This document shows positions 1 through 64,000 of a DNA stretch of 64,000 nucleotides, piece after piece. The position numbers and the translations under genes were made by a program. The DNA lies in contig CAYGGK010000001.1 in assembly GCA_964349555.1 (NCBI GenBank), positions 49,486-113,485 of the forward strand, in the 5' to 3' direction. The DNA is from an uncultured Candidatus Saccharibacteria bacterium (GTDB lineage Bacteria > Patescibacteriota > Minisyncoccia > Phycocordibacterales > Phycocordibacteraceae). The first letter of the stretch is position 1; each line of letters opens with the position of its first letter. Under the pieces are notes generated by a model. The model saw only the letters and a program-made list of their open reading frames with translations. It was not told where the DNA came from and made no database searches.

Positions 1-138
1 ACAAGAGAAATATCCCAGCCGGGGAGTACGGTTTTCGCGATTTCAGAAAACACGCGTCGCTCTCCGACTGCCGGACGACGCGTGAAGTTTCGTATTGAAA
101 CGCCCGCCATTTTATAGTGAGCAACGTTGAACTAGCAT

Positions 139-396
139 TTAACGCTTGCGCGTCTTCTTCGCGGCAGGGTCAATCTTGCCGAGCTTCACAAGTTCGTTAT
201 ACGTCTCTCGGCGAACCTTGGAGATAAGCGCGCGCTTGTGGCCGACGTTCTTTGATCGTGTTCGTTCAAAATATCGGCGATTACGCATCTCACGCACGAG
301 ACCGAGTCCTTGTGCCCTCCTGGTAAATCGGCGAATAAGCGCGGTGGAACTCTCGTTCTTTCCGCGCTTCACCTCAACTCTCGTTCCTGCTGTCAT
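139..396 (-). CDS. rpsU: 30S ribosomal protein S21
   Basis: 85-aa basic protein; the RRFTRR...GLVREMRNRRYFERTRSK...GHKRAL pattern matches S21. Confidence 0.55.
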   Translation of the reverse strand: MTAGTRVEVKRGKNESSTALIRRFTRRAQGLGLVREMRNRRYFERTRSKNVGHKRALISKVRRETYNELVKLGKIDPAAKKTRKR

Positions 397-432
397 GATT
401 TTGCAACTCTAGCACACCGGCCATACAATTGT

Positions 433-1575
433 CTACGCGAATGATTTGAGGCGTTCGGCAAGGCCGGCGAGTGGAAGGACGGTTTCTTCGTGAGTCTGGC
501 GATTGCGTAGGATGGCTGAACCCTCAAGAGCTTCTTTGCGTCCCATGATAAGGAGGTACGGACTGCCTCGCCTCTCGGCGAGATGAATCTGCTCGGTGAG
601 CGACTCCACCCCTATGTCCTGCGCCAGAGAGACACGCGCCTTGCGGAAGTCCTCGGCAAGAATAATAGAGAGTCGTTTCGCCTCGTCGCCGATGTGAACA
701 AATGAGAAACGCAATCGCGGTGACGTTGCTTTTTTCACCACACTTCCCTCGCTTGCTATGTGTAGTACTGCGCCCGTGGCACTGAAGGGAGCTCCCGGGA
801 AGATGTGACGGACGAGGTCATTGTAGCGCGAACCCCACGCGATGCGACGTCCGCCAACGCTGATATCAAAACACGTATCGTTCCACATACTGCGGCTGAT
901 AAGCGTACGCGCGAGTTCGTAGGGCGTTTCGGTCATTTCCAGATACTCGAGAAGGTCTTCAAAACGTTTACGGCTCGCGTCCGAGAGATGTTCGGTCGGG
1001 GCGGGAAGGTCCTCCGCACATTCGCGCGCGATGATGAGCTCGGCGGCCAGTAGCACGTCCTGTTTGGCGCGCGTGAGGCATTCTTCAGGGAGCGTGCTTG
1101 AGCGCTTTTTGAAAAAGTTAGAGAGTTCGCGCGCGTAGCGCGCACGGGTTTCTTTATCACCCATTGAATTTATGCGCACAACCGGTTCTTCGTGGTAGAG
1201 GTCGCGAATGAGCGCGATGAGCGCGCGAATGACCACTGCGTCTGCTATCGCGCGGTCAGCGCCGAGCGCGTGGAATTGTATCGTGGCTTTTTTCTGTGCC
1301 GGTCGGCCCTGGGCGATGTTCGTATGCCAAATGAAGAGAGGCTGTTTTTGCGTAGGTGCACACGCGGCGTTCCTGCATTGTTTCAGAAAACTTACGACTG
1401 TTTCAGCGATCGGATCCAGGGAGACATTCGCGAGAGTGTCAGGATAATTCGTCTTTGCGCGAGCTGTTCCTCGCGCGGCGGCGGTGAGTGTCGATAGTGG
1501 AGTAAATCCATAATATTGACCAACCGCGCGCGCTTTATTCAAAAGTTCTTCAGCCGGTATGGTGTCGCGCATCAT
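433..1575 (-). CDS. hisS: Histidyl-tRNA synthetase (class II aaRS, HisRS/HisZ-like)
   Basis: GGRRIAWGSRYNDLV matches the HisRS motif-3 GGRYD box. The C-terminal LLIMGRKEALEGSAILRNRQTHEE matches the class II anticodon-binding domain. A 4-nt overlap with lepB suggests an operon. Confidence 0.6.
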   Translation of the reverse strand: MMRDTIPAEELLNKARAVGQYYGFTPLSTLTAAARGTARAKTNYPDTLANVSLDPIAETVVSFLKQCRNAACAPTQKQPLFIWHTNIAQGRPAQKKATIQFHALGADRAIADAVVIRALIALIRDLYHEEPVVRINSMGDKETRARYARELSNFFKKRSSTLPEECLTRAKQDVLLAAELIIARECAEDLPAPTEHLSDASRKRFEDLLEYLEMTETPYELARTLISRSMWNDTCFDISVGGRRIAWGSRYNDLVRHIFPGAPFSATGAVLHIASEGSVVKKATSPRLRFSFVHIGDEAKRLSIILAEDFRKARVSLAQDIGVESLTEQIHLAERRGSPYLLIMGRKEALEGSAILRNRQTHEETVLPLAGLAERLKSFA

Positions 1576-2129
1576 AGAAGGGAGTACGTTGTATCGCCCG
1601 GGAAGAATCCGCTCTTCTTAATGGGGAGTAGCCGCAGATCAACACGACCGATGATGTCACTCTCTGGTAGCGGACCCCAGGTTCGGCTGTCGGAGCTGTT
1701 GGGGCGGTTATCTCCCATGACAAAATATTCTTTAGGACGAAGGGAGACATTTTTAGTATACGTCGCGTCCTCGTTGACGATGTAGGGCTCGGCGAGGGAG
1801 AGTTTTTCTCCGAGAACAGTGGTGACGGTAACGACTCCGCGATTGATGGAGACGGTTTCTCCGGGAAGTCCAACGATACGCTTGATATAGAAAACAGATG
1901 GCTTATTCGGATACCGGAAGACGATGACATCGCCGCGGGAGGGCGGCGTAAAGCGGTACACGAGCGCGTCAACAATGAGATAGTCAAGATTTTCAAAGGT
2001 CGGGGACATGGAGGCGCCATCAACAATAAACGGCGATACTACAAAGGCGCGTATCGGGATAACCACGACAACAACAAGTAATGCGAGCGTGAAAAGATCC
2101 TTCAGAAGACCCTTCCAAGTATCAGACAT
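1572..2129 (-). CDS. lepB: Signal peptidase I
   Basis: N-terminal TM, SPase I boxes (VVSPFIVDGASMSPTF, IKRIVGLPGETV, GDNRPNSSDSR). Confidence 0.85.
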   Translation of the reverse strand: MSDTWKGLLKDLFTLALLVVVVVIPIRAFVVSPFIVDGASMSPTFENLDYLIVDALVYRFTPPSRGDVIVFRYPNKPSVFYIKRIVGLPGETVSINRGVVTVTTVLGEKLSLAEPYIVNEDATYTKNVSLRPKEYFVMGDNRPNSSDSRTWGPLPESDIIGRVDLRLLPIKKSGFFPGDTTYSLL

Positions 2130-2184
2130 ACGCGCATTGTACGCATCCGCTCCAAGAGTGCAACTTTTCTGTTACCATGTGTGC

Positions 2185-2811
2185 ATGAGTATCGTCATTG
2201 TCGGGCTCGGGAATCCAGGGAAAGAATATGAAAAGACGCGGCACAACGCTGGAAGAAGCGCTGTGGAGCTGGTGGCGAAGCAAGAAAGCTTTGATGAATT
2301 TGTTTTTAACAAAACGGCGAACGCGCGTGTAAGCAAGGGCGCTATCGCAGGTGAAAATACGACACTCGTCTTGCCGGAAACATTTATGAATGCCTCCGGC
2401 AAAGCCGTCAGTGCGTTTATTCCCGCCGGAGGCGGGTCCGCCTCCGGCGGAAAAGGCAAAAAAATGTTAAAGAATCTTCTCGTCATTCACGACGACTTGG
2501 ATTTACCGCTCGGTACGGTAAAAATGGTGTTCGGTCGCGGCTCGGGAGGGCACAAGGGCGTAGAGAGCATCATGCGCGCCGTGAAGACAGAGAACTTCGC
2601 TCGCATTCGCATCGGCATCTCGGGAATGGGGAAGAAGAATCAGGCGAAGAAAGTTTCAGGAGACGAAAAAGTGCTTAAGCACGTGATAGGGAAGTGGAAG
2701 CCCGGCGAAGAAGCCGCGCTGAAAAAGACTCTGAAAAAAGTCGCAGAAACCGTCCGCCTCTTCGCCGCCTCCGGCATCGACCCTGCAACAATGTTCGCCA
2801 ACACCCGCTAG
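2185..2811 (+). CDS. pth: Peptidyl-tRNA hydrolase
   Basis: IVGLGNPGKEY...HNAG, LVIHDDLDLPLG and GGHKGV motifs. The start was trimmed to the ATG at 2185 inside the longer ORF. Carries a Gly/Lys-rich insert. Confidence 0.85.
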   Translation: MSIVIVGLGNPGKEYEKTRHNAGRSAVELVAKQESFDEFVFNKTANARVSKGAIAGENTTLVLPETFMNASGKAVSAFIPAGGGSASGGKGKKMLKNLLVIHDDLDLPLGTVKMVFGRGSGGHKGVESIMRAVKTENFARIRIGISGMGKKNQAKKVSGDEKVLKHVIGKWKPGEEAALKKTLKKVAETVRLFAASGIDPATMFANTR

Positions 2812-2814
2812 TGG

Positions 2815-3981
2815 TTACTTCTTCTTGCCGGCGAAGGTGAGCGTCATGCGCTGTTCCTTCGGCTCAAAGAGCGCGATGGTGAATGGGTACGTCTTACCGA
2901 GCTCAAGTGTTTCGCGGAGCTCGGCAGGCGTCGCAAATTCGCTCACGTGCACGAGGCCGGCGATGCCTTCCTCGATGGAGGCGAGTGCGCCGTGTTTGTT
3001 GTACTTGATAACGACGCCCAATACCTCCATACCCTTCGTATAACGCTCGGCGGCGGTGTGCCACGGATTCTCCTTGAGCGCTTTGATGGAAAGAGAAATT
3101 TTTCCGTCCTTTATCTCGATCACCTTGACGCGCACCTTGTCGCCGACCGCACAGAACATACGAGGGTCTTCCACGAGGCCCCAATCCAGCTCGCTGATAT
3201 GTACGAGACCTTCCAATCCCGGCTCCACTTTTACAAAGACACCAAAATCTACGATACCCGTCACCTCGCCTTCTGCGGTATCGTCAACCTGATACTTATC
3301 AATGATGGATGCCTTTTCTTCGGTTTCGTCTCCTACACGTTCCGAGAAAATAAGCTTGCCCTCCTTCGGATCAGCGGTGATGATACGCACCGATAAGGGG
3401 CGTCCGACGAGATTCATGAGTTCGCCGAGAATTTTATCTTTATCGCCTTCCGGCACACGCGGGTAGTGCTCCTTGGACAGTTGTGAAGCAGGGAGAAACC
3501 CAGCGATACCTTGCCACGAGAGGATGAGTCCGCCCTTGTTCGCCTCTTCAACAACGAGCGAATACGGCGTCTGCGAGAGAATCGCCGTCTCCGCTTCGCC
3601 CCAAATAGCCGCTTGCCGCGCCTCCTTAAGCGACAGCTCTATGTAGCCGTCGCGCCCGGCAGAATCCACCACCTTCGCACTGATGAGGTCTCCGGGATTC
3701 GCCTTGCGCAACACGTCTGCGGCGTTTAGGTATTCACGACCATAGATAATGCCTGTCCCGAAGGGAGGGAGGTCAACGTACACACGACCGCGACTAATCG
3801 CAATAATCGTGCCTTCAACAAGGTCGCCAACCGACGGTGGCATCGCTATGGCGTCAAGCATTCTGGCCATCGGGTGGCCCTCTGGTAGATGAATTGTCGA
3901 TGGCGGAACAATCTTTTCTTCGGACTTCTCAGACATGGTGTATAACGGTGCGGATTTTCGAGAAACGTACTCCGACGACAC
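2815..3981 (-). CDS. rpsA: 30S ribosomal protein S1 (four S1 domains)
   Basis: Repeated S1-domain signatures (G.V..I...G.FV.L..G..GL.H.SE). Confidence 0.8.
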   Translation of the reverse strand: MSSEYVSRKSAPLYTMSEKSEEKIVPPSTIHLPEGHPMARMLDAIAMPPSVGDLVEGTIIAISRGRVYVDLPPFGTGIIYGREYLNAADVLRKANPGDLISAKVVDSAGRDGYIELSLKEARQAAIWGEAETAILSQTPYSLVVEEANKGGLILSWQGIAGFLPASQLSKEHYPRVPEGDKDKILGELMNLVGRPLSVRIITADPKEGKLIFSERVGDETEEKASIIDKYQVDDTAEGEVTGIVDFGVFVKVEPGLEGLVHISELDWGLVEDPRMFCAVGDKVRVKVIEIKDGKISLSIKALKENPWHTAAERYTKGMEVLGVVIKYNKHGALASIEEGIAGLVHVSEFATPAELRETLELGKTYPFTIALFEPKEQRMTLTFAGKKK

Positions 3982-4068
3982 CGTCGGAGGGTTAGCGTCT
4001 CTCTACTTCCCCAGCACGCAATAGAAATATGCTAGCATAAGGCGCTAAAAAATGCTAGAATATGTGGG

Positions 4069-4755
4069 ATGGTTATTACGCATCATGGCGGACAATGTTT
4101 CAAGGTTACCTTCGGCGATTTGACGCTTGTCTTTGACCCGATCAGTAAGAACGGTACTTTGCCTGGAGTGCGTTTTGGCGCTGACATCGCGCTCGTCTCA
4201 CGCGACCACCCTGATATGAACGGCATAGAAGAAGTAACGTATGCGGGGAAAGCGCCATTCGCCATCACTGGCCCAGGAGAATATGAGCGGCAGGGCGTTG
4301 TTATCCAAGGATTTTTATCGCACAGCGATTATCCTGCGAGGTCTTCGACGAAGCAGGACAAGGGTTCCTATGTCAACACAATATACAGTGTAAAGCTTGA
4401 GGGCATGACGCTCGTACATCTCGGTGCACTCTCCGACACCGAGCTTTCCCACGAAGCGAGAGAGAGCATTGACGAGATAGACGTTCTTTTTGTTCCTATT
4501 GGCGGCGACTCGCCCACGCAGGCGGGAGTTCTCTCTCCCGCGAAGGCGCACGAGCTCGCCGTGTCTCTTGAGCCGAAAATTATTGTTCCGATGCATTGGA
4601 GCCTGCCTGCGCAGGCAGGCGGCATGGGCGCGTCCACGGCGCTTCAAGCTTTTCTCAAAGAGGCGGGGAACGGGGGCGAAAAGGTTGATAAACTTACCTT
4701 AAAGAAAAAAGATCTCGCAGGCCAAGAAGGGAGTATACTAGTACTAACGCCATAA
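4069..4755 (+). CDS. MBL-fold metal-dependent hydrolase (UPF0173-like)
   Basis: MVITHHGGQCFKV...LVFDP plus downstream HxHxD-like and His-rich motifs typical of the metallo-beta-lactamase fold. Confidence 0.5.
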   Translation: MVITHHGGQCFKVTFGDLTLVFDPISKNGTLPGVRFGADIALVSRDHPDMNGIEEVTYAGKAPFAITGPGEYERQGVVIQGFLSHSDYPARSSTKQDKGSYVNTIYSVKLEGMTLVHLGALSDTELSHEARESIDEIDVLFVPIGGDSPTQAGVLSPAKAHELAVSLEPKIIVPMHWSLPAQAGGMGASTALQAFLKEAGNGGEKVDKLTLKKKDLAGQEGSILVLTP

Positions 4756-4761
4756 CCGCAT

Positions 4762-5106
4762 ATGAAAACCGTTTTTGAGCACATAGAACACGTGAGAGGG
4801 AAGCCCCATCATATTCGTAAACAGATTGCGTTTAGTGTGGCGGGAGCCGTTACCGGACTCATTGCGCTTGTCTGGCTCGCCGGTTCTGTCGGAGCGGGAG
4901 TATTCGCTCTCAAGGACACTTCATTCGCACAGAGCACAGGAGGAGAGGAGGTGCGCGCCGTTTCTGGAGACCCCGCGGGGCAGCTTGCTGGGGTTACGAG
5001 TGCCGTACTTCCGAGTTTGAGTGAGCCTTCGCGTATCCAAATAATTGACGCGACATCTTCCGCTATGTTAGAGAAGGAGACCGAACAAACGACGATACCT
5101 TTCTGA
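4762..5106 (+). CDS. Hypothetical membrane protein
   Basis: One predicted TM helix; no recognisable domain. Confidence 0.3.
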   Translation: MKTVFEHIEHVRGKPHHIRKQIAFSVAGAVTGLIALVWLAGSVGAGVFALKDTSFAQSTGGEEVRAVSGDPAGQLAGVTSAVLPSLSEPSRIQIIDATSSAMLEKETEQTTIPF

Positions 5107-5130
5107 CCAAAAATACGTAATTAAATTATC

Positions 5131-7617
5131 ATGGCGCGTGAGAAAGCAGATATAAAAGATGGAGAGGGTTCCCCCCTGGGGAACCCTATCGCCGCAAATG
5201 TCATCAATCAGCCGATCGTGTCGGAGATGCGGACGTCGTATGTGGATTACGCGATGTCGGTTATTACTGGCCGCGCTCTGCCGGACGTGCGCGACGGGCT
5301 GAAGCCCGTGCATCGCCGCATCCTCTACGCGATGAAAGAGCTGGGGCTTCTCCCGGGGGCGAAGTTTCGCAAGAGCGCTTTGGTGGTCGGCGACGTGCTC
5401 GGTAAGTACCATCCGCACGGCGACACCGCAGTTTACGACTCAATGACCAAGATGGCGCAAGAATTCTCACACCGGTACCCGCTCGTTCTTGGGCAGGGCA
5501 ACTTTGGCTCCATTGACGGCGACTCGCCGGCGGCGATGCGCTACACCGAAGCAAAGATTTCTCGTATCGCCGAGGCGCTTCTTGCCGATTTGGAAAAAGA
5601 CACCGTCGCGTGGAATCCCAACTACGACGCGACACGCGAAGAACCACGAGTGCTCCCCGCCGCGCTCCCAAACCTGCTTTTAAACGGCACGCTCGGCATC
5701 GCGGTCGGCATGGCGACTAATATTCCACCGCACAATCTCCGCGAAGTCGTTGCCGCAACCATCCATCTTATTGATAATCCGGAGGCAACGACCGATGATC
5801 TTTTACAATTCGTGAAGGGTCCCGACTTCCCGCTTGGCGGCGTCGCCTTCGGTCAGGCTGACATTAAGCACGCCTATGGGTCCGGCAAGGGCTCGCTTGT
5901 TGTGCGAGGCGAAGCGGAGATTGTTGACGATGGGAAAAAGGATACAAAAATTGTCATCACCTCTATTCCGTATCGCGTGAACAAGAGCGAGCTCATCAGC
6001 CGCATCGCTGACTTGGTACAAGAAAAAAAGATTGAAGGCATCCGCGACTTGCGCGACGAGTCAACCTCGGATATCCGCGTCGTGGTGGAGTTGAAGGGCA
6101 CCGCGCATCCGCAGGCCGTTTTGAATAATCTATACAAATACACCGAGCTGGAAAGCACGTTCCACTACAACATGCTCGCGCTCGTCGACGGCGTGCCGGA
6201 GATGCTTTCGCTTTCCGGTATGCTGGAGCACTTCGTGGAGCACCGCCGAGAGGTGGTGAAGCTCCGCACGGAGTACGACCTGCGTCAGGCGACTGCAAGG
6301 GAGCACATTCTTCTCGGTCTCTCCAAGGCGCTCGACCATATTGACGAGGTCATTGCGATTATTAAGAAGTCTGCCGACGTTTCTTCCGCGAGCCTCGCGC
6401 TTCAAAAGAAGTTCGGTTTCTCTGCGCTCCAGACTGCGGCGATTCTTGAAATGAAACTCTCCAAGCTCGCGGGGCTTGAGCGTAAGAAAATCGAGGACGA
6501 GTTATCCGAGGTGCAGGCGCTCATCAAGACGTTGAAAGAGATTCTCTCCTCAGCGAAAAATATTCTCGCCGTTGTCAAGAAAGAGCTTACGGAGCTCAGT
6601 GAAAAATACGGCGACGACCGTCGCACTAGAATCGTGAAAGGCGGCGTGCAGAATATTTCCGCAGAGGACCTCGTGCCGGACGAAGACTCGATGTTGGTGC
6701 TTACCCAAGGAGGATATGTGAAGAGGACGAACCCGAGCGAATACAAGATACAAAAACGCGGCGGTGTCGGCGTCGTGGATATTGCGACGAAAGAAGAAGA
6801 CATCGTGACGCACTTCCTCGTAACGAATGCGCACAGCGACCTGCTGTTCTTCACCAACTTTGGCAAAGTGTACCAGCTCAAGATGTACGAAATACCGGAA
6901 GGGAAGCGCGCGACTAAAGGCAAGAGCATTATGAACTTCCTACCGCTCTCCGCTGAGGAGTCGGTGACGAGCGTGCTTGCGGTGCCGAAAGGGGCGGCGC
7001 TCAACGCCTCATCTGTTATGTTCGTGACGGAAGCGGGCGCGGTGAAGAGGGTAGCGGCGAAGAGTTTCGCCGACGTGCGCCGTTCCGGTATCATCGCGAT
7101 TACTCTGAAGAAAGGCGACACGCTCGTCTCAGCCCATCTTGCAGGAGAGGGCGATACCGTGTCTATCGTCACCGCGAAGGGACAGTCAATCCGTTTTGAG
7201 GTTGATGATGTTCGCGAAATGGGTCGTACCGCCGGAGGTGTGCGCGGTATGAGTGTGAAGAAGGGAGATCGCGTGGTCTCGGCTGAAGTCATTTCTGCCA
7301 CGGCCTCCGATGCGTCTATCCTCGTTATCATGAGCAAGGGTTACGGTAAGCGCACAAAAATTTCAGAATATAAGGTACAAGGTCGCGGAGGCTCGGGTAT
7401 GAAAACAGCCAATATCACGCCGAAGACTGGCGAGATTATCGGCGCGAAGGTTGTTATCGGTAGCTTGGAAGGAGAAGAGCTTGTTGTCATTTCTAAAAAA
7501 GGACAGGTAATCCGTACTTCGGTCTCTGGGATTCCGCTTCTTTCTCGTGCCACTCAAGGCGTTCGCATTATGAAGCTCTATCCTGGCGACTCCATCGCCA
7601 GCATGGTGGCACTGTAG
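5131..7617 (+). CDS. gyrA: DNA gyrase subunit A
   Basis: [29 protein letters not shown], the active-site region, and C-terminal beta-pinwheel repeats. Confidence 0.95.
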
Positions 7618-7624
7618 AAAATTC

Positions 7625-7921
7625 ATGGAGCAGTGGCACATCTTGGATCGGAACGGTAACCCAGAGAAAGAAGAGGAGTTGCCGGAGCGACCAGCAGATT
7701 CGAATCCAGCAGAAGGACAGGCGTTTCGGCCTTGGTACAAACAAGAAGAACATTTACATATCGAAAGTAATGCCATCAAGGGTATTCATGCCCATGGGAT
7801 GTTACAAACAGTTCAAGAACGCTTGCATCACTACTTAAGCAAAGAACCTCAGATCCTTGCGGAATTTGGAGGGAGCGAAGATGTCCTTCTTCCTACTGTC
7901 GATAATTTCCTCGAACAATGA
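7625..7921 (+). CDS. Hypothetical acidic protein
   Basis: ORF only; 4-nt overlap (ATGA) with the next gene. Confidence 0.25.
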   Translation: MEQWHILDRNGNPEKEEELPERPADSNPAEGQAFRPWYKQEEHLHIESNAIKGIHAHGMLQTVQERLHHYLSKEPQILAEFGGSEDVLLPTVDNFLEQ

Positions 7922-8226
7922 AAAAGGTTGTTGTGACGGTGCCGGTGGGGCATGCAGACAAAGTTCGGCAGGCGATAGGCGAGGCGGGTGGCGGGAAAGT
8001 CGGGAAGTATTCTTTCTGTAGTTTCAGTGTGCGTGGCACTGGACGATTTTTACCGGGTGATGGAGCGAAGCCCGCGATTGGCAAGGTAGGAAAAATTGAA
8101 GAAGTTGAGGAAGAGCAAATTGAGATTAATTGCGACGATGTTCTCGTCGAGGATGTCGTAGGAGCCATCCGTCGCGTACACCCCTACGAAGAGCCATCAA
8201 TCGACATCTACCTACTCGAAAACTAA
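7918..8226 (+). CDS. Stand-alone PII-like domain protein resembling the insert domain of NIF3/YqfO (COG3323-like)
   Basis: Pattern VVV.VP..H...V..A...AGGGK.GKYS.CSF...GTG.F.P..GA.P.IG..G.IEEVEE..IE...HPYEEPSIDIY, as remembered for the YqfO insert domain. Confidence 0.45.
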   Translation: MKKVVVTVPVGHADKVRQAIGEAGGGKVGKYSFCSFSVRGTGRFLPGDGAKPAIGKVGKIEEVEEEQIEINCDDVLVEDVVGAIRRVHPYEEPSIDIYLLEN

Positions 8227-8251
8227 CGCAGTAAAATATCCTTATCCACAT

Positions 8252-8275
8252 CCGGTCGGTCAGAGATAAGAATAT
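8252..8275. repeat. Repeat R1a: CCGGTCGGTCAGAGATAAGAATAT upstream of PaaX-like gene 1; embedded in a short inverted repeat (CTTATC...GATAAG)
   Basis: Seen directly. A second copy lies at 8901-8924, downstream of the same gene. Confidence 0.7.
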
Positions 8276-8294
8276 TTGTTTTACGATATGAGAG

Positions 8295-8876
8295 ATGGGT
8301 AAGCTTGAGACAGCATCGCGTAAAAGAAGAAGGAAACAGAATATACAACATGCCGTACTTGCTGCCGTTGCGGTCGTTGGGCTGCTCGCATGGGCGGCAG
8401 TTGCTCCGAACACTCTGAAACTCCTACGGTATTTGCCTAAAGAAAAGTACAATCTCGGATATCGAGCTCGCACGGCTGCTGGACGCCTCGTTACTAAAGG
8501 CCAGGCAAAATGGGTTGAAAGAGGTGGTAAAAAATATTTGCGACTAACTCCGGCCGGTCACAAAGCGCTTGCGTTTGAACAAACAAAGGTTACTCTCAAA
8601 AATCAGAAAAAGAAGTGGGATTGTCGGTGGCGAATGGTTGTTTTTGATATTCCAGAACGGCGGCGGCGCATTAGGATTCGTTTGCGCACATATATGAGCG
8701 AAGTCGGTTTCGTACGACTGCAGGATAGCGTGTGGGTATATCCCTACGATTGCGAAGATTTTATCGCACTTCTTAAGGCAGAGCTAAAGATCGGTAAGGA
8801 CGTACTTTATGCGATTGCTGACACAATTGAACACGACCGAGACATTCGTAAGTACTTCCATCTGCCGGAGCAATAG
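8295..8876 (+). CDS. PaaX-like (Cas2-fold middle domain) putative transcriptional regulator, paralog 1
   Basis: N-terminal hydrophobic wHTH-like segment. The motif WDCRWRMVVFDIPERRRRIRIRLR...GFVRLQDSVWVYPY recalls the PaaX middle domain. It shares about 45% identity, judged by eye, with the ORF at 15663-16250. Confidence 0.55.
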   Translation: MGKLETASRKRRRKQNIQHAVLAAVAVVGLLAWAAVAPNTLKLLRYLPKEKYNLGYRARTAAGRLVTKGQAKWVERGGKKYLRLTPAGHKALAFEQTKVTLKNQKKKWDCRWRMVVFDIPERRRRIRIRLRTYMSEVGFVRLQDSVWVYPYDCEDFIALLKAELKIGKDVLYAIADTIEHDRDIRKYFHLPEQ

Positions 8877-8900
8877 ACCAGTCAACATTCTTATAATAAA

Positions 8901-8924
8901 CCGGTCGGTCAGAAATAAGAATGT
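8901..8924. repeat. Repeat R1b: CCGGTCGGTCAGAAATAAGAATGT downstream of PaaX-like gene 1; flanked by the inverted repeat CATTCTTAT...ATAAGAATG
   Basis: Seen directly; 22/24 identity to R1a. Confidence 0.7.
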
Positions 8925-8981
8925 ACAGAAGAAATAATAGTTTGTCGTTCGTTTCAGGTGTTTTCCTATTGAGGTGTTGAT

Positions 8982-9007
8982 TGCGCGGCCCGTCCACGGG
9001 CCGCGCA
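8982..9007 (+). terminator. GC-rich hairpin (11-bp stem TGCGCGGCCCG / CGGGCCGCGCA, 4-nt loop) followed by a T-rich run; candidate intrinsic terminator or regulatory hairpin
   Basis: Perfect inverted repeat seen directly. It lies between PaaX-like gene 1 and the methyltransferase start. Confidence 0.4.
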
Positions 9008-9022
9008 TGTTATTTTATAGGC

Positions 9023-9559
9023 ATGACGGCCCATTTCAGTTCTCCGAGAGAGAATGTGCTACACCTTGGCTTGCGCGAGGGAATGAAGGTTGGAGACCTT
9101 GGCGCTGGTAGCGGCCATTACGCGCGCGCGGCCGCCGCCATCGTGGGGCACGGCGGTAAGGTCTACGCAATTGATGTGCAAGAGGACGTCCTTAAGCACC
9201 TCAAACTCAACACGCACGACCACCACAAAAGCATCATTGACGTGCTCTGGGGCAACATTGAGAAGCCTGGCGGGACGCATCTGCGCGACGCATCGTTAGA
9301 TGCCGTTATCCTCGCTAACACACTCTTCCAGGTTGAGAATCGTGACGGGTTACTTGCAGAGATCAAACGCGTTCTGAAGCAGGGGGGAAAGTTTATGCTT
9401 ATCGATTGGGCGGGTAGCTATGGGGGTATGGGCCCCACACCCGACCAAATCGTGCCTGAACACGAAGCCGAAGCGCTTTTCATCAACGGCGGTTTCCACA
9501 AGGTGAAGTCATTTCGCGCCGGGCCGCACCATTACGGCATTATCTTTACCGCACCATGA
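9023..9559 (+). CDS. Class I SAM-dependent methyltransferase (Methyltransf_11/25-like)
   Basis: VGDLGAGSG (motif I), VYAIDV (motif II), LDAVILANTL, GGKFMLIDW. The start was trimmed to the ATG at 9023. Confidence 0.65.
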   Translation: MTAHFSSPRENVLHLGLREGMKVGDLGAGSGHYARAAAAIVGHGGKVYAIDVQEDVLKHLKLNTHDHHKSIIDVLWGNIEKPGGTHLRDASLDAVILANTLFQVENRDGLLAEIKRVLKQGGKFMLIDWAGSYGGMGPTPDQIVPEHEAEALFINGGFHKVKSFRAGPHHYGIIFTAP

Positions 9560-10854
9560 AAATCTCTCTCTTCCAGGGAATCTTAATTGGCGTATTTGGT
9601 CTCGGCGCGGTTATCGGCCTTTTTGTTTTCGCGACGTATACGAGTACGGGGGACGGTAACGATACGGGTCCGGTTGTCGTGTGGGGCGTTCTGCCAGAGA
9701 CGGAGATGCAGACATTTCTCGTTACCATGATGGAGCGCGACACGACGTTTAAAAACGTATCGTATATACAAAAGGATCGCGGTTCTCTGGCCAATGATCT
9801 CTCCACGGCAATAGCGACCAATAGCGCGCCAGACCTTATTCTCGCCTCACAGGAAGAGCTTCATGCACTCGCAAAATTCATCGTACCGATATCTTTTGAT
9901 ACAGTATCTCCAAAATCGTTTACACAAACATTCATTGACGGGGCCGGGATTTTTACGTCTCCGAATGGTTATTACGGAATACCGTTCCTTACTGATCCGC
10001 TCGTGCTTTTTTCAAATAAATCCATCCTCGCGAGTAACGGCGTCGCGAAGCCCCCGGCAACTTGGGAAGCCTTGAGCGGCCTCGTGCCGACTATCACGGT
10101 GCTCACACCGACGCGGCAGATTGCGCGCGGTCTCATCGCGCTCGGCGCATACCAGAACGTCAATAATGCGCGCGGGATACTCTCGTCGCTCTTCCTCCAG
10201 ACGGGCGTGCCGATCTCTTCATATTCAGCGACGGGCGTGCTCGGCGCAAATCTCGGTACTCAATCGCGAAGCGGCGTGCCGCCCGGGCCCTCCGTGGTCA
10301 GCTTCTACACGCAATTCGCCGATCCGGCAAAAAGCTCGTATACATGGAATACTTCGTTGCCGAACTCCAGGGACCTGTTCCTTGCCGGCGACCTCGCGCT
10401 TTATCTCGGGTACGTGTCCGAGGCGCGCGCTCTCCGCTTAGCGAATCCAAACCTGAACTTTAGCGTTGGCGCGCTCCCGCAGCCGGCAACCGCGCAGGTG
10501 AAGAGTGCGTACGGTCGCATCTATTCGTTCATGATTCCACGCGGGGCGAAGAACGCTGCCGGGGCGTACAGAGTCGCCGTTCTCCTCTCTAACCAGACCG
10601 AGCAAGCCGTCGCCGCGGCCGCGACCGGTCTCGTGCCCGTCAACCTTGGCGCGCTTGGTACGGCGCCTGTTGACCCCGTTGCCGCCGTCGCGTACGCCGA
10701 GGCGCTCTACACGCGCGGATGGCTGTCCCCAGCCCCCTCAGAGGTAGATGCCGTTTTTTCAAGTATGATTGAAAATGTGACAAGCGGCCGACTCACTTTG
10801 GAAGGAGCGCTCGGCTCCGCCGAGCGCTCCTTAGGCGCCCTCCTTCAACAGTAA
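9556..10854 (+). CDS. Membrane-anchored extracellular solute-binding protein (SBP family 1-like); no adjacent permease or ATPase
   Basis: N-terminal TM, then VVVWG...APDLILAS...GIFTSPNGYYGIPFLTDPLVLFSNKSIL...PPATWEAL, which is typical of SBP_bac_1. Confidence 0.5.
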   Translation: MKISLFQGILIGVFGLGAVIGLFVFATYTSTGDGNDTGPVVVWGVLPETEMQTFLVTMMERDTTFKNVSYIQKDRGSLANDLSTAIATNSAPDLILASQEELHALAKFIVPISFDTVSPKSFTQTFIDGAGIFTSPNGYYGIPFLTDPLVLFSNKSILASNGVAKPPATWEALSGLVPTITVLTPTRQIARGLIALGAYQNVNNARGILSSLFLQTGVPISSYSATGVLGANLGTQSRSGVPPGPSVVSFYTQFADPAKSSYTWNTSLPNSRDLFLAGDLALYLGYVSEARALRLANPNLNFSVGALPQPATAQVKSAYGRIYSFMIPRGAKNAAGAYRVAVLLSNQTEQAVAAAATGLVPVNLGALGTAPVDPVAAVAYAEALYTRGWLSPAPSEVDAVFSSMIENVTSGRLTLEGALGSAERSLGALLQQ

Positions 10855-10856
10855 CC

Positions 10857-11348
10857 ATGCGCACCTCTTTCGTTGCAGCAATCATGTTCTTCGCGCTCGC
10901 GTCTTCGGCACTCGCACTTGGTCCATCAGGCGGCGGGACCGTCACCCCTCCCCCTCCAACTGTAGATCCAGTGCTCCAAGCAGAACAAGAGGCGGCGGCT
11001 AATTCGGGGTCGATCAATAATATCCCTACGCAAATCTCGCCAAGTGTAAATAATGTTCCGGGTGGCTCCAACGTCACCCTCGTCAATCCGTTAAGAGGCG
11101 GCGGGGACTTGATGACCTTCCTTCAAAACATCCTTGATTTCGTCATTGAAATCGGCACGGTCGTCGTCGTCCTCATGCTGGTGTATGTCGGCTACCTCTT
11201 TGTTGCCGCACAAGGGAACGAGACAAAAATAACCGAAGCGCGCAACGCGCTCCTCTGGACCGTCGTCGGCGCACTCATCCTCCTCGGCTCCAAAGCGATA
11301 GCCATCGGTATAGAGGCGACGGCGCAGGCGCTCTCGGTTGGCGGCTGA
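10857..11348 (+). CDS. Pilin-like two-TM peptide P1 (VirB2/TrbC-like topology), signal peptide
   Basis: Signal peptide, Pro/Gly-rich linker, then hydrophobic helix, charged loop (QGNETKITEARNALLW) and a second hydrophobic helix. Most divergent member of the array. Confidence 0.45.
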   Translation: MRTSFVAAIMFFALASSALALGPSGGGTVTPPPPTVDPVLQAEQEAAANSGSINNIPTQISPSVNNVPGGSNVTLVNPLRGGGDLMTFLQNILDFVIEIGTVVVVLMLVYVGYLFVAAQGNETKITEARNALLWTVVGALILLGSKAIAIGIEATAQALSVGG

Positions 11349-11625
11349 TATGGCCACGTCGTTTAAAGAATTTATCGGGGACAGCACGACTGGCGTCGTA
11401 GGCGCCATCAACACCGTCATTGTACCCGTCATATTCGCGCTCGCGCTCGCCGCCTTCGTCTGGGGCATCTACAAATACTTCATCTTGGGAGCAGCGAACG
11501 AGTCAGAAAAAGCAGAGGGCCGCACGTTCGCCCTGTGGGGCCTCATCGGCATAGTGCTCCTCTTCTCCGTCTGGGGATTTGTTAATTTGTTGCTATCCAC
11601 GCTCGGCCTCACGGCCACCGGCTGA
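11338..11625 (+). CDS. Pilin-like two-TM peptide P2
   Basis: Core VIVPVIFALALAAFVWGIYKYFILGAANESEKAEGRTFALWGLIGIVLLFSVWGFVNLL. No signal peptide. Confidence 0.55.
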   Translation: MAADMATSFKEFIGDSTTGVVGAINTVIVPVIFALALAAFVWGIYKYFILGAANESEKAEGRTFALWGLIGIVLLFSVWGFVNLLLSTLGLTATG

Positions 11626-11644
11626 TGTGTCATACTTACGCTAT

Positions 11645-12100
11645 ATGAAATCCATCACGCGTCTCGCTCTTATTCTCACTGCTTCTTTAGTGTGCGTCGC
11701 GCCGTCATTTGCGCTCGCGCAGACTCAAATTTATTCAGACTCATCCGGCAACTTCCAATACAACAGCCCTAGCTTCTCAATCGGTTTCGGGAGCGGTGGC
11801 ATGTTTATGTGCGGGGCGAGCAACATCTGCCGTGTTGCGTCCACCATCATCTACGTCATCAACAACGTGCTCGTGCCGCTCCTCTTCGCCGCCGCCTTCA
11901 TCACGTTTCTCTACGGCGTCGTCTCCAAGTACATCTTCTCTTATGGGGACGCCGAGAAGGTGAAGGAGGGTCACAAACTCATTCTCTGGGGTATTCTCGC
12001 CTTTGTCATTATGATATCGCTTTGGGGCCTCGTGAATGTCGTCGCGAACACCTTCGGCCTCTACGGCATCTCCGCGCCGCCCCTGCCGAGCTCATTCTGA
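11645..12100 (+). CDS. Pilin-like two-TM peptide P3, signal peptide
   Basis: Signal peptide (MKSITRLALILTASLVCVAPSFALA). Core INNVLVPLLFAAAFITFLYG...GDAEKVKEGHKLILWGILAFVIMISLWGLVNVV. Confidence 0.55.
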   Translation: MKSITRLALILTASLVCVAPSFALAQTQIYSDSSGNFQYNSPSFSIGFGSGGMFMCGASNICRVASTIIYVINNVLVPLLFAAAFITFLYGVVSKYIFSYGDAEKVKEGHKLILWGILAFVIMISLWGLVNVVANTFGLYGISAPPLPSSF

Positions 12101-12112
12101 TAGAACAGAAAC

Positions 12113-12610
12113 ATGAAAAAATACCTCACAGCCCTCGCCCTTGCTTTCTTTGTCTTTGCGCCTTTGGCGCTGGCACAGCCCGCAGAAACTACTGAGATAC
12201 CATTCACTGGCACTACTGACCTGCAACCGTTCGGAGAAACTACTACCGACAATGACAACGTACAGTTCGACGACCAAATCTATAACGGCCTAACACAAAC
12301 ACAGGGAGGTACCGGAGGTGGCATCAACATAGGAGTCATCAAGCCGTATGCGGACAGCATTATCGGCATCATCAACTTCATCTTCCTCCCGGTTATCATG
12401 GCGGTTGCCTTCATCGTCTTCATCTGGGGCATCTACAAATACTTTATCTTGGGTGCGTCGAACGAATCAGAAAAAGCAGAGGGTCGTAAGTTTGCGATGT
12501 GGGGCATCATCGGCTTCGCCATCATCATCTCTATCTGGGGCCTTGTGAATACCTTTACGGGCGCCCTAAATCTGCAGGGTGGGCGCGCCCCGAGGATTCC
12601 AACCCTCTAA
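12113..12610 (+). CDS. Pilin-like two-TM peptide P4, signal peptide
   Basis: Signal peptide, then the core FLPVIMAVAFIVFIWGIYKYFILGASNESEKAEGRKFAMWGIIGFAIIISIWGLVNTF, which is nearly identical to P2. Confidence 0.55.
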   Translation: MKKYLTALALAFFVFAPLALAQPAETTEIPFTGTTDLQPFGETTTDNDNVQFDDQIYNGLTQTQGGTGGGINIGVIKPYADSIIGIINFIFLPVIMAVAFIVFIWGIYKYFILGASNESEKAEGRKFAMWGIIGFAIIISIWGLVNTFTGALNLQGGRAPRIPTL

Positions 12611-12691
12611 ATAGGGGGCTATCCACACGCCGAGATAAGGTATATTGACCAAGCCGGTAAAGACGTTACTATTAAGAGCAGTTAATCACTT

Positions 12692-13075
12692 ATGTATACT
12701 ATGAAAAAAGCACTTGCCCTCGCTACCGGAACGCTCGTCGCGCTCGCCCTGCCGCTTGTCTCGTCGGCCCAAACGGTGCGGAACCTTTCGGATGCCGGTT
12801 CGCTCATTATCAACGTTATCAATAATGTGCTAGTCCCCGTGCTCTTCGCTGTTGCTTTCATCGTCTTCCTTTGGGGAGCGTTCAATACTTTCATTCTAGG
12901 TCAGGGCTCCGAAGATGTGAAAGAGAAAGGCAAGAGTCTCATGTTGTACGGCCTTATCGGCTTCTTCGTCATGGTCTCCATCTGGGGCTTGGTGAACATC
13001 CTCACTGGCACCGTGAGCTTCGGTAATACGACGGGGCCAAGCAATACGCCTTCATCAGGCGTTCAGGTCAGATAA
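12692..13075 (+). CDS. Pilin-like two-TM peptide P5, signal peptide
   Basis: Signal peptide. Core INNVLVPVLFAVAFIVFLWG...GQGSEDVKEKGKSLMLYGLIGFFVMVSIWGLVNIL. Confidence 0.55.
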   Translation: MYTMKKALALATGTLVALALPLVSSAQTVRNLSDAGSLIINVINNVLVPVLFAVAFIVFLWGAFNTFILGQGSEDVKEKGKSLMLYGLIGFFVMVSIWGLVNILTGTVSFGNTTGPSNTPSSGVQVR

Positions 13076-13348
13076 ATGCCGGTTCTCCACGAATTCCTCG
13101 GGAAGGTTGTCGTAGAAATCGTCAACCCGCTCATCCTCCTTTTGGCGGCTGTCGCCTTTGTCCTCTTTCTCTGGGGAGTGTTTGAATTCGTGGCTCACGC
13201 TGGAGACGAGACGAAACGCACAGAGGGCAAGAGAGCCATTATGTGGGGCCTTGTCGGCCTCGTCGTTATCTTCGGTGTGTACGGCATTCTCAATATTTTG
13301 ACGGATACGTTTAATCTGGAGCGGGTTAAAAAGATAAGCGGCTTATAA
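13076..13348 (+). CDS. Pilin-like two-TM peptide P6
   Basis: Core LILLLAAVAFVLFLWG...HAGDETKRTEGKRAIMWGLVGLVVIFGVYGILNIL. No signal peptide. Confidence 0.5.
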   Translation: MPVLHEFLGKVVVEIVNPLILLLAAVAFVLFLWGVFEFVAHAGDETKRTEGKRAIMWGLVGLVVIFGVYGILNILTDTFNLERVKKISGL

Positions 13349-13352
13349 ATAA

Positions 13353-13392
13353 AAAAGGCCGGCGGGTTCTACCGCGCGGCCTTTTGTTGGAC
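13353..13392. terminator. Bidirectional hairpin between convergent genes (AAAAAGGCCGGCGGG...CGCGCGGCCTTTTG)
   Basis: GC stem flanked by an A-run and a T-run, seen directly. Confidence 0.45.
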
Positions 13393-13406
13393 GAACCAAC
13401 AAGAGT

Positions 13407-14234
13407 TTAATTCATCGGAGCATAGTAGTAGGATACGATGTTTTGATTTTTCGTATCCTTACTCGTTACATATACTGCAGCAAGCGGGCCGTCAGTACAT
13501 GATTCCGAACACTCGCTTCTATCCTGATACACGTTATGTACACGGAAGTTGTTTCCAATGAACATTGCATGCATATAGGGCGGAACCGGAATGTTCTCTG
13601 ACCTTCCGCCCGCCGGAATGACCAACTTCGGCCATTCCGACTGAGGCGAGCTCGCGAGCGGGATTTCAGAGCGCGCAGCCTGCTCTGGTGGTTTTGGCGG
13701 TTCGTTGAACCACCCGATGAAGGGCAGAACGACGAAGAGCAAAGTCATCGCCGCGACGAGTACTCCTTGCAGGGGTCTTGCCCACGGTGCCTTAACCATC
13801 GTCTGAACGATTGAGAGAGCCCCGGCCGAACCGCCGAGGATCAAAACAATCCAAAGCCAATGGTCCTTCACACACTCCCACACCGTCCCCAGCGATGGTG
13901 ACGGTGTTTTCAATAAAGACCCCACTTGTTGCCACGGCACCGACCACCAGACGATTAGTGCCACAACAGCCACGCCGACGACGGCGAAAATGGAGCTGAT
14001 AAGGTTGCCAGTATCACTTCCGGTACCACTTTCCGCACGAGCAGGAGTCTTGCCAGTTTCGGCGGAGGGAACCGGTCCTTTCTTTTGGTGTCCGATCTTC
14101 TGGTCGAGCCGGCTTTGTGCCGCAGCCCTCTTTTTTAAATGAGGCTTGTTAACTCGGTACAAGATGAATCCGAGCACAACTAATGACACAATAGCGACAA
14201 GTGCCGCCAGAAACCATATCCACATCATGCTCAT
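13407..14234 (-). CDS. Multi-TM membrane protein, Cys-containing C-terminal domain; possible NfeD-like partner of the SPFH protein
   Basis: Four to five hydrophobic helices. 4-nt overlap with the upstream SPFH gene. No motif recognised. Confidence 0.35.
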   Translation of the reverse strand: MSMMWIWFLAALVAIVSLVVLGFILYRVNKPHLKKRAAAQSRLDQKIGHQKKGPVPSAETGKTPARAESGTGSDTGNLISSIFAVVGVAVVALIVWWSVPWQQVGSLLKTPSPSLGTVWECVKDHWLWIVLILGGSAGALSIVQTMVKAPWARPLQGVLVAAMTLLFVVLPFIGWFNEPPKPPEQAARSEIPLASSPQSEWPKLVIPAGGRSENIPVPPYMHAMFIGNNFRVHNVYQDRSECSESCTDGPLAAVYVTSKDTKNQNIVSYYYAPMN

Positions 14235-15484
14235 TTTTCACCTCCTTTTCCAGCCAACGGAACGAACGGATTGTTCGCCCAGATGACTGTGTTGCCGGCA
14301 CCCTTTGAGGATTCCCGCATCGCATCGAGTTGTGCGAGTAGCATTCCCTCGGCGCCATGGTCTTTAATGACATCGAGCCGCACACGGAGAGCCTCCGCTT
14401 CTTTTTCGCCAATCATCCCGATGACATCTGCTTTCGCTTGGCCAGTTTTGAGTGTTGACCGAGCCTCTTGTTCGGCGGTATACACTGCCGCCGCGGCTTT
14501 TTGGGCTTCCGTTTTTGCGTCTCCGGAGAGTTCGACAGTTTGCAGATCGGCCGTGCGTATCTCTACGCCGTACCTTCCACGCAACCCCCTTGGCAGAGGG
14601 GCGTCGTCTTTCTCGTCGGCTAACAGGTCACTAAGGTCGATAATGGGTTTTGAGAACTCCTCAGACCATTGGCTCGATATACTCTTCATATCTCCATCTT
14701 TTTTGATGGAGATAAGATCATCGTATCCCTTACTTCCGACGAAGTTCCGCACTTGGCGGTTGATCGCGGCAGTGATACGCCGAATCCAGTCCTCACCGCT
14801 GAACAACGCGCGATACGGGTTGCGTATAGCGACTGTCACGAGCGTGAGCTCATCAGTTGGGAGACGATCATTTGTCTCCGCGCCGTCGGTCACGATCGCA
14901 TAGGTGAAGTCGGCGACATAGATGAAGTCAGTTACTTCGGCGCGCGGAAGGACTTTTTCTTTCCCTTCCTCACTTTCCGTGTACGTCTCGTTCCACTCGA
15001 ATTGGTAGACATACACGCTATTTGCCCACGGCCATCCGACCCAGTAGAGGCCGAGTTTTTTGAGTAGCCACGAACGGTCGTCATAATAACTATCCTCCGT
15101 CTCCTCAAAACCATTTGCGTTGTCTTTGCCGTGATAGAGAACCTCCCAGCTTGGGGAATCACTCTTGAAGCCTTTTTCCCCCTTCTTCGTCGGGTTGAGA
15201 TGGTATCCCTTAAAGGACATGATGAAGCGGTCGAACGACGAGCCGCGCATGATAGCCTTGGCGGTTCCTTCATTTACCTTCGTGAAGAGAATACTCTCTT
15301 CTGCGAGCCACGGGAAGCCGAACACCACGACAGCCGTAATAAGCGGTACGAGTACCGCCACTACGACAGCCGCAATAGGTGCGACAGCCACAATAAGCGG
15401 CCAGAATTCTGCTACGACGGCCGCAACGACGGCTAGAATGCCTAGCACAGCGAACAAACGTTTCATGATTATTCTCCCAGTCAA
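14231..15484 (-). CDS. SPFH/band-7 (stomatin/flotillin-like) membrane protein
   Basis: N-terminal TM helices, then a core ending in the Ala/Glu-rich coiled-coil GVEIRTADLQTVELSGDAKTEAQKAAAAVYTAEQEARS, typical of the SPFH C-terminus. Confidence 0.6.
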   Translation of the reverse strand: MTGRIIMKRLFAVLGILAVVAAVVAEFWPLIVAVAPIAAVVVAVLVPLITAVVVFGFPWLAEESILFTKVNEGTAKAIMRGSSFDRFIMSFKGYHLNPTKKGEKGFKSDSPSWEVLYHGKDNANGFEETEDSYYDDRSWLLKKLGLYWVGWPWANSVYVYQFEWNETYTESEEGKEKVLPRAEVTDFIYVADFTYAIVTDGAETNDRLPTDELTLVTVAIRNPYRALFSGEDWIRRITAAINRQVRNFVGSKGYDDLISIKKDGDMKSISSQWSEEFSKPIIDLSDLLADEKDDAPLPRGLRGRYGVEIRTADLQTVELSGDAKTEAQKAAAAVYTAEQEARSTLKTGQAKADVIGMIGEKEAEALRVRLDVIKDHGAEGMLLAQLDAMRESSKGAGNTVIWANNPFVPLAGKGGEK

Positions 15485-15617
15485 TGTTCATATCCAGCTC
15501 AGGATTGAGCCAGACTTCTGCCATACAGCATACACGAACCCAATCATTTGTCAAGTACCCCGCAACGGTTCAATTCTTTAGACAACACAACGTGTTGACC
15601 ACCCATCATCTACTCCG

Positions 15618-15669
15618 TGGGAAATCAACAATTCTTGCTATAGCAGAAGTTGTTGATAGTTGTTATTTA
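15618..15669. repeat. Repeat R2a: ~52-bp element containing the imperfect palindrome ATCAACAATTCTTGCTATAGCAGAAGTTGTTGAT
   Basis: Seen directly. Copies at 16268-16301 (same orientation) and 30199-30250 (reverse complement, 1 mismatch in the core). Confidence 0.8.
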
Positions 15670-16250
15670 AAAGGGAGGCCGAAATGTTTGCGTATCCACA
15701 CATCATTCTCTATTTCTTCCACAACCGCATAGAGCACGTCCTTGCCGATATGCAGGTCTGCTTTAAGGAGGGCAACAAATTCTTCACAGTTGTACGGATA
15801 AATCCACGCGCTGTCCTGTACACGGAGAAAACCGACCTCTTGTACGTGATGCCGTAATATTTCACGAGTCTTTTTCCGTTTTTCTGGAACGTCAAACAGT
15901 ATCAAGCGGTAACGCCGATCCCACTTGCGCGGTTTGTGCGCGAGAAGAGAGAGCCTCTGTTGTTCCATGGCTAAAGACTCTTCACCACGTCTTGTAAGGC
16001 GCACACAACGTTTCCCGTCATGTTCGACGAACTCAATCTCGCCCTTCATTTTCAATCGCGCGAGAATGCCTCTGGTCTGATACTTAAGTTTGGCAAGAAC
16101 GCCGCTCTTCCCAAGCATCTGAAACATGTTAGGTGCAATGGCCGCAACAGCGATAACTCCGGCTACACCTATCGTCATAAGCATCGCGCTGCGTACATTG
16201 CGGCGCCTACTCTTCTGCGCGGCACTCGCTTCAAGAGATTTCATGTACAC
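15663..16250 (-). CDS. PaaX-like (Cas2-fold middle domain) putative transcriptional regulator, paralog 2
   Basis: WDRRYRLILFDVPEKRKKTREILRHHVQEVGFLRVQDSAWIYPYNCEEFVALLKADLHIGKDVLYA aligns residue-for-residue with the ORF at 8295-8876. Confidence 0.55.
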   Translation of the reverse strand: MYMKSLEASAAQKSRRRNVRSAMLMTIGVAGVIAVAAIAPNMFQMLGKSGVLAKLKYQTRGILARLKMKGEIEFVEHDGKRCVRLTRRGEESLAMEQQRLSLLAHKPRKWDRRYRLILFDVPEKRKKTREILRHHVQEVGFLRVQDSAWIYPYNCEEFVALLKADLHIGKDVLYAVVEEIENDVWIRKHFGLPFK

Positions 16251-16267
16251 ACCCTACACCACCCATA

Positions 16268-16301
16268 ATCAACAATTCTTGCTATAGCAGAAGTTGTTGA
16301 T
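16268..16301. repeat. Repeat R2b (core palindrome copy) upstream of PaaX-like gene 2
   Basis: Identical 34-bp core to R2a. Confidence 0.8.
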
Positions 16302-16346
16302 ATCCGATTGGGCTACTCGCCTGGATTATTCGCCGCGTTATGTTTG

Positions 16347-16429
16347 TGCTGGGGAGAGGACTCGAACCTCCAATGGGTTGCCCCGCTAGCTCCTAAGGCT
16401 AGTGCGTCTACCAATTTCGCCACCCCAGC
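16347..16429 (-). tRNA. tRNA-Leu (anticodon TAG)
   Basis: Hand-folded cloverleaf: acceptor GCTGGGG/CCCCAGC, anticodon stem CTAGC/GCTAG, loop CTTAGGA, long variable arm, T-loop TTCGAGT. Confidence 0.8.
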
Positions 16430-16577
16430 CGGCTTCCATTGCCATACGCGATGGAGGACGACTTCCAAAGCATACTATGTTCTGTTATATTTTTCCTAAC
16501 GCGCCTGTATGATTACATACGAGCGTTCGTTCGGAGAGAGAATGAGCGAAGACGCTTATTCTCTCCTCCTCACCTCG

Positions 16578-16650
16578 CGCCTGTAGCTCAGTTGGTAGAG
16601 CAGCTCCCTCTTAAGGAGACGGTCCCTGGTTCAAGCCCAGGCAGGCGCAC
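16578..16650 (+). tRNA. tRNA-Lys (anticodon CTT)
   Basis: Acceptor GCGCCTG/CAGGCGC, D-loop AGTTGGTA, anticodon loop CTCTTAA, T-arm CCTGG TTCAAGC CCAGG. Confidence 0.8.
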
Positions 16651-16740
16651 AAACGAGCAAAGCGAAGTTTGTGCGAGCCGGAGCGCGACGGCGCGAGGCG
16701 GGGTCGCGGGCGTTTTCAGCAGAAAACGACCTGTGACCAC

Positions 16741-17574
16741 TTAGTGTGAGTCTGTATGTTGTGCGAAACTTTTCATGAGGTCGCGCGTGACGGGGCCGGG
16801 CGATCCCGACCCGATAGCCTTCGCGTCCACCGAGGCGACCGGTATGATGTCTTTAAACGACGAGGTGATAAAGACCTCATCCGCGCCGAGAAGCTCATCG
16901 ATAGAAACGGCCCGCTCTTCTGTCGGGTGGGACTTGCGCGCGATATCGAGCACGACCTTGCGCGTAATACCGAGCAGGATGTTTTCTTTCGGCGTGATAA
17001 CGCTACCGTTCTGTACGATGAAAACATTGCTGGTGGTGCATTCAAGCGCCATGCCTCCTGCAACATACAGACCCTCGATAGCGCCAGCAGCTTCCAACTT
17101 CTTTTGAAGAAGGACTGCCGTTATGTAATTCGTCGTTTTATACGCGGGGAAGGCCCGCTGGTGTTCGTGAGTGAGTAGCGGAGCACCATTGGCGTATAAC
17201 ACTTCCGGGAGCATCGTTGCCGGCTCGGCAGTGATGAAGAATGTTTCGCGACCAGCAACATGCTTGATGCCCTCTCTCGCTTCACCTCCTGTGAGGACCA
17301 TCCGGATATGCGCGCGGCGACCGGATGAATTTTCTTCAATGACCGCACGCATCATCTCAAGGGATTCTTTTTCAGAAAAGGGGAGAACGAGGCCCAGAGC
17401 ATCTGCAGATATTTTGAACCGTTCCCAGTGGTCGCTGAAATGAAACGGCTCGCCAGCGAATGCGGCAAGTCCCTCGTAGATACCGAAGCCGCGGAGCACC
17501 CCGAGGTCAAGCACGCCAACCCTCGCCTGGCTCAAGGGAACAATCGAGCCATTTAAGTTGCAGACGGGGTCCAT
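16741..17574 (-). CDS. Class IV aminotransferase (branched-chain amino acid / D-amino acid aminotransferase family)
   Basis: Fold-type IV PLP enzyme signatures (LHYGQGVFEGLKAYR-like, E.F..SS, TRK). Confidence 0.7.
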   Translation of the reverse strand: MDPVCNLNGSIVPLSQARVGVLDLGVLRGFGIYEGLAAFAGEPFHFSDHWERFKISADALGLVLPFSEKESLEMMRAVIEENSSGRRAHIRMVLTGGEAREGIKHVAGRETFFITAEPATMLPEVLYANGAPLLTHEHQRAFPAYKTTNYITAVLLQKKLEAAGAIEGLYVAGGMALECTTSNVFIVQNGSVITPKENILLGITRKVVLDIARKSHPTEERAVSIDELLGADEVFITSSFKDIIPVASVDAKAIGSGSPGPVTRDLMKSFAQHTDSH

Positions 17575-17596
17575 ATTTTTATTATCTTACCACGAG

Positions 17597-17686
17597 TGCC
17601 GAGGGTGGGAATCGAACCCACATGAGGGTTTTTAGGCCCTCTCAGGATTTTAAGTCCTGTGCGTCTACCAGTTCCGCCACCTCGGC
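17597..17686 (-). tRNA. tRNA-Leu (anticodon TAA)
   Basis: Acceptor GCCGAGG/CCTCGGC, anticodon stem CAGGA/TCCTG, loop CTTAAAA, long variable arm, T-arm GTGGG TTCGATT CCCAC. Confidence 0.8.
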
Positions 17687-17762
17687 TTGTTTTCAGTGTA
17701 GCAAACGAACATCGCTGTGGCATTCAATTCCCGCTGGCGGATGCGAAGCATCCTCCTTCTTG

Positions 17763-17834
17763 AGGCCCGAGCGGGAATTGAACCCGCGCGTAACGGTTTT
17801 GCAGACCGTCGTGTTACCACTTCACCATCGGGCC
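17763..17834 (-). tRNA. tRNA-Cys (anticodon GCA)
   Basis: Acceptor GGCCCGA/TCGGGCC, anticodon stem ACGGT/ACCGT, loop CTGCAAA, T-arm GCGGG TTCAATT CCCGC, discriminator U. Confidence 0.8.
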
Positions 17835-17848
17835 GTCCGCTGATGATA

Positions 17849-18181
17849 CTAGTTTTTATGAGATTCGCCCAGCGGCTCATTGTTGTCGAGGAGGAAGTCA
17901 ATGCGAGGAAGGCGCAGACGCGAGTGGCTCTTCAGATAATCTGAGAATGCCTCACGCTTGCGCGCGAGGAAGGCGAGCGCGGCGCGAGCCTTCTCTACGG
18001 GGAAGACGCTGACGAAGATCACTATACGCTCCCCGTGCGATACGCCCTCTGCCCGAATGACGGTGATGAGCGAGTCAGTCCCCGCTTCTCTCGCGATAAA
18101 CTGCGCCGCTTCGCGCGCGACAATTTCGACGGCTCGACCGGCCTGTTTCCGCGGGCTTCGACTCCGTGCGTCTGGGTTCAT
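17849..18181 (-). CDS. rbfA: Ribosome-binding factor A
   Basis: 110-aa protein immediately downstream of infB, the conserved infB-rbfA order. Has an RbfA-like KH-domain pattern and 4-nt overlap with infB. Confidence 0.6.
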   Translation of the reverse strand: MNPDARSRSPRKQAGRAVEIVAREAAQFIAREAGTDSLITVIRAEGVSHGERIVIFVSVFPVEKARAALAFLARKREAFSDYLKSHSRLRLPRIDFLLDNNEPLGESHKN

Positions 18182-19647
18182 GATTCGGTAACGACAAAGG
18201 CAACGAGTTCGTCGCCGTACGCCGCGTTCTCGCGCGCCTCAATCTCCACGCCGAAGTCGCCTTCGGTCTTTATCTCCTTCACGTCTGCGCGCGCTTGCTG
18301 AAGATTTTTAATACTGCCTCGCGTGAGCTCATCCTCTCGGCGGAGCACCTTCACGCGATTCCCAACAGTGAACATACCTGACACATAGCGCGCGCCCAGA
18401 ACCTGCTTTTTCGCTCCGAGCGAAAAAGTTTTGAGCACCATTGCGCGCCCAAGCTCTTTCTCCACCGCGACGGTGGGCACTTTTGCGTCCAGAAGGGTTC
18501 TCACCTTTTCAGATAATTCGTAAATGATAGAGAAAGAAAGCACCGGAATATTCTCTCGTTCAGCGAGGTCGCGCGCGACGGCGTCGGTCCCGACGTTGAA
18601 GGCGATTATTGTTCCGCCGCCAGCCTTTGCCGTCTTCACGTCCGTTTCCGACACACTCCCGACGCCGGAAGAAATGACGCGGACGGATGCGCTCTCGTGA
18701 GTAATTTTGGACAGTTCGTGGGCGATAGCGTCAATGGAGCCGGCGACGTCGGCCTTCACGACGAGTGGGAGTTCGGCTATTCCCTCGACCGAAACGCCTC
18801 GCTCCGGCGCTTCGCCAAATGATGTTGCGTTTTTCCGTGCGAGCGCCTCCGCCTCTTTTTTATTTTTTACCACGCTGAAGAGCGCGCCCGCCGTCGGCAA
18901 CTTGCTGAATCCTGAAATACGAGCCGGCTCCGATGGCCCAGCGTGTGGGACACGTGTGCCGCGAAAGTCCTCAATGAAGCGTATGGGCGCATAGGCGTCG
19001 CCCGCGACGACGAACCCGTCCAGAGAGAGAGTGCCGTCTTTCACGATGAGTGTTGCGGAGGCACCGCGCCTCGGGTCCTGTGTTGATTCCAGCACAAAAC
19101 CGGTTGCGCTTACTGAAGGGTCTGCGGTAATCTCGGCTAGGTCGGCCGCGAGTAGGACGAGGTCCAGAAGCTCAGAAATACCCTCGCCAGTCTTGGAAGA
19201 TATTTGCGCATACGCGATTTCTCCGCCCATTCCTTCAATAAATATTTCATTCTCAATAAGCGAATTTTTCGTGCGGGCGATGTCCGCGTTATTTTTATCA
19301 ATCTTTGTAATCGCGATTATGAAAGGGATGCTGGCCTCTTTAATCGCCGTAAGTGCGTCGAGCGTCTGTGGCATCACTCCTTCGTCCGCGGCAACGACTA
19401 GAATGGCGATATCCGCGGCCGCCGCCCCGCGCGTGCGGAGCGCCTTAAACGCCTCGTGTCCCGGCGTGTCAAGAAAGGTGATCGGCCGCTCGCTGTGGAG
19501 CGCGATATACGCGGCAACGTGCTGGGTAATACCGCCAGCCTCGCCCGCGACGATATTTTCCTTCCGGATGTAATCCAGAAGAGAAGACTTCCCGTGGTCT
19601 ATGTGACCCATCACCGCGATGACGGGCGGTCGTGCGGTCCGCGCCAT
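18178..19647 (-). CDS. infB: Translation initiation factor IF-2 (short form)
   Basis: G-domain VIAVMGHIDHGKSSLLD, DTPGHEAF, TKID. C-terminal IF-2 beta-barrel. Lacks the long N-terminal region. Confidence 0.9.
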   Translation of the reverse strand: MARTARPPVIAVMGHIDHGKSSLLDYIRKENIVAGEAGGITQHVAAYIALHSERPITFLDTPGHEAFKALRTRGAAAADIAILVVAADEGVMPQTLDALTAIKEASIPFIIAITKIDKNNADIARTKNSLIENEIFIEGMGGEIAYAQISSKTGEGISELLDLVLLAADLAEITADPSVSATGFVLESTQDPRRGASATLIVKDGTLSLDGFVVAGDAYAPIRFIEDFRGTRVPHAGPSEPARISGFSKLPTAGALFSVVKNKKEAEALARKNATSFGEAPERGVSVEGIAELPLVVKADVAGSIDAIAHELSKITHESASVRVISSGVGSVSETDVKTAKAGGGTIIAFNVGTDAVARDLAERENIPVLSFSIIYELSEKVRTLLDAKVPTVAVEKELGRAMVLKTFSLGAKKQVLGARYVSGMFTVGNRVKVLRREDELTRGSIKNLQQARADVKEIKTEGDFGVEIEARENAAYGDELVAFVVTES

Positions 19648-19716
19648 AATGGCTCTATTTCATCACAAAAATCACTTTGCCGCAATCTTTTGCGCAATTT
19701 TTGTTAGAATGAACGG

Positions 19717-20892
19717 ATGTTTTGGAAACGAAGGTCTTACTTTGATTATGCCGCTGGCGCGAGCGGGAACCCTTCATCGCCGCACGAAGAGGGGAGGCGG
19801 GCAAAGAAAATGTTGGAAGATGCGCGTACGAGTATTGCGCGACTCGTTGAAGTACAGTCCGATGATGTGCTCTTCACGAGCGGCGCAACTGAGGCAAACG
19901 CGCTTGCTATCCTCGGACACGTGCGGGCCCTGCGTGCTGAAGGAAGGAACGACATTCATATATTGTATCTGCCAAGCGCACACGCGTCGGTGGTGGAAAA
20001 TGCAAAGATATTGGAGACGGAGAACGTTTCGGTTGAAGCTCTGCCGATTAAAGATTGCCGCGTTGATACCGAAGCGCTCGCGAAGGCGCTTCGCTCAGAG
20101 ACGGCGCTCATAACAATGGACGCGGTCTGCGGCGAGACGGGAGTTATATGGAATACGCGCGAGGTGGCAAATACGATTCAGGCCGCTTCGAAAATACCGT
20201 TTTCGCGCTCGCTCGAGGCACGGCAGCCACTCGCAACGAAAACGGCATTTCCGTCGCGGCCCCTGCTGCATGTAGACGCAAGTCAGGCGCCCCTGACCGA
20301 GAAAATAACGCGCGCGCATTTCGGTGCGGATATGTTGACATTGGACGCATCAAAAGTCGGTGAGGTTCGCGGTATCGGTAGCCTCGTTGCGCACAGAACA
20401 ATTCCACTCGCTCCTCTGTATGGCGGCGGAGGGCAGGAGCGCGGACTGCGCCCTGGGAGCGAGACCCCAGAGCTTGCGAAGGAGTTCGCAGAGAGTCTAC
20501 ACGCCGCTACGCACGGTCGCGAAGCGTTTCGCGCATCCGCCACGCGCGCGCGAGCAGGGCTCGTACGTCATCTCACCCCTTCTATTCAGAATATTTTTAT
20601 AAACGAATCTCGTACACAAGCTCCGCACATCCTTAACCTCTCCCTCCCCGGCCGCGACACCGACTACCTCGTCGCGCTTATGGACGGAGAGGGCTTCGCC
20701 GTCTCTACGCGTAGCGCGTGCGAGACCGACTCAGAGGAAGGTTCACGGGCGGTTCTCGCTCTCTCCGGCAACCTGGAGCGCGCGCGAGCGACACTGCGCA
20801 TATCGTGGGGTCCTCGTGCGCGCGCGAGCGAATTCTCCCGTTTCGCACATACGCTTGTGCGAGCAGTCGCATTTATTGACAACAAGGGTTGA
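19717..20892 (+). CDS. Cysteine desulfurase (NifS/IscS-like, class V aminotransferase)
   Basis: FTSGATEANALA, a PLP-lysine region (LDASKVGEVRGIGSL), C-terminal active-site Cys region. Confidence 0.75.
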   Translation: MFWKRRSYFDYAAGASGNPSSPHEEGRRAKKMLEDARTSIARLVEVQSDDVLFTSGATEANALAILGHVRALRAEGRNDIHILYLPSAHASVVENAKILETENVSVEALPIKDCRVDTEALAKALRSETALITMDAVCGETGVIWNTREVANTIQAASKIPFSRSLEARQPLATKTAFPSRPLLHVDASQAPLTEKITRAHFGADMLTLDASKVGEVRGIGSLVAHRTIPLAPLYGGGGQERGLRPGSETPELAKEFAESLHAATHGREAFRASATRARAGLVRHLTPSIQNIFINESRTQAPHILNLSLPGRDTDYLVALMDGEGFAVSTRSACETDSEEGSRAVLALSGNLERARATLRISWGPRARASEFSRFAHTLVRAVAFIDNKG

Positions 20893-20910
20893 CGGTAGCA
20901 TCATGGTTGT

Positions 20911-21666
20911 ATGAACATAGAAGAACTCTCCAAATCCCAACTCATTCTGCTCACGATTCTCGTGAACTTCGTCACCTCCGTCGCGACTGGAATCTTGACG
21001 GTTTCCCTACTTGACCGCGCGCCGTCATTTGTCACTCAAACAGTCAATCGCGTCGTGGAGCACACCATTGAGACCATTGCGCAGGCAACGCCTACGATTA
21101 TTCAAGCCCCCGCACCCTCCAACCAGGACCTGGTCACTGCGGCGATAGGATCGGCGGCCATTCGCGCAGTCGCCATTTATTCCGCAGAAACCGGCACCTC
21201 AACGCCGGCTCTTTCCGTCGGTACGTATATTCCCAAAGCGCGCGCCATCGCCACCGCCACGCAAGGCGCTTTGCCCAAAGAGGCACTTATAGAATTTCCG
21301 GGCGGTCTCTATATTCCCGCATCACTTGCGCAGGAGGGCGGCGGCGTCGCTATTTACGGTTTCGCAGATGATGCCATTCTGCCAAAGGGTACGTCGCCTG
21401 TTTTGGTGGCCGCGAGCGACTTAAAGCTCGGAGAGACCGTTCTTGCTCTTGGTGCCGATGGTTCGGCTTCTACCGGCATAGTCGCGCGGGTGGGCGGCGA
21501 GAACATTTACACGACACTGCCGGACATAGGCGCGGGAAGCGGCGCGGTGAACCTCTCCGGCAATCTCATCGGCATCGGTGTCGGAGTGAAGCCTGGGCTC
21601 CTCATTTCCGCGGGTAGGATCAGCGCACTTCTCACGGCGACCACGACTTCAGCACAATCGCGTTAA
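20911..21666 (+). CDS. Membrane-anchored protein with degenerate trypsin-like fold (probably non-catalytic)
   Basis: N-terminal TM. GAGSGAVNLSGNLIGIGV echoes the GDSGGP...G.VIGI motif of trypsin-like proteases, but the Ser and His positions are not conserved. Confidence 0.3.
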   Translation: MNIEELSKSQLILLTILVNFVTSVATGILTVSLLDRAPSFVTQTVNRVVEHTIETIAQATPTIIQAPAPSNQDLVTAAIGSAAIRAVAIYSAETGTSTPALSVGTYIPKARAIATATQGALPKEALIEFPGGLYIPASLAQEGGGVAIYGFADDAILPKGTSPVLVAASDLKLGETVLALGADGSASTGIVARVGGENIYTTLPDIGAGSGAVNLSGNLIGIGVGVKPGLLISAGRISALLTATTTSAQSR

Positions 21667-21678
21667 GACATACCACAC

Positions 21679-24390
21679 ATGCCTCCATTCAATAATTTCA
21701 CCACAAAAGCAAAAGAGGCCGTGCGTCGAGCGCATGAGCTCGCGATAGAACGCGGACAAAACCACGTCTCGCCGCTCCACTTGCTCGCCGCTCTCGTTCT
21801 CCAAGAGGAATCGCTCGTCTTCTCGATGCTCGACCGTATGGAAATTGACACCGTTGCACTTGCAGACTCGGTACTTGAACACTTGGAGACGCCCGAGACC
21901 GCCACCGTGCTCTCACCCTCATACCAGATATATCTCACACCGGATCTTGCGCAGGCACTTGAAGCATCGGGGAAAATAGCCGCGCGCATGAACGACACCT
22001 TCGTCGGCACCGAGCATCTTTTCCTAGCGGTCATTGAGCACCCCGGACAAGCCGCTGATATTTTCACGCGTTTTTCCATAGGTAGAGACGCGGCGCTTGC
22101 CATCCTCAAGGAACTCAAGAGCTCAAAGGACGGACAAACGGCGGAGCCGAAACGTTTCCGCGCGCTCGCCAAGTACGCCCGCAACCTCACCAAGCTCGCT
22201 TCAGAGAACAAACTGGACCCGGTTATCGGTCGCGATGTTGAGATTAACAGAGTCATTCAAATCCTCGCGCGCCGAACCAAGAATAATCCAATACTTATCG
22301 GCGAAGCGGGAGTAGGGAAGACCGCCATTGCCGAAGGTCTTGCCGCGCGCATGGCCACCGGCGATGTCCCGCAATCACTAAAAGGAAAAGAGCTTCTCTC
22401 GCTCGATCTTGGGCTTATGGTCGCTGGTACGAAGTATCGCGGCGAATTTGAAGAACGGATGAAAAGTGTGATGAAGGAAGTTGAGCGATCAGAAGGGAAG
22501 GCGATCCTCTTCATTGACGAACTCCATACACTTGTCGGTGCCGGAGGCGCCGAGGGTTCTCTAGACGCCTCAAATATGCTGAAGCCCGCGCTTTCGCGCG
22601 GAGATATCCGTGTCATCGGCGCAACCACACTCAAGGAATATCAAAAATATATAGAAAAAGACGCCGCGCTTACCCGCCGCTTCCAGTCAGTGTTCGTACA
22701 GGAGCCGTCGATAGAGGACGGTATCGCCATTTTGCGCGGACTTCGCGACAAGTATGAGCTCTTTCACGGCGTGCGTATCACCGATGGCGCTATCGTTGCG
22801 GCCGTTGAGCTCTCGGCGCGCTACATTAGCGATCGATTTTTACCGGACAAGGCTATTGACCTCATTGATGAAGCGGCCTCCGGACTGCGCATCGCGCTTG
22901 AGAACAAGCCGCCGCTTCTTGATGAAACCGACCGAAAAATTCGCCGTCTGGAAATTGAGCGGCAGGCGCTCCAGAAGGACGCAGAGCTCGCGTCCGCCGG
23001 AGGCGCTACCGCTTCGGGTGGAAAGGAAATCAAAGAGCGTATCAAAGAGATAGATACTGAAGTCGCCGACTTGAAGGAGACAACGAGCGAACTTGAGCTC
23101 AAGTGGAAGAATGAAAAAGAAGTACTTGAAGGTATTCGTGCGGATAAGACCGAGCTTGAGAAGTTGAAAATACAAGCGGACAACGCCGAGATGACGGCCG
23201 ACCTCGGGACGGTCGCAGAGATACGGTATGGCAAGATGCCCCACTTACAAAAAGATTTAGAAACCAAGCTCAAGCGTTTAAAGACGCTCCAAAAGTCGCG
23301 GCGCGTGCTGAACGAAGAGGTGGCTGAGCAGGACATCGCGTCGGTTGTGAGCCGTTGGACCGGCATTCCTGTTGCGCGGATGCTTGAGGAAGAGGCGTCA
23401 AAGCTCTCGCGTATGGAGGAGTGGCTCAGAAACAGCATTATCGGACAGGACAGCGCGGTGAAAAAAGTCACCGATGCCGTGAAGCGCTCCAGAGTGGGCA
23501 TCTCTGACCCGAACCGTCCGATTGGCTCGTTCCTCTTCCTCGGTCCCACTGGCGTGGGGAAGACTGAACTCTCCAAGAAACTTGCGGAGTTTATGTTTAA
23601 TGATGTGGATGCGCTTGTCCGCGTTGATATGAGCGAATTTATGGAGAAACACTCGGTTGCGAAGCTTATTGGCGCGCCGCCGGGCTACGTTGGATATGAA
23701 GAAGCGGGTACCTTGACCGAGCGCATACGACATCGTCCGTACGCGGTAGTGCTCTTTGACGAGATAGAAAAGGCGCACCCGGAAGTATTCAATATTCTCC
23801 TCCAGGTGCTCGACTCCGGCCACCTCACCGACGGCAAGGGTCGCAAGATTAATTTCAAGAACACTATTATCGTGCTCACTTCAAATATCGGCGGTGAGTT
23901 CATAGACCGCCTCGCGCACATCGGTTTTGGGAAGGCTGGTGCGACCGACGCGACGCGTTACGAGGAGACGAAGGAGAAGGTGATGGGAGCGCTTAAAGAA
24001 CACTTCCGACCCGAGTTTCTTAATCGCCTTGATGACATTATTATCTTTGATGTGCTCGCGAAGGAGGCACTCGCGCGCATTGTTGATACGCAGATTGAAG
24101 AGGTGATGAAACGGCTCACGCAGAAGCGCATCGCGCTTGTTATAGAACCGCCCGTGCGAACATGGCTCGCAGAGAAGGGATATAATCCACAGTACGGCGC
24201 CCGCCCCCTACGTCGCACTATCCAGGACAAGATACTGACGCCGCTTGCCTCAATGATGGTTGAACAGGGCCTCATGGAAGGCGGCACCGTCACGGTCTCC
24301 ATTAAAAATGACGAGCCGCATTTTGACGTGAAGAAGAAGTTGACTAGAACGAAACCCAAAAGCGCGAAAAAAGAGACCAGCATTGCCTAA
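21679..24390 (+). CDS. clpB: ATP-dependent chaperone ClpB
   Basis: N-domain, two AAA+ modules ([30 protein letters not shown]), long M-domain coiled coil, sensor-2. Confidence 0.95.
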
Positions 24391-24417
24391 ACCTTTAGTT
24401 TCTGTTAGATTCTTTGT

Positions 24418-24573
24418 ATGTCACAAGACCGCCTACTCCGGCTCAAGTCCACGAAGTCCAGCCACGTCGTCTGGACTCGCAAGAATAAGAAAAAGGTGGA
24501 ACGGAAAATAGAACTTATGAAGTTCGACCCCACGCTCCGCAAACGCGTACTCTTTAAAGAAACGAAGAAGTAA
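24418..24573 (+). CDS. rpmG: 50S ribosomal protein L33 (Cys-less form)
   Basis: 51-aa ORF, below the ORF-track cutoff and translated by hand: MSQDRLLRLKSTKSSHVVWTRKNKKKVERKIELMKFDPTLRKRVLFKETKK. Matches the L33 pattern without the zinc ribbon. Confidence 0.7.
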   Translation: MSQDRLLRLKSTKSSHVVWTRKNKKKVERKIELMKFDPTLRKRVLFKETKK

Positions 24574-24597
24574 TCTAGTGTGCTATCGTTTTGTCGA

Positions 24598-24668
24598 GGG
24601 CCTATAGTTTAGCGGTAAAACAGCGGTCTCCAAAACCGCCGTCCCAGGTTCGAGTCCTGGTGGGCCCG
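24598..24668 (+). tRNA. tRNA-Trp (anticodon CCA)
   Basis: Acceptor GGGCCTA/TGGGCCC, anticodon stem GCGGT/ACCGC, loop CTCCAAA, T-arm CCAGG TTCGAGT CCTGG. Confidence 0.8.
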
Positions 24669-24719
24669 CACGGTGGGGAAAATCATATTCTCCCTCTAGA
24701 TACGCGGTATACTATCTCT

Positions 24720-25733
24720 ATGCGTTCCCGCACAGCTCTGTTTGCACTCTTGCTCGTCGCGGGCTCTCTCGCGTTGCCTCTCGTCGCGCAGGCGGGCATC
24801 CCATTCTTCGGTCCAATCATCGAGCCTAATATTTCGAACATTGCAACGAATTCCCAGTATTGTCCTCTGGGTTGGGGTGCAGTCATCGTCGTTATCAATA
24901 ACATAATCAGCCTCCTTATAACGCTCGCTATCGTCTTTGTTGCGCCACTGATGATCGCATGGGCCGGTTTTCTTCTTGTCGTAAATCCGGTGAATGCGGG
25001 CGGGAAAGAAGAAGCGAAAAAGATTCTTACTAATACCGTTGTCGGCATCGTTCTCGCGCTTGCGGGTTACATGATAGTGGCCGCGCTCATGGCAGTTCTC
25101 TACGATTCTAGGGAGGTGGGTAAAACATGGACACAACTCATTACCTCAGGTGGCCTAGACCCCTGCATGGAGATTGCCGGGAGCCTCAACCAAGCTCAGC
25201 AGGAAGCCGGAGCTCCGACTCCAGGTGTTGCCGTAGCCCCAGGCGCGTGTCCGGCGCCGCTTTCGTCGCTTACCGACCCGTCCGCGACTCAAATGGAAGG
25301 AGGGCAGACTGTGATATGGACTAATACCGACCCTCGGCTACAAGCATGCGCAAACAAATTCATAAGAGACGCAGGTGGCGGCAGTGTTACTTCTGCATAC
25401 AGGCCGCAATCGTATCAGACGCATTTATGGGAGATACATGACCGATGGTGTACGCAGGGTTTGAAATCTAATTCGGACCCAGTATGCAGTTCTCTCAGAG
25501 ATACTGTTTCTCAGGAAGTGGCAAAGCACGGCCTTTCCTCCTGTGGCTCCGTTGCTCAAAATGCCTCTAATCATGGCAATCCACAGGGCGCGAGCATTGG
25601 AGTCGATATTAGTCTTACCAGTGGTGATTATAGCGGGACACAAACGTTGGCGTCGCAATCGTGTCTTACATGGGCAAATTATCCAGGAGATCAATGGCAC
25701 TACAACCTTAAATCTAGCTGTTCGTGCCAATAA
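24720..25733 (+). CDS. Secreted or membrane fusion protein: N-terminal pilin-like two-TM module plus C-terminal Cys-rich M15 (VanY-like) peptidoglycan peptidase domain
   Basis: Signal peptide. Two TM helices around the loop NPVNAGGKEEAKKIL. The C-terminus has SAYRPQSYQ (SxYRS...Q), GASIGVDIS (G.A.DI) and DQWHYN (WHY), matching the three M15 zinc-binding signatures; many Cys. The start was trimmed to 24720, downstream of tRNA-Trp. Confidence 0.55.
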   Translation: MRSRTALFALLLVAGSLALPLVAQAGIPFFGPIIEPNISNIATNSQYCPLGWGAVIVVINNIISLLITLAIVFVAPLMIAWAGFLLVVNPVNAGGKEEAKKILTNTVVGIVLALAGYMIVAALMAVLYDSREVGKTWTQLITSGGLDPCMEIAGSLNQAQQEAGAPTPGVAVAPGACPAPLSSLTDPSATQMEGGQTVIWTNTDPRLQACANKFIRDAGGGSVTSAYRPQSYQTHLWEIHDRWCTQGLKSNSDPVCSSLRDTVSQEVAKHGLSSCGSVAQNASNHGNPQGASIGVDISLTSGDYSGTQTLASQSCLTWANYPGDQWHYNLKSSCSCQ

Positions 25734-25743
25734 AAGACAGAAG

Positions 25744-26634
25744 TTAAGACACTGTGTGTCCTAGCTTACGGAGCCAAGCCTTCTGGCGGCGGGCGTACTG
25801 CCAGAGTTTTGCTGAGAGGGTGGGGAAGAGAGATTCTTCGGCGCGCTCCTTTCGTAGAAATTCGCCGATGATTTTGTACTCAAGACCAAGCTCGTTCAGA
25901 CGCTCATCGCCCACCTCTTCGCGTACGCGGCGCACCTCGTCAATAAGCCCCCGCTCAAGCGCGCTTTTGAGACGTGTGTCTATCCGCGCGCGCAGTTCCT
26001 CGCGCGAGGGGTCAATTACAATCCATTCAATCAGGTATCTCAAAGATATGCCTATAGGTACGTCTTTGGGACACCTCAACGGAACAGTGCCGAGGAACTC
26101 GATGATTTCGAGCGCGCGGATGAGGCGTCGGCGGTTCTGCGGGTCAAGCTCGCTTGCGCGCCGCGGGTCTACTTCTCTAATTCGCGCGAATAGTTCCTCA
26201 GTGGGGAGTGCCTCAAGCTCCTCGCGTAGTGCAGGATTAGCATCAACTCCCGTCGGGAGGCCGCGGAGCAAGGCGTCAAAATAAAAGTGCGTCCCACCGA
26301 CAAGGATCGGGAGTTTCCCGCGAGACGATATTTCCTCAATCAGGCGCGTCGCATCGGCCACGAAATCTCCGGCGGAGTACTTCTCGCTCGCGCCACGGAT
26401 ATCAATAAGGTGATGCGGAACCCCCTGCATTTCTTCAAGCGTTATTTTCTCAGTGCCGATATCAAGCCCGCGATATACCTGTCGTGAGTCAACCGAGATC
26501 ACCTCGCTCATGAAGGGTTTCGTAAATCCTTCATTTGATGAAGGATTTACGAAACCCTTCAAAGCAATTTCAACGGCCCGAGAGGATTTACCCGAGGCGG
26601 TGGGGCCGGCTATGCAGAGGATTTGTGTTGCCAT
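25744..26634 (-). CDS. miaA: tRNA dimethylallyltransferase
   Basis: P-loop ILCIAGPTASGKSS and ISVDSRQVYRGLDIGTEK, HHLIDI. Carries a 16-aa in-frame insertion right after the P-loop. Confidence 0.85.
   Translation of the reverse strand: MATQILCIAGPTASGKSSRAVEIALKGFVNPSSNEGFTKPFMSEVISVDSRQVYRGLDIGTEKITLEEMQGVPHHLIDIRGASEKYSAGDFVADATRLIEEISSRGKLPILVGGTHFYFDALLRGLPTGVDANPALREELEALPTEELFARIREVDPRRASELDPQNRRRLIRALEIIEFLGTVPLRCPKDVPIGISLRYLIEWIVIDPSREELRARIDTRLKSALERGLIDEVRRVREEVGDERLNELGLEYKIIGEFLRKERAEESLFPTLSAKLWQYARRQKAWLRKLGHTVS
26511..26561. repeat. Perfect palindrome (23-bp arms TGAAGGGTTTCGTAAATCCTTCA / TGAAGGATTTACGAAACCCTTCA, 5-nt spacer) inserted in-frame within miaA
   Basis: Seen directly; it encodes the extra GFVNPSSNEGFTKPF segment. 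Confidence 0.85.
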
Positions 26635-26676
26635 TAAGCGCGATGGTATCATGATAGTGAGGTAACCAATACACAT

Positions 26677-27336
26677 ATGAAAGAGACCAAAAGTAATTAT
26701 TGCGGGCACTGCGGAGAGTTCCACGACACGGTTCGTGACTACTCCTCAATGGTGAAGGTTGGAGAACCCGTACCAGACTTTGAATTTGAAGTGTTCCATA
26801 AAGACACGATTACAACGATGAGCTTGTTGCAACTGCGCGGGAAATGGGCGATCATCGTTTTCTATCCGGCCGACTTCACCTTCATCTGCCCGACTGAACT
26901 TGAAGAATTGGCGGAGCTGTATCCGAAGTTCCAAGGGCTGAACGCAGAAATCATCTCTGTCTCGACCGACACCGTCTTCACGCACAAGGCGTGGCATGAT
27001 GCGTCGAGCGGTATTAAGGCGATCAAGTATCCGATGGCGGCCGACCCTTCGGGTAAACTCGCTCGCGCGTTCGGCGTTCTCATTGAAGGAGAGGAGACGG
27101 CACTTGCGCCGGACGAAGGTCTTGCTCTCCGCGGGACATTCATCATTGACCCTGCGGGCATTCTGCGCGGAGCGGAGATTAACGACAACTCAATCGGCCG
27201 CAAAGGCTCGGAGACTTTGCGTAAGCTCCAGGCGGCGCAGTACGTGGAAACGCACAAGGGCCAAGTCTGTCCGGCTTCGTGGGAGCCAGGTTCCGACACA
27301 CTCGAACCGGGCCTGGACTTAGTGGGGAAGTTATAA
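26677..27336 (+). CDS. Typical 2-Cys peroxiredoxin (AhpC/TSA family) with N-terminal CxxC-containing extension
   Basis: FYPADFTFICPTELE peroxidatic Cys motif and resolving Cys near the C-terminus (VCP). An alternative start at 26749 is possible. Confidence 0.85.
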   Translation: MKETKSNYCGHCGEFHDTVRDYSSMVKVGEPVPDFEFEVFHKDTITTMSLLQLRGKWAIIVFYPADFTFICPTELEELAELYPKFQGLNAEIISVSTDTVFTHKAWHDASSGIKAIKYPMAADPSGKLARAFGVLIEGEETALAPDEGLALRGTFIIDPAGILRGAEINDNSIGRKGSETLRKLQAAQYVETHKGQVCPASWEPGSDTLEPGLDLVGKL

Positions 27337-27380
27337 GATAAGAGTCATTCGACGAACAATATGCTAATCTGCACCTCATT

Positions 27381-27462
27381 GCCGGGGTGGCGGAATCGGT
27401 AGACGCAAGGGATTCAAAACCCCTCGTCGCAAGACGTGAGAGTTCGAGTCTCTCCCCCGGCA
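27381..27462 (+). tRNA. tRNA-Leu (anticodon CAA)
   Basis: Acceptor GCCGGGG/CCCCGGC, anticodon loop TTCAAAA, long variable arm, T-arm GAGAG TTCGAGT CTCTC. Confidence 0.75.
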
Positions 27463-27525
27463 CACGAACCAGTAGAAGTTCGCATGGGTACATGCTCCCC
27501 CGGCACCTGTGTTAAAATATTTTGT

Positions 27526-28500
27526 ATGAACGAAGAGGCGCGTTACATACCGACAAAATACGATTCGGTTTTTTGGATTGACGTTGATCGTATACAGCCG
27601 AACCCCTACCAACCGAGGAAGGAGTTCAGCGAGGCGGGACTCGCGTCCCTTGCTGAGAGCATACGCCAATACGGCGTACTCCAGCCGCTCGTCGTGAGTC
27701 GCGTTGACGTCGAGAAGCCGGATGGCGGGCTCGGGAGCGTATACGAGCTTATCGCCGGTGAGCGGCGCCTGCGTGCGAGCAAGCTCGCCGGTCTCAAACA
27801 AGTACCGGTTGTTATCCGACAGGGCGAGAGCAATCTTACGAAACTCGAGCTCGCCATTATTGAAAATCTCCAGAGAGAAGATTTAAACGCGATTGATCGG
27901 GCGAAGGCTCTGCAAAAGCTTATTGACGAGTTCGGCATATCTCACGTTGAGTGTGCGGCAAAGATAGGGAAGAGCCGCGAGTACGTTTCAAACAGCATTC
28001 GATTACTCGCACTGCCGGAGCACATGCAGAATGCCATTGTTGCCAAGGAGCTCACCGAGGGCCACGCGCGCGCGGTTATGGCCCTGAATGATCGTCCGGA
28101 AGAGCGCGAAACTCTTTTTAAGGAAATTGTTTTAAAGCGGATGTCGGTACGTGCCGCTGAACGCATCGCGCGCTCTATCGCGCAGGAGCGCGTACGCAAG
28201 TATCATAGAAAATCGCCTGAAATGGCAGAGCTTGAAAAATCGCTTACCGAGACCCTCGGCACGCGCGTCATTATCGAGACGAACGCCGAAGGCGGCCGTC
28301 TCCTCATAGATTTTTTCTCTCCCGAGGACCTCTCAACCATCGCGGCCGCTCTCGTGGCACACGAGTTCCAGAACGTGAACACGCCCGTCTTCAAGAACAC
28401 CACACAACTCTCACCCGACTCCGACCCCGCGCCTTACCAGACCGACGTCGAAAAGCCGGACGACGACGATCTATACTCGGTAAAAAACTTCACCGTTTAG
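27526..28500 (+). CDS. parB: Chromosome partitioning protein ParB/Spo0J (no adjacent parA)
   Basis: IQPNPYQPRKEF, GVLQPLVV, LIAGERRLRASKLAG, HTH; the start was trimmed to 27526. Confidence 0.85.
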   Translation: MNEEARYIPTKYDSVFWIDVDRIQPNPYQPRKEFSEAGLASLAESIRQYGVLQPLVVSRVDVEKPDGGLGSVYELIAGERRLRASKLAGLKQVPVVIRQGESNLTKLELAIIENLQREDLNAIDRAKALQKLIDEFGISHVECAAKIGKSREYVSNSIRLLALPEHMQNAIVAKELTEGHARAVMALNDRPEERETLFKEIVLKRMSVRAAERIARSIAQERVRKYHRKSPEMAELEKSLTETLGTRVIIETNAEGGRLLIDFFSPEDLSTIAAALVAHEFQNVNTPVFKNTTQLSPDSDPAPYQTDVEKPDDDDLYSVKNFTV

Positions 28501-30110
28501 TTTTTTTTGAACATTGAGTGCCCTCTCCACTTCCCTCCATGGTGTTTGTGGCGACGGGACGGCTTAGCCGGCTCGGTGAGCCCGAGCGCCGCGCGGATAT
28601 GTCGGCGAGCGAGCGAAGTCTTGGCGATATCAAGCCACTTCGGCGACGGGTGTGCAGAGTCGCGCCGTATTATCTCAACAACTTCTCCGTTGCCGAGGAC
28701 GGTGTCGAATGGGACCAATTTTCCGTTCACTTTCGCACCTTGAATGTGGTTCCCCAAGTCGCTATGTATCGCGTACGCGAAATCAATCGGCGTTGACGCC
28801 ACCGGCAGGTCTATAACGTCCCCGTCGGGAGTGAAGACGAACACGCGATGTGAGAAGAAATCTTCTTTAAGTCCTTCTATGAATTCTTCAGAGCCGGCCA
28901 TGTCAGTATGCGCCTCGACGAGGTCGGCAAGCCATGGTGGGGCCTTTGCTGCGGTCCTTGCCAACCCGTCTTTCTTTGAAAACTTCATGAGTGATGGGAT
29001 AAGTGAGGAGATCCACGTAAGAGAAAGCGAGGAGAATTTGTTTTTTTGGGCACCTTTATCTAATTTCTCCACCTCTTTGCCGAGTTGTTTATAGGACATG
29101 TGTGACGCTATGCCGAACCGCGCACGACGATGCATTTCCTCGTCGCGAATCTGAATTTCCACTATGCCGGCGTCAGAGGTTACGACCGTCGTGTGAAGCG
29201 ATTGGTATCCGTTCGGTTTTGGAAAGGCGATGTAATCCTTGAACTCTCCCGGGAGTGGCTTATATAGAGCATGCACGACGCCAAGCGTCGCGTAACAATC
29301 TTCAATGGTCGGGACAATAATTCGCAAGGCGGCGATGTCGTGAATGAGGCTTATGTCGTCACGCTTTCTCTTTAACTTTTGATGCAAGCTCCAAATTCCT
29401 TTTATACGAATATCGGTATGGAAATTCTTGAGCCCCTTTCTTGCCAACTCCCGTTTCAGTTCTTTCTGCACCTTTAAGAGACCGCTTTCGGTCTCTTTCG
29501 TTTTTAGAGTACGCATTTCAGCAGTATGGCTGGCGGCGTCAGGGTCGACGAAAGGGAAGGAGAGGTCCTCAATCTCACGTTTCATTCTTCCCATCCCAAG
29601 CCGGTCGGCGATGGGGGCGTAAATTTCCAATGTTTCAAGCGCGATACGTCGGCGCTTATGTTCCGGCACGTACTCAAGCGTTTCCATGTTGTGCTTGCGA
29701 TCTGCGAGCTTCACGATGAGCACGCGAATATCACTCGCGGTCGCCACCAACAGCCGGCGCAGAGACTCCGCGTGGCGCTCAGCACCGCGGTATTTATGCG
29801 TACCAAGCTTGGTTACTCCCTCAACAATAAAAAGCAACTCTTTCCCGAATTCTTTTTCCATTTCTTCGCGCGTGATGCGGCCGTCCTCAACAGCGTCATG
29901 CAGAAGGCCCGCGGCGACAGTCGTCGCGTCCATGCCGTACTCGGCGAGCGTTTTCGCGGTGGCTGAAGGATGAACGAAATAGGGTTCTCCAGAATAGCGC
30001 TTTTGTCCCTCATGCGCCTTCCTGGAGAATTCATACGCTTTCTCCACGAGAGCGACGTCTTCGGGCGTTGCACCCTCCATCTTGGCGATAATCTCCTTGA
30101 CGGTGGTCAT
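28497..30110 (-). CDS. rel: RelA/SpoT-family (p)ppGpp synthetase/hydrolase, ACT-less (HD + synthetase + TGS)
   Basis: HD motifs (HPSATAKTLAEYGMDATTVAAGLLHDAVED), synthetase region (DIAALRIIV), TGS (VFTPDGDVIDLPVASTPIDFAYAIHSDLG); ends after the TGS domain. Confidence 0.85.
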   Translation of the reverse strand: MTTVKEIIAKMEGATPEDVALVEKAYEFSRKAHEGQKRYSGEPYFVHPSATAKTLAEYGMDATTVAAGLLHDAVEDGRITREEMEKEFGKELLFIVEGVTKLGTHKYRGAERHAESLRRLLVATASDIRVLIVKLADRKHNMETLEYVPEHKRRRIALETLEIYAPIADRLGMGRMKREIEDLSFPFVDPDAASHTAEMRTLKTKETESGLLKVQKELKRELARKGLKNFHTDIRIKGIWSLHQKLKRKRDDISLIHDIAALRIIVPTIEDCYATLGVVHALYKPLPGEFKDYIAFPKPNGYQSLHTTVVTSDAGIVEIQIRDEEMHRRARFGIASHMSYKQLGKEVEKLDKGAQKNKFSSLSLTWISSLIPSLMKFSKKDGLARTAAKAPPWLADLVEAHTDMAGSEEFIEGLKEDFFSHRVFVFTPDGDVIDLPVASTPIDFAYAIHSDLGNHIQGAKVNGKLVPFDTVLGNGEVVEIIRRDSAHPSPKWLDIAKTSLARRHIRAALGLTEPAKPSRRHKHHGGKWRGHSMFKKN

Positions 30111-30198
30111 AGGTAACCACTATACACCCAACAGTTTATTTTTGCTTTTTAATGAAAATCTCAGCGTAACTATGAGAATCGAATTGGCCTCCCTCTCA

Positions 30199-30250
30199 AA
30201 TAAACACTATCAACAACTTTTGCTATAGCAAGAATTGTTGATTTCCCAGG
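30199..30250. repeat. Repeat R2c: reverse-complement copy of the R2 palindromic element in the topA-rel intergenic region
   Basis: The core ATCAACAACTTTTGCTATAGCAAGAATTGTTGAT is the reverse complement of the R2a core with 1 mismatch; the flanking ~10 bp on each side also match R2a. Confidence 0.8.
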
Positions 30251-30295
30251 AGATAGATGGAGATGAGTGACCAACACAGACGCGGAGGCAGTAAG

Positions 30296-32770
30296 TTATT
30301 TCAAGTACTCGGCGGCTGAGGTGGGAGTGAGGGACTCCGGAGAAACTGTATCGGGCAGATAGATGCGGCGAAGGCCTTTTTTTAAGAAAACGCCTTGTTT
30401 TGATTTGTAGAGCACAAGTTGTTTGCCGGTGCGCGGGTGTGCGCCGATCTCTTTTACTATCTCAACGCCCTTGGGTGGCCGCTTGGGCTCGGCAAGCAGA
30501 GTGAGGGCTTCGTCCAGCGTAATAGTATATGGGTCGCCGACCTTTGCCTTCAGAGAACGAAACTCTCCGTCGCTTCCCACATACGGCCCGAATCTTCCGG
30601 TTGAGGCGAACACCGGCTTGTCGGTGGAAGGATGCATTCCCAACTCGCGCGGAAGCGAGAGGTATTTAATTGCGTCTGCGAGCGTTATCTGCAAGAGGTC
30701 GGTACCGGCGGGAATGCTCGCACGTTTGGCGGCCGTCTTCGGCCGCCCCTTCCCACGCTTCTTTTCGCCGCTTTTTGCGGCGCCCCGCGGAGCCTTGGCG
30801 GAGTGGGGTTCTTTATCCAGCGCCCCCTCCACCGAAGCTTCGGAGGGCAACGGCATCTCCACGTACGGTCCGAATCGTCCAGTCTTTATATAAATTGGCG
30901 CACCGGTCTCCGGATGGGTGCCGATAGGTTCGTCATTTTTAAGTTCAGCACCATCTTCAGTCCGTATACCGAGGCATTCTGGATATTTTTTACAACTCAT
31001 AAAGACCCCGCCGCGGCCGAGCTTGTTCTCCATAGGGCTTCCGCAGAGCGGACATGGGAATTCTTTTGAAACGTCGCCGAGCGAAGTCGCCTTTGGGAGC
31101 TTATCCTTTGCCCGTACAGCTTTATCAAATGGACCATAAAATGCAGTCAGTGTTTCGGTATATCCGCGTTCGCCGCGAGCGATTTCATCGAGTTCGTCCT
31201 CCATTTCTGCAGTGAAAGTATCACTTACGTAATTTGGAAAGTTTTCCTCGAGCCACCCGGAGACGACCATGCCGGTGGCCGTTGGTTTAAGCGCGCGCGC
31301 AAGTTTCTCCACATATCCGCGATCCTGGATGGTTTTCATAATAGAAGCATAGGTTGACGGACGACCAATACCGCGTTTTTCCAATTCCTTGATAAGTCCG
31401 GCTTCAGTGTAGCGGTTCGGAGGCTCAGTCTGCTTTTCTTCCGCACCGAGTGAGAGGAGCGAGAGGGGGTCGCCAGTGGAGAGCTTCGGCAACTCCACGT
31501 CCTCTCCTCGCGCCGCCGTATCGAGCGCGAGCCATCCGGGGAAGATCACGCGAGAACCGTTTGCGGTAAAAAGAGGGATATCGATGTCGGCTTTTGCCGC
31601 AACGTTCGTACGCATAATCTTCGCCGAAGACATTTGTGAAGCGAGCGCACGCGTCCGGATTAAATTATATAGATGCACTTCATCCGGCGTAGACCCGGCG
31701 TGTGCGCGAGCCGAGTCGGTCGGGCGTATCGCTTCATGCGCCTCCTGGGCATTCTTACTCGTCGTTTTATACACGCGCACATGCAGATACTCCTTACCGA
31801 ATTCTTTTTCAACAACGCCCGCCATTTTCGCGACCGCCTCTGTTGAGAGACTCACGGAATCCGTTCTCATGTAGGTAATATGTCCGGCCTCGTAGAGTTT
31901 CTGCGCGGCGCGCATCGCTCGGGAGGGCGCGAAGCCAAGGCGCGTCGAGGCCGTCTGTTGGAGCGTTGAGGTGGTAAAGGGAGGGCGAGGGTTACGCTCC
32001 TCGGCTTTTTCAGTGACGCTCGCCACGCTCCACTTCGCCACTCTGCCGGCATCCACTATCTTGTCCGCTTCTTCTCGCGTTGCGGGCTGTTCGGTACATG
32101 TCGTTTGCAATTCCGACTTTCTGCCGGAGGCGGATCCGCCTTTGGCGGAAAAGAGCGCTGAGAGTACGAAGTAGGTTACGGGTATAAAAGCTTTTATTTC
32201 CCGTTCGCGTTCTGCAAGTATCCGGAGCGCCGGCGACTGTACCCTCCCGGCTGACAGGCCGTACCGCACCTTTTTCCAGATCAGGCCGGAGAGATCATAG
32301 CCAACGATGCGATCAAGAACGCGTCGCGCTTCTTGCGCGCGACGCAGATTCTCGTCTATATCTCTCGGATGCTCTATCGCATCCTTGATGGCACTCTCCG
32401 TAATTTCATGATAGACAACGCGTTTAATCAGTTTGGAATTTCGAGTTTGATGCTTCTCGCTTCCCAAGCCATCCCTGATGATTTGGGCGATATGCCACGC
32501 AATCGCTTCGCCCTCGCGGTCAGGGTCGGTCGCGAGGTATATCTCGTCTGCCGACGCCGCCGCGCGCTGTATTTTTTCTATCACGTCGCGTTTATCGGCA
32601 GATATGACATAGCGCGGTATAAAACCACCTTCAATGTCTACCGCGTCTTTATTGCTCTTCGGCAGGTCGCGCACGTGTCCGACCGAAGCGAGAACTTCGT
32701 AGTCCTTGCCGAGATATTTTCCTATGGTTCTCGCCTTGGTTGGCGACTCTACAATCAATAGCCTCTTCAT
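30296..32770 (-). CDS. topA: DNA topoisomerase I
   Basis: Toprim (KRLLIVESPTKARTI), the active-site Tyr region, C-terminal zinc-ribbon and Lys-rich repeats. Confidence 0.95.
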   Translation of the reverse strand: MKRLLIVESPTKARTIGKYLGKDYEVLASVGHVRDLPKSNKDAVDIEGGFIPRYVISADKRDVIEKIQRAAASADEIYLATDPDREGEAIAWHIAQIIRDGLGSEKHQTRNSKLIKRVVYHEITESAIKDAIEHPRDIDENLRRAQEARRVLDRIVGYDLSGLIWKKVRYGLSAGRVQSPALRILAEREREIKAFIPVTYFVLSALFSAKGGSASGRKSELQTTCTEQPATREEADKIVDAGRVAKWSVASVTEKAEERNPRPPFTTSTLQQTASTRLGFAPSRAMRAAQKLYEAGHITYMRTDSVSLSTEAVAKMAGVVEKEFGKEYLHVRVYKTTSKNAQEAHEAIRPTDSARAHAGSTPDEVHLYNLIRTRALASQMSSAKIMRTNVAAKADIDIPLFTANGSRVIFPGWLALDTAARGEDVELPKLSTGDPLSLLSLGAEEKQTEPPNRYTEAGLIKELEKRGIGRPSTYASIMKTIQDRGYVEKLARALKPTATGMVVSGWLEENFPNYVSDTFTAEMEDELDEIARGERGYTETLTAFYGPFDKAVRAKDKLPKATSLGDVSKEFPCPLCGSPMENKLGRGGVFMSCKKYPECLGIRTEDGAELKNDEPIGTHPETGAPIYIKTGRFGPYVEMPLPSEASVEGALDKEPHSAKAPRGAAKSGEKKRGKGRPKTAAKRASIPAGTDLLQITLADAIKYLSLPRELGMHPSTDKPVFASTGRFGPYVGSDGEFRSLKAKVGDPYTITLDEALTLLAEPKRPPKGVEIVKEIGAHPRTGKQLVLYKSKQGVFLKKGLRRIYLPDTVSPESLTPTSAAEYLK

Positions 32771-32805
32771 TATGAGTCAGTCATAGCGCGCGCGCCTATG
32801 CGCCG

Positions 32806-33585
32806 TCAAGACACCTCCACGCGTATCGGGTTATGGTCGGAACCGACTTTGTCCGAAATAACCTCCGCGTTTTTGATGGAAAAAGAGTGCGAGACGAGTA
32901 TATGATCAAGCTGTGAACGCGAGAGTGGGTGCGTTATAGAGCCGGCGAGCGTGTTAACCAGCTCGTACTCAACGAAGCGCTGTTCTATATGCATGCGTTC
33001 CCGCTTATGGAAGAAAACGTCGCCCGCGCGCCCGCCGAGAAGCCAGTTTAATATTGAAATATGCGGCGCCTCAATGGTGTTGAAATCCCCGCAGACAATA
33101 GTCGGACGAGAAGGGTCGCGCTTCGTCATCGCGAGTTCAAATTCTTTCAGTCGCCACGCCGGCTGAGCGAGTATGAGGTGCAGATTGAACACGCGGACGA
33201 TTCCACGAGGTGTCTCTATGTCGGCATATACGGCGTGTCGCTTGCCGACTCCTTTCGCCCAGAGCCGTAGGGCGAACATGAGTCGGGTAAACAGTCTCCC
33301 GCGAGGTGGCAGGTTAACGCCGCTGTACGAGAGGGGGATCGCCTCGAATGTTCGTATCGGATATCGTGAGAGTACGACGACGTACTGTGTTGATCGTACC
33401 CCCTTGAACAGGCGGTCGGTCTCCGGAGCCGCCGCAACGGATAGAGGGAGCGACTTAAGTCGTGTCAGAAAATCTTCCGGCACCTCCTGCAGGCAGAAGA
33501 TATCAAAGTCGCTTCGCGCGATAAACTCAAATGCGCGATCCAGTTCACGATTGCGAAACAAGATGTTCCAAGAATAGATTTTCAT
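32806..33585 (-). CDS. Endonuclease/exonuclease/phosphatase (EEP) family protein
   Basis: KIYSWNIL, CLQEV, GDFN, SDHNPI motifs. The start was trimmed to avoid overlap with dprA. Confidence 0.75.
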   Translation of the reverse strand: MKIYSWNILFRNRELDRAFEFIARSDFDIFCLQEVPEDFLTRLKSLPLSVAAAPETDRLFKGVRSTQYVVVLSRYPIRTFEAIPLSYSGVNLPPRGRLFTRLMFALRLWAKGVGKRHAVYADIETPRGIVRVFNLHLILAQPAWRLKEFELAMTKRDPSRPTIVCGDFNTIEAPHISILNWLLGGRAGDVFFHKRERMHIEQRFVEYELVNTLAGSITHPLSRSQLDHILVSHSFSIKNAEVISDKVGSDHNPIRVEVS

Positions 33586-33634
33586 GTTATTTATAGTGAG
33601 CGATTTATCCTGAGCTTGGTCGAAGGAAGTCGAA

Positions 33635-34498
33635 CTACACTCGGTGCCACGCGCCAAACTCTTCTCTAATTAATCCGCGGAGTTCCAGTGCAACGAGTGC
33701 CGTAAGGAGCTCGCCAGTACCACTGTCTGGCGAAGTCGAAGCACGCAGGATTTCATCGCGGGTCTTTGGCTCTTCTAGCATATTCCACACGAGCAGTTCT
33801 GTGTCCTCAAGGTCGGTCGGTGCTGACATTGCGGCGGTCTCTCGCGGGACGATATGGAGCGCTTCGAGAATGTGGAGAGGGTCGCTGACAAGTGCGGCAC
33901 CCAACCGTATGAAAAGGTGCGGGCCGAAGGCGTGCGGGTCGCCAATGCGGTGAGGGATGCAGAGCAGGTCGCGGTTGTACTCGCTCGCGAGACGGGCGGT
34001 GATGAGCGTACCGGACTTCGGCCCCGCTTCAATAACGAGCACGGCGTCGGCGAGAGCCACCATAAGACGGTTGCGTTCGGGGAAGAAGTGCACGCGTGAG
34101 GCGGTGCTCGGTGCATATTCAGAGAGGAGTCCGCCGCCAGCTTTTAGAATTTCCTTTGCGAAGCCGCGATTACTCCGCGGATAGAGCACCTCGTCGTCGA
34201 GTCCCGATCCCGGTACCACGAGCGTGTGGAGCCCTGCGGCGAGCGCCGCCTTATGCGCGCAGGTATCCACGCCAAGCGCGAGGCCGCTGACAATAGATAT
34301 AGGATAGCCGGCGAGGCCGGTAATTAGCTTCTCGCAGGCCTCCTGCCCGTAGCGCGTCATCGCGCGGCTCCCGACAACCGTGAGCAACTTCGTTCCCTCC
34401 GGCGGCAGGGCCCCGCGCACCCACAGCCGCTCCGGCGGCTGGGGTATCTCCAACAGTTGTGCAGGCCACTCACTTTTCGGCAATTCCCGTACCTCCAT
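33635..34498 (-). CDS. dprA: DNA processing protein DprA (Smf)
   Basis: VVGSRAMTRYGQE...IVSGLALGVD Rossmann-like DprA core. The conserved topA-dprA pairing is present. Confidence 0.8.
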   Translation of the reverse strand: MEVRELPKSEWPAQLLEIPQPPERLWVRGALPPEGTKLLTVVGSRAMTRYGQEACEKLITGLAGYPISIVSGLALGVDTCAHKAALAAGLHTLVVPGSGLDDEVLYPRSNRGFAKEILKAGGGLLSEYAPSTASRVHFFPERNRLMVALADAVLVIEAGPKSGTLITARLASEYNRDLLCIPHRIGDPHAFGPHLFIRLGAALVSDPLHILEALHIVPRETAAMSAPTDLEDTELLVWNMLEEPKTRDEILRASTSPDSGTGELLTALVALELRGLIREEFGAWHRV

Positions 34499-34522
34499 GG
34501 GTGCAGTATACTACTCAGTATC

Positions 34523-35815
34523 ATGCTCGATATACATTTTATTCGGGAGAATGCGGAAATAATAAAAGCGGGGGCGCTGAAGAAACGTGTAGAGGTTGAT
34601 ATCGACCGCCTCATTGTTGTTGACGACGAGCGGAAGCTCTTGCGGCAAGAGCTGGACAATAAGCGTTTTGAGCAGACGCGCCGCAGTAGCGAGATGCAGT
34701 ATGTCAAAGACCTTGATCGCGAGAAGTTGCTTGAAGCGATGCGCCACCTGAAGAACGGCATGCTTGAGAGCGAAGAAAGGCTGAAGTTAGTAATGGAGGA
34801 GTGGCAGAGACTCATGCTCGCGGTACCGAATATTCCCGACATGTCGGTGCCCGACGGCGTAAGCGATGCTGATAATGTTGAGATAAAAAAGTGGCCTGTA
34901 TCAAGTGTGAACGAAGGTGGAACGCCGAAGAAGTTTGATTTCAAACCGAAGGATCATGTGGAGCTGATGACGGTACTTGATATCGCCGACTTTGAGCGCG
35001 GTGCGAAGGTCGCCGGCTTCCGCGGCTACTTCCTCAAGGGCGACGGCGTGCTTCTTATGAACGCCGTATGGCAATTGGCGCTCGCGCATTTTTCTAAAAA
35101 AGGGCTGACGCCTATAAGCGTGCCGAGCCTGGTGCGCCGGGAGGCCTTTATGGGCACTGGATACCTCCCGCAGGGCGAAGAGGATCTCTACAAGACGCAG
35201 GACGGCGAGTATCTAGCAGGCACCGGCGAGGTGGCGGCGATGGGCTACTACATGAATGAGACGTTGGACATGAGTGCATTCCCTGTACAATTTCTCGCAT
35301 TTTCGCCCTGCTTCCGCAGAGAGGCAGGGGCGCACGGGAAGGATGTGCGAGGACTTGTTCGCGTACATGAGTTTTTCAAATGGGAACAAGTGGTTCTCTG
35401 CAAGGCGGAGCATGATGAGTCAGTCCGTCTGCATGAGTGGCTGAATCGTAATACAGAAGAATTTATTGAACTTCTAAACATTCCGTACCGTACCGTTGTG
35501 AACTGCGGGGGCGACCTTGGGCTCGGTCAAGTGAAGAAATACGATATCGAGCTTTGGGTGCCGGGTGAAGACACGTATAGAGAGATAAGCTCCGCGTCGT
35601 ACTTCCATGACTTTCAGACACGCAGGCTGAATATCCGCTATCGCGATGCGGAGGGGAATATGCGCTTTCCTCATTCGTTAAACGCAACGGCGATACCGAC
35701 TCCGCGTATTCTGGTTTCCATTATTGAAAATTACCAACAGGCGGACGGCTCCATCAAGGTGCCTGACGCTCTCGTCCCGTATGTTGGGAAGAGCATCATC
35801 GGCAGGGCGCAGTAG
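34523..35815 (+). CDS. serS: Seryl-tRNA synthetase
   Basis: N-terminal coiled coil and class II motifs (FRREAGAHGKDVRGLVRVHEF, GLGQ, SSASYFHDFQTRRL). The start was trimmed to 34523. Confidence 0.9.
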   Translation: MLDIHFIRENAEIIKAGALKKRVEVDIDRLIVVDDERKLLRQELDNKRFEQTRRSSEMQYVKDLDREKLLEAMRHLKNGMLESEERLKLVMEEWQRLMLAVPNIPDMSVPDGVSDADNVEIKKWPVSSVNEGGTPKKFDFKPKDHVELMTVLDIADFERGAKVAGFRGYFLKGDGVLLMNAVWQLALAHFSKKGLTPISVPSLVRREAFMGTGYLPQGEEDLYKTQDGEYLAGTGEVAAMGYYMNETLDMSAFPVQFLAFSPCFRREAGAHGKDVRGLVRVHEFFKWEQVVLCKAEHDESVRLHEWLNRNTEEFIELLNIPYRTVVNCGGDLGLGQVKKYDIELWVPGEDTYREISSASYFHDFQTRRLNIRYRDAEGNMRFPHSLNATAIPTPRILVSIIENYQQADGSIKVPDALVPYVGKSIIGRAQ

Positions 35816-36698
35816 CTCGCCCGGCCAGGGCGAGCGCCTGGCGGAGCGGCGCCGAGGGCGGCGCCGCAAAGCCCGTATCGCGCTTTGCGTTCTCTCACTG
35901 CTAGTAATCGGCACGCTCATCTGGGGGCTTTGGCAAAGCGCGGTACGAATCTCTCAAGTAGAAATATTCGGTCCCACTACCGACCAAAGGGCAGTGGTCG
36001 CTGATATCGCGACACGAGCGATGCTGGGAAACTACCTCGGCATCGTTCCGCGCGACTCCATACTCTTCTTTCCAGAAGAGCGTATGCGTGTCGACATTCT
36101 TTCTGTTGACAGTGCTATCGCCGCGGTTTCCATCCTCCGTAGTAGCCTCACCAGTATTTCAATAAAGGTGGACTATCGTGTCCCTATCGCGCGCTGGTGT
36201 GGTTCGACGGACTCAGGGCAGGCAAGCTCATCACAAGTGGTCTTGTCCGACGAAAATTGTTACGTTTTTGACTCAAGCGGCGTTATTTACGCGGTCGCCG
36301 CGACGACGACGGAGACTATCAACACTTTTATGCTCTACGCGCCCCTCGACTCTCCTCGACAAAGCTCGGAACAAGCCACTCGGGACGAACCGCCTGTGGT
36401 GAGCGTAGTCGAACCACTCCGTGCGCACATCAAGGGCGCAGAGAAACTATCCGCGACGTTTGACTTCGCGAGGCGACTCGCCACTTTCGGCTCCCCGGTC
36501 GCCTCAATCGCTATCTCCGGTGATGAAGTGAATCACACGCTCGTAAGCGGGACGCGCGTCACCTACGTGCTTGGGAACGAGCAAAACGCTTTTACCGCAC
36601 TTGTTTCTTCCCGCGAGAATATAAATTTCACGGACGGTTCGGTTGACTATGTTGACCTGCGCTTTGATGGAAAGGTGTATCTGAAGAAGAAGGAGTGA
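35724..36698 (+). CDS. FtsQ/DivIB-like membrane protein (POTRA-like); the true start is probably downstream of the serS stop at a non-ATG codon
   Basis: Single TM, then VSQVEIFG...LFFPEERMRVDIL, resembling the POTRA region of FtsQ; weak. Confidence 0.3.
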   Translation: MKITNRRTAPSRCLTLSSRMLGRASSAGRSSSPGQGERLAERRRGRRRKARIALCVLSLLVIGTLIWGLWQSAVRISQVEIFGPTTDQRAVVADIATRAMLGNYLGIVPRDSILFFPEERMRVDILSVDSAIAAVSILRSSLTSISIKVDYRVPIARWCGSTDSGQASSSQVVLSDENCYVFDSSGVIYAVAATTTETINTFMLYAPLDSPRQSSEQATRDEPPVVSVVEPLRAHIKGAEKLSATFDFARRLATFGSPVASIAISGDEVNHTLVSGTRVTYVLGNEQNAFTALVSSRENINFTDGSVDYVDLRFDGKVYLKKKE

Positions 36699-36710
36699 TA
36701 AGGTTGAGAA

Positions 36711-37703
36711 ATGTCTCTCTGGAGCAATCTGCCGAAACCGTTTTTTGTTATGGCGCCGATGGCGGACGTGACCGACAGAGCGTTCCGCGCGCTTGTCGCG
36801 AAGAGAGGGAAGCCGGACGTGTTTTGGACTGAGTTCGTGTCGGCTGACGGGCTGTACCACCTCAACGAGGTCGCCAGCGCAACAGAAAAATCAAGGAATA
36901 ACCCTTTGATGCGCGACCTTGCTTTTGAAGAAGACCAGCGGCCGATTGTCGCGCAGATATTCTCCAGCAAACCGGAGATGATTGCGTACGCGACGGAACT
37001 TGTCGCTCGGTTGGGATTTGATGGCGTTGACATTAATATGGGCTGTCCCGATCGCACGATTGAGAAGCAGGGTTGTGGAGCGGCGATGATTAAAAACCCA
37101 AAACTCGCGGTAGGCATTATTCGCGCGGCACAAGGGGCGAGCGCGTTGCCGGTGTCGGTGAAGACGAGGGTTGGGTATAACAATGAATCACTTGATGAAT
37201 GGCTCCCCGCGCTTTTATCGGCGAATCCTGCCGTCCTCACGCTTCATTTGCGTACGCGTAAAGAGATGTCCGCTGTGCCGGCCGATTGGGAACTGATGAA
37301 GAAGGCGGTAGAAATCAGGAACCGCGAGAACCCAAACGTGCTCCTTATCGGGAATGGCGACGTGCGAGACTTGAGAGACGCGCAAACGAAGGTTGCGCAG
37401 TCCGGCTGTGACGGCGCGATGATTGGCCGCGCGATGTTCGGCAACCCATGGGTGTTTACCGACCGCCGACCTGAAACAATCGGCCTTCAAGAAAAGCTTG
37501 ATGCTCTAGTAGAACTTGCTCATGATTTTGAAAAGCTCTCCCCGCCAAAAAATTTCGCTATTCTGAAAAAACACATTAAAGCATTCGTCACTGGCTTCGC
37601 TGGCGCCGCCGAGCTCCGCGCGGAACTCATGTCAGCCGAGAGTGCCAGCGAACTCGCGTCCATCATGCGCCTGCACGAGCGCGCTCTAGTGCCTAAGGCC
37701 TAG
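36711..37703 (+). CDS. dus: tRNA-dihydrouridine synthase
   Basis: APMADVTDRAFR, DINMGCP, the FMN-binding TIM-barrel pattern. Confidence 0.85.
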   Translation: MSLWSNLPKPFFVMAPMADVTDRAFRALVAKRGKPDVFWTEFVSADGLYHLNEVASATEKSRNNPLMRDLAFEEDQRPIVAQIFSSKPEMIAYATELVARLGFDGVDINMGCPDRTIEKQGCGAAMIKNPKLAVGIIRAAQGASALPVSVKTRVGYNNESLDEWLPALLSANPAVLTLHLRTRKEMSAVPADWELMKKAVEIRNRENPNVLLIGNGDVRDLRDAQTKVAQSGCDGAMIGRAMFGNPWVFTDRRPETIGLQEKLDALVELAHDFEKLSPPKNFAILKKHIKAFVTGFAGAAELRAELMSAESASELASIMRLHERALVPKA

Positions 37704-37722
37704 CGCCTATATACTAGCTGAT

Positions 37723-38796
37723 ATGGCGCACCAGTCTTTATACCGGACACATCGGCCAGCGACTTTTGCGGATGTGATAGGGCAGGAGCAGGTGACGAAG
37801 CCCTTGGAAGAAGCGGCTACGTCAAAGAAGATTGGCCATGCCTACCTCTTCGCCGGCTCGCGCGGCTTAGGGAAGACATCGGTCGCGCGCATATTCGCCG
37901 CCGCTATCGGTTGTAAAGAAAATGATTTATATGAAATTGATGCGGCGAGCAACAACAGCGTCGACGACATCCGTGCTCTTACCGAAGGTGTCTATACACT
38001 GCCATTCGAGTCGCCCTATAAGGTGTATATCCTTGACGAAGCACACATGCTTTCTAAGAGTGCTTGGAACGCGTTTCTGAAGACACTTGAAGAACCTCCC
38101 GCATACGCGGTTTTCATTCTCGCGACGACCGAACTTGAGAAAGTGCCCGAGACCGTGCAATCACGTTGTCAGGTGTTTGAATTCAAGAAACCAACGCGCG
38201 CCGTGCTCGCAAAAATGACGACAACAGTCGCGGAGAAGGAGGGATACACGCTCGCGAGCGACGCCGCCGAACTTATCGCTATGCTCGCCGAGGGGTCGTA
38301 TCGCGATGCGCTCTCCATCTTGCAAAAAGTATGCGTCGCGACAGAAGGGAAGCCATCTCGCCCGAGTGGAGCCCCCTTGGGACGCGAAGAGGTAGAGATA
38401 GCGACCGGCGCACCGCGGCGTGAGCAGGTGCATGCGCTTATACACGCGCTTGCAAAGGGCGAGCGCGGGAAGGCGCTCACGGCTGTCGAACAAGCGGCAA
38501 GTACCGACGTTGATATGAAGCTCTTTTTGGCGCTCGTGCTTGAGGCGCTCCGCGCCACCCTTCTTATCCGCTACGCGCCCGAACTCCGCACCTCGCTCCA
38601 GGATGAGCTCGGCGCGGACGAATTCTCCGCACTAGAAAAGTTTGCAGAAGGGAACCCCTCGACAAAACTCGGGGCAGGAGGGATTACCCACGCGACTATG
38701 CTCGCCTTCCTCACTGCCGCCGAGCGCATTCGCTACGCGCCCATTTCCGCGCTCCCGCTCGAGCTCGCCGTCTTGGAATTGTTCCAAGGCGAGTGA
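37723..38796 (+). CDS. dnaX: DNA polymerase III subunit gamma/tau (short form, no zinc module)
   Basis: YRTHRPATFADVIGQEQV, GSRGLGKTSVARIFA, DEAHMLS, the sensor motifs; 357 aa. Confidence 0.85.
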   Translation: MAHQSLYRTHRPATFADVIGQEQVTKPLEEAATSKKIGHAYLFAGSRGLGKTSVARIFAAAIGCKENDLYEIDAASNNSVDDIRALTEGVYTLPFESPYKVYILDEAHMLSKSAWNAFLKTLEEPPAYAVFILATTELEKVPETVQSRCQVFEFKKPTRAVLAKMTTTVAEKEGYTLASDAAELIAMLAEGSYRDALSILQKVCVATEGKPSRPSGAPLGREEVEIATGAPRREQVHALIHALAKGERGKALTAVEQAASTDVDMKLFLALVLEALRATLLIRYAPELRTSLQDELGADEFSALEKFAEGNPSTKLGAGGITHATMLAFLTAAERIRYAPISALPLELAVLELFQGE

Positions 38797-38826
38797 TACA
38801 GTACAAAAGTGCGTTACAAGTCAGTA

Positions 38827-38897
38827 TTGCCAGGTCGTCTAACGGTAGGACAGCGGCCTTTGAAGCCGTGAATTGGGGTTCGATTCCCTACCTGGCA
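38827..38897 (+). tRNA. tRNA-Gln (anticodon TTG)
   Basis: Acceptor TGCCAGG/CCTGGCA, anticodon stem GCGGC/GCCGT, loop CTTTGAA, T-loop TTCGATT. Confidence 0.75.
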
Positions 38898-39074
38898 GCC
38901 GACGAACGAAGGTGAGGAGGTACTGAGACCAGTAGGACGAACGTGCAAGGAGCGAAGCGACGCAGTCCTGAGGAGTCCGCGACGAAGGGCAGATGAGAAG
39001 GTACTGAGGCCAACAGGCAAGCGGTGCTCAAATATTCCGAGATTAATAAAAACGGCTTGTAGTATACTTACCGT

Positions 39075-40511
39075 ATGCAAACGCACATCTCATTTACAAA
39101 AAGGAATGTGCTCTATGGAATCGGCATCGCGGCGCTCATCGTAGGAGGATTCTTGCTCTTCTCGGGCGGCACCGACACCAAGGAGGAGCTTCTTACTGTT
39201 GTGCCGGAGCCGTTTATCCAACAAATCAGCACCTCCGGCAGGGTCGTGGCGGTGCGTGAGGTCGATCTGGCATTCTCCGAGACAGGGCGCGTAGTCTCAC
39301 TACCGGTGCGAGTGGGCAGTACGGTCGTCATAGGGCAGGCGCTCGCCTCGCTCGCCTCGGAGACTCTCGTGTCTGATCTGCGCTCCGCGGAGGCGAGCCT
39401 TGCCCTTCGCCGGGCTCAGGGCTACAACACAGCGATTACTCTCGACGAGGTGCGCCGCGAGCAAGACGGACTCGTCGCAAGTGCCTACCGCAAGATGCTC
39501 TCGAGCGACTTGGCCGCGGTGCCAGAGGACTCCACTCTCACCGTGGAGCCGCCCCAGATTACCGGAGCATATGATGGCGCCGAGGGCGTATACCGGATAT
39601 CGATTGATCGGCGCAACTCCTTTGGCGCAGGCGATTCTGACCTCGACACCTTCGGGCTAGAGCTCGCGCGCTATGTGCCGATTGCCGACAGCGAGCCCAC
39701 CAAGCTTGGCACCCGCGGGCTCTATGTCTCGTTCCCCGATGCTATAGACGCATATGACGAGACCGTCTGGAATATCACGATACCGAATCGGAAGAGCTCT
39801 TCGTACCTTGCAAACTATAATGCGTACCAGGAGGCGCTCCGTACGCGCGACCGTGCGGTTGCAGCCGCAGAAACTGAGCTACGGAGCGGGCAGGCCGGGA
39901 GCGTCTCTGCCGCCGAGATACGACAGGCAGAAGCAGAGATAGAACGCATACAAGCGGCGCTCGCAGAGCGCACGCTCTATGCGCCCTTCAACGGTATCAT
40001 CACCGCTATCGACGCGAAGCTGGGAGGTGTCGCGGCGGCAAATGAGACCGCCGTCTCGCTCATCAGCGCCGGCACGCTCCAGATAGAGAGCTATGTGCCG
40101 GAGATACATCTGCCCTTCATCGCCGTTGGCGACCGCGCAGACATAACGCTCGACGCCTATGGTCCCGACACTCACTTCAGCGCAATAATCGCCTCTATCG
40201 ATCCTGCCGAGACCGTACGAGACGGCGTCTCGACCTACCGTGCGGTGCTGCAATTTGTCGGGGATGATACGCGGGTCAGGTCTGGCATGACCGCCAATGT
40301 GACGATCACTACCGACGAACGCGAGAATGTGCTCACGGTCCCCCAGGGAGTCATTATCGAACGCGACGGCAAGAAGTACGTCCTGGTGCAGCAGGGTGCC
40401 GACCGGGAGGAGAGCGATGTAACCACCGGCGCCGTTTCCTCGCTGGGCCGCATCGAGATCAAGAGCGGCCTCTCCTCCGGCGAGACGGTCGTGTTGTCGC
40501 TCCCGCGATGA
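39075..40511 (+). CDS. HlyD-family periplasmic adaptor (membrane fusion protein)
   Basis: N-terminal TM, a biotinyl/lipoyl-like hairpin, long coiled coil, C-terminal beta-barrel (GETVVLS). Confidence 0.75.
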   Translation: MQTHISFTKRNVLYGIGIAALIVGGFLLFSGGTDTKEELLTVVPEPFIQQISTSGRVVAVREVDLAFSETGRVVSLPVRVGSTVVIGQALASLASETLVSDLRSAEASLALRRAQGYNTAITLDEVRREQDGLVASAYRKMLSSDLAAVPEDSTLTVEPPQITGAYDGAEGVYRISIDRRNSFGAGDSDLDTFGLELARYVPIADSEPTKLGTRGLYVSFPDAIDAYDETVWNITIPNRKSSSYLANYNAYQEALRTRDRAVAAAETELRSGQAGSVSAAEIRQAEAEIERIQAALAERTLYAPFNGIITAIDAKLGGVAAANETAVSLISAGTLQIESYVPEIHLPFIAVGDRADITLDAYGPDTHFSAIIASIDPAETVRDGVSTYRAVLQFVGDDTRVRSGMTANVTITTDERENVLTVPQGVIIERDGKKYVLVQQGADREESDVTTGAVSSLGRIEIKSGLSSGETVVLSLPR

Positions 40512-41758
40512 TGCCCCTCAACATCCGTGTCGGCTTCTTCTTGGCGCTACGGGCGCTGCGTCGTGCGTCGCCCTGGACCACAAGTCTGATCATCTTCGTC
40601 ATGGTGCTGACGTTCCTCAACCTGGTGGTGATCTCTGGCATCCTCGTCGGCCTCTTGCAGGGAGCGGTCGATGCCGTGCGCACCAAGTACACGAGCGATG
40701 TTATTATCTCGACCCTCTCTGACAAACAATACATCGAGAACAGCCAGAATCTCCTCGCCATCATCAGAGCGCCCCAGGAGGTCGAGGCGGTTACCGCGCG
40801 CTACCGCGAGGGCGGTATCCTCGAAGCGAACTACAAGACGCGCAAGGAGTCGGACAAGCCGAACACGGCCGCCGCACAGCTGGTCGGCGTGAATCCTCTC
40901 GACGAGGAGCAGGTAACGCACATCTCAGAAGATATTGTCGAAGGGTCGTTCCTCTCTCCCGGCGACTACGACCAGATCGTGCTGGGGAACTATCTCCTGA
41001 AGCAGTACATCCCCATAGAGTCTCCCGCCTTCTCGACACTGGAGGATGTGGGTGTCGGGACGAAGATCCGCGTCAAGGTGGGAGAGGTAACCAGGGAGAT
41101 GACGGTCAAGGGGATCTTGAAGACGAAGGTAGACGAGGTGGCGCTCCGCGCCTTTATGGTCGACTCCCAGTTCCGGAGTATGATCGGGCGCAACGACGGC
41201 AACGTTACCGAGATATCCGTCAAGCTCGTCGAGGGAGCAGACCCAGTTGCGTTGCGCGAGAAACTGATGCTCAGTGGTGTCGACGCTTATGCGAAGGTGC
41301 AGACCTTCGAGGACGCGCAGCCCCAGGCGTTTAAGGACATCATCAATACGTTCAATATGCTCGGCACGATGTTCTCCTCTATCGGTCTCGTGGTCGCCTC
41401 GGTAACGATCTTCATCGTTATCTTCGTTAACGCGCTCACACGCAGAAAGTTTATCGGTATCCTCAAGGGTATCGGCATCCACGGGCGCGCAATCGAGATC
41501 TCATACGTTTTCCAGTCCATTTTCTACGCCGTGATCGGCTCGGGAATTGGCCTGCTCCTGGTCTACGGCTTCCTGGTACCCTACTTCCTCGCCCACCCGA
41601 TTGACTTCCCCTTTAGCGACGGCATCCTCGTCGCACCCGCAGCACAGACGATGCAGCGCGTCGGGCTCCTGGTAGTGTCTACTATTATCGCGGGATACAT
41701 CCCCGCGTGGATGATTATCCGCCGCAACACGCTCGATTCGATCCTCGGCAGAAACTGA
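40508..41758 (+). CDS. ABC transporter permease, FtsX/MacB-like
   Basis: N-terminal TM, a large extracytoplasmic domain, then three C-terminal TM helices with an FtsX-like pattern. 4-nt overlap with the adaptor gene. Confidence 0.75.
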   Translation: MMPLNIRVGFFLALRALRRASPWTTSLIIFVMVLTFLNLVVISGILVGLLQGAVDAVRTKYTSDVIISTLSDKQYIENSQNLLAIIRAPQEVEAVTARYREGGILEANYKTRKESDKPNTAAAQLVGVNPLDEEQVTHISEDIVEGSFLSPGDYDQIVLGNYLLKQYIPIESPAFSTLEDVGVGTKIRVKVGEVTREMTVKGILKTKVDEVALRAFMVDSQFRSMIGRNDGNVTEISVKLVEGADPVALREKLMLSGVDAYAKVQTFEDAQPQAFKDIINTFNMLGTMFSSIGLVVASVTIFIVIFVNALTRRKFIGILKGIGIHGRAIEISYVFQSIFYAVIGSGIGLLLVYGFLVPYFLAHPIDFPFSDGILVAPAAQTMQRVGLLVVSTIIAGYIPAWMIIRRNTLDSILGRN

Positions 41759-41760
41759 AT

Positions 41761-42444
41761 ATGGCACCACTCATTACCACAAGAGGGCTGACGAGATCGT
41801 TCCGCAACGGCGATGTCGTAACCGAGGTGTTGCGCGGCATCGACTTTAGCGTGGACGAGGGAGAATGGGTGGTGATCATGGGGAGGAGCGGCGCCGGCAA
41901 ATCGACCTTTCTCTACCAGATAAGCCTTTTAGACGATCCTACGGGCGGCGAGATTAGCATCGACGGTCATGATACGCACACAATGAGCGCGCACGAGAAG
42001 ATGCACTTCCGCCTCTCACAGTTTGGATTCGTGTTTCAGGATTATGCTCTCCTGCCCGAGCTCACAGCGCTCGAGAATGTCGCGTTGCCGCTCTTCATGC
42101 AGGGAGTGCCGAAGCTTGAGAGCTATCGGCGCGCGACCGCCTCGCTTGAGCGTGCCGGCCTTATCCACCGGGTACACAACCTCCCGAGCCAGCTCTCCGG
42201 CGGGGAGCAGCAGCGCGTCTCGATTGTGCGGGCGGTCGTTCATGCCCCCAAGGTCCTCTTTGCTGACGAGCCGACCGCAAACCTCGACAACGAGTCGTCG
42301 AGGCTGATCATGGACATATTTAAAGAGCTCCACCGAGAGGGGCAGACCATCCTCATGGTTACCCACGAGGAGCAGTACGCGAAACTCGCCGAGCGCATTG
42401 TCGTCCTAGACGACGGGAGGGTCGTCTCTGATACCCTGGCCTAG
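41761..42444 (+). CDS. ABC transporter ATP-binding protein (MacB/LolD-like)
   Basis: Walker A GRSGAGKST, signature LSGGEQQRVSIVRA, Walker B LFADEPT. The start was trimmed to 41761. Confidence 0.85.
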   Translation: MAPLITTRGLTRSFRNGDVVTEVLRGIDFSVDEGEWVVIMGRSGAGKSTFLYQISLLDDPTGGEISIDGHDTHTMSAHEKMHFRLSQFGFVFQDYALLPELTALENVALPLFMQGVPKLESYRRATASLERAGLIHRVHNLPSQLSGGEQQRVSIVRAVVHAPKVLFADEPTANLDNESSRLIMDIFKELHREGQTILMVTHEEQYAKLAERIVVLDDGRVVSDTLA

Positions 42445-42488
42445 TGGCGCGCATCGTGCTCCCTTCTTCGTTGGTATAATACAGTAGT

Positions 42489-43289
42489 ATGAATAAGTTA
42501 CTGTTAATTGTCATAACTCTGGCGGTTGTGGCGGCTGGTGCAGGATACGTCTTTTATAAAGGTTATTTTAACGACGATCGTATGAAAAATGCGCAGATGA
42601 TGAAGAACGACAATGCGACGAAAGTCGTCATAGAAGACACGGTCGAATATTTTGCCGGGGCGAAAGGATATTTCGTTCGACCAGAGGCTCCCGGTACGTA
42701 TCCCGGTGTCGTGCTGATTCATGAGAACCGCGGCTTACGGCCGGAGATCCGCGAGACGGCGGAGACGCTTGCCAAAGAAGGGTACCTGGTACTCGCGGTG
42801 GATCTCTTGGGAGGAGTTGCTGAAGATCAGGTCGGCGCGCACGAGCTCACGGCAAATTTCAAACAAGAAACGGGTGTTGAAAACATGCGGGCGGCAGTTG
42901 CTTATCTTAAAGAAAGGGGGGCCGGAAAGATTGCTTCGCTCGGTTGGTGTTTTGGCGGGAGACAATCTATAGAACTCGCCATTTCGGGTGAGAAGTTAGA
43001 CGCAACGGTTGTGTACTACGGAGGCGGCATAGCCACAACAACGGAAAAACTTGCGCCCATCACCTGGCCGGTCTTAGGAATCTTCGCTGATCAAGATCAG
43101 TTTATACCGGTCGAAACGGTACTCGCGTTTGAAGCGTCCTTGAATACGCTTGGAGTCCCCAATGAAATCCATATCTACCCCGGAGTTGGGCATGCTTTTG
43201 CTAACCCTTCCGGCGTGAACTACGCTCCGAACGAAACGATGGATGCGTGGAAGAAGACGCTCGCCTTTCTAAATAAGTATCTCAAATAA
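42489..43289 (+). CDS. Dienelactone hydrolase family protein (membrane-anchored)
   Basis: VVLIHENRGL, GWCFGG nucleophile elbow, C-terminal His (GHAF). Confidence 0.75.
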   Translation: MNKLLLIVITLAVVAAGAGYVFYKGYFNDDRMKNAQMMKNDNATKVVIEDTVEYFAGAKGYFVRPEAPGTYPGVVLIHENRGLRPEIRETAETLAKEGYLVLAVDLLGGVAEDQVGAHELTANFKQETGVENMRAAVAYLKERGAGKIASLGWCFGGRQSIELAISGEKLDATVVYYGGGIATTTEKLAPITWPVLGIFADQDQFIPVETVLAFEASLNTLGVPNEIHIYPGVGHAFANPSGVNYAPNETMDAWKKTLAFLNKYLK

Positions 43290-43397
43290 AAGATAGTACG
43301 ATAGGGAAATTTAACTGCTGGCTTTTCGGCTGTCTGGGTGTATAAACAGAGGAGATCTGCACCTTTTTGTCCTTTAACTTAACAACGGGAGGGCGAT

Positions 43398-43928
43398 ATG
43401 CTCTATCAGAGAATCGTGTGGAGTATTCTTGGGCTAGCACTGGCCTTGATGATGGTTAATCCGGCCGATGCTAAAGAGAGCACCAACAAGCTCTTTTTTC
43501 AAAAAGAATTCAGAGGAAGATTACTCTTCGTAGAGGCAACAACCGACCCAGACAAAGGCGTGGGAGATCCCACCGCATCTCACTTGAGACACGATTATAC
43601 CAGTCTTTTGGAGAAATCCGGCTGGCAAAAAGCCCCCGATGAATATCGGAACGCCGCCATCTCGTGCCTTATTTACGAGAAGAAAGATAGCGTACTCGTG
43701 GGGTGCTGGAACAATAATCCTGGCGATGACCTCTTGGCGCTCGTGGTCATCCTCATGGACAACGAGATTGATTCCCTCATCAACAAAGCAATAGAGTTGA
43801 TGATTGATAAGATGATTGCCCCTCCGTCTCCTCGGGAACCGTCGCGTGATTCTTTGTACTGTGCCTTTTGGCCCCGCGCTCTAAACAGCGCGGGGTCCAT
43901 GTTTTGGAGTGATACAATAAAGTCATGA
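43398..43928 (+). CDS. Secreted hypothetical protein
   Basis: Signal peptide; no domain recognised. Confidence 0.3.
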   Translation: MLYQRIVWSILGLALALMMVNPADAKESTNKLFFQKEFRGRLLFVEATTDPDKGVGDPTASHLRHDYTSLLEKSGWQKAPDEYRNAAISCLIYEKKDSVLVGCWNNNPGDDLLALVVILMDNEIDSLINKAIELMIDKMIAPPSPREPSRDSLYCAFWPRALNSAGSMFWSDTIKS

Positions 43929-44569
43929 AATTTAAGGCGATGGACACATTAAATCTTCGCTTTGGCCCGAGCGTTGATAGCCCTAAAACGGGAAGCATTC
44001 CAGCAGGGACTATTGTGGAGAGCGATGAATACTCGTGGAAGGCCGTTACGTTGCCCGACGGTAAAAAAGGATTCTGCGCGGCGACGTATCTGCAGGCAGT
44101 GCCTGCGAGTAAGTGGTCGGTACCAATCAGAATTGACAAATTTAAAGTGACTCAGAAATTTTTAAATCAAGACCCTGTCACTTATCCTAAAACAGGGCAC
44201 CACCCGGGTACCGACTACGGCACAAAGGGGGAAGTCAACGTACCTCTTTATTTTTGTGCGGATGGGGAAGTTATAGAGAGAGGCTCCCACAGTTCTTTTG
44301 GAAATTATTTTTTCTACTATGTTCCAGAGGTAGATCGCACCTTCGTATATTTTCATTTGCGAGACGCCGCCCCTGCGAAAGGGCACTATACAGTCGGGGG
44401 GCCATGCGGCATCGCGGGGGAAACAGGTCTCTCGCACGGCATTCATCTGCACTTGGAGTGCATGAAAGGTAAGAAAACATCTGCAAACCGCGCTCTCTTG
44501 TATACTTCAAAAGAAGCTCTGGTCGTCTCTGCGGAGGACGCAGACGCGTTTATCAAAGCGCGTCTTTAA
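43925..44569 (+). CDS. SH3b-domain plus M23 (lysostaphin-like) peptidase
   Basis: The N-terminal pattern (LNLRFGPSVDSPKTGSIPAGTIV...WKAVTLPDGKKGFCAATYL) resembles SH3b. M23 motifs HHPGTDY (HxxxD) and SHGIHLHLE (HxH). Confidence 0.7.
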   Translation: MKFKAMDTLNLRFGPSVDSPKTGSIPAGTIVESDEYSWKAVTLPDGKKGFCAATYLQAVPASKWSVPIRIDKFKVTQKFLNQDPVTYPKTGHHPGTDYGTKGEVNVPLYFCADGEVIERGSHSSFGNYFFYYVPEVDRTFVYFHLRDAAPAKGHYTVGGPCGIAGETGLSHGIHLHLECMKGKKTSANRALLYTSKEALVVSAEDADAFIKARL

Positions 44570-44571
44570 AT

Positions 44572-45648
44572 ATGTTTACTATGTTCACCATACTACGGAG
44601 TGCTGGGATAGGCGCGGGGACGCTTGCGCTCGTCTACGTCTTCGGCTACTCCGGTCTCGTCGCGACGGAGTATCGTTCGGAAGCATACGGCGTACCGGAG
44701 CGCTTCATTCCCATACCCGAGCTGGATAAGGATGACTACAATGCGCGGCTCCTCGCGCTCGCGCATGCGAGCGCCTCTACCACACTCGCCTTCACCGGCA
44801 AAATACCGCCCGCCTCTACTACGCCCTTCATTTGGCCGGTCAAGACGGCGTATCCGAACGCGCGCGCGATTCTGCCATTTAAACGCATCGTCGCGTATTA
44901 CGGGAACTTTTATTCCAAAGGCATGGGAGTGCTCGGCGAATATCCGACCGATCAGATGCTCGCCATGCTCGCGAGCACGAGCCTGATGTGGACTGCCGCC
45001 GACCCAACCACTCCCGCAGTGCCCGCCATCCACTACATCGCGGTCGTCGCGCAGGCAACCGCGGGGAAGGAAGGGAAGTATATCCTCCGGATGCCGGACG
45101 ACCAGATAGAACACGCGCTTACTCTTGCGAACCAGATACAGGGAATCGTCTTTCTCGACGTACAAGTGGGGCTTAGCACTCTGCAACACGAACTCCCGCA
45201 ACTTGAAAAATACTTGAGGATGCCACAGGTGCATCTCGGCATTGACCCGGAGTTTTCCATGAAATACGGCAACCGACCGGGCACGGTTATCGGCACCTTT
45301 GACGCGGCCGACGTAAACTATGCGATAGAATATCTCGCGGGTCTCGTGCGTGACGCGAGTGTGCCGCCGAAGATTCTCGTCATACACCGCTTTACAAAGG
45401 ATATGGTGACCAACTATAAAAATATTCAGCCGTTGCCTGAGGTCCAGGTTGTGATGGACATGGACGGCTTCGGATCTAAGGAAAAGAAGTACGGCACGTA
45501 TACGAGAGTCATCGTGCCGGAGCCGGTGCAGTTCACCGGTATCAAACTCTTTTATAAAAATGACACGCGCTCGCCGGCAAACGGCCTTCTCACGCCCGCA
45601 GAAGTGCTCAGGCTCACACCGATTCCCATCTATATTCAGTATCAATAA
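44572..45648 (+). CDS. Membrane-anchored hypothetical protein (extracytoplasmic)
   Basis: N-terminal TM; no motif recognised. Chosen over the 410-aa antisense ORF. Confidence 0.35.
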   Translation: MFTMFTILRSAGIGAGTLALVYVFGYSGLVATEYRSEAYGVPERFIPIPELDKDDYNARLLALAHASASTTLAFTGKIPPASTTPFIWPVKTAYPNARAILPFKRIVAYYGNFYSKGMGVLGEYPTDQMLAMLASTSLMWTAADPTTPAVPAIHYIAVVAQATAGKEGKYILRMPDDQIEHALTLANQIQGIVFLDVQVGLSTLQHELPQLEKYLRMPQVHLGIDPEFSMKYGNRPGTVIGTFDAADVNYAIEYLAGLVRDASVPPKILVIHRFTKDMVTNYKNIQPLPEVQVVMDMDGFGSKEKKYGTYTRVIVPEPVQFTGIKLFYKNDTRSPANGLLTPAEVLRLTPIPIYIQYQ

Positions 45649-45651
45649 GTT

Positions 45652-46230
45652 ATGAACCACACACCACAGATAAAGAGAGCGATACAGTTTGCCGCAAAGA
45701 AGCATCACGGACAGATGCGCCGCGAGGCGGACCCTCTGCCCTATATCACACACCTCTTCTCGGTTGCCTTGTTGGTCGCCGAGGATGGTGCAGACGACGA
45801 CACGGTCACCGCGGCTCTTCTGCACGACACTCTTGAGGACACACGTACGACGCGCGAAGAAATCGTGACCGCGTTTAACGAGAGAGTCGCGGAGTTGGTC
45901 GAGTCGGTAAGCGAAGTAAAGGAGGAGGGCGGTAAAAAGGTAGAGTGGAAAGAGCGCAAGGTTCGCTATCTTGCCAATCTCGAGAATGCGAGTGGCGACG
46001 CCGTTCTTATCGCCATCGCGGACAAAGTAGATAACCTTGAGAGTTGGAACGAGGGGTTTGAAAAAGAGGGAGAGGATTTCTTAAATCACTGGAAGCGGTC
46101 GAAGGAGGAGTATAGGTGGTTCTATAGTGAAGCGCTTCGTATCGCGCAAAATAAACTGCCGGAACATTCGCTCACCAAACGATATACCGAGGCCTACCAG
46201 ATTTTCGCGCGGTCCTTTGGTTTTCGGTAG
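45652..46230 (+). CDS. Stand-alone HD-domain (p)ppGpp hydrolase-like protein (small alarmone hydrolase, Mesh1/SpoT-like)
   Basis: HHGQMRREADPLPYITHLFSVALLVAEDGADDDTVTAALLHDTLEDT matches the RelA/SpoT hydrolase-domain motif pattern. Confidence 0.65.
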   Translation: MNHTPQIKRAIQFAAKKHHGQMRREADPLPYITHLFSVALLVAEDGADDDTVTAALLHDTLEDTRTTREEIVTAFNERVAELVESVSEVKEEGGKKVEWKERKVRYLANLENASGDAVLIAIADKVDNLESWNEGFEKEGEDFLNHWKRSKEEYRWFYSEALRIAQNKLPEHSLTKRYTEAYQIFARSFGFR

Positions 46231-48173
46231 AGGCGGTCGCCTTTTTTAACACGAAAGGCTTCGTAGAATTCGGGGAGATTTGAAGAGGGGCCGTTGATGC
46301 GGTAGATGCCGGGAGAGTGAGGGTCGGTGAGTACCTGTGCTTTTTCCGCCTCGGGACGGCGGTTCTCGCGTTCAAAAAGCGCAAAACCGAGGAAAAAGCG
46401 CTGTTCGGGAGTGAATCCTCCAATGTCTCTGCGTCCCGTTTTTGCAAGGCGGAGTTTAAGCGCGTCGTAGGCGATAGAGGCGCCACCAAGGTCGGCGATG
46501 TTTTCTCCAAGTGTCAGCTGTCCGTTCACCCTGAGTCCGTCCGCCACGGTGTAACGATTGAATTGTTTGACGAGCCTCTTGGCCTTTGTATTGAAACGCG
46601 CATTGTCCCTTTTCGTCCACCAAGACTTTCTGTTTCCCTTGCCGTCGAATTTTGACCCTTGGTCGTCAAAGCCGTGCGTGATTTCGTGCCCAATGACCGA
46701 GCCTATTGAACCGTAGTTGACCGCATCGTCGGCGTTCGGCGAAAAAAATGGCGGTTGAAGTATCGCGGCGGGGAAGACGACATCGTTCAACCCATGGCTA
46801 TAGTACGCGTTTACCGTCTGCGGAGTCATAAACCATTCCTTGCGATCAACCGATTTTCTCAAACGGCGCATCTGGCGCATATGTTCAAATAGGGTAGTGC
46901 GAATCATGTTGCCGAAATATTCGTCAGGTTTGATGACGAGGCCACGATAGGTGCGCCATTTGTCCGGATATCCAAGCTTGCGGTTCATCTGGCCAAGTTT
47001 TTTCAAAGCCTTCTTTTTTGTCGCGGCACTCATCCAATCAAGGTTCTTGATGCGCGCCTCGTACGCCTCAAAGAGGTCGTCAACAATCGTCACAATTCTC
47101 TTTTTTGCTTCGGGGCTAAAGTACGCTTGCACATACAGCTTGCCGAGCGCCTCGCCCACGCTCCCGTTCACCGTGCTGAGGACACGGCGCCACAGTGGCT
47201 TCATGACTCTCGTCCCGGAGAGTGTCGTCCCATAGAACGCGAAGTTTTGTCTTTCAAATGCCGACGAAAGATAACGCGCCGACCCGCCGACGAGGTGCCA
47301 CGTCAAATATGTTTTCCAGTCTTCAAGCGGCTCCCTATTCAGCATCGCGTTCACCGCTTTAAGAAATTTCGGTTGCATGACGATTACCTCGCGTACACTT
47401 CTCGCGCCAACCTCGCGCAAGAAGGTACTCCAGTCTATGTTGCTGGTGAGGCGAGAGAGCGCACGAATGCGCCTCTTGTGATAGGTCTTATCAACCTCGC
47501 GCAGATCCTCCTTCGGCATGGAAGCTTTTGCTATTTTTGTCTCTATTCGCATAACGGTCTCGCGATTTTTCTTTGCCTCAATCTTTGACTTACCCATAAG
47601 CGCGAATATGGCCTCGAGATGTTTTTGGTATGCGGTGCGCACGCGTACCGACTCAGCGTCATTTTTAAGATAGTAATCGCGGTCGGGCATCCCGAGACCG
47701 CTTTGGTAGATATGCACAACATACTTCTCGCTGTTTTTCATGTCCTGGTCAACACCGAGTCCCCACGGTCCGCCTCCACCGATTTTCTCCAAGTGAGCAA
47801 ATGTTGAAACAAGCGAGCGAATGTCTTTGATGTTCGCAATGCGGTTCATCCACGGACGGAGCGGCTCCAGCTTTAGCGCGTTTCGTTTCTGCATATCCAA
47901 GCCGGAACGATACAAGTCGCGAACCATCTGCCCTGGACTCCCGACGCGAGGGCGCTTCGCGCGTTCGATCTTGGTAAGGACGGTACGAAGTTTTTTCTCC
48001 GTATCGTAGCGGAGCATAAGGAAAGAGCCCCAGCGCGACTCGTGCGGCGGGACGGGGTTCCTCTTCAACCAGCCGCCATTTACATAGTGATAGAAGTCAT
48101 TCTGCGGTCGAACGGACGTGTCCATATCGCGCACAGCAAGCCCCAACGCTTTTTTGTCTCCGGACTTCCTCAT
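46194..48173 (-). CDS. pepO: M13 family zinc metallopeptidase (PepO / neprilysin-like)
   Basis: VIGHEITHGFDDQG (HExxH) and the downstream E...D zinc ligand region, ~660 aa. Confidence 0.85.
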   Translation of the reverse strand: MRKSGDKKALGLAVRDMDTSVRPQNDFYHYVNGGWLKRNPVPPHESRWGSFLMLRYDTEKKLRTVLTKIERAKRPRVGSPGQMVRDLYRSGLDMQKRNALKLEPLRPWMNRIANIKDIRSLVSTFAHLEKIGGGGPWGLGVDQDMKNSEKYVVHIYQSGLGMPDRDYYLKNDAESVRVRTAYQKHLEAIFALMGKSKIEAKKNRETVMRIETKIAKASMPKEDLREVDKTYHKRRIRALSRLTSNIDWSTFLREVGARSVREVIVMQPKFLKAVNAMLNREPLEDWKTYLTWHLVGGSARYLSSAFERQNFAFYGTTLSGTRVMKPLWRRVLSTVNGSVGEALGKLYVQAYFSPEAKKRIVTIVDDLFEAYEARIKNLDWMSAATKKKALKKLGQMNRKLGYPDKWRTYRGLVIKPDEYFGNMIRTTLFEHMRQMRRLRKSVDRKEWFMTPQTVNAYYSHGLNDVVFPAAILQPPFFSPNADDAVNYGSIGSVIGHEITHGFDDQGSKFDGKGNRKSWWTKRDNARFNTKAKRLVKQFNRYTVADGLRVNGQLTLGENIADLGGASIAYDALKLRLAKTGRRDIGGFTPEQRFFLGFALFERENRRPEAEKAQVLTDPHSPGIYRINGPSSNLPEFYEAFRVKKGDRLYRKPKDRAKIW

Positions 48174-48221
48174 GAGTCTATAGTATATGAATCTGTAATC
48201 TCATGCTATCTTTTTCTTATT

Positions 48222-50057
48222 ATGACCGTTAGCGAGGTACGAAAACGCTATTTGGATTTTTTCAAGGCGCGCGGGCACGCGATTATCCCGTCCTCTCCAC
48301 TTGTGCCACAGAACGACCCGACGACACTTTTTACCAGTAGCGGTATGCAACCGCTCGTCCCGTATCTTCTCGGACAGGGACATCCTTCCGGCTCTCGCCT
48401 CTGCAATTCTCAACTTTCGTTCCGCGCCGAGGACATTGAAGAAGTAGGGGACAACCGTCACACGACTTTTTTTGAAATGCTTGGCAACTGGTCGCTCGGT
48501 GATTATTTTAAAAAAGAGCAGTTGCCGTGGGTCTACGAGTTTTTGACCAAGGAGCTTAAACTCCCGAAAGAGCGCCTTTGGGTTACCTGCTTTGAGGGCG
48601 ACGAGGAGTTTCGCCTACCCAAGGACACAGAGTCGGCGCAGATATGGAAGAGCCTCGGCGTACCCGAAGATAAAATCAGTTTCTACGGCGCGAAGAAGAA
48701 TTGGTGGAGCCGCTCGGGCACTCCGGGGAAGATGCCCTCGGGAGAACCGGGCGGTCCCGACTCTGAAATCTTTTTTGACTTCGGCACGGCGCACGACGAA
48801 AAATTTGGAGAGACCTGCCACCCAAACTGCGACTGCGGACGCTTTATGGAGGTCGGCAACTCGGTGTTTATGGAATATGTTAAGCTCGACCCTTCGACCT
48901 CTTCGACAGGCTCAGGGCAAGCAAGCTCAGGGCAAATGGCCTTCGGCAAGCTCCCGAAGCAAAACGTTGACTTCGGCGGTGGGCTTGAGCGTCTCACCGC
49001 GGCCTCTTGCGATAATCCGGACGTATTCCTCATTGACGTGTTTGATGAAGCGCGCGCGGAACTTGAGAAGTTCTCTGGCAAGAAGTATGGAGAAGACTCT
49101 CGTATGACTCGTTCGTTTAGAATCATTCTTGACCACGGACGCGCGGCAGGGTTTATGATCGCGGACGGCGTGCGCCCCTCAAACACCGACCAAGGATACG
49201 TACTGCGCCGGCTCATTCGTCGAGCCGTTTTTGAGATCGACCGGCTTGGTATTAAAGACATGACATTCGCCGATTTGAAGTTCGCCTCCGCTTATAAAGA
49301 CCAGTACTCGCATCTTCTCGCACATAAAGAAACAATAGAAAAAGAAATCAATGACGAGGATGTGCGCTTCCGTAAGACGCTCGAGCAGGGTGAGCGCGAG
49401 CTCAAGAAGATGGGGCAGAACATTGACGCCTTCATGCTCTTTACCACCTACGGATTCCCGATAGAGCTCACCGAAGAAATCGCGAAAGAACGCGGCGTCA
49501 TACTTGATATGGATTCGGTAAGGGCGAAGATGTCAGAGCATCAGACGCTCTCGCGCGCCGGCGGCGCGCAGAAGTTCGCCGGCGGCCTCTCAGATCACGC
49601 TGAGCAGACTATTAAATATCACACAGCGCATCACCTGCTCTTAAAAGCTCTCCAAACGGTGCTTGGTAAAGACGTGCACCAGAGGGGAAGTAACATCACG
49701 AGCGAGCGCCTGCGCATGGACTTTTCTTACGGACAGAAAGTAACGCCCGAACAGCTTAAAGAGGTGGAAAGTATTGTGAATGAGAAGATAAGGGAAAACA
49801 TCCCAGTCATTCGCACGGATATGAAAAAAGAAGAGGCGGAAAAACTTGGTGCTGAGCACGAGTTCGGCACCACCTATCCCGAGGTGGTAAGCGTGTACTC
49901 GGTGGGACCTCTCGAGAATGCTTTCTCAATAGAATTCTGCGGCGGCCCGCACATCAAGAACACGAGCGAGCTTAGCGAGGGAGGCAAGAAGTTCAAAATT
50001 CAAAAAGAAGAAGCCTCTTCCGCCGGCGTTCGTCGTATCAAGGCGGTGTTAGAATAA
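48222..50057 (+). CDS. alaS: Alanyl-tRNA synthetase, compact form (catalytic, tRNA-recognition and editing domains; no C-Ala domain)
   Basis: FTSSGMQPLVPY, FFEMLGNWSLGDYFK, the editing-domain HHLLLKAL (HxxxH) and CGGPH. The start was trimmed to 48222. Has a low-complexity Ser/Gly insert. Confidence 0.85.
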   Translation: MTVSEVRKRYLDFFKARGHAIIPSSPLVPQNDPTTLFTSSGMQPLVPYLLGQGHPSGSRLCNSQLSFRAEDIEEVGDNRHTTFFEMLGNWSLGDYFKKEQLPWVYEFLTKELKLPKERLWVTCFEGDEEFRLPKDTESAQIWKSLGVPEDKISFYGAKKNWWSRSGTPGKMPSGEPGGPDSEIFFDFGTAHDEKFGETCHPNCDCGRFMEVGNSVFMEYVKLDPSTSSTGSGQASSGQMAFGKLPKQNVDFGGGLERLTAASCDNPDVFLIDVFDEARAELEKFSGKKYGEDSRMTRSFRIILDHGRAAGFMIADGVRPSNTDQGYVLRRLIRRAVFEIDRLGIKDMTFADLKFASAYKDQYSHLLAHKETIEKEINDEDVRFRKTLEQGERELKKMGQNIDAFMLFTTYGFPIELTEEIAKERGVILDMDSVRAKMSEHQTLSRAGGAQKFAGGLSDHAEQTIKYHTAHHLLLKALQTVLGKDVHQRGSNITSERLRMDFSYGQKVTPEQLKEVESIVNEKIRENIPVIRTDMKKEEAEKLGAEHEFGTTYPEVVSVYSVGPLENAFSIEFCGGPHIKNTSELSEGGKKFKIQKEEASSAGVRRIKAVLE

Positions 50058-50061
50058 GGCG

Positions 50062-51114
50062 ATGAATTTCCTGAGCAATTTTTTCCATTCAAAACAGGCG
50101 GAGTCAGTTCTATTCATAGACATCAGCGCGGGGTCGGTCGCCGGAGCATATGTGCATTATAAAAAAGAAGAGTTACCCGCCCTTCTCTACACACGCCGTC
50201 TCCCTATAGACGCGAGAGAGGGGGAGCCGCAGGAACGCGCGATGCAACGAGCCTTGGAAATTCTCGGTTCTTTCCTTATTCGCGAAGGAGCGCCCGCGCT
50301 CGTGCGCTATGCGGGAAGAGGGAGTGTTGACACCATCCTCGTGTCGGTAGATGCGCCGTGGCAAAAAACCGATGTGCATACTGAACGCTTTGAACGAAAG
50401 GACCCCTTTGTCTTTACCAGGGCAATGGTTGACGCCGCACTGGAAAAAACGAGCGTTGTGCCGCCCGGGAAACTTCTCGCAGACGAAAGTATCATAGGGA
50501 CTATTCTCAATGGATACGAAATGCGCAGGCCGTACGGCAAGAAAGTTCACCGCGCCTCCGTCCTCGTCCTCACCTCGTTCATAGACGAGAAAATCTCAAA
50601 AAGCATCGTGACGACCCTCAAGAGCCTTTTTCATACAAAGAACATCCTCTCCATCGCCGGCAGTTCTCTACGCTACCAAGCGATGCGCTCCATATTTCCA
50701 CACGAGAGAAACGTTCTCGTGTTAGACATTATTGGACCGCTCATATCCATCGCTCTTGTGCGCAAAGATCTTCTCGTCGCCGTAACAGAAGTGACAGACA
50801 TTGATATAAGAAATGATACCGGCGCGTGGTTGAAAAAAGTAGTTGATGAATTCGTCAAACTCGCAGAGAAATATCCCTTACCGCGAACCATATTCTTGCT
50901 TGCGCAAGAACCCGAGATCTCTTCTCTTGGGCAGGCACTTGATGCGGCAAAGCTCGGCGGATTATGGCTCTCGGACAACCCGCCGAAGGTCACCCCTGTT
51001 CTCGCGAGCCATCTCGTCGGCTCCGTACGGCAGATAACGACCACCTCTCCAGACTTACCCCTCCTCCTTATGACGTTGTACTGGCAACACCGCGTTTCCG
51101 AGAAAGAAACGTAA
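50062..51114 (+). CDS. Actin-like ATPase fold protein (PilM/FtsA-like)
   Basis: LFIDISAGSVAGAYV (phosphate-1-like) and VLVLDIIGPLISIALV (phosphate-2-like), spaced as in PilM/FtsA; 350 aa. Confidence 0.35.
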   Translation: MNFLSNFFHSKQAESVLFIDISAGSVAGAYVHYKKEELPALLYTRRLPIDAREGEPQERAMQRALEILGSFLIREGAPALVRYAGRGSVDTILVSVDAPWQKTDVHTERFERKDPFVFTRAMVDAALEKTSVVPPGKLLADESIIGTILNGYEMRRPYGKKVHRASVLVLTSFIDEKISKSIVTTLKSLFHTKNILSIAGSSLRYQAMRSIFPHERNVLVLDIIGPLISIALVRKDLLVAVTEVTDIDIRNDTGAWLKKVVDEFVKLAEKYPLPRTIFLLAQEPEISSLGQALDAAKLGGLWLSDNPPKVTPVLASHLVGSVRQITTTSPDLPLLLMTLYWQHRVSEKET

Positions 51115-51164
51115 TACACAGGAGACGGATAAAAACTGGTTGTGGTAGATGGTATACTTTTCTC

Positions 51165-52364
51165 ATGCGTACACTAAATGACATCATACCGCCGTCTCGC
51201 AGAAAGGAGACGGAGCCTCTTACCAGTTCTTCTGTCAGGATTCCCACCGATAAACCGCGTAGGTTCCCCTACACGACGCTCGGCATCGCCGCACTTATCA
51301 TCGTGATCTCCATCGGCGCGCTCTTTTACTTCTCCGTCGCGAAGGTCGAGGTAACGCCGAACTCCGTCTCGGTCGCGGTGCAAGACTCATTCTCGGCGAA
51401 CAAGGGCACCGGCTCTCTGCCTTTTGAAATCATAACGGCACAGAAGGTCGCGTCTCAAAGCGTAAAAGGGAGCGGGACGAAGACCGTAAACTCTTCCGCC
51501 TCCGGTACCATCACCATCTACAACACACAGTCGAAACCGCAAACGCTCGTTGCCAACACCCGTTTTGCGACTGCCGCGGGGCTCGTCTTCAAAATCTCCG
51601 CCAGAGTGACCATACCGAGCGGTACGGCCGAAAAACCCGGGAGCATAACAGCGAAAGTCACGGCCGCTCAACCCGGCGACTCGTACAACATTGCGGCGAC
51701 ATCTTTCACTCTCCCCGGTCTTGCTGGAACGCCCGAGGCAAGTAAGGTGTACGCGCGCTCGACAAGCGCGATGACCGGTGGCGCCTCTGGGAACGTTCCG
51801 GTCGTAGACACGGTACTTGAAACAGAAGCGCGTAGTGCCTTAAAGACCGCGCTCGCTCCGGACCTTCTTGCCGACATACAAACGCAGATTCCATCGGGGT
51901 ATCTTCTTGTGCCGGGATCCGCAACAACGAAATACGAAGACCTTGCTCTCGTACCCTCTTCGGACGGAATGGTTGACGTGAAAGAGCAGGGCACTATCAC
52001 GGCAGTTGTTTTTCCGAATGCGGCGCTCGCGAAGGCGATCGCATCATCAGCCACCACTCTCGGGTACCAGGGAGAACACCTCACACTCGTTTCAGCAGAC
52101 AGTCTCTCGCTCTCGACGGTTGACACGCTGAGTTTGGATGCCGAAACCTTCTCATTCTCGCTCTCTGGTACGGCTTCGCTTGTGTATACTGTTGATCCGA
52201 GCCGTATCGCTGCCGCTGTCGCCGGGAAGACACGCTCGAATGCCGAAGTCGCTGTGTCCGGCTACCCGGAGGTCAAGCGCGCGCTTATCGTCCTGCGACC
52301 GTTCTGGAGACAGACATTCCCTCAAGACCCCTCCTCCATCTCAGTCGTAGTAACCACTCCGTAG
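51165..52364 (+). CDS. Bitopic membrane protein with a short cytoplasmic N-terminus (MRTLNDIIPP) and a large Ser/Thr/Ala-rich extracytoplasmic region; possible PilN/PilO-like partner
   Basis: Single TM after ~45 residues. The start was trimmed to 51165. Confidence 0.35.
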   Translation: MRTLNDIIPPSRRKETEPLTSSSVRIPTDKPRRFPYTTLGIAALIIVISIGALFYFSVAKVEVTPNSVSVAVQDSFSANKGTGSLPFEIITAQKVASQSVKGSGTKTVNSSASGTITIYNTQSKPQTLVANTRFATAAGLVFKISARVTIPSGTAEKPGSITAKVTAAQPGDSYNIAATSFTLPGLAGTPEASKVYARSTSAMTGGASGNVPVVDTVLETEARSALKTALAPDLLADIQTQIPSGYLLVPGSATTKYEDLALVPSSDGMVDVKEQGTITAVVFPNAALAKAIASSATTLGYQGEHLTLVSADSLSLSTVDTLSLDAETFSFSLSGTASLVYTVDPSRIAAAVAGKTRSNAEVAVSGYPEVKRALIVLRPFWRQTFPQDPSSISVVVTTP

Positions 52365-52452
52365 TGCGGTTGAGCTTGACAATTACACACCATAGTCTAT
52401 GACAGAAAGGGGTCCAGTTTCCGACTCTCAACAATGAAAGAAAGGACAGAGA

Positions 52453-52647
52453 ATGGACGCGAGAGAGTACGTAGAAAACAAGGTCGCCCATATGCGAAGG
52501 ATGGGAATCCTTGCCGAGGTTAGCCGCGATACGGGGGCAGCCTGTCCGGTCTGGTTAAAAATCCTGCGGGCTGAAGGGAAGAGGCACCAGGGTATGCCGT
52601 CATTACGGCGACAGCTTGATCTTGAAGCGGCCGACACCGACTCGTAA
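52453..52647 (+). CDS. Small hypothetical protein (64 aa)
   Basis: AAAGGA Shine-Dalgarno 7 nt upstream; a strong intrinsic terminator 35 nt downstream. Confidence 0.25.
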   Translation: MDAREYVENKVAHMRRMGILAEVSRDTGAACPVWLKILRAEGKRHQGMPSLRRQLDLEAADTDS

Positions 52648-52681
52648 CATCGGCGTTGCAGGATATCATTGGGGGCCAGCC

Positions 52682-52715
52682 ACGTGCTGGCCCCTTTATT
52701 TTTATACGATGCCAC
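52682..52715 (+). terminator. Intrinsic terminator (GGGGCCAGC-loop-GCTGGCCCC followed by TTTATTTTTAT)
   Basis: Perfect 9-bp GC stem plus a U-tract, seen directly. Confidence 0.6.
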
Positions 52716-52742
52716 AAATCCTTTTTAGTTCCGATTACATAA

Positions 52743-52765
52743 GTACCGAGGGCCGCCCTCGGTAC
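52743..52765. repeat. Palindromic element P-a: GTACCGAGGGCCGCCCTCGGTAC (perfect palindrome), intergenic
   Basis: Seen directly; copies at 52874-52894 and 59515-59535. Confidence 0.8.
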
Positions 52766-52873
52766 CCACGACGATGGGCGATTGGCAACGAAGCGTGTGC
52801 CACAGAACGGCTTATCTACAACGTGAAATAGGACAAGGTTTAACCTTGTTAGATCACGCGTAATCACCAGTAA

Positions 52874-52894
52874 TACCGAGGGCCACCCTCGGTA
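52874..52894. repeat. Palindromic element P-b: TACCGAGGGCCACCCTCGGTA (1 mismatch), intergenic
   Basis: Seen directly. Confidence 0.75.
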
Positions 52895-52999
52895 ACCTCG
52901 GTAAGCATCTGTTGAACCGTGCGGTTGACCGATTGACTTTATCGTAATAAAAGGTATTTTAAACATGGCTAGTTGTTTGAACAAGGGGAGGCAGAAAAA

Positions 53000-53290
53000 A
53001 TGGGTTATGAAAAGAGCAAGGCGCTTAAACTTGCCGCTCGCCAGGCAAGAGTCGACGGCCATTTTGGGGCTCGATTCGCAAGTTCACAGCCTTCTTCGTT
53101 TGAAGAGGGAGAGACCGTTCGTATCAAAAAGAGCGGCGAAGAAGGAGTTGTGGTAAGCAGGGCCTCTTGGGGCGACTATGTTCTTAATGGCAAAGAAGGA
53201 CTCTACTTTTCGCCCAAGAATCTAGAAAAAGTTATCAAAGGACGAGCCCCAAAGCTCGTCTTCTTCGTTTTTATGCGCGTGGTTGTCTGA
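53000..53290 (+). CDS. Hypothetical protein (96 aa)
   Basis: Strong Shine-Dalgarno AAGGGGAGG 9 nt upstream of the second ATG of the ORF. Confidence 0.3.
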   Translation: MGYEKSKALKLAARQARVDGHFGARFASSQPSSFEEGETVRIKKSGEEGVVVSRASWGDYVLNGKEGLYFSPKNLEKVIKGRAPKLVFFVFMRVVV

Positions 53291-53463
53291 CGAAAGTTAG
53301 TAATATCAGTCTTGTACCTCCTGTGCTTTTCTAGCATTGACTGAGGGGGTTCACCCCACAGCGAGGAGTGCTAAATGTGGTGGACTCGTACAGCACGTTG
53401 ACGATATACCGGGTATCTGCTAGATTTACAATACACTTGCATGAGAATGGTGGCGACAGATAA

Positions 53464-53709
53464 ATGAGCGACGGCGAAGAGACTAAAACGACAACGGTCG
53501 GTACCGTTGAAGAGGTGTTGCCCAACTCATTATTTAGAGTCCGTCTGCAGGCGACAGAGGAGGAGGAAGGAGTGGAGAAACCGCTCGTGCTCGCCTACCT
53601 CGCAGGGAAGATGCGCCTCCACCGTATTCGGGTCTTGGTAGGCGATCAGGTTGATATGGTTCTCGACCCGTACGGCGGCAAGGCGAGAATAGTGCGCAGA
53701 TTAACGTAA
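53464..53709 (+). CDS. infA: Translation initiation factor IF-1 (with acidic insertion)
   Basis: VGTVEEVLPNSLFRVRL...GKMRLHRIRVLVGDQVDMVLDPY...GRIVRR matches IF-1; carries an extra ATEEEEGVEKP loop. Confidence 0.8.
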   Translation: MSDGEETKTTTVGTVEEVLPNSLFRVRLQATEEEEGVEKPLVLAYLAGKMRLHRIRVLVGDQVDMVLDPYGGKARIVRRLT

Positions 53710-53727
53710 GGTAACTATAATACTAAG

Positions 53728-53844
53728 ATGAAAGTTCGTGCATCAATAAAAGTACAACAGCCGGGAGACCAGCTCGTCCGCAGAGGCGGACGCTTGTACC
53801 GTATTAATAAGAAGAATCCGCGACGCAAAGCTCGACAAGGCTAA
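53728..53844 (+). CDS. rpmJ: 50S ribosomal protein L36 (Cys-less form)
   Basis: 38-aa ORF, below the cutoff and translated by hand: [38 protein letters not shown], in the canonical infA-rpmJ-rpsM position. Confidence 0.7.
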
Positions 53845-53880
53845 CACTACCAATCAACAAAAAACTTTACAGTAACAACT

Positions 53881-54261
53881 ATGAGAATCGCAGGAGTCAC
53901 CATCCCGGATAACAAGCAGTTGGCGTACTCGTTGCCGATTATTTTCGGTATTGGGCCGACGCGCGCGCGCGACATCCTCAAACAGGTTAATGTGCCAGCG
54001 ACCAAGAAGGGAAGCGAGCTCACCAGTGAGGAGGAACAAAAAATTCGCTCGCTCGCCGAGGGGTTCACTATTGAGGGCGAACTGCGCCGCGAGATAGGAC
54101 AGAACGTTAAGCGGTTGAAAGACATCCGCTCAATTCGGGGAGACCGCCATGCGCGCGGACTCCCGGTGCGCGGACAGCGCACTAAGACCAACTCACGCAC
54201 GCGCCGTGGCAACGTGAGGAAGACGATGACCTCCGGTCGCCGTACGCTTGAAAAAACATAA
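53881..54261 (+). CDS. rpsM: 30S ribosomal protein S13
   Basis: MRIAGVTIPDNK...GIGPTRARDIL...GLPVRGQRTKTNSRTRRG. Confidence 0.9.
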   Translation: MRIAGVTIPDNKQLAYSLPIIFGIGPTRARDILKQVNVPATKKGSELTSEEEQKIRSLAEGFTIEGELRREIGQNVKRLKDIRSIRGDRHARGLPVRGQRTKTNSRTRRGNVRKTMTSGRRTLEKT

Positions 54262-54264
54262 TCT

Positions 54265-54699
54265 ATGGGAAAGAAACGTATTATCAAGAAAAGTGGAAAA
54301 GGCCTCGACCAGGGGCGTAAGGAGCGCGCCCTCTCTAAGGCGACCAAGCGCCATCTCGAGAAGGGCATTCTGCACATTGAGGCGACCTTCAACAACACAA
54401 AAGCGATTCTCACCGATGAAAAGGGAAATGCTATTGTTTCTTCGAGCGCCGGCGCACTCGGTTTCTCCGGTGCGAGAAAGTCTACACCGTATGCCGCGGC
54501 GAAGGTCGGTGAATTTCTCGGAGAGAAGGGCATGATGATCGGGCTTAAAGAAGCGACCGTCGTTATTCGCGGCGTCGGCGCAGGTCGCGAGTCGGTATTG
54601 CGCGCTTTCTCCGGGAAGGGAGTCCAAATCAAATCCATCAAGGATGTAACGCCGATACCGCACAACGGCCCGCGACCACCGAAGCCGAGGAGGGTGTAG
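54265..54699 (+). CDS. rpsK: 30S ribosomal protein S11
   Basis: GILHIEATFNNT...SSAGALGFSGARKSTPYAA...IRGVGAGRES. Confidence 0.9.
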   Translation: MGKKRIIKKSGKGLDQGRKERALSKATKRHLEKGILHIEATFNNTKAILTDEKGNAIVSSSAGALGFSGARKSTPYAAAKVGEFLGEKGMMIGLKEATVVIRGVGAGRESVLRAFSGKGVQIKSIKDVTPIPHNGPRPPKPRRV

Positions 54700-54713
54700 C
54701 GTAATAAAACACT

Positions 54714-55328
54714 ATGATTACCGGACCACGATATAAAATAGCAAAGCGCCTCGGCGCGTCAGTCTTTGAAAAAGCGCAGACGCAGAAGTTTGCGCTTTCC
54801 GCCGATCGCTCTGCCAAAAACAAAAAGCGCAGCCGCGGGCGCCAGAGCGAATACGGCAAACAGATGTTGGAGAAGCAGAAGGTGCGCATCACCTACGGTC
54901 TGCCCGAAAGGCAGTTCCGTAATTATGTGAATAAAGCGCTCGCCACTGTGCACACTCAGAGGCCGAGCGATCGCCTCCACGAACTTCTTGAGCTCCGGTT
55001 GGACAACGTTGTGTGGCGTCTCGGCTTGGCAATGACTCGCCGTGGCGCGCGCCAGATGGTCGCGCACGGCCACGTAGTGGTTAATGGAAAGAAGTCCCGT
55101 GTGCCGTCGCAGTCCCTCTTCGTCGGAGATCGCATTTCCGTGCGCGAGGGTTCGAAAGAGCACGGCGTCCTTGTCGGCTTCGCCGAGCGATTCCTAGAGC
55201 GCCCGCTACCGTCATGGCTCTTGTGGGACCCGAAGAAGATGGAGGGCTCGGTAAAGGAGAGACCGACCTCCGCCTCCTCCGACGTGGCGGGCGATCTTGC
55301 GTCGGTGCTCTCGTTCTATACGAGGTAG
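54714..55328 (+). CDS. rpsD: 30S ribosomal protein S4
   Basis: GPRYKIAKRLG, S4 RNA-binding domain (RLDNVVWRLGLAMTRRGARQMVAHGHVVVNGK). Confidence 0.9.
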   Translation: MITGPRYKIAKRLGASVFEKAQTQKFALSADRSAKNKKRSRGRQSEYGKQMLEKQKVRITYGLPERQFRNYVNKALATVHTQRPSDRLHELLELRLDNVVWRLGLAMTRRGARQMVAHGHVVVNGKKSRVPSQSLFVGDRISVREGSKEHGVLVGFAERFLERPLPSWLLWDPKKMEGSVKERPTSASSDVAGDLASVLSFYTR

Positions 55329-55370
55329 TTTTTATTCATTGTTTTATTAATTGGTAACTACGATTGCGTT

Positions 55371-56309
55371 ATGGAATACCACATCACCCTACCCAGTAAG
55401 CCCCGTATTGTTTCTGAAGAAGGATTGCAGGGCGTGTACGAAATAGATTCTCTGTATCCGGGCTATGGCCACACTCTTGGCAACAGTCTTCGCCGCATTA
55501 TTCTCTCTTCGCTTCCCGGCGCGACCGTCACGCAGGTGAAGATTGAGGGCGTCCCGCACGAGTTCAGTACGATAGAAGGTTCTCGCGAGACGGTTATGGA
55601 AATTCTCTTGAATTTGAAGCGCGTGCATTTCGTTCTCCACGGCGATGAGCCGCAGACCGTCTCGCTCGTCGCGAAGGGTTCAGGCGAGATAACCGCGAAA
55701 GACTTCAAGTGTCCGAGTCAAGTTGAAATAAAGAATCCCGAACAGCACATCTGTGACCTCTCCGGAAAGGCGAGTCTAGAGCTGGAGGCGACGATTGAGC
55801 GCGGTCTCGGGTATGTCGCGCGTGAGGCGCTCACCAAGGACAAGGTGGACATCGGCACCATCGCGCTTGACGCGACGTTCACGCCGATTCGCCGCGTCAA
55901 TTATGAGGTAGAAAACATGCGTGTCGGAGACCGCACCGACTTCAATCGCCTGCGTATCCTTATTGAAACGAACGGCACCATCGCCCCGCGCGAAGCTTTG
56001 GAGAAGTCGATCGAGACAATGATCCACCAACTGAAGGCGGTTATAGGATTCCAAGAAAGCGCTTCTCCTTCCGCTGAAAGTACCTCTGCGGAGGGAAGTG
56101 CCGTCTCCGGCGGGAAGATCAAGGTTGCGGAGCTCGGCCTTCCAGCTCGTGTGACGTCCGCTCTTGAAGATTCGGGCATCAAGAGCGCGGCTGGTCTCGC
56201 CAGAAAAACTGCGAGCGCGCTCAAGGAGCTTGATGGGATAGGAGAGAAGGCGATTGAAGAAATCTCAGTTGCGCTCGCCGGTCACGGCCTCACCTTAAAA
56301 TCCGATTAA
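55371..56309 (+). CDS. rpoA: DNA-directed RNA polymerase subunit alpha
   Basis: N-terminal dimerisation domain (GYGHTLGNSLRRILLSS) and C-terminal alpha-CTD (LGLPARVTSALEDSGI). Confidence 0.9.
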   Translation: MEYHITLPSKPRIVSEEGLQGVYEIDSLYPGYGHTLGNSLRRIILSSLPGATVTQVKIEGVPHEFSTIEGSRETVMEILLNLKRVHFVLHGDEPQTVSLVAKGSGEITAKDFKCPSQVEIKNPEQHICDLSGKASLELEATIERGLGYVAREALTKDKVDIGTIALDATFTPIRRVNYEVENMRVGDRTDFNRLRILIETNGTIAPREALEKSIETMIHQLKAVIGFQESASPSAESTSAEGSAVSGGKIKVAELGLPARVTSALEDSGIKSAAGLARKTASALKELDGIGEKAIEEISVALAGHGLTLKSD

Positions 56310-56329
56310 AGTTGTGATTTTAAACTGAT

Positions 56330-56683
56330 ATGGCGTACACCACCAAAGGACAGACATTCCACCGAAAGGCCGGCCAACGCCGGGCGCTTATAAAGTCGCT
56401 CGCGCGGTCTCTTGTTCTCGAGGAGCGTATCTCGACGACCGAGGCAAAGGCGAAGGCACTGCGCCCTTTTGTTGAGCGACTCGTAACCTACGCGAAGAAA
56501 AATACGCTCGCGAGTCGCCGGCTCGCCCAAACGCGTCTCGGCGATAAGGAGGCGGTAAAGAAACTCTTTGATTCAATCGGGCCTCGGTACACCAAGAGAG
56601 ACGGCGGGTACACGCGTGTCGTGAAGCGTACGAAGCGCGGGTTTAATGATGCCCGCAAGCTTGCATATATCTCTTTTACCTAG
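56330..56683 (+). CDS. rplQ: 50S ribosomal protein L17
   Basis: FHRKAGQRRALIKSLARSLVLEERISTT...YTRV. Confidence 0.9.
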   Translation: MAYTTKGQTFHRKAGQRRALIKSLARSLVLEERISTTEAKAKALRPFVERLVTYAKKNTLASRRLAQTRLGDKEAVKKLFDSIGPRYTKRDGGYTRVVKRTKRGFNDARKLAYISFT

Positions 56684-56695
56684 TATTCATATCTT

Positions 56696-57067
56696 ATGAC
56701 CCTCAACACGAAGCCGACCCACACCGAGCACCTCATCGACGCGACTGACCGTACGCTCGGGAGAGTGGCGAGCGAGGCGGCGCACGCGCTGCTCGGCAAG
56801 CGCTCGGTTCACTTCGCGAAAAACCAAGCGGTCCCCATCACCGTTACGGTCAACAATGCCAGCAAGCTACACTTGCCTGCGCGCCGTACGAAAGGGAAGG
56901 TGTATACGCGGTACACCGGCTACCCGGGAGGCCTCTACTCCATGACGATGGAGGAAATGATCGCGAAGAAGGGCATCGCCGAGGTCGTAAAGAAGACCGT
57001 TGACGGCATGATTCCGCGCAACAAACTACGCAAGCCGCGCATGAAGAATCTGGTAGTCAACGCATAA
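56696..57067 (+). CDS. rplM: 50S ribosomal protein L13
   Basis: HLIDATDRTLGRVASEAAHALLGK...TGYPGGL...MIPRNKL. Confidence 0.85.
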   Translation: MTLNTKPTHTEHLIDATDRTLGRVASEAAHALLGKRSVHFAKNQAVPITVTVNNASKLHLPARRTKGKVYTRYTGYPGGLYSMTMEEMIAKKGIAEVVKKTVDGMIPRNKLRKPRMKNLVVNA

Positions 57068-57076
57068 CGGTACGAT

Positions 57077-57472
57077 ATGGCAACAAAATTCATCACTGCA
57101 GTCGGGCGCCGCAAAACCGCAATCGCAACGGTACGCATGAGTGTCGCGCCAAAGTCGAGCGTCATGGTTAACGGCAAGAATCTAAAGGATTATTTCAAGA
57201 CAGATCTACGCGCGAAAATAGCCGAAGAAGCGCTCTCAACAGCGGAGAGCGCCGAGAATTACCAAGTGACTGCGCATGTCGAAGGAGGTGGTATCGCGGC
57301 ACAGGCCGACGCGCTTCGTCACGCTATCTCCCGCGCTCTTATCAAGGTAGAACCGAATACGCGCAAGGTATTAAAGGCCGCGCATTTTCTCAAGCGCGAC
57401 TCGCGCGCCAAGGAACGCAAGAAGCCCGGTCTCGTCAAGGCTCGCAAAGCAAAGCAGTGGAGCAAACGCTAG
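57077..57472 (+). CDS. rpsI: 30S ribosomal protein S9
   Basis: GRRKTAIATVR...GGGIAAQADALRHAISRAL...KKPGLVKARKAKQWSKR. Confidence 0.9.
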   Translation: MATKFITAVGRRKTAIATVRMSVAPKSSVMVNGKNLKDYFKTDLRAKIAEEALSTAESAENYQVTAHVEGGGIAAQADALRHAISRALIKVEPNTRKVLKAAHFLKRDSRAKERKKPGLVKARKAKQWSKR

Positions 57473-57492
57473 TTTTATAAAAAGAGCCAATC

Positions 57493-57855
57493 ATGAACAT
57501 CACGATCAGGGCGACGAAGTACAAGCTCTCCCCAGAAACTGAAGCGCTGATTGAGAAGAAGCTCGCGGCGCCGCTCCGTCTTCTTGGGAAGGACGGCGAC
57601 CGTGCGTTGTTGGAGATAGAGATAGAGGAGGCGCCGCCGGAAGGACGCTCGTCAGAACCCTGCCGGCTCGTCGCGAGGCTTGTGATAAACGACAACGTTT
57701 TTCATGCCGAAGCGGTGAAGCCGACGCCCGAGAGCGCGGCCGATAAGGTCCGCAGTGAGCTCGAGGCCGAGATACGACGTTCACGCGGTCGCGCCCGCCG
57801 ACTCTTTAGGTACGGTGGCGCGGCGCTCAAGCGGATGTTGCGTTTCGGTCGTTAG
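57493..57855 (+). CDS. hpf: Ribosome hibernation promoting factor / ribosomal subunit interface protein (HPF/RaiA-like)
   Basis: MNITIRATKYKLSPETEALIEKKL...FHAEAV pattern of the S30AE family. Confidence 0.65.
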   Translation: MNITIRATKYKLSPETEALIEKKLAAPLRLLGKDGDRALLEIEIEEAPPEGRSSEPCRLVARLVINDNVFHAEAVKPTPESAADKVRSELEAEIRRSRGRARRLFRYGGAALKRMLRFGR

Positions 57856-58391
57856 GTCCTCAGATAGGAAAGCATCGTACCGGCGCCAGAAACCTCAAAT
57901 GGGTCGTCTGGGCAGTTGTCCACATATCCGGGTTCGATAAAAAGCTTTTTGATAACTCCGTCTTCCACAAACATTGAGTAGCGCCATGAGCGCTCGCCGA
58001 AGCCAAGGTTCTCTTTTTTTACAAGCATTCCCATCCCGCGTGTGAACGCGGCATTGCCGTCGGGAAGCATCTTCACGTTCTTCACGCCCTGCTTGTCCGC
58101 CCACTGCTTCATAACAAAGGCGTCATTGACCGAGAGGCAGTAGACTTCGTCAACACCTAATGCCTTAAACTCGTCATACGCCACCTCAAAGCCCGGGAGG
58201 TGCGTCGAGGAGCAGGTGGGCGTAAAGGCGCCCGGCAGGCTGAAGACAACCACCTTTTTGCCCTTGAAGACGTCGTCTGTGGTAATGTCCTGCCATCGGT
58301 ATGGGTTCTCTCCACCGACCGATTCATCCCGCACTCGCGTCTTGAACACGACTTCCGGTACCTTCTCACCTTCTTTTGTATGTGTAGTCAT
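57852..58391 (-). CDS. Peroxiredoxin, Prx5-like (AhpC/TSA family)
   Basis: LPGAFTPTCSSTHLPGF peroxidatic Cys context. Confidence 0.8.
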   Translation of the reverse strand: MTTHTKEGEKVPEVVFKTRVRDESVGGENPYRWQDITTDDVFKGKKVVVFSLPGAFTPTCSSTHLPGFEVAYDEFKALGVDEVYCLSVNDAFVMKQWADKQGVKNVKMLPDGNAAFTRGMGMLVKKENLGFGERSWRYSMFVEDGVIKKLFIEPGYVDNCPDDPFEVSGAGTMLSYLRT

Positions 58392-58406
58392 AATGGCAGA
58401 AGCATA

Positions 58407-59756
58407 TCAAGCCAGCTTTTTATAATCAACCTCGCGTTTGCCTTCAGGGATGACGCGCTCAATAACGAATTTTCCATTCTTGAAAGACGCCTCAGTAATT
58501 TTTATGCGTTTCCCATTTTCAAAAAAATACGTGCCGATAGAGTCAGCATAGGCGCGATACTTGTTCCAATTCTCTTCGGCGGGAGCGTCAAGCGAGAGAA
58601 GACCGTCTTCTTTTTTGATTTTATACGCGCGCGTTGCCTGCGAAGTGTCCTGCGGAGTCGGCGCGAGGTTTCCTTCCAAATATTCCGGGAGCGTTTCAAC
58701 AAGAAGCTTCGCGCCCATCTCGACAAGACGAGGCCGAAGTTCTCGCACAGTTTCATCTGGCCTGATAGGTGTCGCCTCCTGCGCGAGCACGTCGCCTGCA
58801 TCGAGTTCTTTTGCCATTTTCTGTATCGTCACTCCCGTTTCACTTTCTCCCGCGAGAAGAGCAGTTTCGAGAGGTGTTGCTCCTCGATATTTCGGCAGAA
58901 GCGAATAATGCACGTTTAGGACGCCGCTCGGGAATGCGTCTATAAGCGTCTCGGGAAATATTTTCCCATAAGCGACGACGAGGGCGTAGTCGCATCCGAG
59001 TGCGCCAATCGTCCTAATGGTCTCTGAGTCCAGCTTTTCTGGAGTCATGACCGGAATGTCGTGCTCGAGGGCGAGAGTCTTCGTTTCTGAGGGAGTGAGA
59101 GCGAGACCTCGGCCTCTCGGAGCGTCTGGAGAGGTGACGACGACCGAGGGCACGAATCCGCGCTCTATGAGAAGAACGAGCGTGTCGCTCGCGACCTTCG
59201 GCGTGCCGAAGTAGGCGAACGAGTGCGCCAGCCCATGCGGGATACGAATAAGATGTGTCGCGTGGTCGGTAAAGAGAATGCCGTTCAAATGATCCACCTC
59301 ATGTTCAAATATCTGCGCCATGAGCCCGCCGCCGCCGCGTTGAAAGTGAGAGCCGTCAATGCGCCTCGCCTTGATAGTGGCACGCTCGTGTCTCTTTGTT
59401 GTGCCGTAGACGCCGTGCACCGAGAGGCACCCTTCGTCCGTAGTCGCTCTTTTACGCGAGGTTTTTACAATCTCAGGGTTCACATACACCTCCACTTCAG
59501 GAGGGAGCACTTCATACCGAGGGCCGCCCTCGGTAGGTTTAGGCGGGGGAAGAGTTCTGTCTTTGCGCACGATGAACACGCGATATGAGACGCCTATTTG
59601 TGGCGCGGCGATAGCGACCCCTTCCGGGGAGCGGTCAAGCGCTTCGCTCATGTCGTTAACCAGGCGCACGAGCTCCGGCGAGCCGAAGAGATTCTCCGGC
59701 ACCGGTTTCGCGACTTCCCGCAGTATGGGCGCACCGTCCTGCACAATTTCTTTCAT
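58407..59756 (-). CDS. def-fmt: Fused peptide deformylase (N-terminus) plus methionyl-tRNA formyltransferase (C-terminus)
   Basis: The N-terminal half has Def motifs GVAIAAPQIG, EGCLS, EHEVDHLNG. The C-terminal half has the Fmt core: HYSLLPKYRGATP and the Fmt C-terminal domain. Single uninterrupted 449-aa ORF. Confidence 0.8.
   Translation of the reverse strand: MKEIVQDGAPILREVAKPVPENLFGSPELVRLVNDMSEALDRSPEGVAIAAPQIGVSYRVFIVRKDRTLPPPKPTEGGPRYEVLPPEVEVYVNPEIVKTSRKRATTDEGCLSVHGVYGTTKRHERATIKARRIDGSHFQRGGGGLMAQIFEHEVDHLNGILFTDHATHLIRIPHGLAHSFAYFGTPKVASDTLVLLIERGFVPSVVVTSPDAPRGRGLALTPSETKTLALEHDIPVMTPEKLDSETIRTIGALGCDYALVVAYGKIFPETLIDAFPSGVLNVHYSLLPKYRGATPLETALLAGESETGVTIQKMAKELDAGDVLAQEATPIRPDETVRELRPRLVEMGAKLLVETLPEYLEGNLAPTPQDTSQATRAYKIKKEDGLLSLDAPAEENWNKYRAYADSIGTYFFENGKRIKITEASFKNGKFVIERVIPEGKREVDYKKLA
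59515..59535. repeat. Palindromic element P-c: TACCGAGGGCCGCCCTCGGTA inserted in-frame within the def portion of def-fmt
   Basis: Seen directly; encodes part of the extra PKPTEGGPRYEV segment. Confidence 0.8.
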
Positions 59757-59877
59757 TCAACGAATTACAGCACATATATGGGTCTATTCAAAAGTATTGA
59801 CAAATATAAATCTATGGTATATCATAAAAGCAGACCGTATCCGCCCTTGGTCAGGGCATTGAAGTAGGGGGCTGAAC

Positions 59878-60561
59878 ATGTCGAACGCAAGTGCCGCTTT
59901 GGCGGCTTCGTCACCTTTCACCGTTCTTGAACGGAAGATGTTGTGGGTGGGCGGTGTAATTGAAATTACAGTGCCAGAGACAGCAAACGAAGGAAGTTAC
60001 CCTTCCGACGCGGGTCCCCAGAGGTTCGTTAGATTTGCCCAGAGCGTTAAGGGCGGTGTGGTGAACTTCTTTGTTCACGACGCAGAACCGACCAGGCTTC
60101 TCGGGAAAAAGATCATTGCTGACGTCAAGATCTGGGAGAAGAGGTTGGCTGATGGAAGGAAATTCCTCTATGTTGACTTCCACCCCACCGCGAATACCTC
60201 GTCCGCCGTACATCGCATGTCGGTAATGAACGCACAGAAAAAGGACATCGTGATGGAAGAAGGGTTTGCGGCGTTCGAAACGCCGGCGCCCTTTGTCGGT
60301 GTCGTCGTGGTTGCTCCAGTCGGGAGTAAGATCCTGATTAAAGCGCCGCTTGCGTTTGCCGGTACGCAAAAGCCGAAGTTCTTGACTATTCCGTCACCTG
60401 TCTCGACTGGCGATCGGAAACTTGATCAACTGATCAAGGATGGTTGGAAGATTAACCACGAGAACGACAAGTGTGTGTACCTCTGGAAGATGAAGGGCGG
60501 CAAGGAGAAACATCTCGTGCATTACAAGCCGCAACTGGCAAAAAAACAAAAACCACGCTAA
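59878..60561 (+). CDS. Hypothetical protein
   Basis: ORF followed by a clear intrinsic terminator; no domain recognised. Confidence 0.35.
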   Translation: MSNASAALAASSPFTVLERKMLWVGGVIEITVPETANEGSYPSDAGPQRFVRFAQSVKGGVVNFFVHDAEPTRLLGKKIIADVKIWEKRLADGRKFLYVDFHPTANTSSAVHRMSVMNAQKKDIVMEEGFAAFETPAPFVGVVVVAPVGSKILIKAPLAFAGTQKPKFLTIPSPVSTGDRKLDQLIKDGWKINHENDKCVYLWKMKGGKEKHLVHYKPQLAKKQKPR

Positions 60562-60581
60562 TTTGCGGCGGCAGACATCGG

Positions 60582-60616
60582 GGCCCGTTCAAGGTAAAAC
60601 CTTGCGGGCCTTTTTT
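60582..60616. terminator. Intrinsic terminator, bidirectional context (GGCCCGTTCAAGG-TAAAA-CCTTGCGGGCC + TTTTTTATT)
   Basis: 13-bp interrupted GC stem plus a T6 run, between convergent genes. Confidence 0.65.
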
Positions 60617-60623
60617 ATTGGGG

Positions 60624-60908
60624 TTAATGTTTTGTCGGGTCGAGTTCCCACCAGAATTTTTTGCTGAAATTTTTTGCCTGACTGCAGACGCTTTTTAAAT
60701 AATACAAGTCCTGCGTCGGTATCTTCTCAAGGACCGTGCCGAGGTGCGCCATCGTCATCGGCGCGAGACCGTCGTGTTTGCGGGAATAATTCAGATGGCG
60801 CAAAAAGAAACGCATCAGCTCGCCGCGCTCGGTCTGGCGTTTTCGTCCCTTTGGCGCTTCTTCCGCCTTTTTTCGTATATCGGGGACCAATTCGTGAATA
60901 GACTTCAT
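60624..60908 (-). CDS. Hypothetical small protein
   Basis: ORF only. Confidence 0.3.
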   Translation of the reverse strand: MKSIHELVPDIRKKAEEAPKGRKRQTERGELMRFFLRHLNYSRKHDGLAPMTMAHLGTVLEKIPTQDLYYLKSVCSQAKNFSKKFWWELDPTKH

Positions 60909-60926
60909 GTGATTTAGCAGAGTCGC

Positions 60927-62234
60927 CTATGAGGAGACTTCTATTGAGGCGCCGAGGCGCTTCAGGCGACTCACGATATCTTCGTAGCCGCGGTTGATGC
61001 TGTAGACGTTGCGGAGCATCGAGCGCCCCTTAGCGGCAAGCATGGCGACGAGAATGATGGTCGCTGGACGGAGCGCGGGCGGGCAGATGACCTCGGCGGC
61101 CTTGAGGTGCGTCGGCCCCTCAATCGAGATGCGATGAGGATCGTGCAGGACCGTTCTCGCTCCAAGGCGGTCAAGCTCGGTGTAGTAAATGGCGCGTTTC
61201 TCGTACGACCAATCATGGATAAGCGTCGTGCCTACGGCCTGGGTCGCGATGACCGCGAAGAACGGCAAGTTGTCGATGTTGAGCGCGGGGTAGGGCCGCG
61301 CATGAATTTTTTCCGGGAAGGAGACGAGCTCGGACGCCTCAAGGTGAATGTCAGCGAGCTTGGTGATACCATTTTCTGATACTCCCGCGTCGGTAACGGT
61401 AAAGCGCGCTCCCATTTTCTCGAGTACGAAGAGTTCCACCTCGAGAAATTCAATGGGCGCTTTCGCAATAGTAAGCGTGCTTCCAGTCACAAGGGCGGCC
61501 GTAATAAAAAACATCGCATCGGTCGGATCTTCGGCGACCGCGTATTCGATATCTTTCCGTATCTCCTCGACACCCGTAACGACAAGGGTGCTCGTGCCGA
61601 CTCCCTCGATACGCACGCCAAGCGCTATGAGGAAGCCGCAGAGTTCCTGTACCGCATAATTGGCCGAACAGTATTTAATGGTGCTCTCGCCAGGGATGCG
61701 CGCGGCCGCGAGGAGAGCGTTCTCGGTCGCCGTGTCGCTCGCTTCATATAATATGACGGTTGCGCTCGTGAGCACGTCGCGGGTTACTCGGTAACGGTCG
61801 ACGAGTGTCTCGATAGTGACACCGAATTTTTCAAGTACCCAGAGATGCGGTCGTACCGAACGGAGTCCGAGCGTACAGCCGCCCGATTGAGGAAGTTCAA
61901 ATGTTTTGAATACGTGCACAAGCGAACCGATGAACATCAAGATACTGCGTGTCTTGGTCGCCGCAACATGGTCGATGGTATCAATTGAAATTTTTTCGGG
62001 CGGCTGTATGACGACGCTTGACCCTTGCCACTCTACCGAGACGCCTATCGAGCGGAGAACTTCTATGAGGCGATTAACCTCTTCAATTTTGGGAACGTTT
62101 TTAAGCGTCGTGCGGCCCGCATTCAGGAGTGAGGCGGCCAAGAGGGCGACGGCGCCGTTTTTAGACCGGCTCGTCTCCACCACCCCCGAGAGCTTCTTCC
62201 CGCCGTCAATCACGAAATTCATCTCTCCTTGCAT
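60927..62234 (-). CDS. murA: UDP-N-acetylglucosamine 1-carboxyvinyltransferase
   Basis: EPSP-synthase fold repeats; the catalytic-loop Cys region (…CTLGLRSVRPH…). Confidence 0.8.
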   Translation of the reverse strand: MQGEMNFVIDGGKKLSGVVETSRSKNGAVALLAASLLNAGRTTLKNVPKIEEVNRLIEVLRSIGVSVEWQGSSVVIQPPEKISIDTIDHVAATKTRSILMFIGSLVHVFKTFELPQSGGCTLGLRSVRPHLWVLEKFGVTIETLVDRYRVTRDVLTSATVILYEASDTATENALLAAARIPGESTIKYCSANYAVQELCGFLIALGVRIEGVGTSTLVVTGVEEIRKDIEYAVAEDPTDAMFFITAALVTGSTLTIAKAPIEFLEVELFVLEKMGARFTVTDAGVSENGITKLADIHLEASELVSFPEKIHARPYPALNIDNLPFFAVIATQAVGTTLIHDWSYEKRAIYYTELDRLGARTVLHDPHRISIEGPTHLKAAEVICPPALRPATIILVAMLAAKGRSMLRNVYSINRGYEDIVSRLKRLGASIEVSS

Positions 62235-62263
62235 GGGAGTATCGTACCACTTATGATGCGTCT

Positions 62264-63289
62264 ATGTCTTTCTTCTCTCCCAAGCTCGGTATAGATCTCG
62301 GCACGACCAATGTGCTTGTTTTCGTGCCCGGGAAGGGAGTCATTATCAATGAACCCTCGGTTGTCGCCGCGAGTAAGACGCACGGCAGGCGTGGCGGCAA
62401 CAAGATACTCGCTATAGGAATGGAAGCGAAGAACATGATCGGCAAGACTCCCGACGATATTATTGCGTATCGTCCGATGAAGGACGGCGTTATCGCAGAC
62501 TACCGTATCACCGAGGCAATGCTCCGCTATTTTATGAAAAAGGCGCTCGGCAGAAACCCGTTCAAGCCGACCGTGTTGATCTCCGTCCCCGCGGGGGTGA
62601 CATCAACCGAGAAGCGCGCCGTCATTGAAGCGGCGCTTAAGGCCGGAGCCAAGAATGCGTACGTGGTGAAGGAGCCGATACTCGCCGCCATTGGCGCGGG
62701 TATTCCTATTCACGAAGCGATGGGGCACATGGTCGTGGACATCGGCGGCGGAACGATAGATGTTGCGGTGATTTCTCTCGGCGGTATCGTCGCCTCAACA
62801 AGTGTGAAGTGTGCGGGCGACCGCCTGGACCACGCGATTATTGATCACGTAAAAAAACACCACAATCTCGCCATAGGCGGGAAAACAGCCGAAGAGCTGA
62901 AGATAAGGGTCGGAGCCGCCGTGCCGATGAACGAGGAACTCTCCATGGCGGTCAAAGGACGCGACCTCATGAGCGGTCTGCCGCGCACGGTTGAGATCTC
63001 AACAAACGAGCTTGTGCAGGCGATAGCGCGAGAGCTCCGCGAGATGACACAGGCGATACGCAAGGTGCTTCAGGACACGCCGCCGGAGCTCGCCGCTGAT
63101 ATTATTGACAACGGCATTATTCTCACAGGGGGCTCTTCCCAACTCCGTCAAATGTCCGAGCTCGTATATCGCCGCACCGGCGTCGTCGCCAAGCTTGGGA
63201 AAGATCCGTACTTTTGTGTGGCGCGCGGAACCGGCGTCGCGCTCCAGCACCTGGACACCTACCAAAAAAGCATCCTCGCAAAACAATGA
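62264..63289 (+). CDS. mreB: Rod shape-determining protein MreB
   Basis: GIDLGTTNVLVFV, VVDIGGGTIDVAV, the actin-fold motifs. Confidence 0.9.
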   Translation: MSFFSPKLGIDLGTTNVLVFVPGKGVIINEPSVVAASKTHGRRGGNKILAIGMEAKNMIGKTPDDIIAYRPMKDGVIADYRITEAMLRYFMKKALGRNPFKPTVLISVPAGVTSTEKRAVIEAALKAGAKNAYVVKEPILAAIGAGIPIHEAMGHMVVDIGGGTIDVAVISLGGIVASTSVKCAGDRLDHAIIDHVKKHHNLAIGGKTAEELKIRVGAAVPMNEELSMAVKGRDLMSGLPRTVEISTNELVQAIARELREMTQAIRKVLQDTPPELAADIIDNGIILTGGSSQLRQMSELVYRRTGVVAKLGKDPYFCVARGTGVALQHLDTYQKSILAKQ

Positions 63290-63969
63290 GAAATCACGCG
63301 TTTGTAGTAGAGGCGGAAGCAGAGGAGGGGATACGAGCGGCCGAAGCGTGGGCCGAAAAAGAGTTGAAAATTAAGATACAGGGGAACCCGGACGTCGTCG
63401 TTTTGCGCTACGGGCTCTTTTCGGTTGAGGACGCGCGGCGAGTAACGGAGCTCGCCGCGAGCGCACCTTTCGCAGGCGAACACAAAGTAGTGATTATTGC
63501 CGCAAGTCGCGCGTATCACGAAGCGCAGAATGCGCTTCTAAAACTCTTTGAGGAACCACCACAAGGAACCTATATGTTCCTTGTGCTTCCGACTCTGGGG
63601 TCTCTGCTTCCCACGTTAAGGTCGCGCATGCAAGTCTTGAGAAGTGCAGTCCCTCGACTGGACTCGGGACGACAAGAAATTCCAGAAGTTGCAAAGCAAT
63701 TTCTTGCCGCGAGTAAGGAGAAGCGGAGCGCGATTATTAAAAAATTGACCAGCGGGAAGGACGAAGAAGAGAAGAGAGAGAATCGCGAGGAGGCGATAGC
63801 TATCGTAAACGGCATCGAGCAAGTGGCTTACCGAAGTCTGACTTCGGCAGGAAATACGGCACTCTTGTCGGATATCGCAACTCTGCGCGGGTACCTCTAC
63901 GACCGTAGCGCACCGGTGCGTATGATTATGGAGCACCTCTCACTAGTGATTCCTCGGAATTTGCTATAA
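63286..63969 (+). CDS. holB: DNA polymerase III delta-prime-like clamp-loader subunit
   Basis: ALLKLFEEPP and SRC-like TLRSRMQVL motifs. 4-nt overlap with mreB. Confidence 0.6.
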   Translation: MRNHAFVVEAEAEEGIRAAEAWAEKELKIKIQGNPDVVVLRYGLFSVEDARRVTELAASAPFAGEHKVVIIAASRAYHEAQNALLKLFEEPPQGTYMFLVLPTLGSLLPTLRSRMQVLRSAVPRLDSGRQEIPEVAKQFLAASKEKRSAIIKKLTSGKDEEEKRENREEAIAIVNGIEQVAYRSLTSAGNTALLSDIATLRGYLYDRSAPVRMIMEHLSLVIPRNLL

Positions 63970-64000
63970 ACTATTACCTATAACCTACCAACTACTTCAT

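Follow-up and report, generated by a model that had tools for sequence, protein, structure and literature searches.

The closest described relative of the regulator considered here is PaaX of Escherichia coli and Pseudomonas, in which a winged helix is likewise followed by a Cas2-like dimerisation domain and whose structure (PDB code 8A39) is its best structural match. The E. coli PaaX operator has the sequence TGATTC-N27-GAATCA and thus consists of short inverted half-sites more than two helical turns apart (PMC9493321). The same layout is seen in R2, a palindromic repeat with three copies in the window (the whole 64-kb stretch of DNA that was analysed), two of which bracket the PaaX-like gene paralog 2, here termed mini-PaaX. 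We consider it rather probable that R2 is the cognate binding site of the paralog 2 protein, with the bracket representing a conserved module of its family and the third copy an inserted duplicate.

The R2 palindrome and the gene it brackets

A pattern search with the 34-bp R2 core, ATCAACAATTCTTGCTATAGCAGAAGTTGTTGAT, gave exact + strand matches at 15624-15657 (copy 1) and 16268-16301 (copy 2) and a third core at 30209-30242 (copy 3), which is the reverse complement with one mismatch. The core had no match in 100 dinucleotide shuffles with up to three mismatches allowed, so that the three-copy imperfect palindrome reported in the first-pass annotation is real and not expected by chance; the accompanying gene assignments (PaaX-like, topA, rel) are also correct. 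Copies 1 and 2 are about 644 bp apart and identical across 36 nt (15623-15658 versus 16267-16302). The palindrome has 8-bp outer arms, a 10-bp palindromic centre (TGCTATAGCA) and partial symmetry between the two, with six of the 34 positions non-symmetric; the half-sites follow the layout ATCAAC-N22-GTTGAT.

Paralog 2 (15663..16244, - strand) encodes a protein of 193 aa that matches Pfam PaaX_M (PF20803, E = 1.3e-15). The AlphaFold2 model (mean pLDDT 81) consists of three helices and a β-hairpin wing followed by a β-α-β-β-α-β unit. A search with Foldseek gave E. coli PaaX (8A39; E = 8e-5 over 178 columns of the 305-residue target), Rv0674 (3KFW) and 3L09 as the top matches. Pfam, model and Foldseek together therefore place a winged helix ahead of a Cas2-like domain, as in the PaaX family. 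The C-terminal effector domain is missing: Pfam gave no PaaX_C match and the protein stops at residue 193. The NCBIfam PaaX model (TIGR02277) scores 28.7 (paralog 2) and 40.6 bits, far below its curated equivalog cut-off of 264.55. There are no paa genes near paralog 2, its neighbours being tRNA-Leu, an SPFH-like gene, an aminotransferase and IF-2.

Read in the sense of the gene (- strand), copy 2 (16268..16301) is the promoter copy, centred 40.5 nt upstream of the paralog 2 ATG and spanning approximately -57 to -24, whereas copy 1 (15624..15657) is the downstream copy and begins 5 nt past the stop codon. A putative -10 hexamer, TAGGGT (16251..16256, - strand), lies 6 nt before the ATG, suggesting a leaderless-type promoter of the TANNNT kind, for which there is precedent (PMC3898074). 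In an orthologue from another locus (L010; 70% amino-acid identity, same tRNA neighbour) both palindromes are kept at 30 of 34 positions, unlike the spacer next to the palindrome, which cannot be aligned.

The same bracket layout, with own and different palindromes, is found at paralogs 1 and 3 of the source genome. Paralog 1 (8295..8876, + strand; identified by tblastn and alignment) is 46% identical to paralog 2 and is preceded by the R1 palindrome (8238..8273, + strand), ATCCTTAT-N20-ATAAGAAT with the centre CCGGTCGG, which has an R2-like architecture but a different sequence. Its -10 hexamer, TACGAT (8282-8287), lies 7 nt before the ATG at 8295, and a downstream R1 copy (8887..8922, + strand) begins 10 nt past the stop codon.

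Paired palindromes across the mini-PaaX family

The mini-PaaX family comprises 277 clusters at 50% identity (E <= 1e-30), with several paralogs per roughly 1-Mb genome. Its members are typically about 193 aa in length, are often named Cas2 in database records and mostly have a 34-44-bp palindrome of their own on either side. Comparison of 74 non-redundant homologous genes from Patescibacteria metagenomes revealed a palindrome scoring above every shuffle upstream of 40 genes and downstream of 57, with the consensus TATCCA-N26-TGGATA. In most loci, the strongest similarity between upstream and downstream sequence is that of the palindrome, which sits at comparable offsets from the gene.

Upstream, the position of the palindrome is fixed relative to the promoter. 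Of 68 family genes, 50 have the motif TANNNT precisely 6-7 nt upstream of the ATG, and the palindrome is centred 37-42 nt upstream of it in 28 of 52 members and at -17/-18 in a further ten. Judged from sequence, the family palindromes appear to share the PaaX-operator layout of short inverted half-sites, centred at about -41 or about -18 from the ATG. Downstream placement is loose, the centres of the scored copies lying 8-68 nt past the stop codon with one outlier at 101 nt. The downstream copy is the better palindrome in 46 loci and the upstream copy in 20, and many of the downstream copies are perfectly symmetric over 38-44 bp, even at positions that vary between loci. Genes neighbouring family members are randomly oriented, leaving the distal copy without a consistent target; at the other family loci, the neighbours are unrelated housekeeping genes with no paa association.

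The type of palindrome centre and arms follows the winged-helix subfamily. Site similarity is correlated with winged-helix similarity when the Cas2-like domain is controlled for (partial r = 0.26, permutation p = 0.001); the converse partial correlation, of the Cas2-like domain with the site when the winged helix is controlled for, is 0.13.

The palindromes are almost confined to their genes. Approximately 92 kb of the source genome holds three R2, two R1 and two R3 copies, and cognate scans for 42 genes in 506 kb of related loci returned essentially only the two flanking copies of each. In 667 kb, three to five lone family-like palindromes were found compared with 88 flanking ones. A dispersed MITE or REP element, which the first-pass annotation had offered as an alternative, is rejected on these counts, with only three R2 copies in the source sequence and off-gene copies almost absent from the 506-667 kb of related loci.

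The R2 copy between topA and rel

Copy 3 does lie in the 185-bp gap between the topA stop (topA, 30296-32770, - strand) and the start of rel (28497-30110, - strand; HD_4, RelA_SpoT and TGS by domain search), but it is not adjacent to the rel start, its core being 99-132 nt upstream of the ATG. It forms part of a 92-nt duplicate of the region around the downstream copy of paralog 2 (30186..30277, + strand). Ungapped, copies 1 and 3 share 74 nt of homology at 88%; the gapped alignment of 30186-30277 (92 nt) with 15680-15592 (89 nt) scores 117 against a shuffle maximum of 27. The duplicate opens with GGCCTCCCTCTCAAATAA, which encodes GLPLK-stop and matches the C-terminal consensus of the family. 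Since it includes the last 15 coding nucleotides and the stop codon of paralog 2, copy 3 is explained as a by-product of duplication.

A conserved promoter-like block, GGTGTATAGTGGTTACCT (30111..30128, - strand), stands directly before rel here and in four related loci (L093-L096), with the rel -10 TATAGT at 30119-30124, 8 nt before the ATG at 30110. Between the topA stop and this block there are 167 nt in the window (30129..30295, - strand) compared with 10 nt in relatives, so that a lineage-specific insertion, which carries copy 3, accounts for about 157 of the 167 nt. Three of the relatives (L093, L094 and L095), with Rel 81-83% identical, have a spacer of 28 nt from topA stop to rel ATG that lacks copy 3 and carries the same GGTGTATAGT-8nt-ATG block. 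Co-regulation of rel through R2, as suggested in the first-pass annotation, is therefore not a conserved form of control, and copy 3 is probably a recently inserted duplicate of the distal-copy region rather than a rel operator.

It is nevertheless conceivable that copy 3 works as a regulatory element of topA and rel, with a bound protein or a hairpin and U-rich tail blocking topA read-through or modulating rel; this would couple the stringent-response gene to the PaaX-like regulator, as originally proposed. The site differs from the cognate sites at only one of 34 nt, so that binding is expected, and its sequence indicates that the paralog 2 protein can probably bind it. In the topA/rel sense its RNA would form a 14-pair hairpin (one G.U pair) with one C.A mismatch (-15.5 kcal/mol), followed by AGUGUUUAUUU, and the single substitution converts a G.U pair into an A-U pair. 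In addition, a second lineage (L096) has a lone family-type palindrome inside an insertion at the same position. Copy 3 is followed by UGUUUAUUU in the topA sense, where a terminator scan made no call; copy 1 has no T-tract in the sense of its own gene. However, the fold z-score of copy 3 in the topA/rel sense is only -1.2, the core lies beyond the core promoter of rel, the three relatives lack the site and have the short spacer with the same -10 block, and the coding end of paralog 2 marks the copy as a duplication by-product. We therefore think a regulatory role for copy 3 unlikely.

Proposed autoregulation, alternatives and known systems

The suggestion that R2 is an operator through which the adjacent PaaX-like gene regulates itself remains the best reading. 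Given the fixed upstream placement and the tracking of palindrome type with the winged helix across homologues, we take copies 1 and 2 to be, most plausibly, the two operators cognate to paralog 2. The protein, as a dimer with its winged-helix and Cas2-like domains, probably binds R2; copy 2 covers approximately -57 to -24 of the putative leaderless-type promoter, so that bound protein would occlude RNA polymerase and paralog 2 would repress its own gene. Copy 1 could serve as an auxiliary operator of the same specificity that keeps the protein at the locus, from which it might loop to the promoter copy, which would take a tetramer or dimer of dimers, or block transcription crossing the gene boundary. 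Promoter site, gene and distal site together form a conserved module of the whole family that is inherited vertically.

Some features sit less easily with a conventional repressor. Perfect symmetry over 38-44 bp exceeds the need of a dimer contacting two 6-8-bp half-sites and, in the downstream copies, hints at hairpin or cruciform recognition or at self-correcting palindromes; and it is hard to see what physiological output a regulator would have if its detectable sites, in the roughly 92 kb of source genome read, lie only beside its own gene. A self-contained gene-bracket system, acting mainly on its own palindrome pair rather than on a regulon, would accommodate both the scarcity of off-gene sites and the full-length perfect symmetry of many downstream copies. 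Examples would be structure-specific recognition or cutting of cruciforms or hairpins by the Cas2-like domain, protein-made boundary insulators, or a domesticated or slowly moving cassette like REP/RAYT; we regard such a system as decidedly unlikely. The palindromes might instead act as RNA, with 5' and 3' stems that stabilise or terminate the regulator mRNA and are possibly bound by the Cas2-like domain, nuclease activity having been reported for Cas2 proteins. All three R2 copies fold stably (-12.5 to -17.8 kcal/mol, z-scores of -1.2 to -3.5), and downstream copies stand directly past the stop codon and are often perfect palindromes. The -10 box 6-7 nt before the ATG, however, implies that the upstream copy precedes the inferred start and would not be transcribed from its own promoter, and its position is tied to that promoter rather than to the coding region. 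Mismatches at symmetric positions are G.U-compatible on the sense strand versus A.C in ratios of 27:31 upstream and 48:42 downstream; the lack of a sense-strand G.U excess fits duplex DNA rather than an RNA hairpin. A T-rich tract (at least six T in the next 10 nt) follows only eight of 64 downstream copies. A role as RNA is accordingly very unlikely.

The remaining alternative, that the gene and its two palindromes are a present or recent mobile or recombining cassette (as in REP/RAYT, the subterminal hairpins of IS200-type elements or lox/attC-like sites) with copy 3 as a footprint of its movement, would account for the direct repeats bracketing one small gene, the several paralogs per genome in unrelated neighbourhoods, the asymmetric centre that is flipped between the two copies in some loci and the lone copies or relics in an insertion hot spot; the Cas2-like fold is, moreover, a nuclease fold. 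We judge this highly improbable: profile searches of the flanked gene found neither a transposase nor a recombinase domain, no target-site duplication is evident at the element edges, and palindromes away from the gene are very rare. The paralogs are merely 46-64% identical and so show no sign of recent copying, orthologues stay in the same surroundings (paralog 2 beside a tRNA 3' end, paralog 1 beside a CutA1-like gene), and differences between upstream and downstream copies are conserved between orthologues.

To our knowledge, Patescibacteria have very few recognisable transcription factors, and their promoters and regulation are almost unknown. The large and uniform mini-PaaX family, routinely mislabelled as Cas2, offers for each member an explicit predicted site and a leaderless-type promoter; its dozens of protein/site pairs should be usable for studies of winged-helix specificity and its promoters as a model for these uncultivated bacteria. 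The suggested link of R2 to the stringent response is removed, and the puzzle is now that each regulator has a second, better site past its own stop codon and almost none elsewhere.

Comparison with known systems places mini-PaaX closest to PaaX. Its resemblance to Cas2 lies in a β-α N-terminal motif with weak matches: TIGR01573 aligns with paralog 2 over model positions 1-38 of 96 only, at 22.7 bits against a cut-off of 24.5. In contrast to Cas2, the domain shares a polypeptide with a winged helix, as it does in PaaX, and the 64-kb window contains no cas1, CRISPR array, or tandem or regularly spaced repeats. The REPINs that flank RAYT genes are similar in that each paralog has its own palindrome family and a lone copy elsewhere, but the mini-PaaX palindromes are not dispersed and the protein is not a Y1/HUH transposase. 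Looping between lac O1 and O2 or gal OE and OI, like R2, pairs a promoter site with a site of the same specificity hundreds of base pairs away; at R2, however, the distal site comes after the regulator's own stop codon, so that a loop would contain the gene for the regulator itself, and no further operon is available as a target. Mini-PaaX differs from PaaX itself in lacking the C-terminal phenylacetyl-CoA effector domain (193 versus about 305 aa), in a site whose centre is also conserved (GCTATAGC and similar), in the second palindrome past the stop codon, in the several paralogs per tiny genome and in the lack of paa genes nearby. PaaX represses its own promoter by sterically hindering RNA polymerase, and we infer the same mechanism for the gene-proximal copy of R2.

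R2 and the PaaX-like genes of the source genome

The 34-bp core of the R2 palindrome, ATCAACAATTCTTGCTATAGCAGAAGTTGTTGAT, occurs exactly at 15624–15657 and 16268–16301 and, as the reverse complement with one mismatch, at 30209–30242; no match was found in 100 shuffles with up to three mismatches tolerated. Copies 1 and 2 share 36 identical nucleotides and bracket paralog 2, a PaaX_M-domain gene (15663–16244, minus strand) encoding a 193-residue 'mini-PaaX', with copy 1 downstream and copy 2 upstream, about 644 bp apart. Copy 3 lies between topA (30296–32770, minus) and rel (28497–30110, minus). Gene calls and domain assignments bear out the earlier gene map at paralog 2, rel and topA. Paralog 2 is preceded by a tRNA-Leu gene (16346–16429, minus) and followed by an SPFH-like gene (14231–15484, minus). 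A strong sigma-70-like promoter match (TTGACA-16-TATGCT, 10/12; 15527–15554, minus) is located between copy 1 and the SPFH-like gene, which seems to have its own promoter ∼70 nt past the copy 1 palindrome.

A tblastn search with the paralog 2 protein located paralog 1 (46% identical) at 8295–8876 on the plus strand, flanked at 8238–8273 and 8887–8922 by the R1 palindromes (ATTCTTAT-N20-ATAAGAAT, centre CCGGTCGG), which differ from R2. Paralog 3 (locus L001, 3974–4673; 64% identical) is found elsewhere on this contig, beyond the window, with CGCTATAGCG-centred palindromes both 5′ and 3′ of the gene (R3), the downstream one being a perfect 38-mer, CAGCACAATAATTACGCTATAGCGTAATTATTGTGCTG. The called start codon of this gene falls within the upstream palindrome; the family alignment places the true start 30 nt downstream.

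Flanking palindromes and promoter geometry across the family

Close homologues of the paralog 2 protein number in the hundreds in Patescibacteria metagenomes, and many are labelled Cas2 or PaaX. When 1.84 billion cluster representatives were searched with a profile, 277 clusters reached E ≤ 1e-30, almost all with lengths of 180–200 residues. From 80 metagenome loci, 74 non-redundant genes with sequence on both sides were analysed. At most loci the upstream and downstream flanks matched each other best at the palindrome itself, a few to a few tens of nucleotides before the start codon and after the stop codon. The best upstream palindrome within 120 nt exceeded all shuffles in 40 of the 74 genes and the downstream palindrome did so in 57; the downstream copy was the more symmetric in 46 loci and the upstream copy in 20. 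Many distal copies are symmetric across their full length, exceeding the needs of two half-sites. The commonest palindrome is TATCCA-N26-TGGATA with centre GCTATAGC, and other subfamilies have centres CCGGTCGG, CGACCG or CCATGG, with arms that differ too. A literature search found no paper describing the mini-PaaX family or its palindromes in Patescibacteria.

Start codons were re-anchored to the conserved N-terminus before promoters were counted. In 50 of 68 family genes TANNNT was then exactly 6 or 7 nt 5′ of the ATG, and any other offset accounted for at most eight. This placement appears to be the leaderless-transcription signature mapped in Mycobacterium tuberculosis (PMC3898074), in which the −10 box occupies −7 to −12. 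Of 52 genes, 28 have the upstream palindrome centred between −37 and −42 and ten have it at −17 or −18; the downstream copy is loosely positioned, with centres 8–68 nt past the stop codon and a single outlier at 101 nt. In paralog 2 the −10 element TAGGGT (16256–16251) precedes the ATG at 16244, and the upstream R2, centred at −40.5, spans about −57 to −24, across the −35 region; in paralog 1 the −10 element is TACGAT (8282–8287). These positions would make the upstream copy part of the promoter rather than of a 5′-UTR. A sigma-70 scan called no promoter at the palindromes, the −10-only leaderless signature being visible only through the family alignment.

A DnaA-box-like TTATCCACA (at most one mismatch) is present on the sense strand of the promoter-distal arm in upstream copies at 22 of 54 loci and in downstream copies at only six of 64. 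The R1 upstream copy has a perfect TTATCCACA at 8242–8250; its R2 counterpart, ATATCAACA, has two mismatches.

Palindrome types group with the recognition-helix and wing subfamilies of the protein. With similarity of the Cas2-like domain controlled, the partial correlation of site with winged-helix similarity was 0.26 (permutation p 0.001); the converse value, for site and Cas2-like domain, was 0.13. In the paralog 2 orthologue L010 (protein 70% identical, same tRNA 3′ end upstream), both palindromes are identical at 30 of 34 positions and the position of the −10 element is kept, whereas the spacer between tRNA and palindrome is unalignable. Sense-strand mismatches at symmetric positions are A.C about as often as G.T (27:31 upstream, 48:42 downstream) and thus carry no RNA-hairpin signature. 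A T-rich tract follows the downstream copy at only eight of 64 loci, so that downstream copies are not generally canonical terminators.

The third copy and the distribution of the palindromes

Copies 1 and 3 align over 74 nt without gaps (88% identity) and, with gaps, over 92 versus 89 nt (score 117, shuffle maximum 27). The shared segment starts at GGCCTCCCTCTCAAATAA, which encodes the GLPLK-stop C-terminus of the family, and runs through the palindrome and ∼35 nt beyond. In three relatives with the same phosphatase-topA-rel-parB order and Rel proteins 81–83% identical, the topA stop codon is 28 nt from the rel ATG. A conserved GGTGTATAGT-8nt-ATG block directly precedes rel in five genomes (30111–30128, minus, in the window, and L093–L096) and begins only 10 nt past the topA stop codon in three of them, which suggests that the rel promoter is of a −10-only, nearly leaderless type and lies close against the topA 3′ end. 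Given the 28-nt spacer and the same block in the relatives, ∼157 nt of the 185-nt spacer in the window is therefore a lineage-specific insertion. Copy 3 lies inside it, at −99 to −132 relative to the rel start, and the co-regulation of rel proposed in the first-pass annotation is not supported as a conserved feature.

The fourth relative has a different insertion of ∼1.8 kb at the same place (L096, 2150–3990), containing three small ORFs along with a solitary R1-type palindrome (ATATTCTTATCTGCATCCGGTCGGAAATAATAAGAACAT) and a duplicate of the terminal ∼45 nt of topA (…EYLK-stop). It has the appearance of an integration into the 3′ end of topA, and the topA-rel spacer is an insertion hot spot. 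An origin of copy 3 as the relic of a whole gene was rejected: the 75 nt from the rel start to copy 3 (30111–30185) are not significantly similar to the 3′ part of the gene (p about 0.69), and the demonstrably shared coding part is confined to the last 15 coding nucleotides and the stop codon. The topA-rel interval of the relatives examined yielded no PaaX-like gene. Read in the direction of topA and rel, copy 3 forms a 14-pair hairpin interrupted by a mismatch and followed by UGUUUAUUU, and it may have a secondary role as a terminator or roadblock.

The alternative of a dispersed MITE-like element was not borne out. The ∼92 kb of source genome covered (the window extended by ∼10 kb on each side, with L089 and L091, and the paralog 3 locus) hold only three R2, two R1 and two R3 copies, and scans of 506 kb around 42 genes for the cognate palindrome recovered essentially the two flanking copies only. 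When 667 kb were scanned for palindromes in general, 88 flanking and 3–5 lone family-like ones were found, the rest being GC-rich terminator-type hairpins. Neighbouring genes are randomly oriented (29 co-directional versus 21 convergent), on which ground the downstream copy was rejected as an operator of the next gene. Gene neighbourhoods are retained in orthologues: those of paralog 2 adjoin a tRNA and those of paralog 1 a CutA1-like gene. The rarity of copies away from the genes, the random orientation and the kept neighbours argue for a module inherited vertically rather than a mobile one. A search of one genome per GTDB species (without the source genome) for CAACAA-N5-GCTATAGC-N5-TTGTTG returned only five hairpins, all unrelated.

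Some other palindromes in the window lie within genes. The miaA coding sequence (25744–26724, minus) contains, just past the P-loop, a perfect 49-nt palindrome, GAAGGGTTTCGTAAATCCTTCATTTGATGAAGGATTTACGAAACCCTTC (26512–26560), which adds ∼16 residues in frame (KGFVNPSSNEGFTKPF) and looks like a palindromic insertion; the same coding sequence also includes an imperfect 44-nt palindrome (26033–26076) whose centre, CCTATAGG, is family-like and whose arms are TATCTCAAAGA/TCTTTGGGACA. A GC-rich palindrome of ∼30–36 nt, TCCGCCGGAGGCGG(A/G)TCCGCCTCCGGCGGA, occurs in frame at 2420–2455, 22991–23026 and 32118–32153 in three housekeeping genes (a Pth-like ORF, a 903-residue ORF and topA), giving xAGGGSASGGK-like inserts, and also in unrelated Patescibacteria contigs (L013, L066, L068, L086 and L088). 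It is reminiscent of the Rickettsia palindromic elements.

The mini-PaaX protein and a model for its sites

Pfam assigns only PaaX_M to paralog 2, and NCBIfam gives weak matches to PaaX and Cas2 that are far below or near the cut-offs. The window has no CRISPR-like array, and an Rfam scan of it returned tRNAs only. The AlphaFold2 model (mean pLDDT 81) has a three-helix segment with a wing and, after it, a ferredoxin-like unit. Residues D118 and E121 of the Cas2-like domain are conserved. Its top PDB fold match is Escherichia coli PaaX (8A39; E = 8e-5 over 178 columns), with Rv0674 and 3L09 next; a PDB sequence search with the family profile gave no match, PaaX being recovered by fold comparison only. 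A transmembrane anchor at the hydrophobic N-terminus was rejected, since the model and the structural match to PaaX assign this segment to helices 1–2 of the winged helix.

The model best supported by the sequence comparisons is a mini-PaaX that represses itself through an operator at its promoter and has another, better one immediately after its stop codon. Binding at the upstream copy would allow the protein to repress its own gene, and the distal site might take part in looping, act as a local protein sink or form a roadblock. The model does not account for the near-absence of sites away from the genes or for the full-length symmetry of many distal copies. E. coli PaaX represses its own promoter through steric hindrance of RNA polymerase and has the operator TGATTC-N27-GAATCA (PMC9493321). 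The architecture of the family sites is the same in kind as that of the E. coli operator. Mini-PaaX differs from PaaX in lacking its C-terminal effector domain.

Follow-up and report, generated by a model that had tools for sequence, protein, structure and literature searches.

Within the window, a 64-kb stretch of DNA whose source reads as an ultrasmall, Kaiserbacteria-like CPR bacterium, a forward-strand coding sequence at 24720..25733 (ATG at 24720, TAA at 25731-25733) encodes a 337-residue protein that couples a pilin-like carrier to an M15-type peptidase and is identical to a 337-residue product found in public assemblies (P0001). The initial annotation had placed it directly after rpmG and tRNA-Trp, and the position is right, the coordinates exact and the gene real: a 51-residue reading frame for ribosomal protein L33 (rpmG, 24418..24573, forward), whose orthologue at related loci carries PF00471, is followed by an ARAGORN-predicted tRNA-Trp (CCA anticodon, 24598..24669, forward) immediately 5' of the fusion gene. 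By tblastn, rpmG lies upstream of the fusion gene at most related loci, and tRNA-Trp is directly upstream at all 24 of those examined, mostly on the opposite strand. A longer, TTG-started frame from 24591 was considered as the gene and discarded because it overlaps the tRNA. Six nucleotides before the ATG lies a −10-like box, TATACT (24708..24713, forward), with GGTATGAT/GGTATACT equally spaced from the ATG in 6/6 aligned loci; it could represent a promoter of the gene's own, possibly yielding a leaderless or near-leaderless mRNA, which we treat as a lead only, since a sigma-70 consensus scan found no full promoter upstream of the fusion gene. On the other side, miaA is convergent, its stop codon lying 11 nt beyond that of the fusion gene on the other strand, and the neighborhood as a whole consists of clpB, rpmG, tRNA-Trp, miaA, a peroxiredoxin gene and parB. 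Inspection of the translations (ORFs of at least 80 residues up to 21.7 kb and at least 150 residues from 28 kb) revealed no VirB4- or VirD4-like ORF in the window, where neither the fusion gene nor the pilin islet described below adjoins a T4SS ATPase or channel gene.

The N-terminal half displays the signal peptide–helix–loop–helix anatomy that had been noticed at first reading. Residues 1-25 (MRSR...LVAQA, 24720..24794, forward) form a Sec-type signal peptide, hydrophobic over residues 3-31 and helical over residues 5-25 in the structure model, whose sequence is conserved among carriers with different C-terminal domains (hereafter heads). Predicted cleavage after an AxA motif would expose the mature N-terminus GIPFFGPII (residues 26-34, 24795..24821, forward), which is conserved across head types and in which I27, P28, F29, G31, P32, I33 and I34 are invariant among 15 carriers with different heads. 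There follows a VirB2/T4SS_pilin-type hairpin (24861..25100, forward) comprising C48, a helix at residues 52-88, a charged loop at residues 89-101 (NPVNAGGKEEAKK) and a second helix at residues 102-127. A conserved junction (TWxxLITSGG..C149..GSLxQA) and a Pro/Ala/Gly-rich linker (residues 162-176) complete this half of the protein (25101..25247, forward); carriers can be aligned to residue ~150-160 irrespective of their heads, the homology of different-headed relatives stops in this segment, and the structure model has pLDDT values below 50 over residues 155-173.

To place this module among known pilins, we compared it with an islet of six stand-alone T4SS_pilin genes (10857..13348, forward) that lies 11 kb upstream of the fusion gene, not adjacent to it, and encodes pilins of 90-165 residues, 6/6 of which score above the PF18895 cut-off (E 4e-10 to 3e-7). 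The kinship proposed in the initial annotation is borne out by profile comparison: leaving out self-hits, an HMM built from the N-terminal module of the orthologues places the six islet peptides above every other of the 415 ORFs in the window (E 5e-12 to 4e-3, the next ORF at 0.47), and hhalign of the carrier module against the islet alignment gives a probability of 95.9% (E 5.8e-9). The window protein itself remains below the PF18895 threshold (14.8 bits against a cut-off of 26.6); PF18895 is matched at E ≤ 0.01 by 36/46 orthologues, several of which carry a precomputed PF18895 assignment, and NCBIfam gave no match for the window protein or its C-terminal 197 residues. Judged by sequence, the N-terminal half is a homologue of the islet PF18895 pilins.

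The C-terminal half (residues 177-337, 25248..25730, forward) corresponds to a cysteine-rich, M15/VanY-like zinc peptidase domain of the LAS fold. Three zinc-ligand motifs had been assigned to it, SAYRPQSYQ, GASIGVDIS and DQWHYN; all are in place, at residues 225-233, 290-298 and 324-329, with a redistribution of roles. SAYRPQSYQ (residues 225-233, 25392..25418, forward), with S225, Y227, R228 and Q233, is a substrate-pocket motif rather than a zinc ligand; it is near-invariant in 46 orthologues, its S, Y and R never vary among 70 distant relatives of the head, and it presumably binds the substrate carboxylate as in VanX/LdcB-type enzymes. The first zinc ligand is instead H285 in an SNH motif just upstream of GASIGVDIS, so that the candidate ligand set reads H285, D296 and H327. 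H285 and D296 belong to an SNH-x10-D stretch (25566..25610, forward) in which S283 is likewise invariant; most orthologues have an H-x6-D spacing, the window protein carries a four-residue insertion (x10) in common with P0021, and an H-x2-G-x3-D pattern is invariant in the distant relatives (n = 70). In DQWH (25689..25700, forward), D324 is the candidate catalytic acid and H327 the last ligand, within a D-x-x-H motif that is near-invariant in the same 70 sequences. Overall, the putative ligand triad is invariant across 46 sequences, and S225, Y227, R228, Q233 and D324 are each at least 90% conserved. The cysteines number 10 rather than the dozen or so counted previously: eight belong to the C-terminal domain, the other two bracket the hairpin, and all are kept in 43-44 of 44 orthologues.

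The HMMER test for M15/VanY that had been suggested for the window protein was negative, no M15 family in Pfam being matched at E ≤ 1 by the full protein or its C-terminal 197 residues. The assignment therefore rests on the orthologues, the invariant residues and the fold. VanY (PF02557) is matched at E ≤ 0.01 by 24/46 orthologues, and matches also occur in 48/70 distant relatives of the head; P0043, P0052, P0133 and P0134 exceed the cut-off of 25 bits with scores of 25.2-27.2, and others lie at 24.8-24.9. The modeled head conforms to the Hedgehog/DD-peptidase fold, and its structural neighbors include the carboxypeptidases LdcB, DacB, VanY and VanXY. In PHROGs, the head and its orthologues found nothing except one weak endolysin family, matched by the distant relative P0134. 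Both domain assignments, the pilin-type hairpin and the M15/VanY-type zinc peptidase, are upheld, with catalysis a prediction. Profile searches against PDB chains returned nothing relevant for the head alone and, for the full-length protein, only weak matches to Hedgehog N-domains (E 0.65-2), in which the zinc-ligand stretch aligns to SLHYEGRAVDI of Hedgehog. These being the only profile matches to solved structures, the head could in principle be a zinc-stabilized binding module comparable to the Hedgehog N-domain, in which case the protein would be a pilus adhesin that recognizes wall peptides or a ligand on the host surface. The complete M15 catalytic complement is conserved, however, including R228 and D324, the nearest structural neighbors are active peptidases, and those alternative heads that have a family assignment (SLT, SLT_3 and LAS-like) all belong to enzyme families, which renders a binding role highly improbable.

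The fusion had been described as unusual; within the clade it turns out to be the norm at a conserved housekeeping locus rather than an oddity of one genome. All orthologues found, 66 among the 120 relatives listed, retain it, and the remaining 54 of these closest relatives have the carrier alone in common and bear other domains attached to it. In ~65 related genomes, the slot X in clpB-rpmG-tRNA-Trp-X-miaA-prx-parB is occupied by the same carrier with unrelated wall-hydrolase heads: 33 of an SLT_3 lysozyme-like type, 14 of a Hedgehog/LAS-like type, 7 of the M15 type, 4 SLT and one further, unassigned type. At least 5-6 wall-hydrolase heads, a weak CHAP among them, appear interchangeable on the carrier. 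The LAS-like assignment of the second-commonest head comes from a model of moderate confidence (pLDDT 64). Carrier identity between genomes is 40-71%, and identity to the window carrier is equal for every head type (57-60%). On a tree of MiaA and peroxiredoxin, built by neighbor joining from two short proteins and free of support values, head types are intermixed, the nearest neighbor being of the same type in 22/48 cases against 13.4 expected at random. At one locus (L033), two tandem genes have carriers that are ~99% identical in DNA over ~480 bp, after which identity collapses at the junction/linker into unrelated heads; L049 also carries tandem copies, and degraded extra copies are present as well. 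A within-genome paralogous family was considered as the source of the different heads and rejected, since the 79 loci are spread over as many different assemblies (79) and only the tandem cases L033 and L049 depart from one locus per assembly. At the level of sequence, head exchange at a single slot is the most informative fact on function, and our best reading of the gene is a pilin-borne, exchangeable peptidoglycan hydrolase.

Further clues come from the gene that accompanies some heads and from the company kept by relatives of the M15 head elsewhere. A membrane-anchored partner gene of ~200 residues follows the fusion gene at 33 loci, of which almost all have an SLT_3-type head; none was found in the window or at loci with only an M15, SLT or LAS head, nor did we find any immunity-like gene beside the M15, LAS or SLT alleles, the M15 allele being abutted by the convergent miaA. 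The partner may be an immunity protein strictly tied to glycan-cutting heads, but SLT loci are without it, and a copy in L033 follows a LAS-type head. Distant relatives of the M15 head occur at the C-terminal position behind eCIS_core/DUF4157 (7/70) and behind RHS repeats, a position that in eCIS-associated proteins is that of the toxin (PMC8213781). In other lineages the same head follows a single-pass anchor or a signal peptide alone (P0131-P0134); the cases with a plain single-pass anchor (P0131-P0133) indicate that a simple tether can suffice.

These last architectures, together with the structural neighbors LdcB, DacB, VanY and VanXY and the housekeeping genomic context, would suit a plain membrane-anchored carboxypeptidase without any link to a pilus, its hairpin a leftover anchor and its head trimming the producer's own stem peptides in the manner of LdcB, DacB and VanY-type LD/DD-carboxypeptidases. 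Such an enzyme would not, however, be functionally replaceable by the lytic transglycosylase and lysozyme-like heads found at the same locus, and whatever the head, the carrier retains pilin-family features together with an invariant mature N-terminus, which argues for a role beyond anchoring. We consider this explanation improbable.

We propose instead that the protein is a wall-opening enzyme carried by a pilin homologue. The signal peptide would direct export through Sec, and the hairpin would then lie in the membrane, its short Lys/Glu loop facing the cell interior and both termini facing outward; in this predicted topology the disulfide-rich catalytic head would therefore be held outside the cell on ~50 residues of junction and linker, an extracytoplasmic location to which the signal peptide, the hairpin and the ten fully conserved cysteines all point. 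There, H285, D296 and H327 would coordinate the zinc, with R228 and the SxYR..Q motif positioning the stem peptide and D324 acting as catalytic acid, so that the head could cut one bond in the peptidoglycan stem peptide. Given that the hairpin is genuinely homologous to the pilins encoded by the six-gene array of the same genome, we infer that it is more than an anchor and may link the enzyme to a T4SS-type pilus or a contact apparatus, where it could serve as a minor subunit or as one inserted first. The head is an exchangeable cassette, the carrier being kept at the same slot in related species with unrelated wall hydrolases attached. As target we favor the wall of a partner or host cell: the epibiont would breach it with an enzyme tuned to the chemistry of the host wall. 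Confidence is high in the core of this proposal, an exported M15 wall peptidase borne by a pilin homologue and having an exchangeable head; for the full statement, pilus coupling and host-wall target included, we regard the chances as evenly balanced. Counting against it are that no T4SS ATPase or channel gene was found in the window and that the gene sits among housekeeping genes away from the array, that no immunity-like gene accompanies the M15 allele even though the enzyme would be exported onto the producer's own surface, and that a head of ~190 residues on a VirB2-type subunit may not fit the pilus lattice, polymerization being a proposal only.

The same architecture could also act on the producer's own wall; of the two functions put forward in the initial annotation, a VirB1-like opener of the wall for the pilus and an effector against the host wall, each stays plausible. 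As an analogue of VirB1 in function, or as a general autolysin, the protein would be tethered by its hairpin beside the assembling pilus or channel and would cut the producer's own peptidoglycan to let through a T4SS pilus, other envelope machines or the septum, and its head would be swappable because any mesh-opening enzyme will do. Among the loci retrieved, each genome has a single fusion locus (two have it in tandem), and this locus keeps a conserved housekeeping position in ~65 genomes. Both facts fit this explanation, as do the M15, LAS and SLT alleles that lack an immunity gene and the combination of membrane tether and short linker, which reaches the producer's own wall most easily. Furthermore, the head repertoire (SLT, lysozyme-like, LAS-type peptidase and weak CHAP) resembles the VirB1-like domain types of Gram-positive T4SSs, and most VirB2-bearing Patescibacteria have no recognizable VirB1 (PMC12102498). 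It accounts less well for the fast turnover of the heads relative to their flanks, heads being unrelated where ClpB is 81-92% identical, for tandem copies that combine near-identical carriers with different heads, for head relatives in eCIS_core and RHS toxin positions, or for a fusion gene located apart from any T4SS gene in the window. We consider a self-directed function a substantial possibility, though one that falls short of an even chance.

The wall-breaching proposal can be taken further, to a polymorphic, pilin-delivered effector of Kaiserbacteria-like CPR bacteria, encoded at a single chromosomal slot beside tRNA-Trp, whose heads (M15, Hedgehog/LAS-like, SLT and SLT_3) would be displayed on the T4SS-type pilus or its tip and recombined at the linker, letting every lineage match the wall of its own bacterial host; in this specific form we put it forward tentatively, as an elaboration that is less likely than not but far from remote. 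T4SS-like machines and VirB2-like pilin arrays are essential in the one genetically tractable patescibacterium (PMC10633639, PMC12102498, PMC12857230). The covalent union of a pilin homologue and a wall hydrolase offers a direct, testable link from a T4SS-like apparatus to wall breaching. That relatives place a different wall hydrolase on the same carrier in the same place suggests a wall-opening tool, possibly for the host's wall. If the host wall is the target, the locus would let host adaptation be read and compared in compact form across uncultured epibionts, and would be a source of new lytic enzymes; if it is the producer's own, the locus would supply the "missing VirB1" of patescibacterial T4SS-like systems. 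Should the polymorphic-effector reading prove true, the pilin would be the trafficking domain of a polymorphic effector family and would give a concrete mechanism by which epibionts open the host envelope.

Compared with known systems, the head shares with VanY/M15 enzymes (VanY, VanXY, VanX, LdcB/DacB and the phage endolysins LysB4 and Ply500) the His...Asp...His ligand order, the S-x-H and (D/E)-x-x-H motifs and the SxYR..Q motif, and some orthologues reach the PF02557 cut-off. It differs from them in that the window protein has no Pfam M15 match, an H-x10-D instead of an H-x6-D spacing, eight conserved domain cysteines, and, as fusion partner, a pilin-type hairpin in place of a signal anchor or a wall-binding domain such as SH3. 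Its last histidine is, moreover, preceded by Asp rather than Glu, which we take to be as in phage-type M15 endopeptidases and unlike VanX/VanY.

With the VirB2/TrbC pilins of PF18895, the protein shares a signal peptide and a pair of hydrophobic helices joined by a short loop rich in Lys and Glu. Arrays of 2-11 such pilin genes are known in Patescibacteria, including an essential six-gene array in Southlakia epibionticum (PMC12102498, PMC10633639, PMC12857230), and the pilins within one array average 25% identity (PMC12102498), a figure that contrasts with the 40-71% among carriers from different genomes. Whereas these are small stand-alone subunits, the window protein is a 337-residue polypeptide ending in an enzyme of ~190 residues, its carrier has the invariant GIPFFGPII mature N-terminus and two invariant cysteines flanking the hairpin, and its gene stands alone at a housekeeping locus rather than with T4SS genes in the 64-kb window. 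The VirB1-like hydrolases TraG of pIP501 and PrgK of pCF10 (PMC12102498) are likewise peptidoglycan hydrolases tied to a T4SS component, here physically, and their domain types overlap with the heads at the locus (SLT, lysozyme-like, LAS-type peptidase and weak CHAP). The fusion gene lies outside a T4SS cluster, however, and its product is fused to a pilin rather than free or single-pass anchored; the window allele is of the M15 type, which is not reported for VirB1 homologues in that study (PMC12102498), rather than SLT, lysozyme-like or CHAP, with SLT and SLT_3 heads present among the alleles of other genomes.

Finally, no description of a pilin homologue as toxin carrier was found in the literature searched, and the comparison with polymorphic toxins (Rhs, eCIS DUF4157 and CDI type) has two sides. 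The M15, LAS and SLT alleles have no adjacent immunity-like gene, every assignable head is a wall hydrolase rather than part of a mixture with nucleases and deaminases, and the fusion locus is a single-copy, syntenic, housekeeping site. In common with those systems are a conserved N-terminal part that passes through a sharp junction into unrelated C-terminal heads in close relatives, the tandem or degraded extra copies, a head type that travels with a partner gene, and the occurrence of relatives of the window head behind eCIS_core and RHS (PMC8213781).

The fusion gene occupies positions 24720-25733 of the forward strand, from an ATG at 24720 to a TAA ending at 25733, and encodes a 337-residue protein with a pilin-like N-terminal carrier and an M15-type C-terminal head. 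An open reading frame from 24591 was rejected as the gene start because it overlaps tRNA-Trp (24598-24669, forward strand), which lies immediately 5' of the fusion gene. Further upstream are clpB (21679-24390) and rpmG (24418-24573, 51 residues), and a convergent miaA ends 11 nt past the fusion gene, followed by peroxiredoxin, tRNA-Leu and parB. Public assemblies contain the identical protein on contigs as long as 233 kb, and its relatives, which bear the labels Kaiserbacteria, Paceibacterota or Parcubacteria, all belong to the CPR/Patescibacteria. Two orthologues at 50-58% identity (P0028 and P0041) have the same gene neighbourhood, with clpB, rpmG, fusion gene, miaA, peroxiredoxin, parB and relA/spoT. 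A 251-residue membrane-anchored ORF without a Pfam match (20911-21666, forward strand) separates an aminotransferase gene from clpB and has an equivalent of 250-255 residues, likewise without a Pfam match, at the same position in related loci.

In each of the 24 related loci examined (L008-L063), tRNA-Trp directly precedes the fusion gene (~75-150 bp upstream), most often on the opposite strand; in the window, L016 and L052 it shares the strand of the fusion gene. Alignment indicates a genuine inversion confined to the tRNA gene, between rpmG and the fusion gene. A TATACT box lies at 24708-24713 on the forward strand, 6 nt 5' of the ATG. Two elements are kept in 6/6 aligned loci: this GGTATGAT/GGTATACT box, whose short distance to the ATG is fixed, and a GGGGAAAG motif ~30 nt upstream of it. 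The spacing is too short for a Shine-Dalgarno leader, so the gene may have a promoter of its own and a leaderless mRNA.

The carrier comprises a signal peptide (residues 1-25) and two long helices (52-88 and 102-127) joined by a short loop, NPVNAGGKEEAKK. C48 and C149, both predicted to lie on the outer side, flank the hairpin and might staple it. The window protein itself scores 14.8 bits against T4SS_pilin (PF18895), below the 26.6-bit cut-off, and 36 of the 46 aligned orthologues match that family; all six stand-alone pilin genes of the islet at 10857-13348 score above the cut-off. The initial annotation had viewed the N-terminal module as a further relative of these islet peptides, and this holds beyond the resemblance expected of random two-TM proteins: when an HMM built from the orthologues' N-terminal modules was run against 415 window ORFs, the best non-self matches were exactly the six islet pilins (E 5e-12 to 4e-3; next 0.47), and profile-profile comparison of carrier and islet gave 95.9% probability. 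Homology and architecture place the carrier in the T4SS_pilin/VirB2 family, from which it departs in two features, being neither a small stand-alone subunit nor encoded with T4SS genes.

Arrays of such pilins have already been published, including an essential six-gene array in Southlakia epibionticum (PMC12102498, PMC10633639, PMC12857230), so the islet itself represents known biology; its six divergent members equal that essential array in number. Inspection of the translated ORFs across the 64 kb revealed no recognisable VirB4/VirD4-like gene, and the array thus does not sit beside a T4SS core here. Two paralogous ORFs of ~195 residues in opposite orientation (8295-8876, forward; 15663-16250, reverse), sharing the pattern ...KWDxRxRxxxFDxPExxRxxR...VGFxRxQDSxWxYPYxCExFxALLKAxLxIGKDVLYA..., flank the ~7-kb region where the six-pilin array lies together with two genes for membrane proteins.

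The M15 assignment of the head, also proposed in the initial annotation, fails on direct HMMER comparison of the window protein and stands on its orthologues, invariant residues and fold. The window sequence matches no M15 family in Pfam, nothing in NCBIfam and nothing in Foldseek, and profile searches against the PDB return only weak Hedgehog N-domain matches, in which SxH...D and the last His are correctly aligned. VanY (PF02557) is nonetheless matched by 24 of 46 orthologues, several at or just over the 25-bit cut-off, and the head profile, searched exhaustively with HMMER, yielded 598 cluster representatives, with a VanY match and the same invariant residues in 48 of 70 mid-range relatives. 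S283, H285, D296 and H327 are invariant across the 46 aligned sequences and conservation is 90% or more at S225, Y227, R228, Q233 and D324, which reproduces the M15 pattern of S-x-H-x(n)-D, (D/E)-x-x-H and SxYR..Q; the canonical H-x6-D spacing of most orthologues carries a four-residue insertion in the window protein and one relative, P0021. All ten cysteines, eight of them in the head, are conserved. VanX and VanY have Glu before the last His, whereas the window head has Asp, like phage-type M15 endopeptidases. By fold, ligands and transitive HMM matching, the head is a divergent zinc peptidase of the M15/VanY superfamily. The window also encodes a second candidate wall hydrolase (43925-44569, forward strand; SH3_3, E 7e-7; LAS-fold Peptidase_M23 at 26.5 bits, just below the 28.7 cut-off), and the fusion gene would therefore not be the genome's only means of cutting the wall.

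Orthologues retain the fusion, both halves being present in 66 of the best 120 relatives. The other 54 have only the carrier in common (60-73% identity, signal peptide included) and end in different C-terminal domains. A pattern-based search with the carrier alignment, one genome per species, listed at least 79 loci from 79 assemblies, ~65 of them matching in the slot between rpmG/tRNA-Trp and miaA; this recurrence in ~65 independent assemblies rules out misassembly, all sequences outside the window being metagenome-assembled genomes. An SLT_3-type lysozyme-like head is found in 33 listed loci, assigned by similarity to a class with precomputed PF18896 in three members (one tail scanned directly gave no Pfam match), the window-type Cys-rich M15 head in seven, an SLT head (PF01464, E 1e-18) in four and a 'VanY2' head, recognised at motif level, in one; the second-commonest class is Hedgehog/LAS-like, and a few heads are unclassified or truncated, one variant being akin to the LAS-like class (hhalign 98%). 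Two of these classes are assigned solely by motifs or a moderate-quality model. Among the protein matches, P0105 shows a weak CHAP match. Mean carrier identity to the window carrier is independent of head type (M15, 59.9%; LAS-like, 58.0%; SLT_3, 56.9%; SLT, 59.6%), and in a MiaA+Prx neighbour-joining tree, which lacks support values and is read qualitatively, head types are intermixed, M15 heads fall in at least six separate places, and the nearest neighbour carries the same head type in 22/48 cases versus 13.4 expected at random. At the sequence level, the head is exchangeable on a conserved carrier at one locus, with a sharp junction.

Tandem copies occur at two loci. At L033, on the complete Kaiserbacteria chromosome OY969413.1 (2372-5571), two fusion genes are ~99% identical in DNA from ~60 bp 5' of the ATG through ~480 bp, and identity collapses at the linker into unrelated LAS-like and SLT_3-like heads; at L049 (3941-6516) a LAS-type gene is followed by a frameshifted SLT_3-type copy. 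In 33 listed loci, nearly all SLT_3-type, the fusion gene is followed by a membrane-anchored partner gene (~190-205 residues; C-terminus ...NLGFSFCPGATxLPQ; no Pfam match), as at L010 4969-5583, L012 5076-5675, L014 4942-5505 and 30 further loci. The partner is present in essentially all SLT_3-type loci that are long enough and absent from the window and from listed loci with only M15, LAS or SLT heads; the LAS-type genes of L033 and L049 each have an SLT_3-type copy in tandem, and L033 has one partner-like gene after each fusion gene. The partner may act as an inhibitor, as an immunity protein or in an accessory role.

The pilin module accompanies the head in nearly all of its close relatives. 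In another lineage (P0131-P0133, 38-41% identical) the same Cys-rich M15 head follows a single-pass N-terminal anchor in place of the pilin hairpin, and elsewhere (P0134) it follows a signal peptide only. The 70 more distant relatives include 20 with T4SS_pilin, seven with eCIS_core (DUF4157), one with RHS repeats and a few large surface proteins of FG-GAP or TcdB-like type. In those with eCIS_core or RHS the head lies at the C-terminus, where eCIS-associated proteins have their toxins (PMC8213781), and the family is thus used elsewhere as delivered cargo.

Building on the domain identities, catalytic set, extracytoplasmic hallmarks, fusion, synteny, head exchange and toxin-position relatives documented here, we propose that the fusion protein is a pilin-borne, exchangeable peptidoglycan hydrolase. 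The carrier would take the protein out by Sec, with cleavage of the signal peptide, and insert as an N-out/C-out hairpin with its loop inside the cell, so that a junction and linker of ~50 residues would keep the head outside, where it is predicted to cut a stem-peptide bond in a zinc-dependent manner; the carrier would in turn be coupled to the pilus apparatus. We favour the host wall as the putative target because head turnover is fast relative to the flanks, tandem and degraded copies exist, one cassette is linked to a partner gene, and head relatives occupy toxin positions. The main alternative, a self-directed wall opener acting as a VirB1 analogue or autolysin, would fit the housekeeping locus, single-copy among the listed loci with one per assembly, as well as the short tether, the lack of an immunity gene next to a surface-exposed enzyme, and the published remark that a recognisable VirB1 is missing from most Patescibacteria with VirB2.

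Public records name such proteins 'pilin' or 'hypothetical', and the consecutive numbers PF18895 and PF18896 suggest that curators had seen the pilin-SLT_3 architecture. Neither pilin-hydrolase fusions nor head swapping were described in the literature searched, whose incomplete coverage makes this an absence of evidence. The fusion gene shares three traits with polymorphic effector loci but differs in having no adjacent immunity gene, and its product, although not a member of the VirB1 family, may work in a similar way.

Follow-up and report, generated by a model that had tools for sequence, protein, structure and literature searches.

The stretch of DNA analysed in this work (64 kb, referred to as the window) carries on its minus strand, at positions 25744-26634, a miaA gene coding for a tRNA dimethylallyltransferase of 296 amino acids (PF01715; 100% match to protein P0001). 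The protein has the IPPT domain, the P-loop GPTASGK and the MiaA fold: its structure model matched the E. coli MiaA-tRNA structure 3FOZ with a TM score of 0.76 (Foldseek E = 2.6e-18), and phmmer paired the sequence with 2QGN (E = 4.7e-46) and 2ZM5 (E = 1.8e-37). The gene is intact, and its reading frame stays open through the palindrome described below.

The palindrome within miaA

The element occupies positions 26511-26561 (no strand assigned) and consists of a 24 nt arm, a 3 nt loop and a second 24 nt arm. Arm 1 (26511-26534) reads TGAAGGGTTTCGTAAATCCTTCAT on the plus strand and is a near-palindromic REP unit with the apex GGGTTT-CGT-AAATCC, whereas arm 2 (26538-26561), reading ATGAAGGATTTACGAAACCCTTCA on the same strand, is the inverted unit with the apex GGATTT-ACG-AAACCC. 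The loop (26535-26537; TTG on the plus strand, CAA on the coding strand) is the sole asymmetric part, and both of its orientations were seen among relatives. The initial annotation described a perfect 51-bp palindrome, as found here, but with arms matching at 23/23 positions around a 5-nt spacer; the arms are in fact complementary at 24/24 positions and separated by 3 nt. Each arm contains a copy of a core, GGTTTCGTAAATCC at 26516-26529 and GGATTTACGAAACC at 26543-26556 (plus strand), which defines a repeat family and is also found flanking genes of REP-associated tyrosine transposases (RAYTs, see below). Units of the arm 1 type were also found singly at other loci.

An 81-nt stretch around the element folds with -44.3 kcal/mol as RNA (z = -9.35) and with -28.4 kcal/mol as DNA (z = -10.0), and the covariance model R1 matched 26511-26561 with 84.2 bits (E = 2.6e-23). 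Folding into two separate short hairpins was a worse fit, with column pair 42-52 unpaired in 13 of 31 copies, whereas in the long-hairpin fold column pair 24-42 co-varies almost perfectly (CG in 18 copies, UA in 12, another combination in one).

Other copies of the 23-mer, for which a search had been suggested, were not found in the window: it matched only the two arms, and in 100 dinucleotide-preserving shuffles there was no match with up to 3 mismatches. Neither the mismatch search nor the covariance model with its filters off revealed a second copy of the element in the window; the next-best match of the model (E = 0.1) was a generic hairpin. Rfam returned only sub-threshold look-alikes of miRNA hairpins, and no promoter-like or terminator-like signal was found at the element. 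A role as operator for the divergent peroxiredoxin gene was rejected, as no promoter-like or terminator-like site overlaps the element and locus L004 keeps it beside other neighbours. At one copy per 64 kb the density is also far too low for a DNA-uptake signal.

Residues added to MiaA

The element adds 14 codons to miaA (KGFVNPSSNEGFTK, 26518-26559, minus strand; the exact placement of the gap varies with the alignment), which are absent from solved MiaA structures and from relatives free of the insert. Within the miaA frame the element reads as LKGFVNPSSNEGFTKPFM; peptides that span the insert would cover GFVNPSSNEGFTKPF. The opposite strand encodes the nearly identical peptide KGFVNPSFDEGFTKPF, in agreement with the initial annotation. 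That annotation put the addition at about 16 residues and held that canonical MiaA has no residues between the P-loop and ISVDS. The distance between these motifs is 30 residues here and 16 in the closest insert-free relatives, a net gain of 14 residues (42 nt) between helix alpha1 and strand beta2. In alignments to 2QGN and 2ZM5/3FOZ the insert appeared as a 14-residue gap opposite query residues 26-39. AlphaFold2 assigned pLDDT values below 50 to residues 29-40, which are flanked by a helix (18-24) and a strand (43-47); outside the insert the model superposes on E. coli MiaA. Translation of the insert is presumed, and within the enzyme it would most likely be a tolerated, neutral passenger and not a functional part; the element is probably of no consequence for miaA itself.

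The 120 closest MiaA clusters were compared at this site. Sixteen residues separate SGK from SVDS in 93 of them, and 17 carry GF[VG]NP..GF[TP]KP at the same place, where the closest insert-free proteins read ALKRNGEII. In 16 of the 17 insert-bearing clusters the insert is accompanied by a nearby E-to-I change (AVEEAL to AVEIAL). One protein, P0097, looks like the product of a 45-nt deletion of the element. Presence and absence of the insert are scattered among the clusters, and a neighbour-joining tree of the 120 proteins, calculated with the insert masked, was star-like with the insert-bearing proteins dispersed over it. With such a tree a single ancient insertion is indistinguishable from repeated insertion into a hot spot. 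No recent insertion or excision was seen between near-identical strains, thus the mobility of the element is something that we infer.

The identical MiaA protein is recorded on four contigs (NCBI, Logan, ENA). The same miaA site is occupied by the element in eight other independent assemblies, where the arms differ from those described here yet remain complementary to each other, and locus L004 retains it at this site despite different neighbouring genes. Kaiserbacteria/Paceibacteria genomes that bear the insert include GCA_030648995.1, GCA_028687085.1 and GCA_001781125.1. Insert-bearing relatives with non-palindromic DNA, which would have indicated an ordinary lineage-specific loop, were not seen among these orthologs; their DNA is palindromic. 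The ortholog alignment bears out the proposal that a palindrome was inserted in-frame into miaA.

Related copies in other genes and genomes

A search with a degenerate core pattern found GGTTTCGTAAAYCC ... GGRTTTACGAAACC at 57 metagenome loci, the spacers ranging from 3 to 15 nt. The invariance of the core at these loci is partly imposed by the pattern, which required it; the MiaA and RAYT sets, which were gathered by protein similarity, are the only ones to support conservation of the core free of this bias. All 33 doublets that had a 13-nt spacer and room for flanks were located in ORFs of at least 170 amino acids, in the GFVNP..GFTKP frame. Position counts over 33 copies showed that the ends are ATGA.. 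and ..TCAT, with neither a GTAG nor a CGTC tag.

Intragenic copies were found in about 19 unrelated families of housekeeping proteins, always in the frame that lacks stop codons (GFVNPxSxxGFTKP), and the host ORFs stay open. The hosts include proteins of DNA repair and replication (HolB, UvrA, UvrB, UvrC, PolA and an HhH-GPD glycosylase), tRNA-related proteins (TsaD, GltX, Tgt, MnmA and LeuRS) and others (ATP synthase gamma, MurC, MurD, transketolase, an epimerase and methyltransferases). These copies, each in the one stop-free frame of a gene in another genome, lend further support to in-frame palindromic insertion. Among GTDB species representatives the exact 23-mer occurred in a single record, in tsaD of another genome (in L001 the 23-nt arms are identical and lie inside tsaD). 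Approximately two thirds of the doublets in the sample are inside long ORFs and not outside genes; some doublets and single units are intergenic, just past stop codons. Loci of up to 20 kb contain as many as 4-5 units each. The core pattern had no match in viral contigs. A peptide search of a collection of 5.8 billion proteins with a threefold concatenated 19-residue profile gave 6899 word-sharing candidates, none of them with E <= 10. As the window contains one copy and no RAYT gene, membership in a multi-copy family is established across genomes and not within this genome.

Association with a transposase gene

In locus L023 a gene at 5531-6217 encodes a protein that matches the Pfam family Y1_Tnp (PF01797) with 25.6 bits (gathering score 23). 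Its best and only NCBIfam match is NF047646 (REP-associated tyrosine transposase), at 37.8 bits against a cut-off of 80, that is, below the curated score of this equivalog, and in the PDB nothing matched it by sequence. The motifs YHVLNRG, NHYHLLL and HYIHFNP are readable in the protein, which thus possesses a predicted Y1/HUH domain with the HUH motif and a putative catalytic tyrosine. By these sequence criteria it is distantly related to characterised RAYTs.

A doublet immediately precedes the gene, a unit immediately follows its stop codon and one further unit lies in-frame within it. A similar arrangement was found with four further homologous genes (L067-L070): in all four, one unit precedes the ATG by 30-35 nt and another lies inside the gene, and three have a unit 13-19 nt past the stop codon. 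Taken together, an upstream unit or doublet is present in 5/5 genes and a unit 5-19 nt past the stop codon in 4/5, the arrangement known as a REPtron, here seen in related genomes; all five genes are on Kaiserbacteria/Paceibacteria contigs. A unit is encoded at the same internal place in 63 of the top 120 clusters of transposase homologs. Other RAYT homologs, in L013 and L039, are flanked by GTAG-type REPs.

Covariation between the arms

Base pairing between the arms was evaluated in a miaA-only set (9 orthologs, genes 65-85% identical) and in a set comprising all genes. In the miaA-only set 96.8% of the arm cells are paired and 10 of the 24 pairs show changes on both sides, a number equalled in none of 500 shuffles; the corresponding values in the all-genes set are 90.6% and 11 pairs with double changes. 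Compensatory changes on both sides of the hairpin, one of the features of published REPINs, are therefore present. In the frame used, the wobble positions of the two arms lie opposite each other in the stem. A synonymous double change (AAT/GGA to AAC/GGG) divides the nine miaA orthologs 5:4, and the replacement of V by G co-varies with that of T by P exactly as base pairing prescribes. G-U pairs are nearly absent in both sets, which fits complementarity of DNA and not folding of RNA. Loci L022 and L045 differ by an exact inversion of the loop (CAA to TTG) amid about 130 otherwise identical bases.

Being common to many diverged lineages, the miaA copy is old, and it has remained an almost perfect Watson-Crick palindrome, which points to a DNA-level process that prevents the two units from diverging. 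Hairpin-templated correction, conversion from other genomic copies or rebuilding by the transposase would be candidate mechanisms for such homogenisation.

Comparison with known repeats

Small double-hairpin elements are present in the mitochondrial DNA of Allomyces, also inside coding regions, and minute inversions of hairpin loops between perfect inverted repeats occur in chloroplast DNA. The former resemble the present family in their two-hairpin build and in their presence within genes, the latter in the flipping of a short loop as between L022 and L045; unlike it, both are organellar, unrelated in sequence and have no associated transposase. RPE-1 of Rickettsia is roughly 100-150 bp long, thus the 51-bp element described here is shorter, and both host and sequence are unrelated.

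Palindromic repeats of the RPE-1 type are inserted in-frame in many unrelated genes (Ogata et al. 2000, as cited in PMC3733652). The likeness in kind to Rickettsia palindromic elements (RPEs) that had been pointed out for the miaA palindrome is supported by the orthologs and by the copies elsewhere: in both cases many unrelated, apparently functional genes carry in-frame insertions, and a near-identical peptide is encoded by either strand. Membership in RPE-1 to RPE-8 is not claimed, because the host belongs to Patescibacteria and the unit is devoid of the CGTC tag of RPE-4 and RPE-6. The palindrome also differs from the rickettsial elements in being near-perfect at orthologous sites and in having a cognate transposase that can be named, whereas the CGTC-type repeats of Rickettsia have no known transposase (PMC3733652).

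Intragenic REP dimers are known in repair and replication genes, and GTAG/CGTC-tagged intragenic REPs include R. conorii RPE-4 and RPE-6 and the REPs of Opitutus terrae (Di Nocera et al. 2013, PMC3733652). As with those repeats, units and head-to-head dimers of the present family lie in ORFs that stay open, lengthening the proteins by anything from a few residues to a few dozen, and uvrA, uvrB, uvrC, polA and other replication and repair genes are strikingly frequent hosts, here with holB and a glycosylase gene among them. In contrast to them, the units end in neither tetranucleotide, so the superfamily tag is missing; the stem is 10-11 bp with a 3-nt loop (CGT/ACG), it is the hairpin apex that is conserved and not the base, and genes of tRNA-modification enzymes and aminoacyl-tRNA synthetases are frequent hosts as well.

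The published definition of REPINs includes compensatory changes across the hairpin (Bertels & Rainey 2011, PMC3116915). The miaA element agrees with the REPIN-RAYT systems described there in that two inverted short REP units separated by a short spacer form one long hairpin, in its compensatory changes, in the flanking of a Y1/HUH transposase gene by the same units and in the occurrence of one variant per genome among copies. It differs from them in being much more compact (51 bp with a 3-nt loop, where published distances between REPs are 71 and 110 bp), in host phylum, in location (about two thirds of the sampled doublets are inside long ORFs, whereas REPINs are mostly extragenic) and in the unit that the RAYT gene usually has in-frame within its own coding sequence.

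Interpretation

We conclude with considerable confidence that the miaA palindrome is an intragenic REP doublet (REPIN) of the repeat that belongs to a Patescibacteria RAYT family. In this reading the element is a short, selfish and non-autonomous REP/REPIN-type repeat of two inverted hairpin units of about 24 nt, each built from a lower stem ATGAnG and an apex GGRTTT-CGT-AAAYCC, which together form a 24-bp hairpin. The family is at home in Patescibacteria (Kaiserbacteria/Paceibacteria) genomes, and its cognate enzyme is an IS200-like Y1 (HUH) tyrosine transposase of the RAYT type, encoded by a gene flanked by single units. This transposase may act in trans on single-stranded hairpins, spreading or rebuilding copies. 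Of the three frames in which the element can be read, a single one is free of stop codons, by symmetry on either strand, thus intragenic copies survive in that frame only, as GFVNPxSxxGFTKP; in miaA the copy adds its 14 residues to the loop leading from the P-loop helix to strand beta2. The long retention and the conserved core could reflect a function of the hairpin or of the peptide.

Such a function is the essence of an improbable reading in which a hairpin of repeat origin was co-opted and kept in miaA and in other genes of tRNA and DNA enzymes for expression control, as an RNase III-type cleavage site, a translational pause 73 nt into the ORF or a binding site for a host protein on the mRNA stem or on cruciform-prone DNA. 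The very stable stem (-44.3 kcal/mol), its preservation by compensatory changes over deep divergence and the conserved apex in MiaA and RAYT genes that were collected without use of the DNA pattern agree with it, and the unit just upstream of the RAYT ATG together with the unit inside the ORF suggests autoregulation. However, 93 of the 120 close MiaA clusters lack the element, its host genes serve diverse functions, it is kept next to different neighbours (L004), no terminator-like or promoter-like signal accompanies it, and G-U pairs, which an RNA structure could tolerate, are nearly absent. We regard it as very unlikely that the 14 residues were selected as a lineage-specific functional loop of MiaA, the palindromic DNA being a by-product of a pseudo-symmetric peptide: the conservation of GF[VG]NP..GF[TP]KP in 17 MiaA clusters and the accompanying AVEIAL in 16 of them would suit such a loop, but the same DNA is also present between genes and in the genes of about 19 unrelated proteins, synonymous third positions co-vary between the arms, the V/G and T/P replacements follow base pairing, and the segment is modelled with pLDDT below 50.

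Correction of quasi-palindromes by template switching is an established mutational mechanism, and the loop, exactly inverted in L045 relative to L022, is evidence that such events at the DNA level do take place at the site. A purely local origin, with the palindrome born in miaA by hairpin-induced template switching or duplication and no mobile family involved, is nevertheless scarcely credible, since it leaves unexplained the identical 23-nt arms in tsaD of another genome, the 14-nt cores common to 57 loci and the units flanking RAYT genes. Template switching is thus contradicted as the origin and is a candidate for the maintenance of the palindrome only. The sequencing or assembly artefact considered in the initial annotation, such as a chimeric hairpin join, has a negligible probability: foldback chimeras can yield perfect palindromes, but the exact protein is on four contigs, independent NCBI, ENA, JGI and Logan assemblies carry the element with differing complementary arms at the same miaA site, and the reading frame remains open.

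An extension of the preferred REPIN interpretation, which we put forward as rather unlikely speculation, is that this REPIN lineage is specialised for intragenic life in genome-reduced bacteria, with its hairpins or peptides recruited as a shared signal. Given the 27-nt period of the units and the single open frame, wobble positions are paired with one another, thus hairpin and coding sequence would co-evolve, and doublets may last across deep divergence as perfect palindromes in essential genes of tRNA modification, aminoacylation and DNA repair. The in-frame unit and the 5' unit of the RAYT gene suggest that hairpins or GFVNP..GFTKP peptides were perhaps recruited as a control or recognition signal. 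Such a signal may tie the RAYT to a set of nucleic-acid enzymes, beyond mere passengers.

Implications

The genomes of Patescibacteria are very small and, in the usual description, poor in repeats. In the searchable literature we found no paper connecting REPIN-RAYT systems with this phylum, and such repeats seem to be undescribed in it so far. If the interpretation is correct, a compact 51-bp substrate and a small transposase (approximately 220 amino acids) would be available for probing the action of RAYTs on REPs. It would also account for the odd inserts of 14-17 residues (GFVNP..GFTKP and relatives), which, left unexplained, would confuse alignments, structure predictions and protein annotation in Patescibacteria. 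REPIN-RAYT systems would then reach into the huge and mostly uncultivated Patescibacteria and, where intergenic space is scarce, the repeats would reside mainly within essential genes.

The palindrome and its host gene

The element at 26511-26561 has the sequence TGAAGGGTTTCGTAAATCCTTCA TTTGA TGAAGGATTTACGAAACCCTTCA. The initial annotation described arms pairing 23/23 around a 5-nt spacer; the palindrome was found as described, except that the repeat finder adds one base to each arm (26511-26534 and 26538-26561, 24/24 complementary, loop of 3 nt). Folding of the stretch yielded -44.3 kcal/mol (z = -9.35) for RNA and -28.4 kcal/mol (z = -10.0) for DNA. When up to three mismatches were allowed, the two arms were the sole matches of the 23-mer in the window, and none of 100 shuffled sequences had any match. 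Neither a second family copy nor a RAYT (REP-associated tyrosine transposase) gene was found in the 64 kb, and nothing relating to the palindrome emerged from Rfam, from scans for terminators and promoters or from viral contigs.

The host ORF (25744-26634, minus strand) encodes MiaA (296 aa, identical to database protein P0001, matching PF01715), whose AlphaFold2 model aligns with 3FOZ, the complex of E. coli MiaA with tRNA, at a TM of 0.76. The peptide read from the element is LKGFVNPSSNEGFTKPFM. The distance between SGK and SVDS is 16 residues in 93 of the 120 closest MiaA clusters (e.g. SSRAVEEALKRNGEII); 17 clusters carry GF[VG]NP...GF[TP]KP at the site of the element, nearly all with 30 residues there. 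In HMMER alignments the solved MiaAs 2QGN/3EXA and 2ZM5/3FOZ have a 14-residue gap facing query residues 26-39. Comparison with orthologs bears out the insertion, but it lengthens the protein by a net 14 residues (42 nt) rather than about 16, and the place that the initial annotation took to be empty in canonical MiaA is occupied there by helix alpha1 and the beginning of strand beta2. In the model the insert lies between helix 18-24 and strand 43-47 with pLDDT below 50.

The start codons of miaA and the divergent peroxiredoxin gene (26677-27336) are only 42 nt apart (26635-26676), so that the promoters must reach into coding sequence; a scan of this region gave one weak promoter-like site (26628-26655).

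The MiaA tree gave no resolution. An E-to-I change three residues upstream of the insert accompanies it in 16 of the 17 clusters, and protein P0097 (AVEIALEGGEII) looks like an insert-bearing allele after a 45-nt deletion of the element; these two observations are hints, though no proof, that the insert arose once and was later lost or recombined. A copy in decay may be seen in P0053 (DFVNPQLIGGFTKSPNG). Other relatives have different small inserts (GGPNGAPFG, RLPAGRQ, STSTGEALAR) at exactly the same site (proteins P0016, P0022, P0115, P0042, P0050, P0060, P0031 and P0063, and the miaA of locus L009, 7385-8254). In L009 the insert DNA, GGCCCCAACGGGGCCCCTTTTGGGGGC, is made up of a pair of small palindromes rich in GC. 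The site has the look of a hot spot at which palindromes insert.

Conservation of the palindrome at the DNA level

The insert could have been an artefact, or an ordinary loop whose DNA is not palindromic in relatives. Both possibilities were addressed at the DNA level with eight further miaA genes that have the insert, each assembled independently (NCBI, ENA, JGI, Logan), and two that lack it. In every gene with the insert its DNA was palindromic, and the stems differed among loci. The insert is therefore no artefact, and the case that would have spoken for an ordinary loop did not arise. The L003 stem has G/C in place of the window's T/A, giving GFGNP..GFPKP; L004, L022 and L045 have ATCAT/ATGAT, and L005 has AACAT/ATGTT. 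L006 is a perfect 23 + 1 + 23 palindrome (CCCCGGTC/GACCGGGG), and that of L007 is 21 + 9 + 21. The genes themselves are only 65-85% identical. Over the nine miaA copies 96.8% of the arm cells are paired and 10 of 24 pairs show both-sided changes, values reached by none of 500 shuffles.

Across the arms, the frame used places wobble positions opposite wobble positions. A fully synonymous double change, AAT(N)/GGA(G) to or from AAC(N)/GGG(G), splits the miaA set 5:4, and selection on the protein cannot be its source. G-U pairs are nearly absent from the hairpin alignments, as DNA complementarity, rather than RNA folding, predicts. Furthermore, L022 and L045 share approximately 130 identical bases around the element except for the 3-nt loop, which is exactly inverted (CAA vs TTG). 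Such an inversion is what an event at a hairpin or inverted repeat in the DNA leaves behind. Overall identity of these two miaA genes (L022 5364-6308, L045 1-663) is about 85%, and the identical stretch suggests a recent recombination tract or strong local constraint.

A dispersed family, mostly of intragenic doublets

An exact search with the 23-mer matched one record among the GTDB species representatives; it is not the window's source but another genome, with identical arms within tsaD. With a degenerate pattern of two cores (GGTTTCGKAAAYCC-N(1-31)-GGRTTTMCGAAACC), in which the core is fixed and thus conserved by ascertainment, 57 metagenome loci were obtained; their spacers measure 3-15 nt. 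All 33 doublets that had 13-nt spacers and room for flanks were within ORFs of at least 170 aa and read GF[VG]NPxxxxGF[TP]KP. By Pfam the hosts are TsaD, DNA polymerase III delta', GltX, UvrA, UvrB, UvrC, PolA, Tgt, MnmA, an HhH-GPD glycosylase, ATP synthase gamma, MurC, MurD, LeuRS, transketolase, an epimerase and two kinds of methyltransferase. The doublet consensus contains TGA in its two other frames and, by symmetry, likewise on the opposite strand, so that a copy within a gene is tolerated in only one of three frames. Some doublets with shorter spacers are intragenic (uvrA, mnmA, atpG, murC, murD, leuS); others, and single units, occupy gaps directly after stop codons.

Taken alone, either arm is also nearly palindromic, with lower stem ATGAnG and apex GGRTTT-CGT-AAAYCC, which would allow two short hairpins instead of one long one. 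In that fold 13 of 31 copies are unpaired at one position, whereas column pair 24-42 of the long hairpin is CG 18 times and UA 12 times, with a single exception; the co-variation belongs to the long arm-to-arm hairpin.

In L003 a single unit (3370-3400, AAATAAGGGTTTCGTAAACCCATATTTATTTT) that resembles an intrinsic terminator follows the stop codon of the peroxiredoxin gene adjoining miaA. On the 7-kb contig L062, two near-identical holB-like ORFs have the element at the same site (1959-1999 and 6078-6118), a local duplication that took in the element.

The window holds other palindromes as well. A second family, TTYCYGCCGGAGGCGG-R-TCCGCCTYYGGCGGAAA, occurs inside long ORFs, at 2420-2453 and 32118-32151 (ORFs of 275 and 826 aa) and also in L004 (10230-10261) and L008 (3096-3133); it is read ..AGGGSASGG.. 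and ..AKGGSASGR... TACCGAGGGCCGCCCTCGGTA has three copies (52744-52764, 52874-52894, 59513-59535), a match count equalled by 0/100 shuffles; two are 109 nt apart and one, in a 449-aa ORF, reads KPTEGGPRYEV. GGGTTCCCC-CCT-GGGGAACCC (about 5165-5190) reads GEGSPLGNP within an 830-aa ORF. Three copies of the 34-nt ATCAACAATTCTTGCTATAGCAGAAGTTGTTGAT outside long ORFs (15624-15657, 16268-16301, 30209-30242) could be a shared operator or promoter element.

The partner transposase

An ORF of locus L023 (5531-6217) matches Pfam Y1_Tnp (IS200-like) above the gathering score; its only NCBIfam match is REP-associated tyrosine transposase, at 37.8 bits, under the cut-off of 80. It contains YHVLNRG, NHYHLLL (HUH) and HYIHFNP. 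A family doublet followed by TATAAT lies directly upstream, one unit comes after the stop codon and another is in frame within the gene, a REPtron arrangement. The protein (P0121, Candidatus Kaiserbacteria) has 2413 homologs at E <= 0.001, whose source names, where given, are all Kaiserbacteria, Paceibacterota, Parcubacteria, Patescibacteria group or unclassified 'bacterium'. In all four further RAYT loci (L067-L070) one unit precedes the ATG by 30-35 nt and another lies within the gene; in three of them a unit also occurs 13-19 nt past the stop.

The internal unit (L023 6030-6060; L067 4774; L068 10156; L069 5992; L070 7627; proteins P0121-P0240) lies between the FND motif and IVDIHGW, just ahead of the HUH motif. 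The same position encodes a unit in 63 of the top 120 P0121 homolog clusters, read as DLRNP, GFVNP or GFTKP by orientation and frame. This unit may be an autoregulatory hairpin. The lower stem is common to the copies within one locus and differs between loci; the miaA copy of L005 has arms identical to the L069 variant, ATGTTGGGTTTACGAAACCCAACAT.

Other RAYT homologs are flanked by different palindromes, two of classical GTAG type: ATGTAGGACGTCCGACGTCCTACAT at L013 (1509-2177), with one copy in frame within the gene, GTAGCAAGGGTAGCCCTTGCTAC, of GTAG type, at L039 (8756-9268), ATGTTGGACATCGTAAGTCCAACAT at L021 (3654-4142) and a longer inverted repeat at L037 (5292-5690). Several REPtron types therefore coexist in these bacteria.

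Relation to known systems

By the published definition (PMC3116915), a REPIN is a hairpin built from a pair of REPs in inverse orientation, shows compensatory changes and is associated with a RAYT that has these REPs on its flanks; the miaA element and its family fit in all three respects. Published intragenic REP dimers, among them the rickettsial RPE-4 and RPE-6, favour uvrABC, polA and further genes of replication and repair (PMC3733652); here too doublets lie inside genes, with uvrABC and polA among the hosts. Taking these fits together, the miaA palindrome reads as a REP doublet within a gene, belonging to a RAYT family of Patescibacteria. The likeness to Rickettsia palindromic elements seen in the initial annotation holds for the mode of working but probably not for membership: the element has neither tag, so that it falls outside the GTAG/CGTC superfamilies and probably outside the RPE families as well.

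The RAYT would mobilise or rebuild the doublets, and the insert is presumably translated and harmless. The arms may be kept identical by correction templated on the hairpin, by conversion from copies elsewhere or by the transposase.

REPIN-RAYT systems, intragenic REP dimers and in-frame palindromic elements are known kinds. In the literature searched, no paper was found that treats RAYT or REPIN together with Patescibacteria. What is new is the host phylum, as far as that literature goes, the sequence family and its compactness, together with the mainly intragenic habit in essential genes and the unit embedded in the transposase gene.
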